This document shows positions 1 through 64,000 of a DNA stretch of 64,000 nt, piece after piece. Numbering within the stretch: the first letter of the stretch is position 1; each line of letters opens with the position of its first letter. Source of the DNA: Octopus vulgaris (lineage: Eukaryota); the NCBI GenBank assembly GCA_951406725.2, contig OX597820.1, positions 108,314,001-108,378,000 on the forward strand, written 5' to 3'. Made by a program: the position numbers and the translations under genes. The notes below the pieces were generated by a model. The model worked only from the letters and a program-made list of their open reading frames with translations. It made no database searches and was not told the origin of the DNA.

Positions 1-511
1 ATCTTAGAAAGGTTAAAATTAAAATGACAATTAAAAAGTAAAGATTAAGTAAATTACAAAAATAATATAATGTATATAATAGGTCAAATATATATATATA
101 TATATACATGCATATACTAAATGCTCCACTATATTAAATTGTAAATTGAAAGATTTGTCCTTCAATGTATGATGAGTAAAATTTCATAAAGTCCATGCTT
201 GAAAAAGAGACTCTCTTGTGTTGAAGTTACAAATGACAGAATACAAACTGACAACTACTGAGTCTGTTGTCTGATCTTCAATTGATTTAGTCTAATATCT
301 CACTGATTAAATAAATATTAAGTTTTATCATACAGGAGCAACTGGTTCCACAAATTAAAGTGAAATGGTTTCATTGAAATATTAGAATATCCTTTGTTCA
401 ATGTTGCATTTTCAAAAACCAAAACATATGTGTAGAACTGTGTGTGTGTTTAATACAGTTTATTTAACAAATTTGGTCCTTCATCTGGTACAGCTTATTA
501 TAGAGATATTT

Positions 512-3490
512 TCAGCTATTCGATTTGGGGCAGAACTTAGTTATGAAATATTTTTCCATATTCCTCCTGAAGGAGGAGTCATTCTTTGGACATTTGTAGA
601 AGGGAAAGATCTTAAATTTTCCTTGTCCACATGTATCTAGGTGTTTACTCAGTGGTATCTTGCGCAGTTCCTCCTGTTGGACATGTTGTCAGTGAATCCT
701 GGCTCGTTGGCATAAAGAATTTCCAGTTTCAGCTATATAATCCTCCTTGCACATGGGGCAGGTTATGCAGTATATTACATTCTGCGTTTTGCAGTTCATA
801 TCTGCATTTATTTTAAATATGTGACCACTTTTAAATTTCATTTCTTTGTCTCCCTCTATGTATTTGTAGGTGGGGTTACTGCAGATCCCACACCTATCAT
901 CTCTGCACTCTTTTACAAAGAATTCAGTTTTAGTTTCTGAAGAGAATTTCGCTCTTGTTAGATGTTTCTTTAGGTTTTTGTCTTGTCGTCTACTGTTTTT
1001 TATGCAATATTTATTTAGTATGTTTTCCATTTTGGGGCTTTCTAAGGCTATTGGCAGGTTTGAATGTATGATTTGGAACATGTTGGAAACTCCAGGGTTG
1101 TGTGTGTTTATGAAAGGGATAATGTTTTCTTTGTTTTTTGCTTTGGGTGTCCTGAGTTGTGCGATGTCTAGTTTCATTGCTCTTGTGATTCCATTTTCTA
1201 TTAGTTTAAGGGCGTATTTTTGCTCTAGCTGGAAGTTTTAAGTTCATCTAGCCTTATTAGTCGTGTTTGTGAGTCAGTTACTATGCTGTATATGCGTCTT
1301 GCCATACTATATGGGATGTTTCTTTTTGTGTGGGATGGGTGGCATGAGTGGAAATTTAAATATTGGTGTGTGTCAGTTTTTTTGTAGTGGATGTCTGTTG
1401 TGATGATGGAGTTGTGTATTTTGATGTTGATGTCTAGGAAGGAAGTTCGTTGTGGCTGGTATCTATTGTGAAGTTGATAGATGGATGCAGCGTATTGAGG
1501 ATGTTGTGGAATGTTTGTAGGTCTTCTTCTGATCTGTTCCAAAAGATGAAGCAGTCATCGAGGTAGCGTTTCCACTTTTTCTTAATGTCTTCCCTAAAGT
1601 CGTGTTCGAAGACTTTCCCTATTTCATCGTATAGTTTGTTCTCCAGGAAACCCATCACCAAGTTGGTATATGAAGGTGTGAATTTTGTACCCATAGCCGT
1701 GCCCTTTATCTGTTGGTATGTCTTGTTGAATGAGAACGTATTTCCTTTGAGTATTAATTGGGTGGCTTGGGTGATAAAGTCTGTCTTGAAACGTTCGTCT
1801 ATGAGTTCCCTGTATTTTTTTTACCGATTGTCTTATTGCTTTCAGACCTAGGGTGTGTGGTATGTTTGTGTATAGATTTGTGACATCGAAGCTTGCAAGT
1901 ATGGTGTTTTTCGGGACTGTATTTGGAATGTGTGTGAGGAAGTCTATGTCATCCTATATGTAGCTTGGTATCTGTGGGCATAAAGGTTTGAGGAGTACAT
2001 CTATGAAGTGGCTTAGTTGTTGTGCTGGTGCCTGGGGTCCTGCCACTATTGGTCTCATTGTGAGGTCTGCGGGTCTTTGTATTCTTATATAGTGGTTCCT
2101 CTGTTCCTTTATGGCTCTCTGTATTTCAGAGCTTTTATGAATTTTAGGTAATCCATAAAAGTTGCTATCTTTGGTTCTTGAGTTGCATAGATAGTCTTTC
2201 TCCTTATCTGTAAAGGAGTCCTGGTATTCATTGACTAAAGTTCTAATTTTTTTTATTGTTGCTTTCTCCGGTGGTGTGGGTTCCTCTTTATAGTATGTCT
2301 GGTTGTTCAGTAACTCCAGTATCTTTTCTTTGTAGTAATCTGTATCCATAACTATTGCTCCACCTTTGTCAGCTTCTTTTATAATGATTGACTTGTCATT
2401 TTTTAGTTTTTGTAAGGCTTGTTTTTCTCCTCTGCGGAGATTCTGTTTGCGTTTGTGTGTGTTGAGAGGGAATTTGGATATTGTCTCTACGTATGCGTCA
2501 AGGTGTTTGTCACTTCCTTTGTAAGGGGTGAAATGGGATTTTTTTCTTATGATTGAGTTATCTTCTGTTTCTTTATTTTCAAAGAATTCCATAAGGCGGA
2601 GGTGGCGGCTGAAGTTGTCTATATCAGTTTTTAGTTCTATGAGGTTTGGAGTGGGTGTAGGTGTAAATTTGAGGCCTTTTAGTAGTAGGTTCATTTCATT
2701 TTCGTTAAGTTCTCTTTTAGATAGGTTTATTATTTTGGGGTCTATGTGTTTTGTGTGTTCATCCAGAATTTTTGGTGTATTGAGTCTGGAGTATGGTTGA
2801 AGTATCCTTTCCCTAAAAAAGGGGTTGTGTTGTTGCGTCTCCAAATTCCATTTTCAGTTCTTAGGTTTTCTTGTAGTAGTAGGGGTGTTCTGTGTGGTCT
2901 GTATGTGTTGTTTTGTCTTTGGCAGTTGTTTTCTTCCCATCTTCTGTGTTTGTTGAGCCAATTTCTATTACTGTGGTTCAGGTTTCTTTGTGGGTAGGTG
3001 GATGGTTCATGTATTGTGTTTGTATTGTATTGATAGTGGGGGTTGTTTTTTATACATCTTGTAAATTTGTGGGGTTGCATGGGGTTGGTGTTTGTGTGGT
3101 TTGGATTTCCTCGATGTTTGTTGTAGGTTATGTGTTGATTTCTATCCACTTGTTTATTGTTCCATGTGTGTGTCCTTTTAGGATGTCCAGTGTTATGTGT
3201 TGGTGGTTGTTCATATTCTATTTGTTCTCTCCAAGTGTTATAGGTTGTTGGTTGTATGTATCGTGCTCGTCTTGCTGCTTGTGTGTTTGTCTTTGTGGGG
3301 TTTTGGGTTGATGGTTGACTTTCATATTTTGTGTGTCTGTTTATTGGTGTAAGGAGTGGGATTTTGGTTTGTGTTTGGTAGGGCTTATTTGGAAGTCTGG
3401 GAGTCCAATATGTTCGTGGTGTTGGTTTGTTGTATGTTTTCATTTGTTTTGTTAGTTTTTTTGTCTTCATAATTGATTTTTCCCCATAGT
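512..3490 (-). mobile_element. Penelope-like retroelement (RT + GIY-YIG), frameshifted, near full coding length
   Basis: Consecutive minus ORFs carry PLE motifs: IINLS..LLLKGLKFTPTP, IIKEADKGGAIV, FYGLPKIHK, MRPIVAG, MGTKFTPSYTNL, WKRYLDDCFIFW, FLDI..TDIHYKKTDTHQYL..SCHP, then a Cys linker CRDDRCGIC and GIY-YIG NVIYCITC..YIAET. The frame ends KYFITKFCPKSNS* at about 512. Confidence 0.93.
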
Positions 3491-3508
3491 TCTTACATAT
3501 ATATATAT

Positions 3509-3773
3509 CACATGATCACGTGACCGACCAGACCATCAGATGTTGTTACAATGCGTTCGCATTGTTTTAGCCTTCGGATGACGCCACCCCACTGGCTAAG
3601 CGAGCAGGCCAACAGAAGAAAGAGTGGTGAAAGAGTACAGCAGGGATCACCACCCCCTGCCGGAGCCTCGTGGAGCTTTTAGGTGTTTTCGTTCAATAAG
3701 CACACACAACGCCTGGTCTGGGAATCGAAACCGTGAGTCTGCTGCCCTAACCACTAGGCCATTGCGCCTCCAC
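3509..3773 (-). mobile_element. tRNA-headed SINE (family A)
   Basis: Reverse complement begins GGAGGCGCAATGGCCTAGTGGTTAGGGCAGC..GGTTTCGATTCCC (A/B-box-like). Homologous copies lie at 3791, 28780 and 42795. Confidence 0.8.
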
Positions 3774-3790
3774 ATATATATATATATACA

Positions 3791-4044
3791 TGTGGAGGTG
3801 CGATGGCCCAGTGGTTAGGGCAGCGGACTCGCGGTCGTAGGATCGTGGTTTTGATTCCCAGACTGGGCGTTGTGAGTGTTTATTGAGCGAAAACACCTAA
3901 AAGCTCCACGAGGTTCCGGCAGGGTGTGGTGATCCCTGCTGTACTCTTTCTTCTGTTGGCCTGCTCGCTTAGCCAGCGGGGTGGCGTCATTCGAAGGCTA
4001 ATGTAACAACATCTGATGGTCTGGTCAGTCACGTGATCACATGA
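3791..4044 (+). mobile_element. tRNA-headed SINE (family A), head-to-head with previous copy
   Basis: GGAGGTGCGATGGCCCAGTGGTTAGGGCAGCGGACTC..GGTTTTGATTCCC, with the same body and tail as 3509-3773. Confidence 0.8.
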
Positions 4045-4057
4045 TATATATACATAT

Positions 4058-4759
4058 CTCTTGAACAAGCCTCAAATTGTGTAGGTCTTTACCTCAATGA
4101 GGCCAAGACTGAATACATAAACAAGTGCCTGTCCAACAGTGATTGCATCATCCATACTCTCAACAATGCGCCCTTAAATATGGTTTCTGATTACAAATAT
4201 CTTGGGTCATACATATCATCATCTGGAAAAGACTTTCTAACTAGAAAGGGTATGGCCTGGTCAGCCTGTAATGACATGCATAAGATCTGGTCATCAAATC
4301 TAAGTAGAGATTTCAAACTTGAAATCTTCAAACCCACAGTCGAACCAATTCTACTATACAGCTCAGAAACCTGAACGTTCTCAAAGAAGCTTGAGAGGCA
4401 GTTGGATGGAACCTACACTCGCCTCCTTATGAGGGGTCAAAATCTCTCGTGGAAGCGCCATCCAACTAAAATGCAAATATATGGGAAACTACCACCTGTG
4501 TCATCTCTTGTGAAAGGTAAGAGAGTCCAGTTTGCTGGACATTGTTGTAGAGCTGAAAAAGAGGTAATTTCTACTCTTCTCCTCTGGAAGCCATCTACTC
4601 GCAATACCAGAGGGCGCACACTCCCCTACCCTGATGTAATCTCCAGGGATACAGGCATCCAGCAACAGCACCTCTGTAATGCCATGATGGACCGTGAAGT
4701 CTGGCGTAGCATGGTAAATTCCATTGTCTCGACCACGGTCGAACAATGATGATGATGAT
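4058..4759 (+). mobile_element. 5'-truncated RTE-like LINE 3' end
   Basis: YKYLGSYI, PILLYSSET*T, FAGHCCR and AMMDREVWR motifs, followed by a (GAT)n tail. Confidence 0.85.
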
Positions 4760-4988
<229 letters not shown>

Positions 4989-5116
4989 CGGGAAGCTTTA
5001 TGAAAATAGACAAAAGATGAAGGCAGGTTTACGGAAATAAACAAAAGATGAAGGCAGGTGGAATACAAACAAACAATTGTATTAGTATGGCGCTCTGGAA
5101 ATATAAATAAAACAAG

Positions 5117-5154
5117 TCTTTAACATTTCGAGCCTACGCTCTTCAACAGAAAGA
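5117..5154 (-). ncRNA. Minimal hammerhead-ribozyme-like motif (variant core) inside a short non-coding element
   Basis: Minus strand reads TCTTT-CTGTTGA-A-GAGC-GTAG-GCTC-GAAA-TGTT-AAAGA. Stems I and II pair. The core is CUGUUGA rather than CUGANGA. Confidence 0.55.
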
Positions 5155-5424
5155 TACACAGAGAAGAAACACAGAAAGAAGGAGAGAAAAAAAATGCGTG
5201 CAGAGGCTAGCGAATCAACATGGCGATCTGATTTCGGCCAGAAGTCAAAGATCAAACGTGAGACGCAAGAGCGAAATTAGGGGAGATAATAGGGTTAAAT
5301 GACCTCGCTCCAACATAAGAGTGTGTGTGTGTGTATGAGAGAGTATTAGTGCGTATGAGAGGTCTGGACGTGTGTATGTATATATGATGTGATGTGTAAA
5401 GTCGTATGGTGTAGTGTAGAGAGA

Positions 5425-5575
5425 GGAGATGAGGGAAGAGGGGGGAGGTAAGGGGGAGAGAGGGGAGGGGTGAGTGAAAGAAAGGGGAGAAGAGGAGGGG
5501 GAAGGGGGAGAAGGAAGGAAAGGAGAAGAGGAGGGGAGAGAAGGGGGAGAAGGAAGGAGAGGAGAAGAGGAGACA
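5425..5575. repeat. Polypurine (GGA/GAA-rich) low-complexity tract
   Basis: Almost pure G/A on the plus strand, with multiple G runs. Confidence 0.9.
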
Positions 5576-6061
5576 CACATATATATATGTACATGATATG
5601 CTTCTTTTAGTCTCCGTCACCCAAATCCACTCACAAAGCTTTGGTCAGCCTCAGCCTATAGCAGAAGACACTTGCCATGTAGTGGGACTGAACATGGAAC
5701 TATGAAGTTGGGAAGCAAACATCTTAGCACACAACCACAACTGTGCCTAGTTCTTTATAAATAATATTAGAATTTTTTATAGTAATTTTTTTCATCAGTG
5801 TATATATACATAGATGTCATTATGTATGTCTACACATGCACACACAGAACCATATGTTTGCTTTAAAATCTATATTTCCATTCTAGTATGGGACAGAGGT
5901 GGATTTTCTAGTCAGATGCCCTTCGTGTTGGGTAACTCTCACCTATTTTCAAGCAAGATAATATTTTCCCATGACCAGATATGTTTTGCAGAATATTGGA
6001 AATGAATGGCACTCTTGCATGATAGTGATGCTTATGTAGAACTATCACATGATGTCAAAAT

Positions 6062-6428
6062 GAGTTGCTTCCCAACCACATGGTTTTAGGTTCTGTCCCA
6101 CTGCATAGCATCTTGGGCAGGAGTTTTCTGCCATATCCTCAGGCTGTTTAAAGCCTTGTGAGTGGATTTGGTAGATGGGAATTGCAAGAGACCTGTTGTA
6201 AGTATATACGTGTGTGTCTTTGTGTCTGTGTTTATCCCCTACCACCTCTTGACAACTGATGTTGGTGGATATACGTCCCTGTAACTTAGTGGTTTGGCAA
6301 AAGAGACTGAGAGAATAAGAACTGGGGTTAAAAATAAACGTACTGGGGCTGATTCGTTTGACTGAAATTGTTCAAGGCAGTGCCCGAGCCTGGCTGTAGT
6401 CTGAAATAAGTAAAAGATAAAAGATATA
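6062..6428 (+). mobile_element. SINE (family B; many copies in the window)
   Basis: TTGCTTCCCAACCACATGGTT..GTCCCACTGC..GTGAGTGGATTTGGTAGA body with an AAAAGAT-type tail. Related copies lie at about 5600-5750(-), 8730-9070, 9500-9650, 24900-25215(-), 26770-27160(-), 47095-47390 and 57730-58245(-). Confidence 0.75.
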
Positions 6429-6774
6429 CAATGGACATCTTCTTGCTTTTGTCAACCAAAACCATTCACAAGGTTTTTGTTGGCCTGAAACAATAATCAA
6501 AGTGCCATGCAGTAAGACTAAACTCAAAACCATGTGGTTGGGAAGAAAACTTCTTAACTACACAGCCATGCCCATGCATGTACAAATGGTTATACACATA
6601 TGTTTATACAAAGACACAAATATAAACAGGAATTCACAATTCTAATCACATCTTTTCCTCCAGAGGCATTAACTTTTCAGAAATAACAGATATCAAATTA
6701 GAAAATGATGATGTTCATATTTTGTGAAGTATGATTATGTGCAATTGGCAATTAAAACCAAACTGTGGACTCAC

Positions 6775-6890
6775 CTCTCTGCTACTGGGGTCATGAGTTC
6801 AAAACATATGCTAGCTTCCATATATTTAGTATGCTTAAGTAAGATCAATAACTTTGCGAGCTTGAGTTTTGTTGGCTTGACATGTTCCAT
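6775..6890 (-). CDS. Putative first coding segment of an unidentified downstream gene (MEHVKPTKLKLAKLLILLKHTKYMEASICFELMTPVAE-)
   Basis: Strong Kozak context (aggATGG), 38 open codons plus 2 nt, ending exactly at a consensus donor GAG|GTGAGT. No homology recognised. Confidence 0.35.
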
Positions 6891-7051
6891 CCTTTGTAAG
6901 TAGTTAGCAGTAGGAAAAACTGTCAAAGTGATTTTGCTCTAATATGCAAATGTGAGAAATTATAAAAAAAACCTTTTCTGGTGTCAATGGATGTAAAATC
7001 AATGACAAAAAAACAAAAAGCACAATTTTTGATGTTTTAAAAATATGTTTA

Positions 7052-7876
7052 TTATTTATCTTCTTTATAGAGAAATAAGAAAAGTTTCAGTCCTCGTTTA
7101 GGGTGTGGTCTGCAAGAGAACAAGGCTCCTCGGAAAACCTCTACAGATAAGGTCAAGGCTAGCTGAATATCTGAAATGTTCCTTGGATAGAACTGGAGCA
7201 AAAAATGTCCATTGGGTTTTAAAATGTGAGAAACAAAAGAATAAAATCTTCCTAAAATGCATTTTGAATCTTTTGTAACTAATAACCACTGTAAAAATGA
7301 AGTACTGATGACAACATCAAAACAATTTGGGCGAAAGGGAAGTCTGTAACTATGGTCAAGTTGGAGGTAATCACAACTCTTCAAAGACTTCTTTTTCACA
7401 GCCATAGATAGCATTGACATACTAATGTCAGTGCCAATAAAATGGCAATTATTTGAAGTGAAACTTTCAGTACTTACACCTGTACCACAGCCAATGTCTA
7501 ACAACAACAATGGACTCTTATGGTAAATTAAAGAAATGATCTCAAATATTTTTCTCAGTATTGAATACTGAATATCTAATTGCCTAGTATTATTATTAAA
7601 AGAAAGAGCCAACTGTGGTGTGTAGAATAGGCGAGAGTCTGCTACTTTTAGTTCTGGTCTGCGCTGTTTGGCTGAAGTCTGTTTTAAGTTTGGAATGTTG
7701 AATTTTGATAAATCAAAGACTTGTTGATATTGAGTTATAAATGGTATCTTCTCTAGGTTAGTGTCTGGTAGAATGTAAATTAAATTTTCTGGGTTCTTGA
7801 TAGAAGAATGATAACGTATTATATAAACTGCAAATGACCTACTTCTGGTAAGCCATTGACAATTTGAGGTTATCAT
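7052..7876 (-). CDS. Divergent BUD23/WBSCR22-like class I SAM methyltransferase with N-terminal extension, single coding exon (274 aa)
   Basis: Intact ORF collinear with BUD23: RRPE..LFY..TRQLDIQ, LLDIGCGTGVS, IGTDISMSML, LPFRPNCFDVVISTSFLQWL, LQFYP, KLFLFL. First in-frame ATG is at 7876, with an in-frame TGA just upstream of the TTG at 7894. Polypyrimidine acceptor ..TTTTCTATTTTCAG puts the exon start at 7983. AATAAA overlaps the stop. Confidence 0.85.
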   Translation of the reverse strand: MITSNCQWLTRSRSFAVYIIRYHSSIKNPENLIYILPDTNLEKIPFITQYQQVFDLSKFNIPNLKQTSAKQRRPELKVADSRLFYTPQLALSFNNNTRQLDIQYSILRKIFEIISLIYHKSPLLLLDIGCGTGVSTESFTSNNCHFIGTDISMSMLSMAVKKKSLKSCDYLQLDHSYRLPFRPNCFDVVISTSFLQWLLVTKDSKCILGRFYSFVSHILKPNGHFLLQFYPRNISDIQLALTLSVEVFRGALFSCRPHPKRGLKLFLFLYKEDK

Positions 7877-8177
7877 TGGCAGGCAAAAGTACAATCAACT
7901 TGACATGGGAGTAGTTCAGGAGATATTCAAACATGAATCATCAAAGTCAATTAAGGAAGTGGATTATTCAACAAATAACATAACTGAAAATAGAAAACAA
8001 AAAAAAAACATAAAATTTCACCAAGATTCTAGACAACAAATGGGAGAACAACAATGGTACTTAATCTTTTGGCAGATAATCATCAATGAATGGCTGTAGA
8101 AATATTGTAACAGTACACAACAAATTATGATTCTTTTATTATGACTTTTATCAGTTGGCTGTGTAGAAAATGCTTAA

Positions 8178-8398
8178 CCCTTTCGTTACTGAATTTATTT
8201 TGAGATGCTCAGTGTTTCTTCCAATTATGTTAAATATAACAAAGAATTAATTAAAATAACATCGTTATCATTAAGCTAGAGTTAGGGACATAAATTGTGA
8301 CTAAGGTTTGGTGGAAGGTTTTAATTCAGAACTTTTGAAAACCAGACATTTGTACAAAAGAGCCAGAGCCGGTTTCAGCCGGGTTGGTAATGAAAGGG
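8178..8398. mobile_element. piggyBac-like MITE
   Basis: TTAA|CCCTTTCGTTAC ... GTAATGAAAGGG|TTAA: terminal inverted repeats with a TTAA duplication. Confidence 0.85.
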
Positions 8399-9867
8399 TT
8401 AAAGTTTGAGTTGTTTATAAGATAATGATTTTTCTAGAATATTCTTCTCATAAATTCACAGAAGTGAATTCTTTGTCTTTTGCAACATTTGGCAGAATAT
8501 TTGTAGAGAACAAGTTACAAGATGGCTTCACTTTTTATTTTATTTGACTGGTTTTTTCACAATCTTACAACAAATTTGATAATCAATATGTACATCAGAG
8601 ACGTTTTTGATTGTCTTATCTTCTTTTTAGCAAAATTGTTGTCAGGAGAATAGGGCTTGGAAGAAGGTCCTGCTAAGAATAGACGTAATAAATCGGGAAA
8701 ATATAATTTATAAAAATTTAAAAATAGGAGCAGGCATGGCTGTGTGTTTAAGAAGTTTGCTTCCCAGATTCAGTCCTATTGCATGTCATCTTTGAAAAGT
8801 GTCTTCTCCTATAGCCCTGGACTGTGTGTAAGTGTGCGCGCATGCATTTTGTGATTCCTTGTCTTGACATCATGTGGGGACATATATGAGTGTTGCAGTC
8901 ATACAATCAGTGTCAGTTATTTCAAGTATCCTGCAAAGACATATGCCACTATGAGAATGTAGCTTACTTAGAAACAAACAAGGGTTGGTAATAGGAAGGG
9001 TGTCTGGCCGAAGAAAATCTGTCTCAATAACCCTGTCTGAGCCATGAGAGCATGAAAAAGTATATGTCATGGTAATGATGGAAAAAATCTGTGCCTTGAC
9101 AGTGGTGGTACTATTCAGAGTTGTAGGCATGCCACTTACATATAGCAGCTGTGTTCAGGAGAGGCATGATAGTCATAACAATTACTTGCTTCAAAGGCTG
9201 GCAGGGTTATCTATACAGAAATAGATAAAACTAATTACAAATACTTACACAACGGAGGCGTTTTGTGTTTCATAAAGATTATTACAGCAGTAACTATACC
9301 ACAGTTAATACAAAAGCAAAATAAAATATTGGATTGATGTCCTATTTATTGTTGCTAAGGTAACATATGGAGAGTAATGTAAGGTGTGTTTTTGAAAACC
9401 AAAAATGCACTAACATTGTTATCTAAACAGAAATAAAAATCACAAAGGGTGTATTATTGACATACTTTCAATACATTTACTAACATAAAGTGGAGAACAC
9501 CATGGTTAGGTGATTAAGAAATTTGCTTCCAAGTGGTTTAGGGTTCAGTTCCACCATGTGAAACCTTGGACAAGTGTCTTCCACTATAGCCAAGGGCCAA
9601 ACAAAGTTTTGTGAAATGGATTTGGTAAATGGAAACGATGAGGTCCATTACACACATACATATGTATATACACATAAGATATTGAATGAAGTCTAGTAAC
9701 CAGTTGATCTTAGTAAGGGGGGAGCTAGTGAGCAATAATGTTGCTGAGAGAAAGGCACTGAAATGGCACACATTTTCACCTGATGATCCTCATAAGTCTC
9801 CTAGTGTCTGGAGTATGGAGCTTTCAACTGTAGCACTTGTATCTGCAAGTTATTTATAAATAATATA

Positions 9868-10731
9868 TGAGGGGGTACCCAAAAATAACTGGAAACGTTT
9901 TATGTGGGTCAAGCCCACTGTAGTTCAGGCTGTCATTGTTAGAAGCCACTTGATGTGACTGTCAGATATCAGTCTGCCATCCTCTGGCATCAGGTGTAGT
10001 CCTACTGCCATGTGGTGTGTCTTTGTTTTGCAGTGTTTCTCCCTTGTTTGTCAATTCTTGTGATGGCTGAAATGAAGGAACAACATGCTTCCATGAAATT
10101 CTGTTTTCTCCTGGGGAAATCGGTGGCTGAAATAGCTATTATGCCTCGTAAAACACAAGTTTACAAGTGGTTTTCATGCTTTAGGAATGGTTACTTGTTG
10201 CTTGTGGACAAACTTTGTTCAGGGCAACTGTTGATCTCCCGAATGAATGAAAACATCATGAAAATTCATGAACTGGTCTTGGAGGACCATTACTGAACAA
10301 TTGACAAACTTGTTGATATGACTGGTGTATCTTGAATTTTGAGTGAAGAATTACAAATGAAAAAAGTTGCAGCAAAATTTGTGCCTCGCTTGCTCACAGA
10401 AGATCAAAAGTAGTCACAACTGAATGTATGTTATGAACAGAAAGAACAGCTGAAAGTTGATCCAGACCCTTTTTTGAAGGCCATCACTGGTGACAAAAGC
10501 TGGTGCAATGGAATTTGCAGATGTGGAAGAGGTGAAAAGAAAAACAACAGAGGTGTTAAAAGGCATCACTTCACAAGAGTTCCAGCACTGTTTCAAACAG
10601 TGAAAATCACATCTGGACTGATGCATTGCTTCAAATGGAGAATACTTTGAAGGTGATAAAAGTGCAAACATGTAAAACTAAGGGAATAAAATAGTATTGC
10701 AAAATTCTGGCTTCTTTTGGGTACCCCCTCG
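9868..10731 (+). mobile_element. Mariner element, internally deleted and decayed
   Basis: TIRs TGAGGGGGTACCCAAAA / TTTTGGGTACCCCCTCG flanked by TA. Remnants include EQHASMKFCFLLGKS, KTQVYKWFSCF, AKFVPRLLT, ITGDKSW and C-terminal NGEYFEGD. Confidence 0.9.
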
Positions 10732-10993
10732 TATATACACAAAATATATATATGATATATACCTACTACATATGTGGAAAATCAGTGTGTGCTTGTGGCA
10801 TTGTTAGCTAACTCCTCCTACATCATTTTATTGATTTTGATGAAACTTGACATGTGAGTAGAACTCATCTGGAAACCTCATGACATACTTAGATTGTTGA
10901 AAAATCGATAATAAGGCCCCTGGAAGGGACCTTTATATCTACCGTATATAACTAATTCTTTTTAAACACCCAAGGGAAATAACCCATTTCATT

Positions 10994-13625
10994 GTGGATA
11001 AGGTTACAGAGGTAGTTAGAGTATGCGATAGAGTACTTAAGCTCAGGCTAGTCTTGCAGAATAGTATAGCTACAATTATATCTGCCTATGCCCCACAAGC
11101 GGGCCTACAAAATGAACAGAAGAATCATCATCATCGTTTAATGTCAGCTTTCCATGCTAGCATGGGTTGGATGATTTGACTGAGAACTTGCGAACCAGAT
11201 GGCTGCACCAGGCTCCAGTCTGATCTGGCTGAGTTTCTACAGCTGGATGCCCTTCCTAACGCCAACCACTCCGAGAGTGTACTGGGTGCTTTTATGTGCC
11301 ACCAGCACAAGGGCCAGTCGAGTGGTACTGGCAATGGCCACACTCAAATTGTGTCTTTTACATGCCACCTGCACAGGAGCCAGTTAAGCGGCACTGGCAA
11401 TGACATCACTCGAATACTTTTTCACATGCCACCAGTATGGAAGCCAGCCAACTGCTCTGGCAACGAACACGCTTGGATGGTGCTCTTAGCGCTGCACTAG
11501 CATGGATGCCAGTCATCGAATTTGATTCGATTTCAGTTTCACTTGCCTCAACAGGTCTTCGCAAGCAGAGTTTAGTGTCCAATGAAGGAAAGGTATGCAT
11601 AAGTGGGCTGGTTACACCCCTGGCATAGGCCACGAGGTTATGGTCTCACTTGGCTTGCTGGGTCTTCTCACGCACTGCATATTTCTAAAGATCTCGGTCA
11701 CTAATCATGGCCTTGGTGAGGCCTAATATTTGAAGGTCGTGCTTCACCACCTCATCCCAGGTCTACCTCTTCCGCAGGTTCCCTCAACCGCTAGGGTGTG
11801 GCACTTTTTCACACAGCTATTTTCATCCATTCTCGTCACATGACCATACCAGCACAGTCTCTCTTGCACACCACATCTGATGCTTCTTAGGTCCAACTTT
11901 TCTCTCAAGGTACTTACACTCTGTCGAGTATGAACACTGACATTACACATCCATCGGATCATACTGGCTTCATTCCTTGCGAGCTTACGTCTGTCCTCAG
12001 CAATATTTCACTGCCATGTAGCATGGCTGTTTGTACACATGCGTCATACAGTCTACCTTTTACTCTGAGCGAGAGGCCCTTTGTCACCGCAGGGGTAGGA
12101 GCTCTCTGAACTTTGCTCAAGCTATTCTTATTCCAGCAGCTACACTTTCAGCGCACCCTCTCCTGCTACTGACTTGGTCCCCTAGGTAACGGAAGCTATC
12201 AACTACTAGTTTTTCTCCCTGGAATGTGGCAGAAGTTGTTCTCTGCACATTTTCAGTGTTTATTGCTCCTGAGCATCTGCCACATACAAAAACTATCTTC
12301 CCAGTTAGCCTTCCTTTGATATTGCTGCTTACACTGGGTACATCTTTTAGAGTTTCTACCTATGCCTTTTCTGCAGATTGAGCAGGGCCAACTACCTGAA
12401 GGGATTTGTGGTTTGTCTGCTTTCCTACTTATTAGGACTTTGGTTTTAGCTACGTTGACTCTAAGGCCCTTCAATTCTAATCCTTGCTTCCACACTTGAA
12501 ACTTCTCCTCTAGTTCTGATAGTGACTCAGCAATTAGAGCAAGGTCATCAGCATAGAGGAGCTCCCAGGGGCATCCTGTCTTGAATTCCTCTGTTATTGC
12601 CTGGAGGACTATGATAAATAGGAGGGGGGGCTAAGAACTGAATCTTAGTGGACCCCTACCTCTATCAGGAATACTTCACTGTACTCATTGCCAACCCTCA
12701 TAAACCACTTTTATGCTATTCTTCTGCAGGCTACCTCCAATATGTGTGACAATGATCTCATCTTCATTGCTGAGGATTTCATTGAGCAGTCCAGTATCTA
12801 CCATGGTGTACATGGAGGCCATGGAATCAGTTCCTGAGGTGAAGAGGGAACAAGACTACTGGAGATCTGTGATGCAAATAATCTTTTGATCGTCAACACC
12901 AACTTCAGGAAGCCAGCTAGCCACCTGATAACTTATCAATCAGGTGACTCTGCTAGCCAAATTGATTTCATTCTCACCAGGCAGTGGTATGCATGGTTGC
13001 TCTCAAAAGCAAAGACTCTCCCTGGTGAATAATGTACCCCAAGCATAGACTAGTCATTAGTGACTGTAGACTCTAGGCCAGAAGGAAGCCAAAAAGAAGA
13101 CTAATTTGGAAAAGAAGGATTTGGAAGCTTAAGGACTCTTCAAATGGTCTGAGATTTAGGGACATCCTAACTGAGAAATTTGATGAGAGGGAGGAGCAGC
13201 TACAAACTTGTGATATAGAGGGCAACTGGGAATTCCTGTGGGATAGTTTGCTGAGTGCCACAGACCAAATCTGTAACTGATGCAAAGTCCTTTCCAGACC
13301 TAGCGTAACGTGGTGGTGGAACAAAACTATAGACAGGGCCATTAGAACAAAGAAACAGACCTGGAAGAGTGGGAACAGCAAGGAACTGTGTCAGATAGCC
13401 AGAAGGGAAGCTAGGAGACAGATATATCTAGCCAAGGAAGAAGCAGAAAAGAAGTTTGCCTTTGTTCAGTGCCGTGATGACCAACAAACTGAAGTATTTC
13501 AGATTGCAAGGCAGTGTGTTAGAGAAAATTGTGATGTCATAGGTGAGAAATGTTTCTGTATGGATGATGGTGCCCTTGCTTTTAATGAATATGCAAAGAA
13601 AGCGGCTAGGAGACGCCATTATGGA
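10994..13625 (+). mobile_element. RTE LINE APE/linker fragment, interrupted by an inverted same-family 3' fragment
   Basis: RVCDRVLKLRLV..IISAYAPQAG (10994-11120) resumes at about 12702. It is homologous to 51690-52760. Confidence 0.8.
11124..12700 (-). mobile_element. RTE LINE 3' half with 3'UTR and (GAT)n tail
   Basis: LLYADDL region, WKQGLELKGLRVN, WYGHVTRMDE and GRGRP, with a reverse (CAT)n tail at 11124. Confidence 0.9.
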
Positions 13626-13639
13626 AGACTGAATGAACT

Positions 13640-16260
13640 CCAGTGGTCTGCATGTGCTCTCCATCTGCAGGGAATTCAGTCTAAGCATCACAAATACCTA
13701 TTTTCAAAAGTGAAATTGTTGCAAGACAACCTCGATGCATCCTAGATCTAAGGATAGGCATCTCATAGACTATGTTATCACTAAGAAATGAGATATGAGG
13801 GACTTTAACATTACATGTTCCTTTCGTAACACCTGTTATCTCTCTGACCAATCTCTTCTCTGTAGTAAGGCTAGGGTTCATCTGAAACACATATGACTAT
13901 AAAAGTCATCGGTACCTAAGTGCATTAATGTTCTGCCTTTGAAAACTGTTGAAAAGCAGGCTGAGCTCTCTATCAAGTTGGACTCTGCACTCAACACTGT
14001 TAATATCAATGATCACATAGTATCATCTTGGAAGGCTCTGCATGATACAATGCATTCTGCATGTGTAGAGATTCTTTGATTTCCTGTTTGTAAACAAGAT
14101 TGGTTCAATGATAACAACACCGATATCCAACAATTGATAGATAAAATGCACAGCTCTCACAGAACATAGATAAATGATAAGAGTTCATCCAGAAAAGAGA
14201 ATGCCTACAAGATATGCAGAGGCCAGGTTCAATGTACTTTGAGATAGATGAAGGAGACTTGGTGGTCTTTCAAGGCTACTGAACTCCAAGAAGCTGCAGA
14301 CAGAAAGGATTCTAAAGCCTTTTATGATGGCCTCAAGAAAGTGTAAGGCCCTCAAGAGCACGGTGTTACTCCTATTTTTTCATTGAATAGAGAGACACTT
14401 GACTGACAAATCTGATGTCCTGAAACGATGGAAAGATCACTTCGAAGCTGTGTTGAACTCTACCTCAGTCACTAATGATGACGTTATAATGTCTATTCCG
14501 TAGCACACTGAAATACCAGAACTGTCTCTGGAGCCAACCTTCCTGGAAGTGGTAAACTCTATTAAACAAATCTCTTCTAGTAAAGTGCCTGGAAGGAATG
14601 CTGTTCCTCCAGAAATTTACAAGCATGGTGGACAGAAGCTTTTTAAGAAATTGCATGACCTCTTCATAAACATTTGGATGGTAGGCCGTGAACCAGAGGA
14701 CTTCAATTCAAATCTTTATAAGAACAAAGGAAACAGAAGTGTCTGTGATAATCATGGAATATTGCTTGTCTATTGCTGGAAAGATTCTTGCTTGACAGGA
14801 TCATCAAACACATAAATGATATCTATCTAAAATCACAGTGCAGATTTCACTCTGGTTATGGCACTATCGACATGATCTTTTCCCTTCAACAGGTCACAGA
14901 GAAAGTACATGAAAAAAATCAAGAGTTGTTCTTGATATTTGTTGACCTTACTAAGGCCTTAGACACTGTTAACTGGCAAGCACTATGTAAAGTTCTGAAA
15001 AAGCTTTGTATACCTGACAAGATGTTGAATGTCATCATCTCCTTTCATGAGGGAATGAAGGCTGCTGTTGTATCCGGTGAGGACTCTTCAGCTTCCTTCG
15101 ACATTACAAACAGCACAAAGCTAGGTTGTGTTACGGTCTGTTCTGTTTGTACTCTTCTTTTCAGTGAAGCTGAGGTATGCTTTTAACGACAAAGTGGTGT
15201 CATATTCAAGTTTCAGACAATACTATTCAATCATCAGTGTTTCAAAGCCAGAACACTGCTCCACACCAGTATCAGTTGTCATCTAATTTTTGCAGATGAT
15301 GCTGCACTAGTAGCGACCTGCTTAGAGGAAGCTCAGAACTTCTAGACTGGTTTTCTGCTGCATGTAAAGCCTTTGGCTTGATCATCAGTATAAAGAAGAC
15401 AGAAGTAATCCACCAACCTTGCCCAACTCCTAATCAAATTTGAGGTGTCAAGCAAAGGCCACCGGTTCACAATTTCCTGACACTCCTATACAGGTTGATG
15501 GGAAAAGCCTAAATTATGTAAAGTCATTTACATATCTTGGTAGTAAAGTGAATTCCCATGATGATGAAATTGTCAGATGTCTTGCAAAGGCAACCAATAC
15601 ATTTGGCAAACTCCGTCATCTATGGAATAAAAGGGGCATCAAACTTGACGCTAAAGTAGAGGTCTATAAAGCCACCATTCTTACTACTCTCTTGTATGGC
15701 TCAGCATCGTGGATACCCTATAGATGACACATTAACCAACTAGACATCTTCTGCAAACTGTCTGAGACAATCTGCAGTTATTCCCTAAAAGATAGAGTTT
15801 CTAATGCTGACTTGTTTAACAAGTGTAAGATTGGTGAAATCGAGAGCTTCCATATGCAATCACAATTGTGCTGGGCTGGCCATGTCATCAGAATGAGTGA
15901 CGAAAGAATACTCAAAGTCCTCATGTATGGCCAGCTTGAGAGTGGGCACAGGAATGTTGGTTGACTATGGCTCAGATATAAGGACAAGCTGAAGAGTAGC
16001 CCCTTAGAAATGAAGATAACTCACAACACCTCTGAGTGAACAGCCTTGGAACGAATAAAATGGATATCGTTGTGTCAAAATGGTATAAAAACTTTGTTGC
16101 AACCAGCATTAACAGGCTTTGGGGTGAAAGGTAAAGGAGAAAAGCAGCTGCAAATATACCACCTGCACTGACGTGTAATCCTCATACTCGCAGCATTTGT
16201 GGTCTTCTTTGCAAATTGTTGGCGGGACTTAAATGTCACATTCGACATAAGCATTATGAT
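13640..16260 (+). mobile_element. Second RTE (BovB-like) LINE, decayed
   Basis: KVPGRNAVPPEIYKHGG, GTIDMIFSLQQVTEK, FVDLTKALDTVN, FADDAAL, FTYLGS, LLYGSASW and WAGHVIRM, with many stops and frameshifts. Confidence 0.88.
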
Positions 16261-16524
16261 CAAGAAAGAAAAAGTATGTTGTCAGAGTCTCATTAATATA
16301 TATATATATATATATATATAGGGAGAATTCACAAAAAAACAAAAGACAAAGATAGGTGGTGTAGACAACAAACAGATGTATTAGTATAATGCTCGGGAAG
16401 TGAAAAAGTCTTTAACATTTCGAGCCTATGCACTTCCACAGAAAGGAACACAGAAAGAAACAGAGAGAAAATAAAGAATGTGTAGTGGCTAGCGATCTAT
16501 CATGGCGAATGATATATATATATA

Positions 16525-16618
16525 TATATTGCAAATAAGAAAATGGAGGAGCACAATAGTTGGTTCTAAAGTTGATGAACCAACTAATGTGCTCCTCCAT
16601 TTTCTTATTTGCAATATA
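16525..16618. repeat. Near-perfect hairpin (about 42-bp arms, 10-nt loop)
   Basis: TATATTGCAAATAAGAAAATGGAGGAGCACAATAGTTGGTTC / GAACCAACTAATGTGCTCCTCCATTTTCTTATTTGCAATATA, with one mismatch. Confidence 0.92.
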
Positions 16619-17579
16619 AATTAATGGTAAAATATCTCTTTACCTTCACCCATTTAATACATGAGGTAAATTGAAATGCAATAAAAAACACTTGTGTATT
16701 AATAATTGGGTATTATATCAATAGTATATTGGATAGATATTATCCCTTAGTGGGTTGGACCCACAACCCTGAACTTTCTTCAAGTTTATATATATATAAA
16801 TATATATGTATATATATATATATATAACTTGTAATTCTTTAATTCATCAAATAACTTTCAAATCGTAATTCTTTAAATCCTTGCAAAATCTCTCCCCATT
16901 TCATAACTCATGTGTTCACATACTTTGCCATGATTCTCGCCATGTCTTATAGCTCATGTTTCTCATTCATCCTCTGTCAAGATTTCCTCCAGAGATTAAG
17001 TCTTTGAAGTCTCTCTCTCTCTCCCTGTCTCATTAATGTCATCTTATTGCAATTTCTGTTTCTTGTGGCCATTGTTTGTCTGCGATGTGCCCACCCATTC
17101 CTGCCTCCACCACCTATATGGGAAGTCTCTTCTCTTATACTGGTAATTCATACAGGGCTCTGCCTCACTTCTGTACCAGAAGATTTGCATACCTCCATCT
17201 CTCCCTCCCCACCACCACCAATCATACACACTACTGCATGCACCAAAAGAATGTGTTACTTAGTAAATTAACAAACCACCTACCTCTTTCTCTCTATATA
17301 TAATGAACTAACCAATAGCAGCTCCTTTACTTACTTAATTTAAACATTGACCTATTTAGATTTGCAGCAGTAACACTAATATTTACAATGCTTACATTAC
17401 ACTCATCTCCAATAGAGACAACAATTTTAACATGTTTGAATGACGATAGGTTAAAACGAGAACAACTGATGTGACATGTCTGTTATCAAACAATCACTGT
17501 AATCTTCTTTTCAGGTACTGAATACCATCACTCATTTCTATGGTCCCTCTGATATCTGATGCCTCTTATGCCTAATTTT

Positions 17580-18755
17580 TCTCTCAACATGCTTAAACTC
17601 TGTCGTGTATGTACATTTACATTGCATTAGCTTCATTTCTTTCAAGCTTAAGCATGTCTTTGGCTGTCACAGCCCATGTTTCATTGCCATGTAACATTCT
17701 CACTGCTACACTCTCAGGGTATCCACCTCCGCTACTACCTTTAGCTTTCCCCCTGGCAGTTGATGGAGTCTGCTTTCTGTATATTTTTGGTGTTTATTGT
17801 ACCTGTGCATCTTCCACATACAAAAGCTAGTTTCCCTGTTAACCTTCCTCTGATATTGCTGCACCTTTTATGTGTCCAAAGCTTACACCAGGTACATCTA
17901 CCTATGCCTTTACTACAGATCAAGTAGAGCCATCTACTTGAAGGGATTTGTGATTTGTCTGCATTTCTAGTTACTAACACTAGTTTCTGCTAGGTTAACT
18001 CTAAGACACTTTGATTCTAGACCTTGCTTCCATACCTGGAACTTCTTCTCTAGTTCTGGTAGTGATTCAGCTATAAGTGATTCATTGACCACTAGATGAG
18101 GGATCGGGGGACCATGTCAACAAAAGTTAAGTACAGAGGTTCATCTTTGGCTACATATTTCTCCTGTAGCTGTCTTACCAGAAATATAGCATCAGTGGTG
18201 TTTCTCCCTGGCACAAAACCAAACTGCATCTCATCTAGGTTAACTCTCTCCCTAATTAGTTGGGCTATGACTCTCTCTGAAACTTTCATTATTTGATACC
18301 TCTGTAACTATTTCTATCTAAGGCATCACCTTTACCTTTATAGTAGGTGATTATGGTGCTGCTACACCAGTCATTGAGTATGACTCCTTAATGAACCACC
18401 TGATTTACAATACAAGTGACTAGACCATAACCTACACTGCCAGATATTTTAAACATCTCAGTGGTGATTCTTGATGGGCTGGGGGCTTCCCCTGTCTTCA
18501 TATCCTTAATTGCTTTATTATCTACAAAGGTACTGTCAATTCAGGTAGCTGGTCAACATTTGGCAGACTCTCCTCCTCCCGTCCATTCTCCACATTCAGC
18601 AGACTTTAATCTTTGCAGAATCATTAAAAGCAAGTGCACCATCATCCATGCAGACACATTTCTTTCCTATGACATCACAATTTTCTCTCACACACTGTCT
18701 TCACATCACTGAACATAGGTAAATTTCTTCCTTGGCAAGATATACCTGGCGCCTA
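17580..18755 (-). mobile_element. RTE LINE RT fragment with deletions
   Basis: MQFGFVPGRNTTDAIFLVRQLQEKY and CKLWTHKRCS, homologous to 52550-54150. Confidence 0.88.
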
Positions 18756-18759
18756 ACGT

Positions 18760-19221
18760 TGAGGCTTTCTGCCAATTCTCGGGTTGTGCAATGTTGGTTA
18801 TTCTCAATTAATGACTTGATTTAGTCATCATCTGTAGTGGATGGTCTGCCTGATCGCTCTTTATCAATAAGGCTACAATCCCCAGCTTGGAACCTTGCGA
18901 ACCACTTCTGTACAGTTATTTCGGATAAAGAAATATCACCATAAACTGTGCATATTTCTTTGGTTGCTTGTGAGGCATTTTTCCCTTTACAGAAAAAGAA
19001 AAGCATCAAGTGCTGAAAATGAACTTTCTTATCTTCCATTTTAAAGGGTTACAGAATTAACACAGGTTATAGGAACATAAACTTTCTTCCACGAAAAGAC
19101 AGCTTAAACTGTGCTCTAAATGGAGGTGTAGTCAAATCCTATTTTATGGACTCAACCATGTTCTAAAATAAGTTGAAAGGTAAGCTACTATAAATCAGCA
19201 TGAACTTTCTGGACAACCCAA
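18760..19221 (-). mobile_element. Mariner 5' fragment
   Basis: MEDKKVHFQHLMLFFF..GKNASQATKEICTVYG..WFARF..RSGRP, with TA|TTGGGTTGTCCAGAAAG TIR at 19221. Confidence 0.88.
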
Positions 19222-19344
19222 TACTAAAAGAATAAAAATAGAAAATATATACCTTGTATTGAATCCACCAAAACAAAAACTTTGAATTACCATACTAATA
19301 ATAAAATAAATGAGATTATTATTTGGCTAATCTTACCTTTTGCC

Positions 19345-19530
19345 AAACAAATTGAAACTAATTTAATTGAAGTCAGACGTAGAGGATTTGTTGGACACAG
19401 TGTGAGGCGACTGTTGTTATCGTTAGGCCTAACTCATAGTAAAGTAAATACCACCATGACTGATATCCAAACTACAGTGGAAAAGGCTCGCCACTGGATT
19501 TAGTTAAAAAGAGACGATGAGCTAGAAGAA
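19345..19530 (+). mobile_element. C-terminal remnant of an R2-group (Hero/NeSL-like) restriction-like-endonuclease retrotransposon
   Basis: IEVRRRGFVGHSVRRLLLSLG..VEKARHWI*LKR resembles the (P)IEVGxRGF..E(K/R)ASxWIWxKR end of such elements. Confidence 0.6.
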
Positions 19531-20197
19531 TATTGTGCTTTATTTGATAACCAGTTGATCCAGCAAGCAGGGCCTCATATGAGAGAGGTGGGGGGTGCAC
19601 ATACATTCTCTCCTGATGAACCCATACACTTGCTGGATTCCAGTATGTGGAACTTTTGACTGGTAGCACTTGCATGTGCAAGTTGTTTGCAAAATATATA
19701 TATCTAGACTGATAAACAGGCACTTCACTATAATAAGTATAGTGAAATTATTAATAGCTAATTTTAAGATATGGTTTTCCAGTAACTAAAAAAATATATT
19801 TAGATATACATCTTCAATTAATAATGCAAAATTAGATAATTTTTACAAGTATCGTAAAAATACTTCTGGAAATAGCACACATTATCTTTCTGCCACAAAT
19901 AATTCAGATAATTTTAGTTTAAACTATCAAGAGGAAATAACCACCAAAAATCCACCTATTTTAGTGAATTCCAAAGATAATCTTCATAAATAATGCAATT
20001 GTAAGATTAAAGAAAAATGCAAATTTAACAATTATTGCAAACGTAAGAATCTGATATACCAAGCTATCATTGAAGCAGGAGGAAAAATCACTACTATATT
20101 GGTTTGACAGAATGTTTTGTGAAAACCAGAATTTCAAACAATGAGAATTCTTTTAGAAATAAAATTAAACAGAATCCTACAAGCCTTAGCAAATTTA

Positions 20198-21980
20198 TTG
20201 GGTTAGCAACTAAGTTCCTGCCGTTTTTTAAAATTTAAATTTTTTAAAAGGTTTAATAAAAAATAACAACTAATTAATCGATAATGTATTCACCCTTGTT
20301 GTTTACAACTTCTTCTCAACGTTCAACAAGATTTTCAATAAGTCATGTTGATTTTTATTGTTGTCACTTAAAGCATACAGAACCCATGCTCCATACTTCT
20401 GAACATTTCCCACTGAGTGAAGATGCTTCTCTATAGCAGTGTGGGAGCATTCCATTTTCTCTGCCAATTCCTTTGTCGTTCGATGAGAATTTTCGGGCAA
20501 AAGTTGGTTTAACCCTTTTGTTACCAAAGCCGCGCGAAAAAAATTTTGGTTAATGTGACCAAACCGCCCAAAGCCGCCCGAATTTACCTATTCATATTTA
20601 AATGAGAATATCAGAGCAAATCTCTTTAGTACATTCGTGAAAACACGTGATTATGCTTCGTAAACAGTTCATCTACAGTTTTGTACAAAGATCGACGTGT
20701 AATTTTAATTCCCTGAAATTTGGGAGATTTTTTTCCACATTTTTTTCGCATCGATTTTTCTTCAACTTTGAAAATAGATAGGAGTTTCATGTTATCAAGC
20801 ATTAATTCCGAATTGGAAAATTTGTGAAACGAATACTGGGTACTGTTGTGGATTTAGTTTTTATACAGGGAAACTAATGTTAGTCAGCATGGCTTAGGGT
20901 ATGATGTGGTCTGGAAGTTATTGTTTGAAGCGATCAATGCGGAAACAAACTTATGCAGAATGTAAACAAACACAAAATGGGGGTTCAAATTTCGGAAAAT
21001 TTGTGAAGCAAATACTGGGTACTGCGTGGATTTAGTTTTTATACAGGGAAAATAATGTTAGTCAGCATGGCCTAGGGTATGATGTGGTATGGAATTTATC
21101 ACTTCCATACCATAACCAGGGCTGTATATTATTTTTTGACTGATTTCTTTAGTTCGGTCAAACTTACGGTGGATTCCAATATTTCAGTTTATTCCACCTT
21201 TATGGTACACCTGTTGTGCATTAAATTCAACTGATGATATAGTGATGTGCACAATTCTTCTTTATCAAAATTTTGTTGCATACCCATTTGAATATTAGCT
21301 GATGATTCATTTTCTATGGTGATGTTTAAACAAAATTTTAATATTTTTACCTTTTGCTCATTTAAAAATTTTAATATTTTTACCTTTTGCTCAATTTACC
21401 TGGATTTACCTGTAATTAAAGTCACTTTGAGACAAAAGTTATGCAATAGAATTGATTAAGAACCCTTTCTTTAATTATGTTCCAAATATCACATTAATAT
21501 GTTGATAAGTAAAAAAGTTACAGTTATTTAATGAAACAAGCCTAGATTCATGATTTTGGTCAGAAATATAGTAACGAAAGGGTTAATCGCTCTTCATCGA
21601 ACTCAACTGGACAGCCAGAATGAGGTGTGTCTTTGAGGTCAAAATTTCCATTTTTGAACTTGGCATACCAATCACAAGTGGTTCTTTCAGCTATGGCACC
21701 CTCTCCATACACAGCACAAATGTTGTGAGCAGCTTTTGGGGCCTTAGAACCTTGATTAAAAGCAAACAGAAGGAGGTGTCGAAAATGGTCATTTTTCTTA
21801 ACTTAACATTCCATTTTAATCATCTGAAAATAAACAAAACTTAACTAAAATTAACTAGAAAAAAGAAAACATTCCAAAATGATTCAAAAATAGAATTCTT
21901 GAAACAAATAGATACCAAAATTGAAAAACACAATAAATTAAAAAATTTAAAAAACGGCGGGAACTTAGTTGCCAACCCAA
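20198..21980 (-). mobile_element. Mariner element (internally deleted) carrying a nested insertion
   Basis: TIRs TTGGGTTAGCAACTAAGTTCC / GGAACTTAGTTGCCAACCCAA with TA flanks. Transposase remnant HFRHLLLFAFNQG..DWYAKFKNG..EFDEERL | NQLL..TTKELAE..GAWV is split at a TTAA. Confidence 0.92.
20513..21582. mobile_element. Non-autonomous piggyBac-like element nested in mariner
   Basis: TTAA|CCCTTTTGTTAC ... GTAACGAAAGGG|TTAA, with an internal direct repeat of about 100 bp (about 20815 and 20995). Confidence 0.88.
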
Positions 21981-22381
21981 TATTTGGAAATTAAAAGATA
22001 GCAATATTAGTTTCAAAATTTGGTGGAAAATATTCACCATTGCAAAATCTTACCATCCCTAAGACAGAATTTGTTCCTTATGTACAGCAGAATATTCTAT
22101 TCTCTAAAAAACAATTATCAGTTGTCCCTGTTTCAACTACTCCACATTTCGAAGGCAAGGACAAGACACGACTTCGTTGAAACAGAAGGGGAATATTCTT
22201 TATGTTGTGTGTCTCGTTTCTCTGTTTATTTTTTTCGTTGTTCAAAAAAAAGTTCATTTCTATGTTTTTGTTTTTGTTTTCATTTCTCTTGTGTTCAATA
22301 TTTTTTTTATGTCCTGTACCCATATATGTATGTATATATACATATATATGTAGGTATGTACATATATGTATGTATATATAC

Positions 22382-23160
22382 ATCATCATCGTTTAGCGTC
22401 CGCTTTCCATGCTAGCATGGGTTGGACGGTTCTACTGGGGTCTGTGAAGCCAGAAGGCTTCATCAGGCCCAGTCAAATCTGGCAGTGTTTCTACGGCTGG
22501 ATGCCCTTCCTAACGCCAACCACTCCGTGAGTGTAGTGGGTGCTTTTTACGTGCCACCCGCACAGGTGCCAGACAGAGCTGGCAAACGGCCACGAACGGA
22601 TGGTGCTTTTTATGTGCCACCGGCACAAGGGCCAGGCGAGGCTGGCAACGGACACGGAACGGGGCGGTGCTGGCAACGGTCGCGAAACGGAAGGTTCTCT
22701 TACATGCCACCGGCACTGGTAACACATCTGCAATTTCCATTGATCGATTTCCATTCTGATCCTCACTTGCCTCAACGGGTCTTCACAAGTAGAGTTTCGA
22801 CATGCCACCGGCACTGGTAACACATCTGCAATTTCCATTGATCGATTTCCATTCTGATCCTCACTTGCCTCAACGGGTCTTCACAAGTAGAGTTTCGACA
22901 TGCCACCGGCACTGGTATCACATCTGCAATTTCCATTGATCGATTTCGATTCTGATCCTCACTTGCCTCAACAGGTCTTCACAAGTAGAGTTTTGTGTCC
23001 CAAGAAGGGAAGGTATGCATACGTAGGCTGGCTCCATCCCAAGTAGAAGGCCATGGGTTATGGACTCACTTGTCCTGCCGGGTCTTCTCGCGCACAGCAC
23101 ACTTCCAGAGGACTCGGTCTCTAGTCATTTCCTCAGTGAGACCTAAAGTTCGAAGGTCAT
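22382..23160 (-). mobile_element. RTE 3' end with about three tandem copies of a roughly 100-bp 3'UTR unit
   Basis: (CAT)n tail at 22382. The unit CATGCCACCGGCACTGGTAACACATCTGCAATTTCC.. starts at about 22703, 22801 and 22899. Confidence 0.85.
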
Positions 23161-23486
23161 ATATTTATATATATAATATATATATGTATGTAGAATAATC
23201 AGGCAATAATCTGATAGTTCTGTGTCGGCAAGGTATGAATGAACATTTTTCCTTTCATCCTTTCACCTCCTCTTAATTCTATTTTACCTGTTTCAATGCT
23301 CCTTCCACACTCTCTCTGCAACATTCCTGTATTTACTTACCTCTACTCTCTCCATCACCCTTTTCCTTCTCCTTTCTGCATGTCCTCTCCTATAACTTTT
23401 GTTTCACATTAGCAACCAGTGTTATTCTGTGCCCATTATCAATTGCATCCAGTTTTTCAAGCTGAGAGGATGTATTTTTTCTCTGC

Positions 23487-23518
23487 CCCCTGATGAAGGA
23501 TTGAATCCAAAACGTTGG
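23487..23518 (+). ncRNA. Degenerate minimal hammerhead motif
   Basis: CC-CTGATGA-A-GGATTGAATCC-AAAA-CGTT-GG, with GAAA mutated to AAAA. Confidence 0.5.
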
Positions 23519-23587
23519 ATATTCCACTCCACATGGCAAGTTCACTGTACCCCTTCCACTTTATTTATATATATATATATACGTATA

Positions 23588-23636
<49 letters not shown>

Positions 23637-23710
23637 AATGTGACCGCGTGTGTACCGTTGGCGATTTTTTTCCCTCCGTCTTCCCTTCTCTGGATCTTTC
23701 CTTTTCCTAT

Positions 23711-23745
23711 GTTTCTGACGAAGAGCTCTGCTCGAAACGTAAAAC
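23711..23745 (+). ncRNA. Minimal (Penelope-type) hammerhead ribozyme, intact core
   Basis: GTTT-CTGACGA-A-GAGC-TCT-GCTC-GAAA-C-GTA-AAAC: stem I GTTT/AAAC, stem II GAGC/GCTC, palindromic ACGT in place of stem III, and a GUA cleavage triplet. Confidence 0.75.
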
Positions 23746-23845
23746 GCCCCCTTCTTCCCTTCCTTCCTGAGCGTCCAATAATACTATATTTGTTCCAAGT
23801 CCTCGCGTTGTTGTGTTTTCTCTTTGTGTTTTCATGTTTGGATTA

Positions 23846-23897
<52 letters not shown>

Positions 23898-24097
23898 TAG
23901 AAATAGAACAAAAACGGAATAGAGAGTATTAAAACATTCGGACAGATAGATGATACAAAGGTGGACAAGAGAAACAACAATTAGAAGGACAGGTAAAAAA
24001 AAGACGGGTCATTCTAGGCTTTTTTCCATCAGTCAAGTACCAGAAGTCATGACCACTTCAGACAGTTACACTGTATATATATATATATATATATATG

Positions 24098-28765
<4,668 letters not shown>

Positions 28766-28779
28766 ACGTATATATATCA

Positions 28780-29083
28780 CTGTGATCACCGTGACTGACC
28801 AGGCTATCAGATGTTGCTACATATCGCCAGTCACAATGCACTTCGCATTGTTTTAGCCTTCAAATGACACCATCCTGCTGGCTAAACGAGCAAGTCAACA
28901 GAAGAAAGAGTGAGAGAAAGTTGTGGTGAAAGAGTACAGCAGGGATCACCACCACCTGCTGCCGAAGCCTCATGGAGTTTTAGGTGTTTTCGCTCAATAA
29001 ACACTCACAACGCCCAGTCTGGGAATTGAAACCGCGATCCTATAACTGCGAGTTCGCTGCCCTAACCACTGGGCCATTGCGCC
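28780..29083 (-). mobile_element. tRNA-headed SINE (family A)
   Basis: Homologous to 3509-3773. Confidence 0.8.
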
Positions 29084-30086
29084 AAGTATGGGGGTTTAGT
29101 TCACAAATGATCTAAATGATTAGGTATGCTAGGTAAGTGCTCTAACAGATTACTAGGGCTTCAAGGTTATAGCCAAGATGGTAGTTACGGAGCCATTGCA
29201 GATTTCTGATGCAGCAGATATATAATTGTTAAAGAGGACAATAAACATTAGGGCAAGGCAAACATTTCAAGTCGTATACATTATTATTAGTGGAAAAAAT
29301 CCAAAGTCTTACCGCTGTTTCTGGGATATCCCTGAGTATGGGACATTCCATCATCAGAGACAAATAGGGAAAAACAGAATGGTATATATTAACAAGATGA
29401 CACAGAGGAAGGGAGTAAGAGAATAAGGAGATAGAAAGAAAGAAGAAAAAAGAAGCATAAAAGCTCATAATTCAACTTTCCAATGTTATAGAAACAAGTG
29501 CATAAGTCCTTAGGTGCAATCCTGTGTAGATGCATGTGGGTTAAAATTGTGATATAATGGACATTCAGAGAAAAAAGATGTGAACCTGTCAACATTCAAT
29601 AACAGAATGGTAGTGGAGGTGGCTATTAAGTGGTAAAAAGAATGTACAGAAAATAGAAAGAGAGGTAGATAGTGTGAGGGGGAGAGGAAATTTTAGGTTT
29701 GGCTATAGGATAAAGTAAGGTGTATGGTGTCTAAGAATTGTGTACAAGGTAGCTGAGAAGATAAGACAGAGAACAAGGAGGGCGAGGTAGATAAGGTAAA
29801 AAAAAACAGAGCAAAATGAAAGGAATTTAGAGAGAGTAATAGGTGTCTGTGGTAGTCTTAAAGTCTATAGGTATTGGGGAGGAAATCTAGTAGAAACTGC
29901 TTGTGTCCATTCTGGTTAAGGTCAGTGGCTGTAGAGTTATTTTTATCAATGGGGTTGTGGGTGTATAAGTAGTCAAGAATGGAAGAGCTAGCTGGATGTT
30001 AACTTATTTATGAGTGGGAGTTAGAGTTGGCTATTAAGGAATTTTTGTTAGAGTGTGCTTTTTTCAGATCTATGTTTTTTACAAAC

Positions 30087-30152
<66 letters not shown>

Positions 30153-30423
30153 GCGATGGTTTTTGGTAGGCAGTGTCAAGTTTTACAATTCTGTAAATAA
30201 TAATAATAATATTTTATTAGCTTGAAGCTTATAAGTGGTCACCTTGTAATGACTAAAGAAAATTGTCTAATATTGGAGCATATAAATCCTCAACAGAAAA
30301 AAAGGATTTTTTTTTTGTATGCATGGGATGGAAACCCTACTTTAATCCGTCGAGGGCTTATATACCCCAATATTAGACCATTTTCTTTTCATCACTACAC
30401 AGTGGTTACTTAGAATCTTTAAG

Positions 30424-30469
<46 letters not shown>

Positions 30470-30472
<3 letters not shown>

Positions 30473-30506
30473 TAGCTTAAGGTGACCCGCTCTATGCGCG
30501 GGTAAG
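30470..30506 (-). mobile_element. Helitron-like 3' terminus
   Basis: Minus strand ACCCGCGCATAGAGCGGGT hairpin, about 9 nt, then CTAG|T into (TA)n. A similar terminus lies at about 59610-59640. Confidence 0.6.
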
Positions 30507-31574
30507 AGTGTGGTAGTTATTTTCTGCTGCTTCCTTTCAGCACGTAAAAAGCACCATCCGAACGTGGCCGATTGCAGTGCCGCCTTGACTGGCTTCTGTG
30601 CCGGTGGCACGTAAAAAGCACCAACTGATTGTGGCCGCTGCCAGCTCCCTGGCACCTGTGCCGGCGGCACGAAAAAAGCACCCACTATACTCACAGAGTG
30701 GTTGGCGTTAGGAAGGGCATCTACCTGTAGAAATACTGCCAGATCAGACTGGAGCCTGGTGCAGCCTCCTGGCTTCCCAGACCCCGGTCAAACTGTCCAA
30801 CCCATGCTAGCACGGAAAACGAACGTTAAACGATGACGATGATGATGATGATTCTCCCTCTTTGTTTCTCTCTCACTTTCCCACTCTCTTTTCTTTTCTC
30901 TCGGACTCTCCCTCGCTTTCTCTTACTCTCTATCTTTATCTATCTCTCTCCCATTTATAAACAACAAAAGATCTTGAGTAAGTTGAGAAATAGAATATTT
31001 TGAAAGATCAATCATAAATATCAGGCAGTGACAACGGAAAGGTCTGCTTCAAGGCAGACAGCAAAACACTAACATTTAAAAGGGACAGACGAACTTGCAA
31101 GCTGAATAAAAATAATAAAATATTGGAAACCAAAGTTTGAAGGGATAGAATCTGAGGATAGTAGAGTCACCATGGCTGGCATTTCTTAACGACGGACAGC
31201 AATGTATTGACAGTTTAACAGCTGGCGTAAAATTTTGAACTTGATGTAAAAGAAAATTCCTAAACACCAAGTTTTGAAGTGATTCTTTCTCACAACAGTA
31301 GACTCACCATGGCAAGCATTCAAAACTTCTTCATCATGGACGGCAACACATTGACAATTAAAAGGCTGGTGCAAATTTTTTAGCTTGATGTAACCGAGAA
31401 TTCCTAAACACCCACTCCTTTAAATTTTAATCCCCTTCCAGGCCCATTTATACCCCTTATCACATTTTGGTTAATATAACCCGATTTCATTCGGGTCTAC
31501 TGGGGCCACATTTTATAAGATGAGGAATTTTGTCCTAGAGGTCACGCCTTTCATTTGAGGAAAAAAATAGTTGT

Positions 31575-31875
31575 CATGCAAACTTGCCAGCACTTTTAAC
31601 ATAGGTCTGCATATTTTCAGCTCAACCGACCACATAATGCACACGTTATATATATATATATATATATATGTATATGTGTGTGTGTGTGTGTGTGTGCACG
31701 CATTATATATACAAATGTATACAAATTATATATATATATGTATAAATTAAATTAGAGATAAAACCACTAATAGGCAAATCAAACAGTGAAAAACATAAAG
31801 CAAAACATGCAAACTTGCCAGCACTTTTAACATAGGTCTGCATATTTTCAGCACAACCAACCACATAATGCACAC

Positions 31876-31948
<73 letters not shown>

Positions 31949-32065
31949 ACGCATTATATATACAAATGTATACAAATTATATATATATATATATATATAA
32001 ATTAAATTAGAGATAAAAACCACTATTAGGCAAATCAAACAGTGAAAAACATAAACTAAAACATA
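31575..32065. repeat. Tandem duplication (about 230-260 bp units containing microsatellites)
   Basis: CATGCAAACTTGCCAGCACTTTTAACATAGG..AACAGTGAAAAACATAAA occurs at about 31575 and 31806. Confidence 0.9.
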
Positions 32066-33985
32066 AAAATAAAAATATAATATACAGAATATATAAAATA
32101 TAAAATTGAAAAATTAAAATTATTTAAATTTAAAATTAAAATTATTGATTTATATTTATAATTTTATAAAAAAATATATATAACTATAAAAAAGTATTAA
32201 AAAGTTTAATATACATAAATACAGATATATACACTTTGTATATATACATTATATATACATATTTATACATAGAACACACACACACATATATAAATTAACC
32301 CAATAAATATCTGATTCATGATATTTGTTCTCATGATTGTGTGGTAGTGGTGGCAATGATAATTCTCTCTATGAATGCAGACAGACGTAGAGAGAGAATA
32401 TCTGATTCATAATATTTGTTCTCATGATTGTGTGGTGGTGGTGGCGATGATAATTCTCTCTATGAATGCAGCCAGACGTAGAGAGAGAGAGAGAGTGTGT
32501 GAAAGCGCTGTCGAAGGCGGGGAGGAGGGGGAGACTGAGGACGCCGTGACAGAACGTCATAAAGAGAAAGTGAAGGTAAGGGAGATAGACGCCATGAAAC
32601 AACGTTATATATAGAAAGTGATGGGAAGGGAGGAAAGAGAATGAGTGACGGAGGAAGACAGATACATAAAAGAATGAGAGTAGACTTGTCAAAGTGTGTT
32701 TTTGGCCCTAGCAACGACACCTTTTAAGATGGGGATTTCTAACCTATCCCACTAACATCCTCACCTCATTTTACATGTCCCTGCAAATTTTGGAGTCAAT
32801 CCGACGGGATCTAGTGGCTGAATCACAAAACCAATTTGGGACTAATGGGCCATTATATTTTCACTCAGCCCCATGTACTTTAATGATATTTTTTTATTAT
32901 CAACTAAAATGATAGTAACTAATAAAGAACTAAACACTAATAGATCCAGTCTTTCACTGCTTCAATAAACTTACTATTGTCTAATCTGTGACTGATTCTT
33001 ATTTGCCCAAGGTTTCAAGATATGCAGAGAAGAGGTGCAGATATAGCTTGCTTCCCATCCACATGCTTTGATTCCTGCTGTGTGGTACCTTGGTTAAGTG
33101 TCATTTACCTTGTGAGTAGAATTGGTAGACAGAAACTGAAAGAAACCTGTAATGCATGTATGTGTGTATGCATTTATATGTATGTGTATGTTTCCTGTGC
33201 TCTTTGTCAGGCATAGGAAAATATTACTTTAGTTGGAAACAAGTGAAGGTTGCTGATAGGAAAAGCACCTGGTCATAGAAAATCTGCCTCAACAAATTCC
33301 ATCTGATTTCTAGCAGCATGGAAAAGTGTCTGTTAAAACAGTGATGATGATACTGTCATTTGAATTAATGCCAGCACTTGGTTTGTGCTAATGTTGTGGA
33401 TGACAGAATAATGGAGATAAGAGCTAAGCTGACAACAAAGGAATTTCAAGAGAAAATAACAGGATATCTGTTTTTATCAAGTACTTTAGAAATATTATTC
33501 ACTGCCTCAGGTCTTCGTTGCCACCCAACTGCATAACCCAATCTCATAATGTTCTGTTCTAGTACATGATTTACAATTTCAAACAGAACTACGGTTAGCA
33601 ATGAATGTGTGTGATAACACAATTTAAATTCATGTTTGTATGTCTACAGAAGATATAGTGAATTCAATTCTGCCTATGACTTGCTCTGTGCTTTATGTTG
33701 TCAACCTTGGAATACTAAAAGGTTATAGGTGAAGTTGATAGGAGAGGTATTTCAATTCAATAAACAGGATATACTAAATAAGGCATTTTAATAGGTGTCC
33801 TGATTACATCATCTTTTCTTGGAATTGTTACCCACTTCACTCATTTTAAAGGGTGCCCTGATTACATCATCTTTTCTTGGAATTGTTACCCACCTCACTC
33901 AGACTTCTCTCAGCCTATATTGCATCATTAAAAACCATAAAGCTATATATATTAGCGTGTGATCATTACTAACTATTAAGCAACA

Positions 33986-34081
33986 ATGGCTGAAGAAGAG
34001 ATTGCAGCTCTTGAAAAGGCAGTGCAAGACCAAACTGAATTTTTGCAACAATTAGAAAGAAAGAATGCCGGAGAAGAAAAA
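33986..34081 (+). CDS. Paralogous WHEP-like first coding exon A (MAEEEIAALEKAVQDQTEFLQQLERKNAGEEK)
   Basis: acaATGG Kozak, 96 nt open, phase-0 donor GAAAAA|GTAAGGT. Aligns without gaps to exon B at 45264. Confidence 0.7.
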
Positions 34082-34405
34082 GTAAGGTCTTTTTTTTTTA
34101 ATGAATTTATATATGTGTGTGTGTATGTGATAATATAATACTTTTAGCTCTAGATTATTGTGTAATTGTGATTGTGATTTACGAATTTTTCCAATCTTAA
34201 GTGATATTTAATATTCACGGACCATTCATCCTCAAATTAATACAAAATAATAAGAATATCAACAATAATTCTGTAATTTTGACAAAAGGTCAGTAATTTT
34301 GAGGGGAGGAGGCAAGTCAATCACAATGACCCCAGTTCTTGACTGGTACTTATTGAAAAAGGATGCAAGTCAAACTCAGATGAATTTGAATCCCCCTGTT
34401 GAGCT

Positions 34406-34448
<43 letters not shown>

Positions 34449-35059
34449 CAAATGCCCTGATGCAGTACCAGGCAGTGGCTCTCATGGCTGCTGATCTTAA
34501 CTGATTGGAAGTGTTGTTATGTACATTGTTTTGTCTTGGTATAAAAGATGGGCTACAGCAAATATTCTGCTCAAAACCACAGATTTGCTTGTCAGTTGTT
34601 TGACCTTAACCAGTTGAGCATGTCCCTTAGTGGCTGACGATATGTACATCTCTGATCACGAGCAGAAGTAGTGCATCTCTGCACTATATGTGCATCTCTG
34701 ATCACGAGCAGCATCATAGCCATGTGTTGAGAGGTATTCTTTGGGGTTTGAATAATTCACCTCTGGAAACATGGGTGTTTTGTTCAACATCCTTAAACAA
34801 CCCTTATTCAGGGACCTTTTGAGCGGGATGGGTTACTCAACCAGAAGAAAATTCTAACTGGGCCCCCAACTGCAAGGTCATGTGCTGTTTATCTTGATAT
34901 GAGATCACCATGTTGTGCACATATGGTTGTGATGCATGTGCCTAGGGTACCTTTATCAGACGGGTATACTGGGCTTCATATATTTTACCCCAGTGTCACT
35001 TTGATGGCATGCACTGCTCTCTCACTCAATAATAATAATAATAATAAAAATAATAATAA

Positions 35060-35660
35060 TCCTTTCCACTGAAGGCACAAGGCCTTGAAATTTTGGGGGA
35101 GGGGACTAGTTGATTACATCAAGCCTGGTGTTTCACTGGTACCTAGTTTATTGACCCCGAAAGGATGAAAGACAAAGTCGACTGCGGTGGAATCGGAAGT
35201 CAGAATGTATCTGTAGCAGCAGATGAAATACAGCTAAACATTTCGTCCATTGTGTTAAGGATTCTGCCAGTTCACTGCCTTAATAATAATAATTACTATC
35301 TTATAATCATTATTATTTATTTTTATTATTATTGAGGCTGTGAGCTGGCAGAATCATTAGTATGACGGATAAAAATAATTAGCAGTATTTCATTTGTCTT
35401 TTTATTTGGAGTTCAAATTCTGCTGATGCCAATTTTGTTTTTCATTTCATCCATATAGGGGCTATAAAATAAGTACCAGTTGAGCACTAAAGTTGTAATT
35501 GATTAGCCTCTTAACCCCAAATTCTGCCAAGGTCGACTTTGCCTTTCATATTTTCAGGGTCGATAAATTAAGTACCAGTCAAGTACTGGGGTTGATGTGA
35601 TCGACATCCCCCCCCCCAAAAAAAAAATTTCAGGCCTTGTGCCTACAACAGAAGGATATA
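35060..35660. mobile_element. Head-to-head pair of SINE copies (family C) around a TAA/TAT tract
   Basis: GGC(A/T)GTGA(A/G)CTGGCAGAATC head on minus at about 35280 and on plus at about 35336. Both share the tail AATTTCA(A)GGCCTTGTGCCT. Confidence 0.65.
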
Positions 35661-37744
35661 TTATTATTATTTCCTGTGCAGGTGGCACATAAAAAAACAC
35701 CATTTGAGCATTGCTGTTGCCAGTACCACCTGACTGGCCCTTGTGCTGGTGGCACGTAAAAGCACCCAGTACACTCTTGGAGTGGTTGGCGTTAGGAAGG
35801 GCATCCAGCTGTAGAAACTCTCACAGATCAGATTGGAGCCTGGTGCAGCTATCTGGCTCACCAGTCCTCAATCAAGCCATCCAACCCATGCCAGCATGGA
35901 AAGTGGACGTTAAACAATGATGATGATAACACTGATGTCCACAGATTAAGAAATAACACTAATGACAATTAGTCCAATGCCTTTTTGTAGTAAAATATGC
36001 CTTATTTAAATTTTCAGCAATGCATGGATAGATTACTGCATATTTCTATTTTAATCAAGTTCTCTGAAAAAACTTGATCTTTTGATGAAATTTTATATAA
36101 ATACCTTTCACACAGCATACATTACGGTTATAAAGAAATTTCTGAGGAAAATTTTACTGACGGGGTGGGAAGAGGACTTTTGAAGAGTAAGAAATTTATA
36201 GATTATTTTTTTGCGTGAAAAGATATTTTGTTTTAATATTGTACCTTTACTTGTTTCACACACACACACAAACTCTAGTGTGTTTTTTTAGATGAATTAT
36301 TTATTCTTTATCTTTCCACAAACTTTTTTACCACTAACTTCCTTAACCTCTGCATTTTCACTTATTCATTTCAAACTTCTTTGAATTTTCAATCTAATGT
36401 AATCCACACTCTCTTGAAAACGTATTTCTGCAAAAGCTGGAATTCAGGGAATTACCATATGTATGACTATTAAATTTCTTTGCTTTTTAATGCTTTTCAG
36501 AAGTCTATGTTTCTGAGTTATGTACAATTTCATTTGGCCTTTTAATTGCCTGTCTGATAGTTTTCTTTTATTGAGTTATGGTATTAAGACATTAGCAACA
36601 AGTTGGGTGCATCTGGTAACAATTGTTTGTCTTGTTTAACGTTGCAATATTGCAGTCATAAAAGATCAAGTTTTTTCAGAGAACTTGGTTAAAATAGAAA
36701 AAACTTGGATATATATTTTTTTTGTTTGAGTAATAGAAAAAGGTTTTTAAAAAGATCTCATGTATCATGGTGAGAGGAACAAATTCATAAATATAGTGTT
36801 GAATATGGTTTCACTATAGAAAAAAGTTAAGGGTGATTTAGCATATCTCATGACCGTCTGATAATTTTCTTTTTTAATATTTTCGGTTAATTACTACAAG
36901 ATCTCTCAGTTACCAATAAGTAAGTTAACAAGCCTAATGGGTGTAGGAAAATCTGTATTGAATGTTTTAAAGTATAAGCCTAGTTGGGGGTAAGAAGAAT
37001 GTGTGGAGTGCAGTGGAAGCCTTGCATTAGTTACCCGATTTCAGCGCCAAAAATTGCAAAGGAAAAGTGCTTTAGTTTTTCAAATCTATTCTGCAATCTG
37101 GGATTATTATATATTATACATATTATATCCAGTGATTTTAAGAGGTAGGAAAAATATATTTTGTTTTAATATTGTACCTTTACTTGTTTCACACACACAC
37201 ACAAACTCTAGTGTGTTTTTTTAGATGAATTATTTATTCTTTATCGTTCCACAAACTTTGTTACCACTAACTTCCTTAACCTCTGCATTTTCACTGCATT
37301 TCAAACTTCTTTGAATTTTCAATCTAATGTAATCCACACTCTCTTGAAAACGTATTTCTGCAAAATGTTATCTAAAAATATGGGTAAAGAAACAGCAAAA
37401 AAATATTTGGAGGGGGTGGGGGTGAAATTTCCGAGGATTCCACACCACCCCGTTTTCCAGACCCCAAAAAGAGTTTTATGGCATATTAGGAGGTCACCAT
37501 AATTCATTCAACGAAAAAAAAAAATCAACTTACCCAATGATTCTGGGATGGGGGTGGTCCAGTTTCCTACCCACCCTTTTTCTGAACAAAAATAAGGGGT
37601 TTGCAGCAAATTGGGAGGCAGAGTGTGAAATTTGCATCATAGCATGTTCACTGATGTTAGTGTGAAACATTTGATGTCTGTTAGAAAGAAGATAGAAGGA
37701 AACAAAGAAACGGTCTGTCTTACCGCCTAAATGTTGGTTGTTTC

Positions 37745-38265
37745 ACTCATCACACTGAGCTAAACTTATTTATTAAGTGGGCCTGACTTGGATTAATATC
37801 TCCTCAGTTCTGGAGCTTGCAGGATTATTCAGAAGTGATGAGAAGAGACCATATGGTCTTAACCTCTGTCCCTGAGTAAAAGGTAGGTGCCTCGTCTAGG
37901 ACACCATAATCTGTGATTCTTTCGCTCCTGCCTACATCCTGGATGATGCAGTAAATGGGAGGGTCGCTGCTTCTGTAACCAAATTTAACAAAACCCTGAA
38001 GTATCGTAATGTGGCAGTGAACTATCTCTTCCAGCCTGTGGCATTTGAGACATTTGGAGGAATTAGGCCACTAATGGTGAAGTTCTAGTTATCATTGGCA
38101 GCTCGCCTCACTGAAATGTCAGGTGATGCCCATGAGGGTGCTTGGCTTCTCCAATGCCTTAAGCCTTGCCATCGCCCGTGGTAATGCCACAAGCATACAG
38201 ACTTGCTTCAGTAGGTTCCATGAACTTTGTAGTGTGCAACCAATTGAGGCACTTGGTGCTGCATT
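37745..38265 (+). mobile_element. CRE-clade-like non-LTR 3' remnant
   Basis: HTELN.., FRSDEKRPYG, FQPVAFETFGGIRP and LAIARGNA. It shares the 3' end GTGTGCAACCAATTGAGGCACTTGG with 41380-42130. Confidence 0.75.
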
Positions 38266-39132
38266 AATGTTTTTTCCTCCCTTTTTTTTTGTTTTCCTTT
38301 TGTAAAATATATTCTTTTTCATATTTTGAATAAAATATATATTACCACCCCACAAATAAATTAATAAAAAAGTACAAGAAACTAAAATATGAGAAAGCAG
38401 AAGTATAAGTTGCAATTAAACATTCAATCAACGACAATGTTGTTAAATGAAAGTATTTAAAAGGAGCTTTAGAAAAAGTGTTAAAATAAAAGCATAGGGT
38501 TAATGGATCTTGTAAAATTTCTTCCAACCACTTAAAGTTTTTCAAATTATCCTTAAAAATATTTTGATGTAGTTATGCATACTGCTTTAACCCACCCCGT
38601 TCTTTTCTTTTTTATCTCTCTTTTTCTATTTCTTTGTATTTAAATGCTACAATTAAAAAAAATTTGGCAGAGTTAAAGGACATGGACCCCCTTTTGGTTT
38701 TTTGGTGGTGGGGGACGAAATATGTACAAAAATACAGGGATTATGATTATGAAAAAAAATTTTGTAAAATTTAAAATAAAAAAAAAATGAATACTTCTAT
38801 CCCTGCCTGCACATCTATGACAGAAAGTAAAATTAAAGTGTTTTCTCTACTGTTTCACGCATGCGTAGAATTATACTAAAATAGCAGATGTAAAAAGTAT
38901 CTAAACAGAAAATTCCACATGCTAGAAACAGCAGCTAAATGAATTACGTTTTCAAAATCTTCAATTAAGTACACTCCTACCAGAAAGTCCGACAAGCTAG
39001 AAACAACACCCAAATCAAAGATCAACTTTCAAAATATGAATTTCCAAAAAAGAAAAAAATTTCTTTTGAAAAATTGAAAGTTAATAAATTTTTTTTTTTT
39101 TTTTTTTTTCCTGAAAGCTCTGATCATCCAAA

Positions 39133-39690
39133 ATGAGTGGGGCAGAAATCTGTAGTTATGCTGAAGAATCGTGGAATATTACTAAATTGGTAGAATCACG
39201 AGACAAGACAACATTCTTCAATTGTTGGCACAGCGGTTAAATTATGAACAGGTATACCTGTGAATATTGCAATTCACCATGTGGTGACATTATTGACGGG
39301 AAAGTTTGGTACCGCAAACTTTGTAAAATGTGAAAATCAATCCGTCATGGGTCATTCTTTGACAAAAGCCACGTGTCCCTGTATAGCATCTTTTTAATCA
39401 TTTATTGTTAGTCACGTGATATGTCACAAAATGATATGCATGAATCTTCTATACAAAGTAAGGCGAAGGTAAAGAATATGCACACCTGGTGTTTAGAGTT
39501 AGGGTTATGCCGAAAATGGGTGGTGTGCGTATTCTTTACCTGTGCCCAAAACTGCGATCATAGATTGGAGTAATTTCTGTTGAGAAATATATGATGTTTG
39601 GCTCAAACAAAATCCAATGCAAATTGGGGTCATTGATGCTTATGGGCAACCAATAGTTGTGGAGATAGACAAGAGTAAATTTTTTCATGC
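39133..39690 (+). mobile_element. Merlin (IS1016/ISXO2-like) transposase remnant
   Basis: CEYCNSP..DGKVW..SIRHGSFFDKSHVSL..IIYC, then after an 85-bp insert IIDWSNFC*E..QIG..VVEIDKSKF (first catalytic VEIDES-like motif). Confidence 0.8.
39462..39546. mobile_element. 85-bp micro-MITE inside the Merlin remnant
   Basis: About 25-bp TIRs GGCGAAGGTAAAGAATATGCACACC / GGTGTGCGTATTCTTTACCTGTGCC. The centre contains TTAGAGTTAGGGTTA. Confidence 0.75.
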
Positions 39691-41379
39691 AGTTTCACAC
39701 CTCTCCTTGAAAAATGCATCTGGCACATCACAGTGTGTATAATAATTATAATACATATACATATATATGTGTTGTCTATTTTTAATAAAAAATATTTACT
39801 CGTGTTTTAAGTTCTATCTTTCTGTGTGTATCACCAACTATATACATGTATAAATGGAGAGAGAGAAGCAATTACGCAGATAAACAAATTAAATATAACA
39901 GATGTAAGGTGTTATAAGCTGTTGGATTTATAACACCTTATCTCTACCCCTTTAATATTCTCTGTCATTTGTGCTCTGTGTAAGTTTGATCTATTAATAT
40001 ATGAATATCTATATATAAGGTATGTACTATGAGTGCTGTTTGGTTTACCACTAAAACTCCAGTTTGAACTGCAACTGAACATGTGATGTTAAAACTGCCT
40101 ATCAGAAGTGGCTATAGGTGGTTTTTTTCCTTGAGCAGATAGATAAAGATTAAAGTAAAAATGAAAAGGCAAACCGTTTGGGATCACTTGAAAAAGACAT
40201 TTAATTTAGATAGAGAATATATAGAATATAGAGTCTCGTGCAGTTGTTTCTAGAATAGCCAAGTGTGTGGATCATCATACTGAGTAAGGATTTCATAGGC
40301 TGAGTATACTGTCATCAGAGAGATGTAAAAGTGAGGGTAAGTCCTCAATCGATGATATTAGGGTAGTTCAGTTTGTCAAAATTGGGGGAAGGATATGTTA
40401 GGTAGATCCATGATCAAATGAAGAATACAGTTATAGGTAATATCCAACAGCAGCTTCAAATGAGAATATTCGATGATAATCCATGGTGAGGAATAGTGAA
40501 AGTTACCTGTACCAGTTTTGAATAGAGAATGAATGAGAGTAGAATAGGGATATTATACTATAGTCAGGAGGAAAGACAGGTGGATGTAGTAGAGTAAATA
40601 TATAGCAGTCAGTATAGTGGGGTATGCAAGTCGAGAGAGGTTAGCAAGTGCATGTATAGAGACAGGAAAAGGGATGAAGAATAACATATCAAATGATCAT
40701 CAAGGCTGGCCAGGGTTAGCAAAAATGGGAGGGATAAGGTAGTGATTGTAAAAAAGTAGTTGTAAAAGATAATGATCTCATGCTAAAGGGAGCCTGATAA
40801 TAATGGAAGTGAGGGGAGATTTGGGACTGGTTGTAGTGATGCTAGAAGTAAATGCCCATAATATTGAATATAAAATATAAAAATTTGTGGTGTTAATGAA
40901 ATGTATGCTCATTGGGAACTGAGGGATAAAAATAAAGATTTAAAATGATAAATCAAATAAAGATTTAAAATGGTAAATCAAAAATAAATAGATTAGGGAC
41001 ATATATTTACTAAGTTTAGATATAGTGAAATTGTAGGGCTCAAGAATGAAGGAACTAAATATCATATTAAATAAATGAGTGAAGAGAATTGAAAAGATTG
41101 ATTAATTATATGCATTTTAGTAATTCGTATATAGTTCCAAACCATCAAGAGAGATGCTGAGTAGTGTTCTATTAATTATTAGTGTGTTGCAGCTGAGAGG
41201 ATATTCTATTAGTTATGATCTAGGTGGGGGGATATTAAATATGGAATAAAGGAAAGAAAGAGAATCTACAGAAGGAAAAAGATGTGAAGATATTGTAATC
41301 TACATACCTATACTTAAATATTCATCGTCTGAAAATTTTCCGTCTTTGCTTTCTTTCTGTTTGCACATATACATACAGT

Positions 41380-42130
41380 TGAGGATAGACGGAGCAGAGA
41401 GTATGGGACAATCTGCACTCAGTTCCACTTTCAACTCTCTCTTTGATCAATTTTCAAGATGTTGCCTTCTGCTAATGCAAAATTCTCAAGGGACTGGATT
41501 GATGCCCTGCCTGTGGCTAACATTGATGGTCTACTCAGTCTAGATGAGCTCTGCATCTCCATAGCACTCAGAGTGGGAGCTGACGTCTGTGGGGAACTGA
41601 GATGTTCATGTTGTAGGCTCCACAACTCAGCAGGTTTTCATGGTTTGTCTTACTGCCTAAAACACTGCTTGCTTTGCTTGTCACACCAAGATAAACTTAA
41701 TCATTAAACAGGCCCTGGCATGGGTTAATATCCCCTCAGTTTTGAAGCTGGTGGGATAATGCAGAAGTGATGGGAAGAGATCAGATGGTCCTTACCCTTT
41801 GTCCCCAGGTAAGATATAGGTGTCTAGATGCTGTAGTAAATGGGAGAATCACTGCTTCTGTAGCCAAACAAAACAAAATTCTGAAGTACTGGGACTTGTC
41901 AGTGAACCATTTTTTCCAGCCTGTAGTGTTTGAGACGTTTGAATGGGCTGGGCCACTAATGGCAAAGTTCTTGTCATTGTTGGCAGCTTGCCTCACTGAG
42001 ACGTCAGGCGATGCCTATGCAGGTGTTTGGCTGTCCCAACACCTTTGGCTTACCATCAACCATGGTAATGCTGCAAGCATGTTGAACTTCGGGTGTGCAA
42101 CCAATTGAGGCACTTGGTGTTGCATTGGTG
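41380..42130 (+). mobile_element. CRE-clade-like non-LTR 3' remnant (Zn-knuckle + REL endonuclease)
   Basis: DWIDALPVA..ISIALRVG..CSC..HGLS..HQDKLN, RSDGKRSDG, KILKY, FQPVVFETF and INHGNAA. Confidence 0.8.
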
Positions 42131-42794
42131 TTTTTTCTTTTCTTTTTTGGTTTCTTTTTTCTTTCTTTGTTCCTCTTTTTCCATTGTTTTCCCCCTGGAT
42201 TTGGATTCGCATTTTTAATGTGATTTTTGCATTATACATGTATCATATACATACGTGTTATGTTCCAATAAAAGAATATTTCCTTAAAAACAAAAAATGT
42301 ATGCATATATGTGGAGTGGGGTTGCAAAATGGAATGTTTTTACTGCATTTTTTACCTTGGCACGAAATATAAATTTTTTATAAATGTTCATAACCTTCCA
42401 AAAACTATATCAGCTAAGCAAAAGGCCTTCCCTAAATGCCTTGAAAGTATTTTAACATAATATGATCACTATTTCAGAAAATTATCGTTGTTCTCTTTCA
42501 ACATATAATAGACAAATTTGGGTGGGGCAAAATGAGTAAGACAAGATAATATATATCTGCCACTTCAATTCTCTAGAATCACATTTGAAAAGACACTGAA
42601 ATTCGTCAGTATCCATCCCTAAACATTAGAAATGCAAAATAAATTTTAAACACCTAGGTCAAATGAAAGAGGATCAGGGGAAAATGGCACATGATATGCA
42701 ATCAATGAAACTCGATTAAAAAAAAAAATTCAACATAGAATATTCTCTATAGCTTCTTCACAATCTGCTGGAGTGTCCCCTTCATGATATATTT

Positions 42795-43160
42795 ACACAA
42801 TGGATGGAAGCACTCCGTCGGTTACGACGACGAGAATTCTGGTTGATCCGAACAGCTTGCTCGTGAAATTAACGTGTAAGTGGCTGAGCACTCCACAGAC
42901 ACGTGTACCCTCAACGTAGTTCTCGGGGATATTCAGCGTGACACAGAGAGTGACAAGGCCGGCCCTTTGAAATACAGGTACAACAGAAACAGGAAGTAAG
43001 AATGAGAGAAAGTTGTGGTGAAAGAGTACAGCAGGGATCACCACCATCCCTGCCTCGTGGAACTTTAGGTGTTTTCACTCAATAAACACTCACAACGCCC
43101 GGTCTGGGAATCGAAACCGCGAGTCCGCTGCCCTAACCACTGGGCCATTGTGCCTCCACT
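42795..43160 (-). mobile_element. SINE with family-A tRNA head and a different 3' part
   Basis: Head identical in type to 3509-3773. Diverges after CTCTTTCACCAC..ACTTTCTC. Confidence 0.7.
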
Positions 43161-43299
43161 ATATTTACACACCGTGTAGTTAAAGAGAAGAAATAACTGA
43201 AATTAGTCGTTACTCATTTTACCCCCATTTTAGACATCATAATGCTGGCGTGGGGGGACGTCCCACACCAGCATTAACAAAACCAACAACAGAAGCAGC

Positions 43300-43800
43300 A
43301 GTATTCAAAGATACACGAGATGTTCCGGAAACACCTCTCCAACAACAGATCCGAGAGAGACGATGTGCCATGTCCTTGGCCAGCCATGTGTGGCACCTGA
43401 AGGACAAAGGGACTCCACAGGTAATCTCATGGAAGATCCTAGAAAAACCAGACCCTTACATCAACGGGAACAAGTGTTGCAAGCTGTGCTTAGCTGAATG
43501 GGCAAGTATATTAAAGAAGTTCATCAACTCGGAGAACATCTTAAATTCAAGGATGGAAGTCTTCAGATCCTATTTACACTTCATGAGATTGCTGCTGAAA
43601 TCCTGGAACCCACAGACTGACCGGGTCCACTACAGATAGTGGTCTAAGGGAGACAATCCCTTGCATTTAACCCTTCTCCTTTGTCTGTTTTCAACAACTA
43701 GTCTTCTCCCCCCACTTTGAATAGGGGTTATAGGCCAGTGGCTATTTTGGTCTGAAGAGCTAAGTACTTTACGGATGCGAAGCCTTAGATAACCCCTATA
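43300..43800 (+). mobile_element. Penelope-like GIY-YIG C-terminal fragment with a downstream degenerate hammerhead (43749-43794)
   Basis: LASHVWHLK..ISWKILEK..PY..CKLCLAE..ILNSRME, followed by GGT-CTGAAGA-GC..GC-GAAG-CCTTAG-ATA-ACC. Confidence 0.75.
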
Positions 43801-44611
43801 ACCATCTTTATCTAATATATCATCATTTAACATCTGTTTACCATCCTGGATGGTTTGACTGAAAATTGGTAAGCTGAGGGAGCTGTACCAGGTTTCAATC
43901 TGATTTGTCATGGGTTCTAAGCTGGATGCCCTTCCTAACGCCAACCACTCCAAGAGTGTAGTGGGTGCTTTTTATGTGCCATTGGCATGGGTGCCAGTTA
44001 CGAAACACCACGACTATGATCTCACTTGGCTTGACAGTTCTTATCAAGCATGGTGTATTGCAATAAGTCTCAGTCACATTCATGCATTTGTTTAGCAAGA
44101 TTCTTGATGTGAAATCATCTGTTGAGATAGGTATTGTTATACTTAGGGACGGTCATTGTTTGCTAATTAAACACACGCACTATATATTTGGCCTTCACTT
44201 CAACTTTATTATTATTTTAATTTCTTTTTGTTAAAGCTCTTTCAATACACATCCTGTGACCTCTTTAGTAACTCTATCCCACGTCTCCTCCAGAAACAAA
44301 GTCAAGGGGGTGCACACATGCGTAGGAATCTGGTCGAACATTTGGATGCCGTCAACTAATTACCATGGTTTCGCTCCGCTTGCAACAAACAGTAGCCAAA
44401 TCTCACCACACCATTATATTAAAAAAATAAAAATCGCCCTAAATATAATGCCTGAACGATTTGCTGAATTATGTTGTCCTAGTCGAACTGAATAAAATAA
44501 ATACCAAGTTGGCTGGAACACATTTGATCATAGTTTTGCCACACCAGGACGATTAAATAACAAGAGAAACAGACAACCTAACCAGACAATCTAATACAGT
44601 CAAACAGGTGT

Positions 44612-44901
44612 AAAAAAATGTAGAAAACGAATATGAAAACAAAAATTTGTGCAGACGAACGTGGGGGGAACTTTCGGAAAATTCACAAGATCCGATTTTC
44701 CGAAATCCTTTCCCCACCCTACGGAAAACATTTCCCCATAAATTTCTTTATAATAGTAATCTATGACATTTCATCAACATATATCCATTTTCCTGAAAGT
44801 TATGAGGGAGAAATCGGATGTTGTGAATTTTCCGAAGATCCTCTCACCCCACGTTCGTCTGCACAAATTTTTGTTTTCATATTCGTTTTCTACATTTTTT
44901 T
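44612..44901. repeat. Foldback/inverted-repeat element (about 90-bp arms)
   Basis: AAAATGTAGAAAACGAATATGAAAACAAAAATTTGTGCAGACGAACGTGGGG.. and its reverse complement. The same family (GAAAATTCACAAGATCC modules) occurs at 48540-48985 and 50800-51490. Confidence 0.88.
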
Positions 44902-45059
44902 AAAAACCTATTTGACTGTGTTTCTAATTTTGATTTGGTGAACGGGAGTTAAACTATATATTAACCGACCCACACGAAATTTTGTAAATTGCATTCTCGC
45001 CGGATTGATTCCAACTTCTGAATTGTGTCACTCTTGTTTTAGGTTAGGTACAAATGTAA

Positions 45060-45263
45060 ACATTTACCGTAAATATAGTAACGTTATTTCACTTACGTCA
45101 CACGAATTCTTGACTGGGTTCCTGATATTTTATCAATATCATAAAGAAAGTAAGCAAAGCCCCTTCTCCCCATATACAGGGGCTTCCCGGTTTCCTGTCC
45201 GATTGCATCATCAAATGCACCGTTTACCGGAAGTGACCTTTCAGTTGCCCTCATCTCATCACC
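45060..45263. promoter_or_regulatory. CpG-enriched housekeeping-type, probably bidirectional promoter
   Basis: ETS/GABP motif CCGGAAGTG (45227-45235), Inr consensus TCAGTT (45241-45246) about 20 nt before the ATG, and CRE-like TTACGTCA (45093-45100) overlapping a minus-strand GTAAGT donor. Confidence 0.65.
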
Positions 45264-45359
45264 ATGGCCGAGCAAGAAAAAGCCGCAGTGAAACAGGCAA
45301 TCAAAGAACAAGGTGAAATTGTGCGTAAATTAAAAGCAGAGAAAGCTGAAAAAGAAAAA
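45264..45359 (+). CDS. HARS: First coding exon encoding the first WHEP helix, most likely cytoplasmic histidyl-tRNA synthetase (MAEQEKAAVKQAIKEQGEIVRKLKAEKAEKEK)
   Basis: accATGG Kozak, WHEP signature QGE.VR.LK..KA, phase-0 donor AAA|GTAAGG. An N-terminal WHEP with an intron at this point matches my recollection of HARS1 exon 1. No later exons were recognised in the window. Confidence 0.72.
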
Positions 45360-46142
45360 GTAAGGTTTGATATACCATATGTGCGATGGTGCTTTAAATT
45401 CAAGCTTGTTATGTGATTATTATTACTGAATTTTGCAAATCATATGGGATATTTTTATCGCATTCGTTTCATACATTTCTCAATAAGTTTTTTTCTTTTG
45501 AACTAATTAAATTTTCGCTCAAATATAATTTATATATTCATCATTACTAAGGGCTGCTTTGGTGATTTCTTGTAACACAGTTATGGCTAATTTTTGCAGG
45601 GGAGAGTTATGGTCAGTTGAATCGTTCGTACGACATTACAGGTACTTGATATCGATGTCTCAATCGACACCGCACTTTTTTTTAATTGTAAACAGCTGAG
45701 TACAGAGATAAGCAGAGTATAGCATCCAATCATGCATTAGAACCATGCAACCATTTTTACTGGCTTATTATTGTTGAAGGACAACAGTTGCGTGAGATTG
45801 TGTAAACTTGGAACCTTTTCGAAATCTAGCAGCGTCATTGTAGTGAATTGGCTTAAACTATTCAAACCGAGACGTGGACTCGACTTGCCGCTAAGCGTTA
45901 CTTTCTTATTATATTCTCTACATCGCTTTTCTATGAAGGTGGTTATAATGTTCTCTAATTCTATAAACTTAAACTGAACACGCACACATCTATTTCAAAA
46001 ATGTTTCATAATCATTAGTCGGGTAAATATATTTTGTAGGACTCCCTCTCAGACTTATCTTTGAACACCTCGTTTTAAGTGGCCAGACGTAGCTTATTCT
46101 GAACTCATCACATCTTGGAATACACACACACACACACACACA

Positions 46143-46360
46143 CACGAGGGGATACTGAAATGTTCCTGGTTTGGGGTAGAAGAAAATACCAAGAGGATCA
46201 GTTAATTATGATTTTAAGCAACACATTCTCCTCTCAGATTTACACACCGCAGCAGTCCTTCAGTTTTTCTAAGACCCGTAAAAGAACTCAGAATGCTGGG
46301 CTGCCATCCAGGCCTTTCGCGACACTCTTAAAGTCAGGGATTTTTCAGCACCCCCCTCGT
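46143..46360. mobile_element. Mariner-type MITE
   Basis: CACGAGGGGGATACTGAAATGTTCCTG ... CAGGGATTTTTCAGCACCCCCCTCGT inverted ends. Confidence 0.7.
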
Positions 46361-46462
46361 ATATACAGGGGGTGCACAATGAGGACTGCATTTTCGACTT
46401 TGAGAAGAAATAACTTTTTTAAAAATGTTCACAACCTTGTGTGTGTGTGAATATATATATAT

Positions 46463-46889
46463 CTTCTATATATATATAAAACTGAGAATGTGTGTCTCTA
46501 TGTGAATCCCTAAAACTTGAGAACTAAACAACCAATTTCATTCAAATTTTGCACATGCCTTACTTAGGGTCCATGTAGTGTCATGGGCAAAAATGTTTTT
46601 AGCTTCTTGCCTAGGGCGAGCCCACAGCAATATTATATCTTCTCTACTATTTCAGTATTACGTGTTAAAAGTGAAAGAAAAACATCTCTCTATTGTAATG
46701 TCAGATGCTTTCAGTTTAATAGTGAAACTATTATATAACAGGGTTGAACCATTAAGAGTGGACATCCATTTTGCTAGAAGAAGATCCGCTATGGTCTTAT
46801 ATGCTACACCACTGGTTTTCAATTCATATTAATCAAATTAATATTTAATCTTTCACCCTTATTATTTTAAATTCAAATTTACATGTGTA

Positions 46890-46930
<41 letters not shown>

Positions 46931-47440
46931 GGATGTATATATATATATATGGATGTGTATATATATATATATATATATACACATACATGTATATATATAT
47001 ATGGATGTGTATATATATATATATATATGTACACATATATATATACACATATATACATGCATACATATATACACCCAGACACGCACACACATAGGTGCAG
47101 GTGTGGCTGTGTGGTAACAAACTTGGTTCTAAAACATATGGTCCTCAGTTCAGTCCCACTGTCTGGTGACTTGGCATGTGTCTTCTGCTATAGCCTCAGA
47201 CCAACCAAAGCCTTGTCAGTGGATTTTGTAGACAGAAACTGAAAGAAATCAATCGTATACATATATATGTATGTATATATGTAAGTCTATGTGTGTGCCT
47301 TTCTGTTTCTCCCTCATCACTGCTTCTCAACTGGTGTTCGTTTATTTACATCCCCATAACTTACTGGTTTCACAAGAACAAACTAATAGAATAATAGAAT
47401 ATTTTTGTTTGCCCACTCAGTTGTATCTATCAATTTATCA
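46463..47440 (+). mobile_element. Helitron-like unit with captured SINE; inverted copy of about 24830-25890
   Basis: Collinear reverse-complement match that includes the unique spacer, microsatellite and SINE parts. Confidence 0.7.
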
Positions 47441-49567
47441 TTGTATGTGTGTGTGTATGTATGTATGTATCTATCTATATATATATCACTCTAATGCTCC
47501 CAAATTTTAGTCATTTCTTTTATGTTCCAAAACTAGGTCAAAAGTACTGAATGGATTTTTATGAAATTTGAAAATTATATTCTATGCATATGGGCCATAA
47601 CCCCATTGACAATTCATGAATTTTTGCTGTTGGCGAAATTTTAACCATAGATATTAGACACAAATGAAGTAATATTTATAAAATTTCATCATCTTACAAG
47701 TTAGAAAGACCCCTCCATGGGGACTTAACACCCACAATTTTGTCATTTTATCTAAGCAAAAACGAATACAGTTGTGCTCTTGGAAGCTGTAGGGTTACCC
47801 GAGCATACAAGATGAGCATTATTTGTAATTCAATGGTACAACAGTGTAACAGTTTGCTTTGACATACACTTACGTTGGGATTTCTGCAATGTGGTGCATA
47901 AATTGTCAAGTAAATGAGAGGCATCTTTGCCTCCACTGATTCGGAATTGTGAGTTTATGTCAAACAGCTGCTGTCACGCCTAGGAAGGGTACAACTGTCA
48001 ACCAAGTCAATAATAAAGATTATTCTACATCCTCTCTGAACAGGGACGGGAAGGTCTGTTTTCTCTATGTAATGGCTGTGGCGAAAGAGGTGGTATGGAA
48101 GACACGCATGAAAGGAGTGGTGACAGGTGTCTTCATTTCCAGCCTTAGTTTGGTAAACTGTTTTATTTTCCATAAGGTTGGAGAGGAGACGCTTGTCACT
48201 CAGTATATATGAGAAAAGATGAAAGAAAGTGGCAAGCATGTTGAGAGTGAATGTGCCTGCTTGAGTGAAAACATAAGCCTCATAAAGGGATCTGTGGTGA
48301 AACATGGGGTCACACCTGTCTCTCACTCCATCATTGTTAGATCATCCGTTATTCATATATATTATCATAAATTTTTAATTAATGTATCAACCCTTTGTGG
48401 TTAATAAAGAACCAATTTCCAAATCCTCTCACTCTCTATTTTAATGTTTTCATTTCAAGTTTTAATCCACTATTTGCAAACAACTACAATAAATGGTTAA
48501 TGTTGAAATTAAAAAAAAAATATATATAGTCTACAACTTGACCTGGAAATGAAAATCAGGAAAAAATAGTGCAATGGGTGTAAAAAAATGTATAGGAAAC
48601 GAATATTTTAAAAAATGTGTGCAAAGCGGACCTCAGTGGGGAGAGGACCTCAGAAAATTCACAAGATCCAAGTTTTTCCCTCATAACTTTTAGGACAATG
48701 GGGTTTTTTCATATGTGATATAAATGACATTTTATATGAATACCTTTCAAACAGCATACATTACGATTATAAAGAAATTTGTGGGGAAAATCTTTTCCAA
48801 GAGAGTGGAGAGAAGACTTAGGAAAATTCACAAGATCTGAGCTTTTTGCTTGTAACTGTTAGGAAAATGTGTGTCTGTTTTTTTTTTCAAACAGCATACA
48901 TTGCGATTATAAAGTAATTTGTGGGGAAAATCTTGAGGTGGGGAGAGGACTTTCAGAAAATTCCCACGATCTGAATTTTTCCATTCCAAAATCACATTGA
49001 ACTTTCTACAGATGCTCTAGCATAGCACTACTACACTATGTAGTGTTTATTTCTACCCACTTTCAATAATTTTTAATGTTTTGGCTTCAATTTTGTTTCA
49101 TTTTATTTCCAGTTATTTTGACGCTTTTTAAACCCTTCCGTTGTTTTTCTCATTCACTCATTATTTTTTCTCTCTATCTATCTATCTATCTATCTATATA
49201 TATATATACACACACACACACATACATCTATATACATATACACACACACACATCAATATATACACACATACACACACATATATACACACACACACACACA
49301 TATATATATACACACATATATACACATGCACACACACATATATATGTATATATACAGACATGTATATACAAGATAATATAATGGATCTTACATATGAATA
49401 TTATGGATTATTGCAGTAGAATAACCAAGGAAGTATATATGGATTTAAAGACTCATCAAAAGTAGTAATTTTTAATTTATCTTTCAAACAAACACCATTC
49501 TATAGTTTTACTTCAAATTAAAAAAAACAAACTATCATTCGATATGTTATACAGAATTCAAATTTTA

Positions 49568-49659
49568 TATCTCTGAAGAGCAGAAGCATTGTCTATAAAT
49601 GCTTATCAATATAGGATTTCATTATAGGGACAACTCTTCTGTGAAACGATCATAAGATG
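49568..49659 (+). ncRNA. Penelope-type hammerhead with long stem II
   Basis: TATCT-CTGAAGA-GCAGAAG..(long arm)..CTTCTGT-GAAA-CGATC-ATA-AGATG. Stem I is ATCT/AGAT, and ACGATC(A/G)T is a near-palindrome. Confidence 0.68.
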
Positions 49660-49704
49660 CTTTAAATAATTAATTCAAAACTTTTAAACTGTCATATACA
49701 TTAT

Positions 49705-50640
49705 ATCATCATCATCATTTAGCGTACGCTTTCCACGCTAGCATGGGTTGGACGGTTCAACTGGGATCTGGGAAGCCAGAAGGCTGCGCCAGGCCCAGTC
49801 TGATCTGGCAATGTTTCTACGGCTGGATGCTCTTCCTAACGCCAACCACTCCGTGAGTGTTGTGGGTGCTTTTACGTGCCACCGGCACAGGTGCCAGACG
49901 GGGCTGCAAACGGCCATGGTCGGATGGTGCTTTTTACGTGCCACCGGCACGGGGGCCAATATTTTTATCATCATCATCATTGTTTAACGTCCGTTTTCCG
50001 CGCTAGCACGGGTTGGAGAGTTCGACTGGGGTCTGGGAAGCCAGGAGGCTGCACCAGGCTCCAGTCTGATCTGGCAGTGTTTCTACAGCTGAATGCCCTT
50101 CCTAACGCCAACCACTCCGCGAGTGTAGTGGGTGCTTTTTATGTACCACCGGCAAAGAAGCCAGTCGAGGTGGCGGTGGCATCGGCCACGATCGGATGGT
50201 GCTTTTTATGTGCCACCGGCACAGGTATCACAACTACTATTTCCATTGATATTTATTTCGATGTTCATGTACTTGACTCAATAGGTCTCCTCAAGCACAG
50301 CGAGATGTTCTGGAATCCAAGGTACTTTGAATGGGCAGGGGCTATGCGGAACTGGTGCAGGAAGCAACCTGGGTCTTTGCAGTCACAGCATATCTCCAGA
50401 GATCTCAGTCCTTCGCCATTGCCTCTGTGAGGCCCAACGCTCTGAGGTCATGCTTGACTACCTTATCCCATGTCTTCCTGGGTCTACCTCTCCCCCTGAT
50501 ACCTTCAACTGTTTGGGAGCGGCACTTCTTCACACATCTCTCCTCATCCATCCGCAGTACATGACCATACCATCGCAAGCGTCGCTCTTGCACACCACAT
50601 CTGATGCTTCTTATGTCCAGCATTTCTCTCAGGGTGCTTA
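49705..50640 (-). mobile_element. RTE 3' end with duplicated terminal module
   Basis: RLRWYGHVLRMDEE..GRGRPRKTW, with two (CAT)n-tailed terminal units at about 49705 and 49968. Confidence 0.85.
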
Positions 50641-51599
50641 ACATATTTATATTTATATATTTATTTATTTATTTATATATTTTTAATTCGACAATTATTT
50701 TTCACACGTGTATATCTTTCTGGGGAGTTTTGATATTGATTTCCTAATATTAATAATAATATTATTAAAAAATATATATGTATACATACAGACACATTAA
50801 ATTTTTACAAGATTTTCCCCACAAATTACTTTATAAGGTATTTATGTAAAATTTCATTGAAAAAAAAAAACATTTTCCTAAAAGTTATGAGGGAAAAACT
50901 TGAACCTTGTGAATTTTCTAAGGTCTTCTCCACACCCTCCCATTGCTTTGCATGCATTTTTTTATATTATTCGTTTCCTACACATTTTTTTACACCCATT
51001 GCACTATTTTTTTCTGATTTTCGTTTCTGGGTCAAGTTGTAAGCATTAAGCAAAAATAGTGCAATGGGTGTAAAAAAAAAAGGTGTAGGAAACGAATATG
51101 AAAACAAAAATGCCCGGAAAGCAATGGGGGTTGGGGAGAGGCCTTCAGAAAATTCACAAGATCCGATGTTTTTCCCTCTTCTCTTTTAGGAAAATGCGTT
51201 TTCTTAGTGAAATTTTATATAAATACATTTCAGATAGTATAGATAATGATTATAAAGAAATTTGTTGGGAAAATCTTTTCCTGGGGGTGGGGAGAAGACT
51301 TCGGAAAATTCACAAGATCCGATGATTTTCTCTTGTAACTTCAAGGAAAATGGGTATCTTTCTACTTTACACCCATGTAGGAAACAAATCTGGAAACAAA
51401 AATGCACAGAAAGTAATGGGGGTGGGGGAGATAGGGCCTCAGAAAATTCACAAGATCCAAGTTTTTCCCTTGTAACTTTTAGGATAATATGATCCTTTTG
51501 AAATCACAAATTAGGGTTTTCCTCTGGAACTTGGATGCTAAACATCCCTTGAAGGGTTCGGGTCCTAACTTTTACCATATATATATGTGTGTGTGTATA

Positions 51600-54500
51600 T
51601 ATATTGCAAAGAACACAGATACAAGATTTTCTGGGCAGGGAACACTGACGGGGTTGGGGGCGTGGGTATACTTCTTGCTGAAAAATGGGTAGATAAGGTA
51701 ATTGAGGTAATCAGGGTATGTGACAGAATACTTAAGATTAGATTAGTGCTTCATCATGGATTAGCAACCATTATATCAGCCTCTGCCCCTCTGCCTGGGC
51801 TACCCGATAGACAGAAAGACCGATTCTATGACACCCTACTGCAGACTACCTCATTGACGAACGACAGAGACCTTCTCTTTGTGGCTTGTGATTTCAATGG
51901 GAATGTTGGAAAACATGCTGGGGGCTTCCATGGTGTACGTGGAGGTTATGGTTATGGTTCCCGCAACGAGGAGGGAACCAGGCTGCTGGAGTTCTGCGAT
52001 GCAAATGACCTTATGGTTTGCAACTCTAACTTCAGGAAACCTACCAGTCACCTACCGATCGGGACGACATACTAGCCAAATTGACTACATCCATACCAGG
52101 AAAAGGGAAAGATGGCTGCTTATAAATGCCAAAACCTTCCCAGGCGAAGAATGTACCCCACAACATAGACTGGTAGTTAGTGACTTTAGGATCAGGACTA
52201 AGAGGACGACTAGAAGACGACCAACATGGAGAAGAAGGATCTGGAAGCTTAAATATCCTGCGAATGGACAGAGACTTAGGGAAATATTACTTGAAGCCTT
52301 TGATGAAGTAGAAGGGGATATAGCTTCACATGGGGTAGAAGACAGCTGGAGGTCTCTAAGGGACAACCTGCTGAGAGCCACTGACCAGATCTGTGGCTGG
52401 TGCAAAGTCCCCTCTCGACCTAAAATAACGTGGTGGTGGAACAATGTTGTAGACAGGGCTATTAGAGAAAAGAGACAGGCTTGGAAGGACTGGAAGAATG
52501 GGGGTAGCAGGGAATTGTATCAGACTGCCCAAAGAGAAGCTAAGAGACAGGTTTATTTAGCCAGAGGGGAAGCAGATAAGAAAAAATTTGCCAATGTTCT
52601 GCGCCATGAAGACCAAAGACTTGAGGTATTTCATGTTGCAAGACAGTGTGTGAGAGAAAATCATGATGTGGTAGGAGAGAAATGTGTTCACATGGTTGAT
52701 GGTTCACTTGCGCTAAATAAGGTTGCAAAGAGAGAGGTTTGGAGATGCCACTATGAAAGGTTGCTGAATAAAGAAAATGAATGGGATGAAGAGAGTCTGC
52801 CGAATGTCGACCCAATGGAGGGACCAGCCATCCAAGTTGACTATTCTTTGGTAGTTAAAGCAATTAGAAGCATGAAGACAGGGAAAGCCCCAGGCCCATC
52901 AGGAATTACTGCAGAGATGCTCAAAATATCTGGCAGTGTCAGCTATAACCTAGTCACCTGTATAGTTAACCAGGTGATACACGAAGGAGTCATACCCAAT
53001 GACTGGTGTAGCAGCATAATAGTCAACTGCTACAAAGGTAAAGGTGACGCTCTACATACAAATAATTACAGAGGTATCAAGCTGTTGGATCAGGTAATGA
53101 AAGTTACGGAGAGGGTCATAGCCCAACTAATTAGAGAGAGAGTGTTAGTTTAGATGAGATGCAGTTTGGGTTCGTGCCAAGGAAAAGCATCACTGATGCC
53201 ATATTTCTGGTAAGACAGATGCAGGAGAAATACCAAGCCAAAGATAAGCCCCTGTACCTGGCTTTCGTTGACATTGAGAAAGCCTTCGACAGGGTCCCCC
53301 GATCCCTTATCTGGTAGTCAATGAGGAAACTAGGGATAGTGAGAGCTGTGCAAGCCATGTACAGGGACGCTGCTAGAAAGGTGAGGGTTGGCAACGAGTA
53401 CAGTGAAGAATTCCGGGTAGAGGTAGGGGTCCACCAAGGTTCAGTTCTCAGCCCCCTCCTATTTATCATAGTCCTCCAGGCAGTAATGGAGGAATTCAAG
53501 ACAGGATGCCCCTGGGAGCTCCTCTATGCTGATGACCTTGCTCTAATTGTTGAGTCACTATCAGAACTGGAAGAGAAGTTTCAGGTGTGGAAGCAAGGAT
53601 TAGAATTGAAGGGCCTTAGAGTCAACCTAGCTAAAACCAAAGTCGTAATAAGTAGGAAGGTAGACAAGTCAAAAGCACCTTCAGGTAGATGGCCCTGCTC
53701 GATCTGTAGAAAAGGCGTAGGTAGAAACTCTATAAGATGCACCAAGTGTAAGGTATGGACACATAAGAGGTGCAGCAATGTCAAGGGAAGGCTAACTAGG
53801 AAGATAGTTTTGTATGTGGCAGATGCTCAGGAGCAATAAACAATGAAAATGCTCTGAGACCAACTTCTGTCACTTTCCAGGGAGAAAAACTAGAAATAGT
53901 TGATAGCTTCCATTACCTAGGGGACCAAGTCAGTAGCGGGGGCAGGTGTGCTGAAAGTGTAACTGCTAGAGTAAGAATAGCTTGAGCAAAGTTCAGAGAG
54001 CTCTTACCTCTGCTAGGGACAAAACCCCTCTCGCTCGGAGTAAAAGGCAGACTGTATGACGTATGTGTACGAACAGCCATGCTACATGGCAATGAAACGT
54101 GGGCTGTGACTGCTGAGCATATGCGTAAGCTCGCAAGAAATGAAGCCAGTATGCTCCGATGGATGTGTAATGTCAGTGTTCATACTTGAGAGAAAAGTTG
54201 GACCTAAGAAGCATCAGTTGTGGTGTGCAAGAGAGACATTTGCGCTGGTGTGGTCATGTGGCGAGAATGGATGAAGATCGTTGTGTGAAAAAGTGCCACA
54301 CCCTAGCGGTTGAGGGAACCTGTGGAAGAGGTAGACTCAGGAAAACCTGGGACAAGGTGGTGAAGCACGACCTTTGAACTTAGGTCTCACCGAGGAAATG
54401 ACTAGAGACCGAGACCTTTGGAAGTATGCTGTGCGTGAGAAGACCCGGCAGGACAAGTGAGACCATAACCTGTGGCCTCCGTCCACTTATGCATACATTT

Positions 54501-54612
54501 CCTTCTTGGGACACAAAACTCTACTTGTGAAGACCTGTTGAGGCAAATGAAAATGAAAATCAAAATCGATCAACATCAATGGAAATTGTAGCTGACGCTA
54601 AACGAGGATGAT
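51600..54612 (+). mobile_element. Near full-length RTE LINE (APE + RT + Cys-rich insert), frameshifted
   Basis: GGVGILL, CDFNG, SQIDYI, PQHRLVV, GKAPGPSG, NYRGIKLL, QFGF, GVHQGSVLSPLLF, LLYADDL, CSIC..CTKC..HKRCS and WCGHV, followed by a GAT tail. Confidence 0.95.
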
Positions 54613-54923
54613 ATATATATACACACACACACGCGCAAATGCATATGTTTATATATGTATACTTATATTCTTTTGCTTATTTCGGTCATTTGACTGTGAC
54701 CATGCTGGAGCACCATCTTTAGTTGACAAAATCAATCCCTGGACTTATACTTTGTAAGCCTAGTACTTATTCTATTGATTTCTTTTGCCAAACTGCTAAG
54801 TTATGGGGATGTAAACAAACCTGCGTCAGTTGTCAAGTGATGTTGCGGGGGACAAATACAGACACATGCACATACATATATATATATAACTAAAAAATAA
54901 GCAACAAGAATGGATCTGGTAAT

Positions 54924-54996
54924 TTAGTACAATTGTTTCATACTATAACAATTTATTAAAGCTGCAAATATAATATGTCAAGTAATCTTCAGCTAA
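54924..54996 (-). ncRNA. Penelope-type hammerhead ribozyme at the 3' end of the PLE at 55960-57640
   Basis: Minus strand reads TTAG-CTGAAGA-TTACT..AGTAT-GAAA-CAATT-GTA-CTAA: stem I TTAG/CTAA, palindromic ACAATTGT and a GUA triplet. Confidence 0.72.
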
Positions 54997-55959
54997 TTTC
55001 ATATAGGTTTTCCAACAATGCAAAGTTCTCAAATCAATTAATAACATCTTAGAGAGTGTAAATATACCGATAAAGTTGTAGATGTGAGTTTCAGGAACTT
55101 GAAGCAAGATGCCAAGTAGACCAAGATTGAATTCATATATGCTTTCCAACAATGTAAAGTTCTCAAATTAATTAGTGACATCCCAGAGAAGGTAAATATA
55201 CCGATAAAGTTGTGGATATAAATTTCAGGAAACATGAAGAAAGATGCGAGTCAGACCAAGTTTGCATCTAACTGTTGCAAGAAAAAATTTCTTTAGTGGT
55301 AGGAATGATAGTAGGGTAGGTCCAGGAAGCTGATTAGCTGGACAAAAGAACAGAAAGAGAAAAAAAAAATTTGGGGGGTGTAAAAGGAACAAAGACAGAG
55401 TGACACTAAAAAGAAAGGTCAGCCTATTTCTATGGTGACAGAAATTATAGTTCTTAAGAGATTGCAAGGTTGACCACACCTTGCTTTCAAATGAAAGCCA
55501 TCAGAATTTATAGTGGGAGTTAGGAGAAAGAAAGATCTAAGGAAAACTATAAGAGGGTCTTAGGTTATCGGTAGAGAAAGATACAGCAAGAAAATCAAGG
55601 TTAACACTAGAATAGAAGGCTATTTTTATTTTTGTTTTTATTTTAAATTTTATTTTTATATGGTAAGAAAGTATCTAGATCACTATCTAGAGGTCAATTA
55701 GAATCAATAGCAAATGGTAGGGGAACTGTACCTATTCAAATTTATAGTGAAAATCAAATATGTAACTAAGAGAATAGTATTACATGTTAAATTTAGAATA
55801 GAATTGGGAAAATTTGCAAATCTATGATTTAAGTAAGGTTAGTTTAGTTGACTATAAAGTCAATTAAAAGCTAGCATAGTACAAATTTCTATTTATTATA
55901 TTAAAAAGATACAGTTAGAAAGAACAACAATAGGAGAACTTCAAATTTCTATTTGAAAT

Positions 55960-57640
55960 ATTTTAAAGTTTTGATTTTTGAATGAATACAAGACAGACCT
56001 AACTCTAGACGATTATTTAGTAGATTTTTATTTTTTCTATACTTTAAAATCTCATAGGTCTCCATAGAACAGAGTTGGCAGCCTACCCTATTATTTCTGT
56101 AAGGTATTGCCCTTCTAACTATTTCCCATTTTAGGTTATATTTAATGTTATTATTTTTGAGATCCCAAATTTTTCTAGATAGTGTAGTGCAACCTGCTTT
56201 ATGATCTAATCAGAAAGAGGAAAGATGATTGTTAATTCTCTGTTTAAAATTAATAGAACAACGATGTAAAAAAAGTTACTATTAGAAGTTGTTATAGTAC
56301 ATTTATAGATTACATTTTGGACTGAACAATGACCAGATGCCGGACAATTTGATCTAATCCTACAATTGCAACTAGGGGGATAATTATCAGATTTGGAATT
56401 ATTTAAGGACAGATCTGTTATTGCTGTTATTCAAATTATTATAAATATTATTTTCATTATTATAGGTAATATTGTTATCTAAAGTGGGGTTAGTATTTAT
56501 TGATCCATTTACACTATCATTCACATCCACCATAACAGTACCTCTATTACCTACATTATTGATATTGCTATTATTATTATTTGTATTTATATCAAAGTAA
56601 TTATTACTGCTATAGATATAATTGCTATCATTATTTTCGGTATTATTTTATTTATATTATCCTTATTTTTATCATTATAATTATTTCTATTAATATTACT
56701 GATATTATTGTTATTGATGTTGCTCTCATTTTGATAATTATTATTATTATTATTTTTATTTTTGATACTATTATTATAATTGCTATTCATGTTGATACTA
56801 ATCTTACTACTCCTGGCTAACTTAATGTTTTTACTATTAATTCTAGCTACTATAGTGGACATATTTGGGAGGGTTGAATAAGAAATCCTAACTGTTCTCT
56901 TAGAAATTATTCTATGATATTTATGAGAGGCTGGAAAATTTTTTTCTAGTATAGATTTGAATCTACTGTATACATTCAATAAAATCGTACAGTTAAAAGG
57001 AATATTTAGCCAAATGATATTTTCTTAAATTAGAGTTAGGGTGAGATGTGTTATTACTGTTCTCACGAGAATTATTATTCGTATTACTTTTATTTGTATG
57101 TTTTTTAGATTTATCTAGATTAGTTTTTTCAAAGTTACCTATGCACTGGTTAATATTTTTATTCATATAATTTGGTTTGTACACTGGATTTTTCGTCACC
57201 ATAAATCTATTTTTATGTCGGGCACGATAGTTATTCTTGTTTACGTAGTTAATATTCTCTTCCTTGTTTGGAAGATACAAACTATCCTTATCGAGAAAGG
57301 TAATTTCATGGTTGTATCCTGCTTTAGATAATGCAGTATTATAGTGTTTAGAGTGAGAATTGAATATATCACTATTAGATGACAGTTTGGAAATTCTTAG
57401 GGAAATATTTCTAACTAATAATTTTATTATATTAGGGGGATGATTAGATAATTTATTTACATATCTAGTGATTTCACCTTCCTTTCTAAATGGGTAATGT
57501 AGCTTAGAGTTAAGGTCTAAGGTGATATCTAGGAAATTGACTATCTTAGTGCCAGGTTCATAAGTTATGCTAAGGTTAAAATCTTTAAAGAACTTATTAA
57601 TTTTCTTTTTAATCCTTTCAATGCTGTAATTCAGGGATTT
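55960..57640 (-). mobile_element. Second Penelope-like element, 5'-truncated (RT thumb + Asn-rich linker + GIY-YIG)
   Basis: VNFLDITLDL..YVNKLSNHPPNI, NFPASHKYHRIISKRTVRISYSTLPN, CNCRIRSNCP..C..NVIYKC and KWEIVRRAIPY. Confidence 0.85.
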
Positions 57641-58319
57641 CTCTTTTTATGCACCTTAATAAATATGCACCTACTAAATTAGTTATCTCAGCTGAATCGC
57701 TGGAACGATTATATTTAAAAAAAATTTTTTTTTTTACTTGTTTCAGTCATTTGACTGTAGCCATGCTGGAGCACCGCCTTTAGTCGAGCAAATCGACCCC
57801 AGGACTTATTCTTTGTAAGCCCAGTACTTATTCTATCGGTCTCTTTTGCCGAACCGCTAAGTGACGGGGACGTAAACACACCAGCATCGGTTGTCAAGCA
57901 ATGCTAGGGGGACAAACACAGACACACACACACACATATATATATACATATATACGACAGGCTTCTTTCAGTTTCCGTCTACCAAATCCACTCACAAGGC
58001 ATTGGTCGGCCCGGGGCTATAGCAGAAGACACTTGCCCAAGATGCCACGCAGTGGGACTGAACCCGGAACCATGTGGTTGGTTAGCAAGCTACTTACCAC
58101 ACAGCCACTCCTGCGCCTATATATATATATACATGTGTCTTCTTTCAGTTTCCATTTACCTAACCCACTCTCAAGGCTTTGGTTGCCCCGAGGCTATAGT
58201 AGAAGACACTTGCCCAAGGTGCTATGCAGTGGGACTGAACCCAGAATTATATATATATGCATACATGGATGTATATATATACATATAAAATATATATCCA
58301 TTTGTGTGTATATATATAT

Positions 58320-59412
58320 ATCATCTTCGTCGTTTAACGTCCACTTTCTATGCTGGCATGGATTGGACGATTTGACTGAGGACTGGCGAGCCAGAAGGCT
58401 GCACCAGGCTCCAATCTGATCTGGCAAAGTTTCTACTGCTAGATGTCCTTCTTAATGCCAACCACTCTGAGAGTGTAGCGGGTGCTTTTACGTGCCACCG
58501 GCACGAGGGCCAGTCAGCTGGTTCTGGCAATGATCACACACAAAAGGTGTTTTTTTATGTGCTACCTGCATGGGAGCCAGTTCGGTGGCACTGGCAACAG
58601 CCACACACAAATGTTGTTTTTCATGTGCTGGTAAGGCAACGATCATGCATGAATGGTGCTTTTTACGTTCCACTGGCACGAGTGCCAATCAGGTGGTACT
58701 GGCATCGGCCATGTCAGTGATTTTGATTTCACTTGCCTCAATAGGTCTTCACAAGCAAAGTTTATTGTCCAGTGAATGAGGGGTACTCATAAAAGTGGGC
58801 TGGTTACACCCACTGGCATAGACCATGATCTATAGAATCACTTGGCTTATCAGGTCTTCTCAAGTACAGCATATCTCCAAAGGTCTCAGTCACTAGTCAT
58901 TGCCTTGGTGAGGCCCATTGTTCGAAGGTCATGCTTCACCACCTCATCGCAGGTCTTCCTGGGTCTACCTCTTCCACAGTTCCCTCAACTGCTAGGGTGT
59001 GACACTTTTTCACACAGCTGTCCTCATTCATTCGCAACATATGACCACACCAGCGCAGTCGTCTCTCTTGCACACCACATCTGATGCTTCTTAGGTCCAA
59101 CTTTTCTCTCAAGGCACTTACATTCTGTTGTGTATGCACACTGACATTACACATCCATCGGAGCATACTGGCGTCATTTCTTGCAATCTTAGGCATGTCC
59201 TCAGCAGTCACAGTCAATGTTTCCCTGCCATGTAGCATGGCTGTTCGTACACATGCATCATATAGTCTACCTTTTACTCTGAGCAAGAGGCCGTTTGGCA
59301 CAAGCAAAGGTAGGAGCTCTCTGAACTTTGCCCAGGCTATTCTTATTCTAGCAGCTACACTTTCAGAGCATCCACCCGCTGCTACTGACTTGATCCCTAG
59401 GTAACGGAAGCT
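58320..59412 (-). mobile_element. RTE LINE 3' fragment
   Basis: KGRLYDACVRTAMLHG and RLRWCGHMLRM, homologous to 53900-54600. Confidence 0.88.
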
Positions 59413-59481
59413 AAACTTACTTGGAAATGGATGGGTGGCGTTAAATTAAATAATAATATAAATTTTATATATATATACATT

Positions 59482-59527
<46 letters not shown>

Positions 59528-60449
59528 TGGAAATGGATGCATGGCATTCAATTAAATAATAATATAAATAATATATATATATATACATAAATAAATATAT
59601 GTATGTATATACTAGCTAGTGTACTCGGTAATTCTCGGGGGTGAAGATGTTCTATTACTCTGATATAAGAAAACAATTTCGTTATAACTGCCACAAAAGG
59701 CATATTTTCCATCACGAAAAAGTACATGGTGAGAGAGGCTTTTGGAGGTTGGCGATAGGCAAAGACATTATTCTGCTTAGTGAAGGCATCTGCGAAATAC
59801 GTAACTGCTGTCATTCACAGAAAAAGTATTGTTTTACTGAGAAAAGAGCCGTTAATGTGTTAAGAGAAATTTGGGAATCAAGGATCGAATCCATGCTATG
59901 CCTGCATGAAGCCACTACAAATACGTTGTGAAATAAGAAATTTATCTACTGTCATGGAAAAAGTGTAACTGTAAAAATGCAGAATTATTGGAGCAATGGG
60001 CATTCAAAAAAGTATGTATGCATAGAAATGTATGAATGAAGTCTTGAAGGTTTAAGATTCAAATTAAGGAAGTGCAATAATAATGTTTAGCTGTTCAAAG
60101 CTGTGAGTAGTGAAATGCAGAATTAGGTTGGCTGATCATGAGAATCAAATATTGATTGCTTCGCTAAAATTCTGCAGGTGGTATAGGTTATTTCCCTTGA
60201 GTTGTTTAAATAAAATATTAGTAATATGTAGTAGATAGAATGATCCATTAAAAGGGCCCTTTTATCGACTTTTTTTCAACAATCTAAGTATGTCATAATG
60301 TTTCCAGACATGAGTTCTACTCACTTGTCAAAGTATAAAAGTGATATTGTCTGCAAAAATTATATATAGGATGCACAAAAAAAATCAATATTCAAAGTAA
60401 TTGAACATAAACAATGAAATGGGATATTTCCCTTAAGTGTTTAAATAAA

Positions 60450-61010
60450 ATATTGTACAGGTGGTATGGGTTATTTCCCTTGGGTGTTTAAAAAAATTAG
60501 TTATATGAGGTAGATGTAAAGGTCCCTTCCAGTGGCTGTATTATTGATTTATTCAACTAAGTATGTCATGAGGTTTCCAGACATGAGTTCTACTCGTGTT
60601 AAATTTCATCAAAATCAATAAAACAATATAGGGGGAGCTAGCTAACAAAGCCACAAACACACCTATTTTCCACATATGTAATTATATATATATATATATA
60701 TATATTAGAAATGGATGCATGGCATTCAATTAAAAAATGATATAAATGATATATATATATATATATCTACTACATATGTGGAAATCTGTGGATGTATTGG
60801 TTTGTGGCGTAGTTATCTAACTCCTACATCAGTTTATCGATTTAGATGAAACTTGCTATGTGAGTAGAACTCATTCCTGGAAAACTAGTGACATACTTAG
60901 ATTGTTGAAAAAAAATCAATAATAGTGCTCCTGGAAGGGATTCTAATATCTACTACATATAACTAGTGTATTATTTCTAAATATCCAAGGGAAATAACCC
61001 ATTCACTCCT
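60450..61010. repeat. Inverted pair of a dispersed element (also at 10765-10990)
   Basis: TACATATGTGGAAA..ACATACTTAG..AAGGGAAATAACCCAT occurs on minus (about 60460-60680) and on plus (about 60770-61003). Confidence 0.75.
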
Positions 61011-61699
61011 GAAAGGGATCCTTATATATATCGAAGGGAAATAACCCATTCATGTTCATAAATTATTTCGTATAAATCAAATTGAGTAAGCTTATTTCTT
61101 ATAATTTGAACTATTTGAGTTATTTTTCGCAATTTATCCAGTACAACGCTTAAACAAGTAAATACTATTTTCCTAAACAATAGAACCACTTTTTTTGGTT
61201 AGTGACTTATTCAAGAATATACCAACACTAGCGCTGCTGAGGGTAATATTCTCTGTGAATGCACAAAAGCATTTTTCAGAGTTATTTACTTTGAATTGTT
61301 ATTGTCTCATATCCGATTAGCCTGTTATCACGTAACATGCTTTATGATTTTTGTATACATACCTTACTAGTATTCTCTCCTAAGTTCTATATACCCTAGG
61401 AACATATTAAAGCCCCTTTTGGGGCTACAATTTCATGTTATTACATAACTGACTTCACAATTTGGGTATTCATAACTTATTGGGAATTCCTAAAAACAAG
61501 ATCCTGTGTAAGACAGTTTGGTATTCTCAATAAATGCATAAAAGCCGTTTTAAGGGCTACATACTTTCTATTGTTGGTACTGGATTAGTGAAACAATAAT
61601 GAGAATGGAACAAAGGGATAAGCCCCGCTTTCCTGTGAATTACTGGTACATCAGCTAGTATATTTATATGTATATATAAACTTAGTTGGAAAGGGATAC

Positions 61700-61754
<55 letters not shown>

Positions 61755-61765
61755 TATACACATAT

Positions 61766-61846
<81 letters not shown>

Positions 61847-62474
61847 TATATATGCATATATGTGTACAGGATGTCACCAACAGTAAACAACATGAAATAG
61901 AAAAACAAAGGAGTTAAATATGCAAATAACAAGAGAAAAAAAGGACAAGTAATACAAAGAATGACCCTTCATCAGTTGTCGGCTGTCTATCTACTCCCCA
62001 TTTCGAGCAACCAACGACAGTATGAGTCTTCGAAGACAGTTGTTCCCATAAATACGAAAATAAAATTTTGGGTTTATGGAGGATCAAAGTTAGGAACAAA
62101 AAGAGGACAGTGGAGACATACAGGAAAACCAAACGAAAACAAACATGGAGGGTCGTTAGACCTGAACAAGTGGAAAATAGTGCATGCTGAGGGAAATATT
62201 TTCTTTGAAAAGAGAAAAAACAGAAGAAAGAGATAGGAGACATCCAATACTGAGAATATCCATGCAGGAAAGAAAGGTAGTCACATGAGGAAAAGAAAGA
62301 TGGATGATAGTCACTTGTGAGTAACAAGAGAGAGAGAGACAGATAGAAAATGGTGAAAGGGAGAAAAAGGGAATTAAAGAGGGTAGGGAAGAAAAGAGTA
62401 TAGAGTAGAGTTGCTTCAAAAAGGTTAAGATAAACTTACTTGGAAATGGATGCGTGATGTTCAATTAAATGATA

Positions 62475-62516
<42 letters not shown>

Positions 62517-62576
62517 TACTTGGAGAATAAGAACGGAACAAATCGAATCGAATCGACGCGAGGGCGCTGTCATACA

Positions 62577-62934
62577 ATAGTGTAATAAATAAAATATATG
62601 CATACATACATATATGTACGTACCTACATCTACATGTATATATACATGCATATATAAATATATATACGCGAGTACAGGACATGACAACTAGACGTAGAAC
62701 GAAACGAAAACGGAAAAACAAGCATGGAACAAACCATTTTTTCTGTTTTTCTGTTGTAAAAAAATGGTTTGTTCCATGCTTGTTTTTCCGTTTTCGTTTC
62801 TCGTTGAGTTCTACGTCTAGTTGTGGTGTCCTGTACTCACGTATATATATTTATATATGCATGTATATATACATGTAGATGTAGGTACGTACATATATGT
62901 ATGTATGTATGCATATATTTTATTTATTACACTA
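62577..62934. repeat. Long hairpin (about 170-bp arms, about 16-nt loop)
   Basis: TAGTGTAATAAATAAAATATATGC..GGAACAAACCATTTTTT is mirrored by AAAAAATGGTTTGTTCC..GCATATATTTTATTTATTACACTA, with few mismatches or indels. Confidence 0.92.
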
Positions 62935-63387
62935 TATATATATATATATATATACAGATACACACACACAAATGCATATATATATATATTGTATATCTAT
63001 AATATAAATTGAACATGGGCGATCGTTGTATTCTTTCTTGTCTTGAAGTTCACAGCCAAACAGCCAGGTGGATTCGCGTGAAAAATGGCACACATGTGGA
63101 GATGGATGTATAGATTGGAATGTAGTTTGTATTTTTTTCCTAGCCCCCAAGAAAATTGATTAAAACTTTTCTAATGGAATTCCCCCACCAACATACATAA
63201 CCTCTCTCTCCTTTTCTCTGTTACTCACTCGCACATTCTTTCACAACAAGTGAATAACAAAATTTCAGTTAAATCTCTTGTCCATCTTGCACACCCCATC
63301 AAACACACACACATGCTCTCTCTGTCTCACACGCACATGCTCTCTCTCTCTCACACACTCATGCTCTCTCTCTCTCACACACTCATG

Positions 63388-63419
<32 letters not shown>

Positions 63420-64000
63420 TGCATGCACATCAATTCTTCCGCATCACACCAACTTCAAAAGAACTTCACTCATACTATCTGTCTCTTTCGCTTTCACAGC
63501 GACTTCAAAAGATCCCCTTTTCACCCCTCCAGAGATAAACACAAACCACCTCATGCTGACTGCAAAAATCCCGCCAAATTAGCCGGAAAAACACACACGT
63601 CCATTTCATATATCTTCTTTCAATTTCTGCTCTCTGATTACACAGATGTCCAATACAATAGCTCTCACCTACATTTTGTTCTCTAAAAAGGTATGTGTCT
63701 ATTTTTTCTATAAGTGTATAACAATGACTTCTTCCACACTTCTCCACTTCAACTTTTATCTTCATTTTTCTTAAATTGGATATGTTTGCTATTAAGTTGC
63801 AGAACTTTGGCAGTACAGTTAAAAATCATTTCTGCTTTACATCTTACATACAGTTTTCCCGTAAATTCTTACAGCTTCATTTTTTGATGATGCTTGAAAT
63901 GACAAACATTTTCTAACTGTTTAAGCAATTCTTAACGTCAACTTCTTAATGCCTCTTCTGTTTTTTTCCTAGCACCCATACTTACTGAGAAAATCGATTA

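What the first reader, a model, noticed from the sequence alone, without database searches (positions are those of the whole stretch)
7052..7876. Intronless BUD23 paralog apparently retargeted to mitochondria
Seen: an intact ORF collinear with the BUD23/WBSCR22 catalytic domain. It has about 71 extra N-terminal residues; the first 29 (MITSNCQWLTRSRSFAVYIIRYHSSIKNP) lack acidic residues, are R/S-rich and include an R-Y-H-S-S motif resembling an MPP cleavage site. It stops right after the last beta-strand (KLFLFLYKEDK), without the basic C-terminal tail. Known: BUD23 is a nuclear 18S rRNA m7G methyltransferase that starts almost directly at RRPE and is multi-exon in animals, and I know of no m7G in animal mitochondrial rRNA. 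Inference: a retrocopy-derived, neofunctionalised mitochondrial RNA methyltransferase, possibly making an undescribed modification.
Basis: partly seen in the sequence, partly recalled or inferred. Interest (0 to 1): 0.85.

Follow-up and report, generated by a model that had tools for sequence, protein, structure and literature searches.

The report
Candidate writer of mitochondrial wobble m7G
This octopus gene is an intact second copy of the ribosomal RNA methylase BUD23, with relatives in many molluscs, a worm and a fluke; it is predicted to enter mitochondria and is likely the long-missing enzyme that methylates one serine tRNA so that it can read the codons AGA and AGG.

Summary
The ORF is real (minus strand, 274 aa). 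It is a BUD23 paralog, but neither a cephalopod novelty nor a recent retrocopy. Canonical 11-exon BUD23 lies on another contig and is only 31% identical. Relatives with the same build (leader, about 44-residue module, catalytic core, no basic tail) occur in 19 named species: cephalopods, mussels, snails, the annelid Owenia and a trematode. The leader evolves fast but stays basic and acid-poor, like a mitochondrial presequence; no predictor was run. The SAM motifs, BUD23 signature residues and three Trm112 contact residues are kept. A 2018 review says its gene is unidentified. This animal's own mtDNA has only a GCU tRNA for AGN codons and uses 63 AGA/AGG codons in 3,020 counted. Best explanation (0.55): this subfamily writes m7G34. 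Gaps: no named echinoderm carrier, Owenia's anticodon unchecked, the Mytilus models lack the leader, and location and activity are untested.

The parts
7052..7876 (-). Single coding exon, 274-aa BUD23 paralog
   Evidence: 96% identical to O. bimaculoides XP_014781371.1
7790..7876 (-). Residues 1-29: predicted cleavable mitochondrial presequence (no D/E, 4 K/R, RYHSS)
   Evidence: 6 of 29 identical to Argonauta against 142 of 203 in the core; pLDDT 46-59; subfamily composition. No predictor run.
7664..7789 (-). Residues 30-71: conserved subfamily module of unknown role (likely RNA binding or stabilising)
   Evidence: 31 of 42 identical to Argonauta; pLDDT 96-98 for residues 31-60; profile finds held-out members and no canonical BUD23
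7067..7663 (-). Residues 72-270: BUD23-type class I SAM methyltransferase domain (RRPE, Q103, DIGCG, D150, SxSxxQW, QFYP, K264; Trm112 contacts D169, R182, D187)
7048..7053 (-). AATAAA overlapping the stop codon, likely poly(A) signal
   Evidence: only AATAAA/ATTAAA on the minus strand in 6401-7100
7877..7983 (-). Predicted 5' UTR part of the coding exon, with four short upstream ATGs
7984..8010 (-). Strong splice acceptor (T-rich tract + CAG), predicted end of a 5' UTR intron
   Evidence: junction not observed
19332..19339 (-). Nearest strong consensus splice donor upstream; candidate end of a non-coding first exon (speculative)

Best explanation
This gene encodes an intact, ancient BUD23 paralog that is predicted to be imported into mitochondria and likely methylates N7 of the wobble guanosine (m7G34) of mitochondrial tRNA-Ser(GCU), which would let this one tRNA read AGA and AGG as well as AGU and AGC. 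Shown here: the ORF, the BUD23 fold and motifs, loss of the basic tail, a separate canonical BUD23, relatives across molluscs plus an annelid and a trematode, and a GCU-only AGN tRNA with AGA/AGG codons in this animal's mtDNA. From the literature: m7G34 in squid and starfish, no gene assigned as of 2018, and TRMT112 in the human mitochondrial matrix. Inferred: import and cleavage of residues 1-29; activation by TRMT112 or a mitochondrial Trm112-like protein; the 30-71 module replacing the lost tail to grip a small anticodon loop rather than a pre-40S particle; and the substrate itself.
For: Chemistry: the closest solved structures are BUD23, an N7-guanine methyltransferase. Of 63 columns conserved in at least 85% of 32 canonical BUD23 rows, 37 are kept in at least 70% of 30 subfamily rows; Q103, D127, G129, G131, D150, S191, W197, Q228, Y230, P257 and K264 are in 30 of 30. 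Yeast Trm112 contacts D94, R107 and D112 (PMC4678810) align to D169, R182 and D187. Location: residues 2-30 carry a net positive charge in 22 of 22 members that have a leader; D/E is 4.5% against 9.3% in the rest of the same proteins and K/R 18.8% against 11.8%. The leader is unalignable while the module and core are conserved. The tail after the last-strand motif is 16 residues or fewer in 28 of 30 members. Orphan activity: PMC6320965 reports m7G34 in squid and starfish mt tRNA-Ser(GCU) and says the gene has not been identified; PMC4033218 lists the enzyme as '?'. Substrate: the own mtDNA (G000:C227) has one AGN tRNA, anticodon GCU, and 50 AGA, 13 AGG, 42 AGT and 2 AGC in 3,020 codons of 12 frames. 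Range: GCT is used in all cephalopods then sequenced (PMC1544340), and GCU in molluscs, flatworms and echinoderms generally (PMC2678162). The only named bivalve carriers (2 of 19 named species) are Mytilus, the order that PMC3022732 singles out as GCU among mostly UCU marine bivalves. TRMT112 is imported into human mitochondria (PMC13539109).
Against: No named echinoderm carrier was found, although starfish has m7G34. Owenia is a carrier, but its anticodon could not be found, and the annelid Lumbricus uses UCU. The database proteins of both Mytilus species and of Gigantopelta start at or inside the module, with no leader; they were left out of the count of 22. The octopus leader is only modestly basic (net +3, matched by 35% of windows in the rest of the protein), and an RYHSS-like motif was found in only 6 of 20 leaders. 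Absence in UCU taxa (oysters, scallops) was not tested genome by genome. The anticodons of the named snails, limpet, abalone and fluke were not checked species by species (one search gave none). Related species are not independent. The IQ-TREE tree leaves the deepest members unresolved, and the module profile is not significant for the fluke or for three unnamed deep members. The 12S rRNA also keeps a candidate guanine.
Confidence: 0.55

Rival explanations
1. It is mitochondrial but keeps the ancestral type of job: methylating the equivalent guanine of 12S rRNA, or helping small-subunit assembly.
For: BUD23 acts on small-subunit rRNA (PMC5372719). The octopus 12S keeps a GGA near C227:7750 in the context I recall as equivalent to E. 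coli G1338 / yeast G1575 (the equivalence is recalled, not aligned).
Against: I found no report of m7G in animal mitochondrial rRNA in the papers read. Several canonical residues of the N-terminal helix are not kept (E21, K24 and R41 in octopus BUD23 numbering: 3, 1 and 2 of 30). An orphan m7G already exists on a tRNA in a cephalopod. To my recall vertebrates keep the rRNA site without such a paralog.
Confidence: 0.15
2. It is mitochondrial but methylates something else (another tRNA position, a protein or a small molecule); m7G34 is made by another enzyme, such as an imported METTL1-type protein.
For: The subfamily is very divergent (31% identity to octopus BUD23). Heterobranch members carry large inserts. 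No echinoderm carrier is named.
Against: The BUD23 signature residues outside the generic SAM motif (RPE, Q103, SxSxxQW, QFYP, P257, K264) are near-invariant in both groups.
Confidence: 0.14
3. It is not mitochondrial: a cytosolic or nuclear BUD23 paralog with a variable N-terminus and a non-ribosomal or tissue-specific role.
For: No targeting predictor or localisation was run. Mytilus and Gigantopelta database proteins lack the leader. The octopus leader is weakly basic.
Against: The leaders are unalignable yet consistently acid-poor and basic in 22 of 22 members. The basic C-terminal tail of canonical BUD23 is gone.
Confidence: 0.14
4. It is a recent, cephalopod-specific retrocopy of BUD23, possibly decaying.
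For: One coding exon, against 11 in canonical BUD23.
Against: Intact relatives in 19 named species of three phyla. The AU test rejects grouping with octopus BUD23 (p=0.010). Motifs are invariant.
Confidence: 0.01

Closest known systems
BUD23/WBSCR22-TRMT112 (yeast Bud23-Trm112), 18S rRNA m7G1639/G1575 methyltransferase
   Same: Fold (TM 0.90 by target, Z 25.6), RPE, SAM and SxSxxQW/QxYP motifs, three Trm112 contact residues
   Different: Has a leader and an about 44-residue module before RRPE, no basic C-terminal tail, one coding exon, a separate deep lineage, and 31% identity to the same genome's BUD23
Orphan activity: m7G34 of mitochondrial tRNA-Ser(GCU) in Loligo bleekeri and starfish (Tomita 1998, Matsuyama 1998, as cited in PMC6320965)
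   Same: Same chemistry (N7 of guanine), predicted same compartment, same animal class; the substrate tRNA is present in this animal's mtDNA
   Different: No gene assigned in the reviews read; the link is inferred here, not shown
TRMT11-TRMT112 in human mitochondria (PMC13539109)
   Same: A Trm112-dependent methyltransferase acting on mitochondrial tRNA
   Different: One dual-located gene making m2G10; here a dedicated paralog predicted to make m7G
Tail-less Asgard archaeal Bud23-like proteins
   Same: Nearest ESM Atlas clusters by features; no basic tail
   Different: No leader or module. The likeness may be shared loss of the tail or long-branch attraction; no transfer is claimed.

Membership tests
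BUD23/WBSCR22 orthologs | Class I SAM methyltransferase fold closest to Bud23 | tested here: met
BUD23/WBSCR22 orthologs | RPE, Q, DxGCG, SxSxxQW, QxYP, P and K signature residues | tested here: met
   that these line the guanine pocket is recalled, as the structure paper was not held
BUD23/WBSCR22 orthologs | Trm112 contact residues D94, R107, D112 | tested here: met
   D169, R182, D187 by alignment; binding itself not modelled
BUD23/WBSCR22 orthologs | Basic C-terminal tail (PF12589) | tested here: not met
   no PF12589 hit; ends 7 residues after the last-strand motif
BUD23/WBSCR22 orthologs | Orthology to canonical BUD23 | tested here: not met
   a separate canonical gene is 63% identical to the human-like P0100, against 31% to this protein; trees and AU test
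BUD23/WBSCR22 orthologs | Nuclear location and 18S rRNA substrate | not testable with these tools
   needs experiment
Writer of mitochondrial tRNA-Ser m7G34 (orphan activity) | Mitochondrial presequence | tested here: inconclusive
   composition and fast divergence fit; no predictor; absent from three database models
Writer of mitochondrial tRNA-Ser m7G34 (orphan activity) | The organism has a GCU-only AGN tRNA and uses AGA/AGG codons | tested here: met
Writer of mitochondrial tRNA-Ser m7G34 (orphan activity) | Present in GCU lineages including starfish and squid, absent in UCU lineages | tested here: inconclusive
   cephalopods and Mytilus fit; no squid or echinoderm member carries a name; Owenia unchecked; absences untested
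Writer of mitochondrial tRNA-Ser m7G34 (orphan activity) | N7 methylation of G34 | not testable with these tools
   needs assay
Recent retrocopy | Lineage-restricted and closest to the parent gene in the same genome | tested here: not met
Recent retrocopy | Loss of the parent's coding introns | tested here: met
   1 coding exon against 11; fits an ancient retro-origin but does not prove it

The most novel reading that the evidence does not exclude
An unnamed, at least spiralian-wide BUD23 subfamily moved from the nucleolar ribosome pathway to mitochondria and switched from rRNA to a tRNA anticodon. It is the enzyme behind AGA/AGG = serine in animals with tRNA-Ser(GCU), so keeping or losing this one nuclear gene would track and constrain changes of the animal mitochondrial genetic code (GCU to UCU anticodon switches, AGG avoidance or reassignment).
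Probability: 0.5. Interest if true: 0.92.

Novelty: new variant of a known kind. Interest (0 to 1): 0.84.

Why it matters
m7G34 has been the standard explanation since 1998 for how squid and starfish mitochondria read AGA/AGG as serine, yet reviews list no gene for it. A named candidate makes this directly testable with one recombinant protein and one tRNA. It also gives a genome-scale prediction: the gene should be present with GCU anticodons and lost with UCU. It would be a rare case of an rRNA biogenesis enzyme re-used on a tRNA anticodon in another compartment. Databases now label members as BUD23, 'uncharacterized' or '7SK capping enzyme'. If flukes need it and vertebrates lack it (the latter recalled, not tested), it could also be an antiparasitic target.

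Tried and rejected
Expression: no RNA holder listed. Of 24 runs listed, 20 hold the stretch. Eighteen small assemblies, 14 of them guessed to be RNA, hold 0.87-0.88 of its words, and two large ones hold 1.00. The predicted exon bounds would give 0.86-0.88, but so would an unspliced form. No reads were laid, so this is not used as evidence, and the splice junction and transcript ends are unobserved. dN/dS was not computed because no DNA of orthologs was obtained; a metagenome scan found none. Searches for more named members were weak: 7 hits with the 26-row alignment and 10 hits with the Physella C-terminal region, 9 of them heterobranch-like. The ESM Atlas showed no cluster of this subfamily; only clusters of 50 or more members are searched. 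Owenia's anticodon was not found, nor those of Hygrophila snails. The Aplysia tRNA preprint covers cytoplasmic tRNAs only (passages). No complex with TRMT112 was modelled: only single exons of the octopus gene were at hand, and a pass would mirror solved structures. The fold search barely tested residues 30-71, so no statement is made on whether that module has a known fold. Earlier scan notes held nothing on this locus or subfamily. Two papers were not held (PMC3191813, PMC4280632). The two 1998 primary papers were seen only as cited in reviews. No supplements were read; they may list such a gene.

Full report
Observation. The ORF lies on the minus strand at 7052-7876 and gives an intact 274-aa protein; its 280-codon frame exceeds all 300 shuffles (maximum 136). 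It hits generic methyltransferase Pfams but not the BUD23 tail family. Its five best solved-structure matches are at E 1e-19 or better, four named BUD23 and one 'methyltransferase-like protein'; the next is at 5e-6. The AlphaFold model from a 26-row alignment has pLDDT 88: low for residues 1-30 (46-59) and high for 31-60 (96-98). It matches BUD23 best. A 96% identical protein is annotated in Octopus bimaculoides as bud23-like or uncharacterized, so the window is from an octopus.

Gene structure. The coding sequence is one exon. A strong acceptor 107 nt before the ATG and an AATAAA over the stop suggest an exon of about 960 nt with an upstream non-coding exon. This is predicted, not observed. 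Four octopod orthologs sit on Logan contigs of 1,276-1,316 nt, a transcript-like size (inference).

A separate canonical gene. Searches of the own genome gave collinear exon hits on contig C1. They resolve into 11 exons with GT-AG ends and a 281-aa protein with the basic tail. It is 63% identical to a human-like BUD23 (P0100, identified by its match to the human chain) and 31% to the window protein. The window protein itself has one match in the genome at E 0.001 or better.

A subfamily. In a profile search of 1.84 billion representatives, the 16 best of the 150 listed rows, and 26 in all (picked by eye), end just after the last strand; most also have an N-terminal extension, and a few are fragments. 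Look-ups name 19 species: Octopus, Argonauta, two Mytilus, Patella, two Haliotis, Gigantopelta, Aplysia, Plakobranchus, two Elysia, Physella, Lymnaea, Bulinus, two Biomphalaria, the annelid Owenia and the trematode Dicrocoelium. The rest are unnamed. A FastTree tree of 143 of 158 rows (15 dropped for short coverage) and an IQ-TREE quick tree of 50 rows place the window protein with these members, away from octopus BUD23. Deep nodes are unresolved, branches are long, and I labelled the outgroup rows archaeal-like from their form, not from names. An AU test rejects a clade of the three cephalopod-like paralogs with octopus BUD23 (p=0.0102). A profile of the 44 residues before RRPE, trained on 11 named molluscs and run on 168 proteins, finds held-out members (E 7e-19 to 8e-4) and Owenia (0.003), with no canonical row under E 2. 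The fluke and three unnamed deep members are not significant, so their membership is less sure.

Catalytic state. Of 63 columns conserved in canonical BUD23, 37 are also conserved in the subfamily, including all SAM motifs and the BUD23 signature. The other 26 are relaxed, several in the N-terminal helix. The three yeast Trm112 contact residues (PMC4678810, passages) are kept. The genome has a TRMT112-like exon on C22 and a second Trm112-like gene on C30, which I recall as resembling mitochondrial PYURF. Human TRMT112 enters mitochondria (PMC13539109, abstract and passages).

Targeting. Against Argonauta, identity is 6 of 29 in the leader, 31 of 42 in the module and 142 of 203 in the core. In 22 members with a leader, residues 2-30 are all net positive, acid-poor and K/R-rich; the binomial p is under 1e-4 but ignores relatedness. 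In 33 canonical rows the net charge runs from -4 to +4. Against this: the octopus leader is only +3, and three named database models lack a leader. No predictor was available.

Substrate. A review states that m7G occurs at position 34 of mitochondrial tRNA-Ser(GCU) in starfish and in the squid Loligo bleekeri, that it allows reading of AGA and AGG, and that the gene is unidentified (PMC6320965, passages). Another lists the enzyme as '?' (PMC4033218, passages), and PMC4394434 calls the modification intriguing (passage). The own mtDNA (C227; 15,600 of 15,651 bases read) has one AGN tRNA with anticodon GCU and a UUU lysine tRNA. It uses AGA 50 and AGG 13 times in 3,020 codons of 12 stop-to-stop frames; some genes are broken by frameshifts in this assembly and were counted only in part. 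All cephalopods then sequenced use GCT (PMC1544340). Among marine bivalves GCU is the exception, found in Mytiloida (PMC3022732), the only named bivalve carriers here. Arthropods that read AGG as serine mostly changed the anticodon instead (PMC1440934), and no named carrier is an arthropod. All these papers were read as passages, as were PMC6319601, PMC5372719, PMC6144793, PMC2678162, PMC7682095 and PMC13107851.

What is missing. No echinoderm or squid member carries a name, Owenia's anticodon is unchecked while another annelid uses UCU, absences were not tested, and the 12S rRNA keeps a candidate guanine.

Novelty. Five literature searches showed no paper, by title or start of abstract, on this subfamily or on the m7G34 enzyme: 20 of 31 listed; 11 of 11; 4 of 4; 20 of 67; 20 of 71. 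The library lacks most subscription journals, so a report after 2018 cannot be excluded.

Verdict. This is a real, ancient BUD23 paralog and not a member of the BUD23 ortholog group. It is probably mitochondrial (about 0.84) and most likely the m7G34 writer (0.55). Novelty: new variant of a known kind. Interest 0.84, because it makes an open question from 1998 directly testable.

Noticed in passing
G000:C1:104225229-104248999 (L018-L020), minus: Canonical octopus BUD23: 11 coding exons, 281 aa, basic tail present.
   Followed up: yes
G000:C227 (L032, L033): The mitochondrial contig has cox1 and several other genes split by apparent frameshifts, probably assembly errors; about 37 further cox1-like matches lie on nuclear contigs.
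   Followed up: partly
G000:C30:1532795-1534400 (L034) and G000:C22:25603536-25603655 (L027): Two Trm112-family genes: a TRMT112-like last exon on C22, and two exons on C30 that I recall as PYURF-like. Either could be the activator.
   Followed up: partly
P0048, P0075, P0077, P0080, P0089, P0097, P0120, P0125, P0128, P0130, P0134, P0135, P0141, P0150: A second set of divergent BUD23-like proteins with long non-canonical C-termini; the Atlas shows a 585-aa cluster commonest in Chlorophyta. The same review lists an orphan m7G36 in Chlamydomonas chloroplast tRNA-Leu, so these may be worth testing as its writer.
   Followed up: no
P0017, P0020, P0022, P0024, P0043, P0050, P0064: Aplysia, Plakobranchus, Lymnaea and their unnamed close relatives carry large variable inserts after the second strand; the Aplysia and Biomphalaria pfeifferi proteins are labelled '7SK snRNA methylphosphate capping enzyme'.
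   Followed up: no
window 689-2694, about 12000-16000, 51897-53839, 58936-59404: Decayed retroelement-like reading frames (LINE/Penelope-like by my reading, not searched) and many (AT)n microsatellites, typical of octopus DNA.
   Followed up: no
window 7877-7983, minus: Four upstream ATGs with short frames (3-31 codons, one overlapping the main start out of frame) in the predicted 5' UTR.
   Followed up: no

Follow-up and report, generated by a model that had tools for sequence, protein, structure and literature searches.

Exchange of N-termini on a shared enzyme core is an established feature of HisRS. In zebrafish (hars), yeast (HTS1) and invertebrates, PMC5608375 describes single genes in which common catalytic and anticodon exons are joined to different starts, giving WHEP and mitochondrial forms. 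The role of the HisRS WHEP domain itself is unsettled, as reviews link it to tRNA or partner binding, autoimmunity and neuropathy and hold it mostly dispensable for charging. In human HARS-deltaCD variants, splicing alters how the WHEP domain is presented (PMC9956352). Replacement of a first coding exon by a tandem duplicate, with the core kept and the surface changed, is known more generally, and such N-terminal (UHP) cases make up 40 of the 236 human events of tandem duplicated exon substitution described in PMC9741552. A search of the main text of that paper found neither "synthetase" nor "HARS". Finally, 16 of 20 cytosolic synthetase genes in mouse are induced via CAREs, the consensus of which is TGATGxAAx (PMC5175342).

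The window, a stretch of 64,000 nucleotides of Octopus vulgaris DNA (contig OX597820.1), contains two exons, A and B, that were proposed in a preliminary description to be duplicated first exons (Table 1). Both 32-codon frames were open throughout when re-read from the sequence, and the gap-free alignment reported for them was recovered, with 65 of 96 nucleotides (68%) and 13 of 32 amino acids identical. The likeness is not due to chance because the next-best ungapped 96-nucleotide match to exon B in 264 kb scanned was 50/96 (mean, 25.5; standard deviation, 4.8). Also as described, each start codon lies in a strong Kozak context (A at −3, G at +4) and the two donor junctions are identical, here across 15 nucleotides (8 exonic nucleotides plus GTAAGGT). 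The exons are homologous, in tandem and in the same phase, and both fit one downstream exon, an arrangement expected of tandem first-exon substitution. The region from 33700 to 34100 matched only itself in the genome, making exon A a single-copy duplicate. We conclude from sequence comparison that exon A arose long ago by duplication of the first exon of HisRS.

Table 1. Features of the HisRS locus and its upstream region. Plain positions are those of the window.
Feature	Position	Strand	Description
58-bp tandem duplication	33784..33901	+	two copies matching at 93%; upstream of exon A
CARE-like ATTACATCA	33803-33811, 33861-33869	+	one per 58-bp copy; upstream of exon A
CARE/AARE-type 9-mer ATTGCATCA	33919..33927	+	−67 from exon A ATG; sole alignable flank island
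TATA-like element	33944..33949	+	−42 from exon A ATG; pattern match only
Exon A	33986-34081	+	32 codons, phase-0 donor GTAAGGT; acidic WHEP helix-1 duplicate, candidate alternative first coding exon of HisRS
CARE/AARE-type 9-mer ATTGCATCA	45202..45210	+	−62 from exon B ATG, within CpG-rich region (o/e about 1)
Exon B	45264-45359	+	canonical WHEP helix-1 exon; first coding exon, annotated cytosolic HisRS (P0126)
HisRS intron 1, 5′ part	45360..64000	+	runs beyond window end
Candidate mitochondrial-presequence first exon	L019:2462-2569, G000:C7:108400462-108400569	+	36 codons, phase-0 donor, between exon B and exon 2
Common exon 2	L020:3763-3852, G000:C7:108411763-108411852	+	WHEP helix 2, 90 nt, phase 0-0

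The HisRS identity of the gene and the common exon 2 predicted beyond the window were both confirmed. P0126 mapped exon by exon onto the locus, with its WHEP, tRNA-synt_His and HGTP anticodon Pfam domains all above cut-off, and exon B together with the downstream exons belongs to a eukaryotic HisRS gene. Exon 2 fits both exons in phase 0 and lies 52.4 kb from exon B and 63.7 kb from exon A. At the level of single exons, TIGR00442 and P0126 queries matched at the locus and PF13393 gave no match at E 1. All 13 genome matches to P0126 fell here, and no second HisRS locus was detected among them. Consistent with the earlier account, no other synthetase or WHEP exon was recognized between exons A and B; in a Pfam scan of 24 of the 107 open reading frames of the window, those lying between the two exons had no match.

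Further starts were sought around the locus. The candidate mitochondrial exon ranked 5th of 1661 by similarity; no other candidate in the top 8 lies between exon B and exon 2, and its donor score was the best of those 8. In mollusc HisRS models the N-termini are exchanged just before WHEP helix 2, and mitochondrial isoforms do without helix 1 entirely (compare PMC5608375). A scan starting 100 kb upstream of the window and ending at exon 2 found no exon of the "GDIH" type. The unusual N-terminus MQFNAEK, with which the O. sinensis model P0009 begins, was considered as a third WHEP copy and rejected, the peptide being a repeat-like string that occurs three times in the 350 kb scanned. Mollusc HisRS N-termini (WHEP, mitochondrial, GDIH and acidic WHEP) are more varied than the cytosolic/mitochondrial pair in the literature searched, and Octopus HisRS records currently miss probable first exons.

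Exon B had been called canonical and basic and exon A acidic. The acidity of exon A was upheld (4 K/R, 9 D/E; net −5), but exon B proved only mildly basic overall (9 K/R, 7 D/E; net +2), and what was lost in exon A is the conserved basic patch and not a strongly basic whole. Exon B retains the WHEP signature, as claimed (Pfam WHEP-TRS, E 3e-7). Of 16 canonical sequences, 15 have Gly17 and all 16 have Arg21 and Lys24; exon A has none of the three, in agreement with the reported loss of the Gly and most basic residues. Exon A alone gave no PF00458 match, and a helix-1 profile built for molluscs scored it at E 20; its product falls outside WHEP-TRS both by profile and by the QG..VR.LK helix-1 signature. 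The hydrophobic register was kept, as had been noted, with hydrophobic residues at positions 9, 13, 19, 20 and 23 and with Q16 and A28 also retained. Moreover, the hydrophobic moment was 0.40 for exon A versus 0.31 for exon B, and the exon A product qualifies as an amphipathic helix.

The absence of nearly invariant WHEP positions is also compatible with exon A being a dead duplicate, a pseudo-exon that formerly worked and is now untranscribed and decaying. Selection on the frame bears on this alternative in both directions. Identity between exons A and B at codon positions 1, 2 and 3 was 18, 27 and 20 of 32, and so few second-position changes (hypergeometric p = 0.011) argue against decay. 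The overall dN/dS was about 0.5 (dN, 0.38; dS, 0.76, on just 17.8 synonymous sites). Because exon B is strongly conserved, it is the A lineage that took most of the amino-acid changes; dN/dS along that lineage may be near 1, which counts against use of exon A. Likewise, 9% of stop-free neutral copies reached the BLOSUM score that exon A has with exon B, and the score was not significant. In 20,000 neutral simulations, the ATG, open frame and GT survived in 1.7%, 4.7% and 12% of runs at 31, 24 and 16 differences, with a further assumed indel penalty of 0.01 to 0.38 applied afterwards, and these survival statistics are inflated because exon A was noticed for being intact. Similarity between the duplicates ends at functional borders, in that the exon is gap-free and the ATG, donor and upstream CARE are intact though the flanks are random-like, which again speaks against decay; an exon that was long in use and died only recently would leave identical traces.

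Searches for an exon A product leaned toward a silent exon. None of 22 candidates of 89 to 2000 amino acids scored as an exon A protein, no candidate was found at 27 to 88 amino acids, and exon A is absent from all 6 members of the Octopus HisRS cluster. A search of sequencing runs with the exon B region gave 24 rows, of which 20 contained part of it and none was on record as RNA, with run types guessed; this outcome is weighed on neither side. Exact look-up of the exon A peptide was negative, and exon B controls were equally negative. A single match among 1.84 billion representatives, to a bacterial-type coiled-coil repeat protein, was judged a match of composition and set aside. A literature search that covered few subscription papers found no report of exon A. 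Should exon A prove silent, it would be a decayed duplicate of the ordinary kind.

The upstream flanks differ in almost everything except one element. Over 120 nucleotides, the flanks of exons A and B aligned no better than random DNA, as 69% (upstream, motif removed) and 26% (downstream) of about 1500 random stretches scored as well. The longest word common to the upstream flanks was the 10-nucleotide ATTGCATCAT, and a word that long was shared with the B flank in 0.9% of 1498 random 120-mers. Within it, ATTGCATCA occurred 8 times in 364 kb, and in 30-100 kb solely at the sites upstream of the two exons. By sequence match to the consensus, a CARE thus lies near the synthetase start upstream of both, and mouse Hars has this very 9-mer as its CARE, given in complement form and listed at +2.4 kb (PMC5175342). 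The promoters are otherwise unlike in make-up: that of exon A is CpG-poor and TATA-like with three CARE-like sites 58 bp apart. That of exon B is CpG-rich and carries CCGGAAGT, which we take to be an ETS-like site. No ETS-like site was found in the surroundings of exon A, and this absence, with the CpG-poor setting, fits a dead duplicate. The genome gave 8 bZIP matches, none of them identified as ATF4. At the presumed GlyRS locus, examined as a CARE control over 60 kb in which exon 1 was not located, there were four strict CARE-like sites, and an exact copy of the 9-mer lay close to a CpG-rich patch.

An acidic counterpart was found in one other octopod. The Argonauta hians HisRS model P0011 joins a Gly-less, acidic first exon of 33 amino acids (net −5) to exon 2; the record is a model built by a pipeline from mixed evidence, namely ab initio, RNA and homology (PMC12682272). 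When 5883 open reading frames of the octopus locus were searched with this exon, the best match was exon A (E 0.12), with exon B at E 1.7. Its identity is 10/28 to exon A and 9/28 to exon B, while exon B is 24/32 identical between octopus and cuttlefish, and the core is closer to octopus in argonaut (412/476) than in cuttlefish (381/478). Independent drift from exon B attained the 10/28 in 0.4 to 1.7% of 3000 simulated runs. On the other side, exon A and its argonaut counterpart depart together from exon B at 15 positions but share only 4 of these (p 0.04 to 0.06). A grouping of the two was supported at 96/95 but unites a pair of long branches over just 33 columns. With helix 2 attached, the argonaut acidic form scored 30.4 bits, below the WHEP cut-off of 32.5, and the B form scored 49.6. 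Single-sequence AlphaFold2 returned one straight helix for the argonaut N-terminus and for the canonical octopus control alike and was uninformative on the hairpin; the ESM Atlas gave just one 0.84 WHEP/HisRS lead, with the argonaut N-terminus as the query. P0011 thus provides one candidate orthologue of the duplicate. The joining of its acidic exon to exon 2 further weakened the case for a dead exon A, which we now consider unlikely.

Another explanation grants that exon A is expressed but holds that selection keeps only the extra CARE-rich promoter, so that any in-frame amphipathic helix would serve as the peptide and the basic residues were lost to relaxed constraint. Consistent with this explanation, the CARE was kept and two further CARE-like sites were added upstream of exon A, and the 10/28 identity to the argonaut exon indicates no specific conserved new surface. 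Helix 1 is moreover absent from the mitochondrial isoforms noted above, and WHEP removal is mostly without effect on aminoacylation, according to a review (PMC8247414). Set against it is that both lineages arrived at net −5 and both lost K14, G17, R21 and K27, which looks directional, on two sequences only. We regard this explanation as doubtful, a shade more so than death of the exon. Finally, it is very improbable that exon A is transcribed but joined to another exon or gene, or read into the intron as a 50-amino-acid peptide, for although its frame stays open for 18 codons beyond the donor and the intron to exon 2 would span 63.7 kb, the phase-0 donor is conserved, exon B already requires a 52-kb intron, the argonaut acidic exon goes to exon 2, and neither a second HisRS locus nor a recognizable coding exon between A and B was found.

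The proposal that alternative promoters swap half of the WHEP domain was therefore supported in part, and it is strengthened because a CARE stands at the same place before both exons, because changes are biased by codon position and because the Argonauta model has an acidic first exon. We conclude that exon A is probably an expressed alternative first exon with a separate promoter, likely inducible or tissue-restricted. The chances are about even for the whole reading, in which first exon and proximal promoter were duplicated together long ago and now work as an alternative start of an acidic-helix HisRS. Transcripts from exon A would splice across the 63.7 kb in frame to exon 2 and would skip exon B, itself a first exon, giving a predicted cytosolic HisRS of 510 amino acids. 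That would bring the gene to three starts, an acidic WHEP one (A), a canonical WHEP one (B) and one with a mitochondrial presequence. Promoter B would be the housekeeping start, and promoter A might respond to ATF4 and amino-acid supply or be confined to certain tissues. In the A isoform, helix 1 would keep its hydrophobic packing face and lose its basic face; the enzyme should still charge tRNA(His), since neither its catalytic nor its anticodon domain is altered, and might bind RNA or partners through WHEP more weakly. It is a tentative and rather unlikely extension that octopods have a stress-switched HisRS, in which an ATF4-driven promoter with three CARE-like sites exchanges half of WHEP for an acidic helix, so that charging is kept and the RNA or partner face of WHEP is turned off or redirected; on this extension, the acidic exon may also stand in, among octopods, for the third ("GDIH") first exon that bivalve and gastropod HisRS have. 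Such a switch, if true, would be a natural separation, within one gene, of canonical from noncanonical synthetase function. Two natural isoforms driven by separate promoters and alike in all but the charged face of WHEP helix 1 would offer a clean test of the role of WHEP.

The octopus locus resembles each of the known systems and departs from each. Like the single-gene HisRS systems, it would exchange N-termini on common exons, but there the alternative is a nonhomologous targeting sequence, whereas here it is a homologous WHEP helix-1 duplicate with its net charge reversed, present besides a candidate mitochondrial exon. Unlike in the N-terminal tandem exon cases, the predicted swap would replace half of a two-helix domain. 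The 9-mer near the synthetase start is that of the mouse ATF4/CARE promoters, but the octopus sites, which are sequence matches, are multiplied at a candidate alternative promoter that would change the isoform. Human HARS-deltaCD variants keep WHEP and drop the catalytic domain, and the octopus A isoform would do the reverse, keeping catalysis and altering WHEP. A homologous duplicate as an alternative HisRS start, its transcription being predicted, would be a new form of tandem first-exon substitution.

Two related exons, exon A and exon B, were as the preliminary description had them: each holds 32 codons at the expected position (table), each start codon is preceded by A at −3 and followed by G at +4, both share a 15-nt exon/intron junction ending in GTAAGGT, and they align without gaps at 65/96 nucleotides and 13/32 amino acids. 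The runner-up 96-nt match to exon B in the 264 kb scanned reached 50/96, and exon A was single-copy at genome-search sensitivity, both as protein and as 401 nt of DNA including the upstream region. Exon B opens the octopus HisRS protein P0126 (source label, Octopus vulgaris), which maps across a locus whose catalytic exons lie on the same strand, 62 to 85 kb beyond exon B. All 13 genome matches to P0126 fell at this locus, and thus the search detected no second HisRS gene to which exon A could belong. One HisRS gene for cytosol and mitochondria is given as the ancestral state (PMC5608375).

Features in and beyond the window (window numbering, continued past its end where marked; L019 and L020 are downstream stretches of the same contig, L054 a stretch of another contig, G000:C9)
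Feature	Position	Strand	Description
ORF	7052-7894	-	intronless, 280 codons, BUD23/WBSCR22 18S rRNA m7G methyltransferase-like (E 6e-24)
RVT_1 fragment	14752-15186	+	reverse transcriptase
Exon A	33986-34081	+	32 codons
Inverted repeat	44593-44922		imperfect, about 75% over 350 aligned columns
Exon B	45264-45359	+	32 codons
RVT_1 fragment	53318-53839	+	reverse transcriptase, then PHD-like finger
Candidate mitochondrial-presequence first exon	86462-86569, continued (L019:2462-2569)		36 codons, phase-0 donor after Gln
Exon 2	97763-97852, continued (L020:3763-3852)		WHEP helix 2, 90 nt, phase 0-0
Exact ATTGCATCA	L054:4696-4704		presumed GlyRS locus, about 5.2 kb upstream of WHEP exon

Exon A is acidic, with a net charge of −5, as had been claimed; exon B carries +2, so "basic" overstates it as a whole. 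Compared with 16 canonical helix-1 sequences, exon A has lost K14, G17, R21, K22, K24, and K27 and retains Q16, L23, A28, and hydrophobic residues at 9, 13, 19, and 20, which bears out the loss of Gly and basic residues within a preserved hydrophobic register. The amphipathic moment is kept, and a profile match failed to return exon A as a WHEP member. Single-sequence AlphaFold2 predictions came out as a single straight helix for the argonaut acidic N-terminus and for the canonical octopus control alike. The WHEP domain is a two-helix bundle (PMC4357726; domain lists in PMC11580382 and PMC11953622), and the exon A helix could pack on helix 2. Reviews assign WHEP domains a presumed role in contacts with tRNA and with proteins (PMC9956352) and state that charging mostly survives their removal (PMC8247414). 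We put at about even the chance that exon A is a second, separately controlled start of the sole HisRS gene that removes the basic WHEP face. Joined to exon 2 across a 63.7-kb intron, this start would yield an isoform of the same length and catalytic core, under control that is probably ATF4-type or tissue-restricted.

Exon A could instead be dead, which we consider unlikely. It is indel-free relative to exon B and has an intact ATG and donor, despite 120-nt flanks in which A-B likeness is at the random-DNA level on both sides. Identity by codon position is 18, 27, and 20 of 32 (p = 0.011). ATG, frame, and GT all survived in 1.7 to 12% of 20,000 simulated neutral copies, a range set by the share of the 31 differences given to exon A and taken before an assumed indel penalty. 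Exon A was, however, chosen for being intact, which bears against a reading of selection, and 9% of stop-free neutral copies matched or exceeded the observed BLOSUM score. Between the exons, dN is 0.38 and dS 0.76, with only 17.8 synonymous sites underlying them. Because octopus exon B is identical to that of cuttlefish at 24/32 positions, most replacements fall on the exon A branch, for which a dN/dS of about 1 is possible. Exon A might also be expressed yet maintained for its promoter alone, which seems rather unlikely.

The DNA upstream bears on that promoter. ATTGCATCAT is the sole upstream island common to both exons, at −67 of exon A and −62 of exon B, and 0.9% of 1,498 random 120-mers shared a word as long with the exon B flank. 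The shared 9-mer fits, as a pattern, the CARE (ATF4 response element) consensus TGATGxAAx; this exact 9-mer occurs eight times in 364 kb, and from position 30 kb to position 100 kb there are just the sites at A and B. Since the island is kept upstream of both exons, the original duplication likely took in the proximal promoter, the motif surviving longer than its surroundings. With the pair of ATTACATCA copies that a 58-bp tandem duplication contributes upstream of exon A, the CARE-like sites there number three, spaced 58 bp; a TATA-like element lies at −42 of exon A. The upstream CpG observed/expected ratio is about 1 for exon B and 0.12 to 0.23 for exon A, against a background median of 0.32, and exon B is preceded by what we take to be an ETS-like site. 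We infer a housekeeping promoter for exon B and an inducible or restricted one for exon A. Induction via ATF4/CARE is reported for 16 of 20 cytosolic synthetase genes, and the mouse Hars entry shows the identical 9-mer (PMC5175342). The presumed GlyRS locus, scanned as a control, has a second CARE-like site besides the tabulated one; both are near a CpG-rich patch, and the GlyRS first exon was not located. Directly upstream of the exon B promoter, the inverted repeat is probably a MITE-like element, with related copies deeper in intron 1.

Protein searches with exon A returned no protein carrying the octopus exon. The Argonauta hians HisRS model P0011, whose probable source annotation combined RNA and homology evidence with ab initio prediction (PMC12682272), starts with a 33-residue acidic exon that lacks the signature Gly and Arg and is joined to exon 2; that octopus exon A joins something else is highly improbable. 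Exon A was the best match to the argonaut exon among 5,883 locus ORFs (E 0.12; exon B, 1.7) and ranked first among 1,661 exon candidates (53.0; exon B, 47.0). Identity to exon B is 9/28 despite HisRS core identities of 412/476 (octopus-argonaut) and 381/478 (octopus-cuttlefish), and on this comparison the argonaut exon is too diverged for an ordinary exon B orthologue. Its identity to exon A is 10/28, which independent drift gave in 0.4 to 1.7% of 3,000 runs, and 4/15 derived residues are common to both, a borderline value (p 0.04-0.06). A tree of 18 rows, 16 of them canonical (exon B and 15 hand-chosen), pairs the two at 96/95, with long branches and 33 columns. We conclude that they are likely orthologous.

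Other first exons were also seen. The mitochondrial candidate has three Arg, one acidic residue, and a strong donor and resembles mitochondrial first exons of other molluscs; drawn from the 1,661 ATG-to-donor candidates, where it ranked fifth by similarity, and missing from the six Octopus HisRS cluster members compared, it is a candidate only. The O. sinensis model P0009 begins with a string that has three copies across the scanned 350 kb, and its annotated start is therefore probably a repeat-derived artefact. Bivalve and gastropod models (P0131, P0135, P0151, P0156, P0046, P0084, P0088, and P0161) have a third conserved first exon, neither WHEP nor mitochondrial, with the motif G[DG]IH[KH]; all three N-termini occur in Mytilus, Mya, Dreissena, Argopecten, Babylonia, Pomacea, and Bradybaena. 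This type was absent from the octopus HisRS locus as scanned, and literature searches on HisRS in general met no paper on it. Elsewhere in the window, the BUD23-like ORF, head-to-head with HisRS, is possibly a retrocopy or divergent paralogue, and the RVT_1 fragments are retroelement remnants.

With three signs of function, partly independent of one another and read from sequence, exon A appears to be a real lead that can be tested. Known HisRS N-terminal alternatives distinguish cytosol from mitochondria, and a literature search, mostly of listings, found no report of half a WHEP domain duplicated with its charge reversed. N-terminal tandem exon substitution is a known class, accounting for 40 of 236 human events (PMC9741552), and the octopus arrangement is a variation on such substitution and on alternative N-termini.
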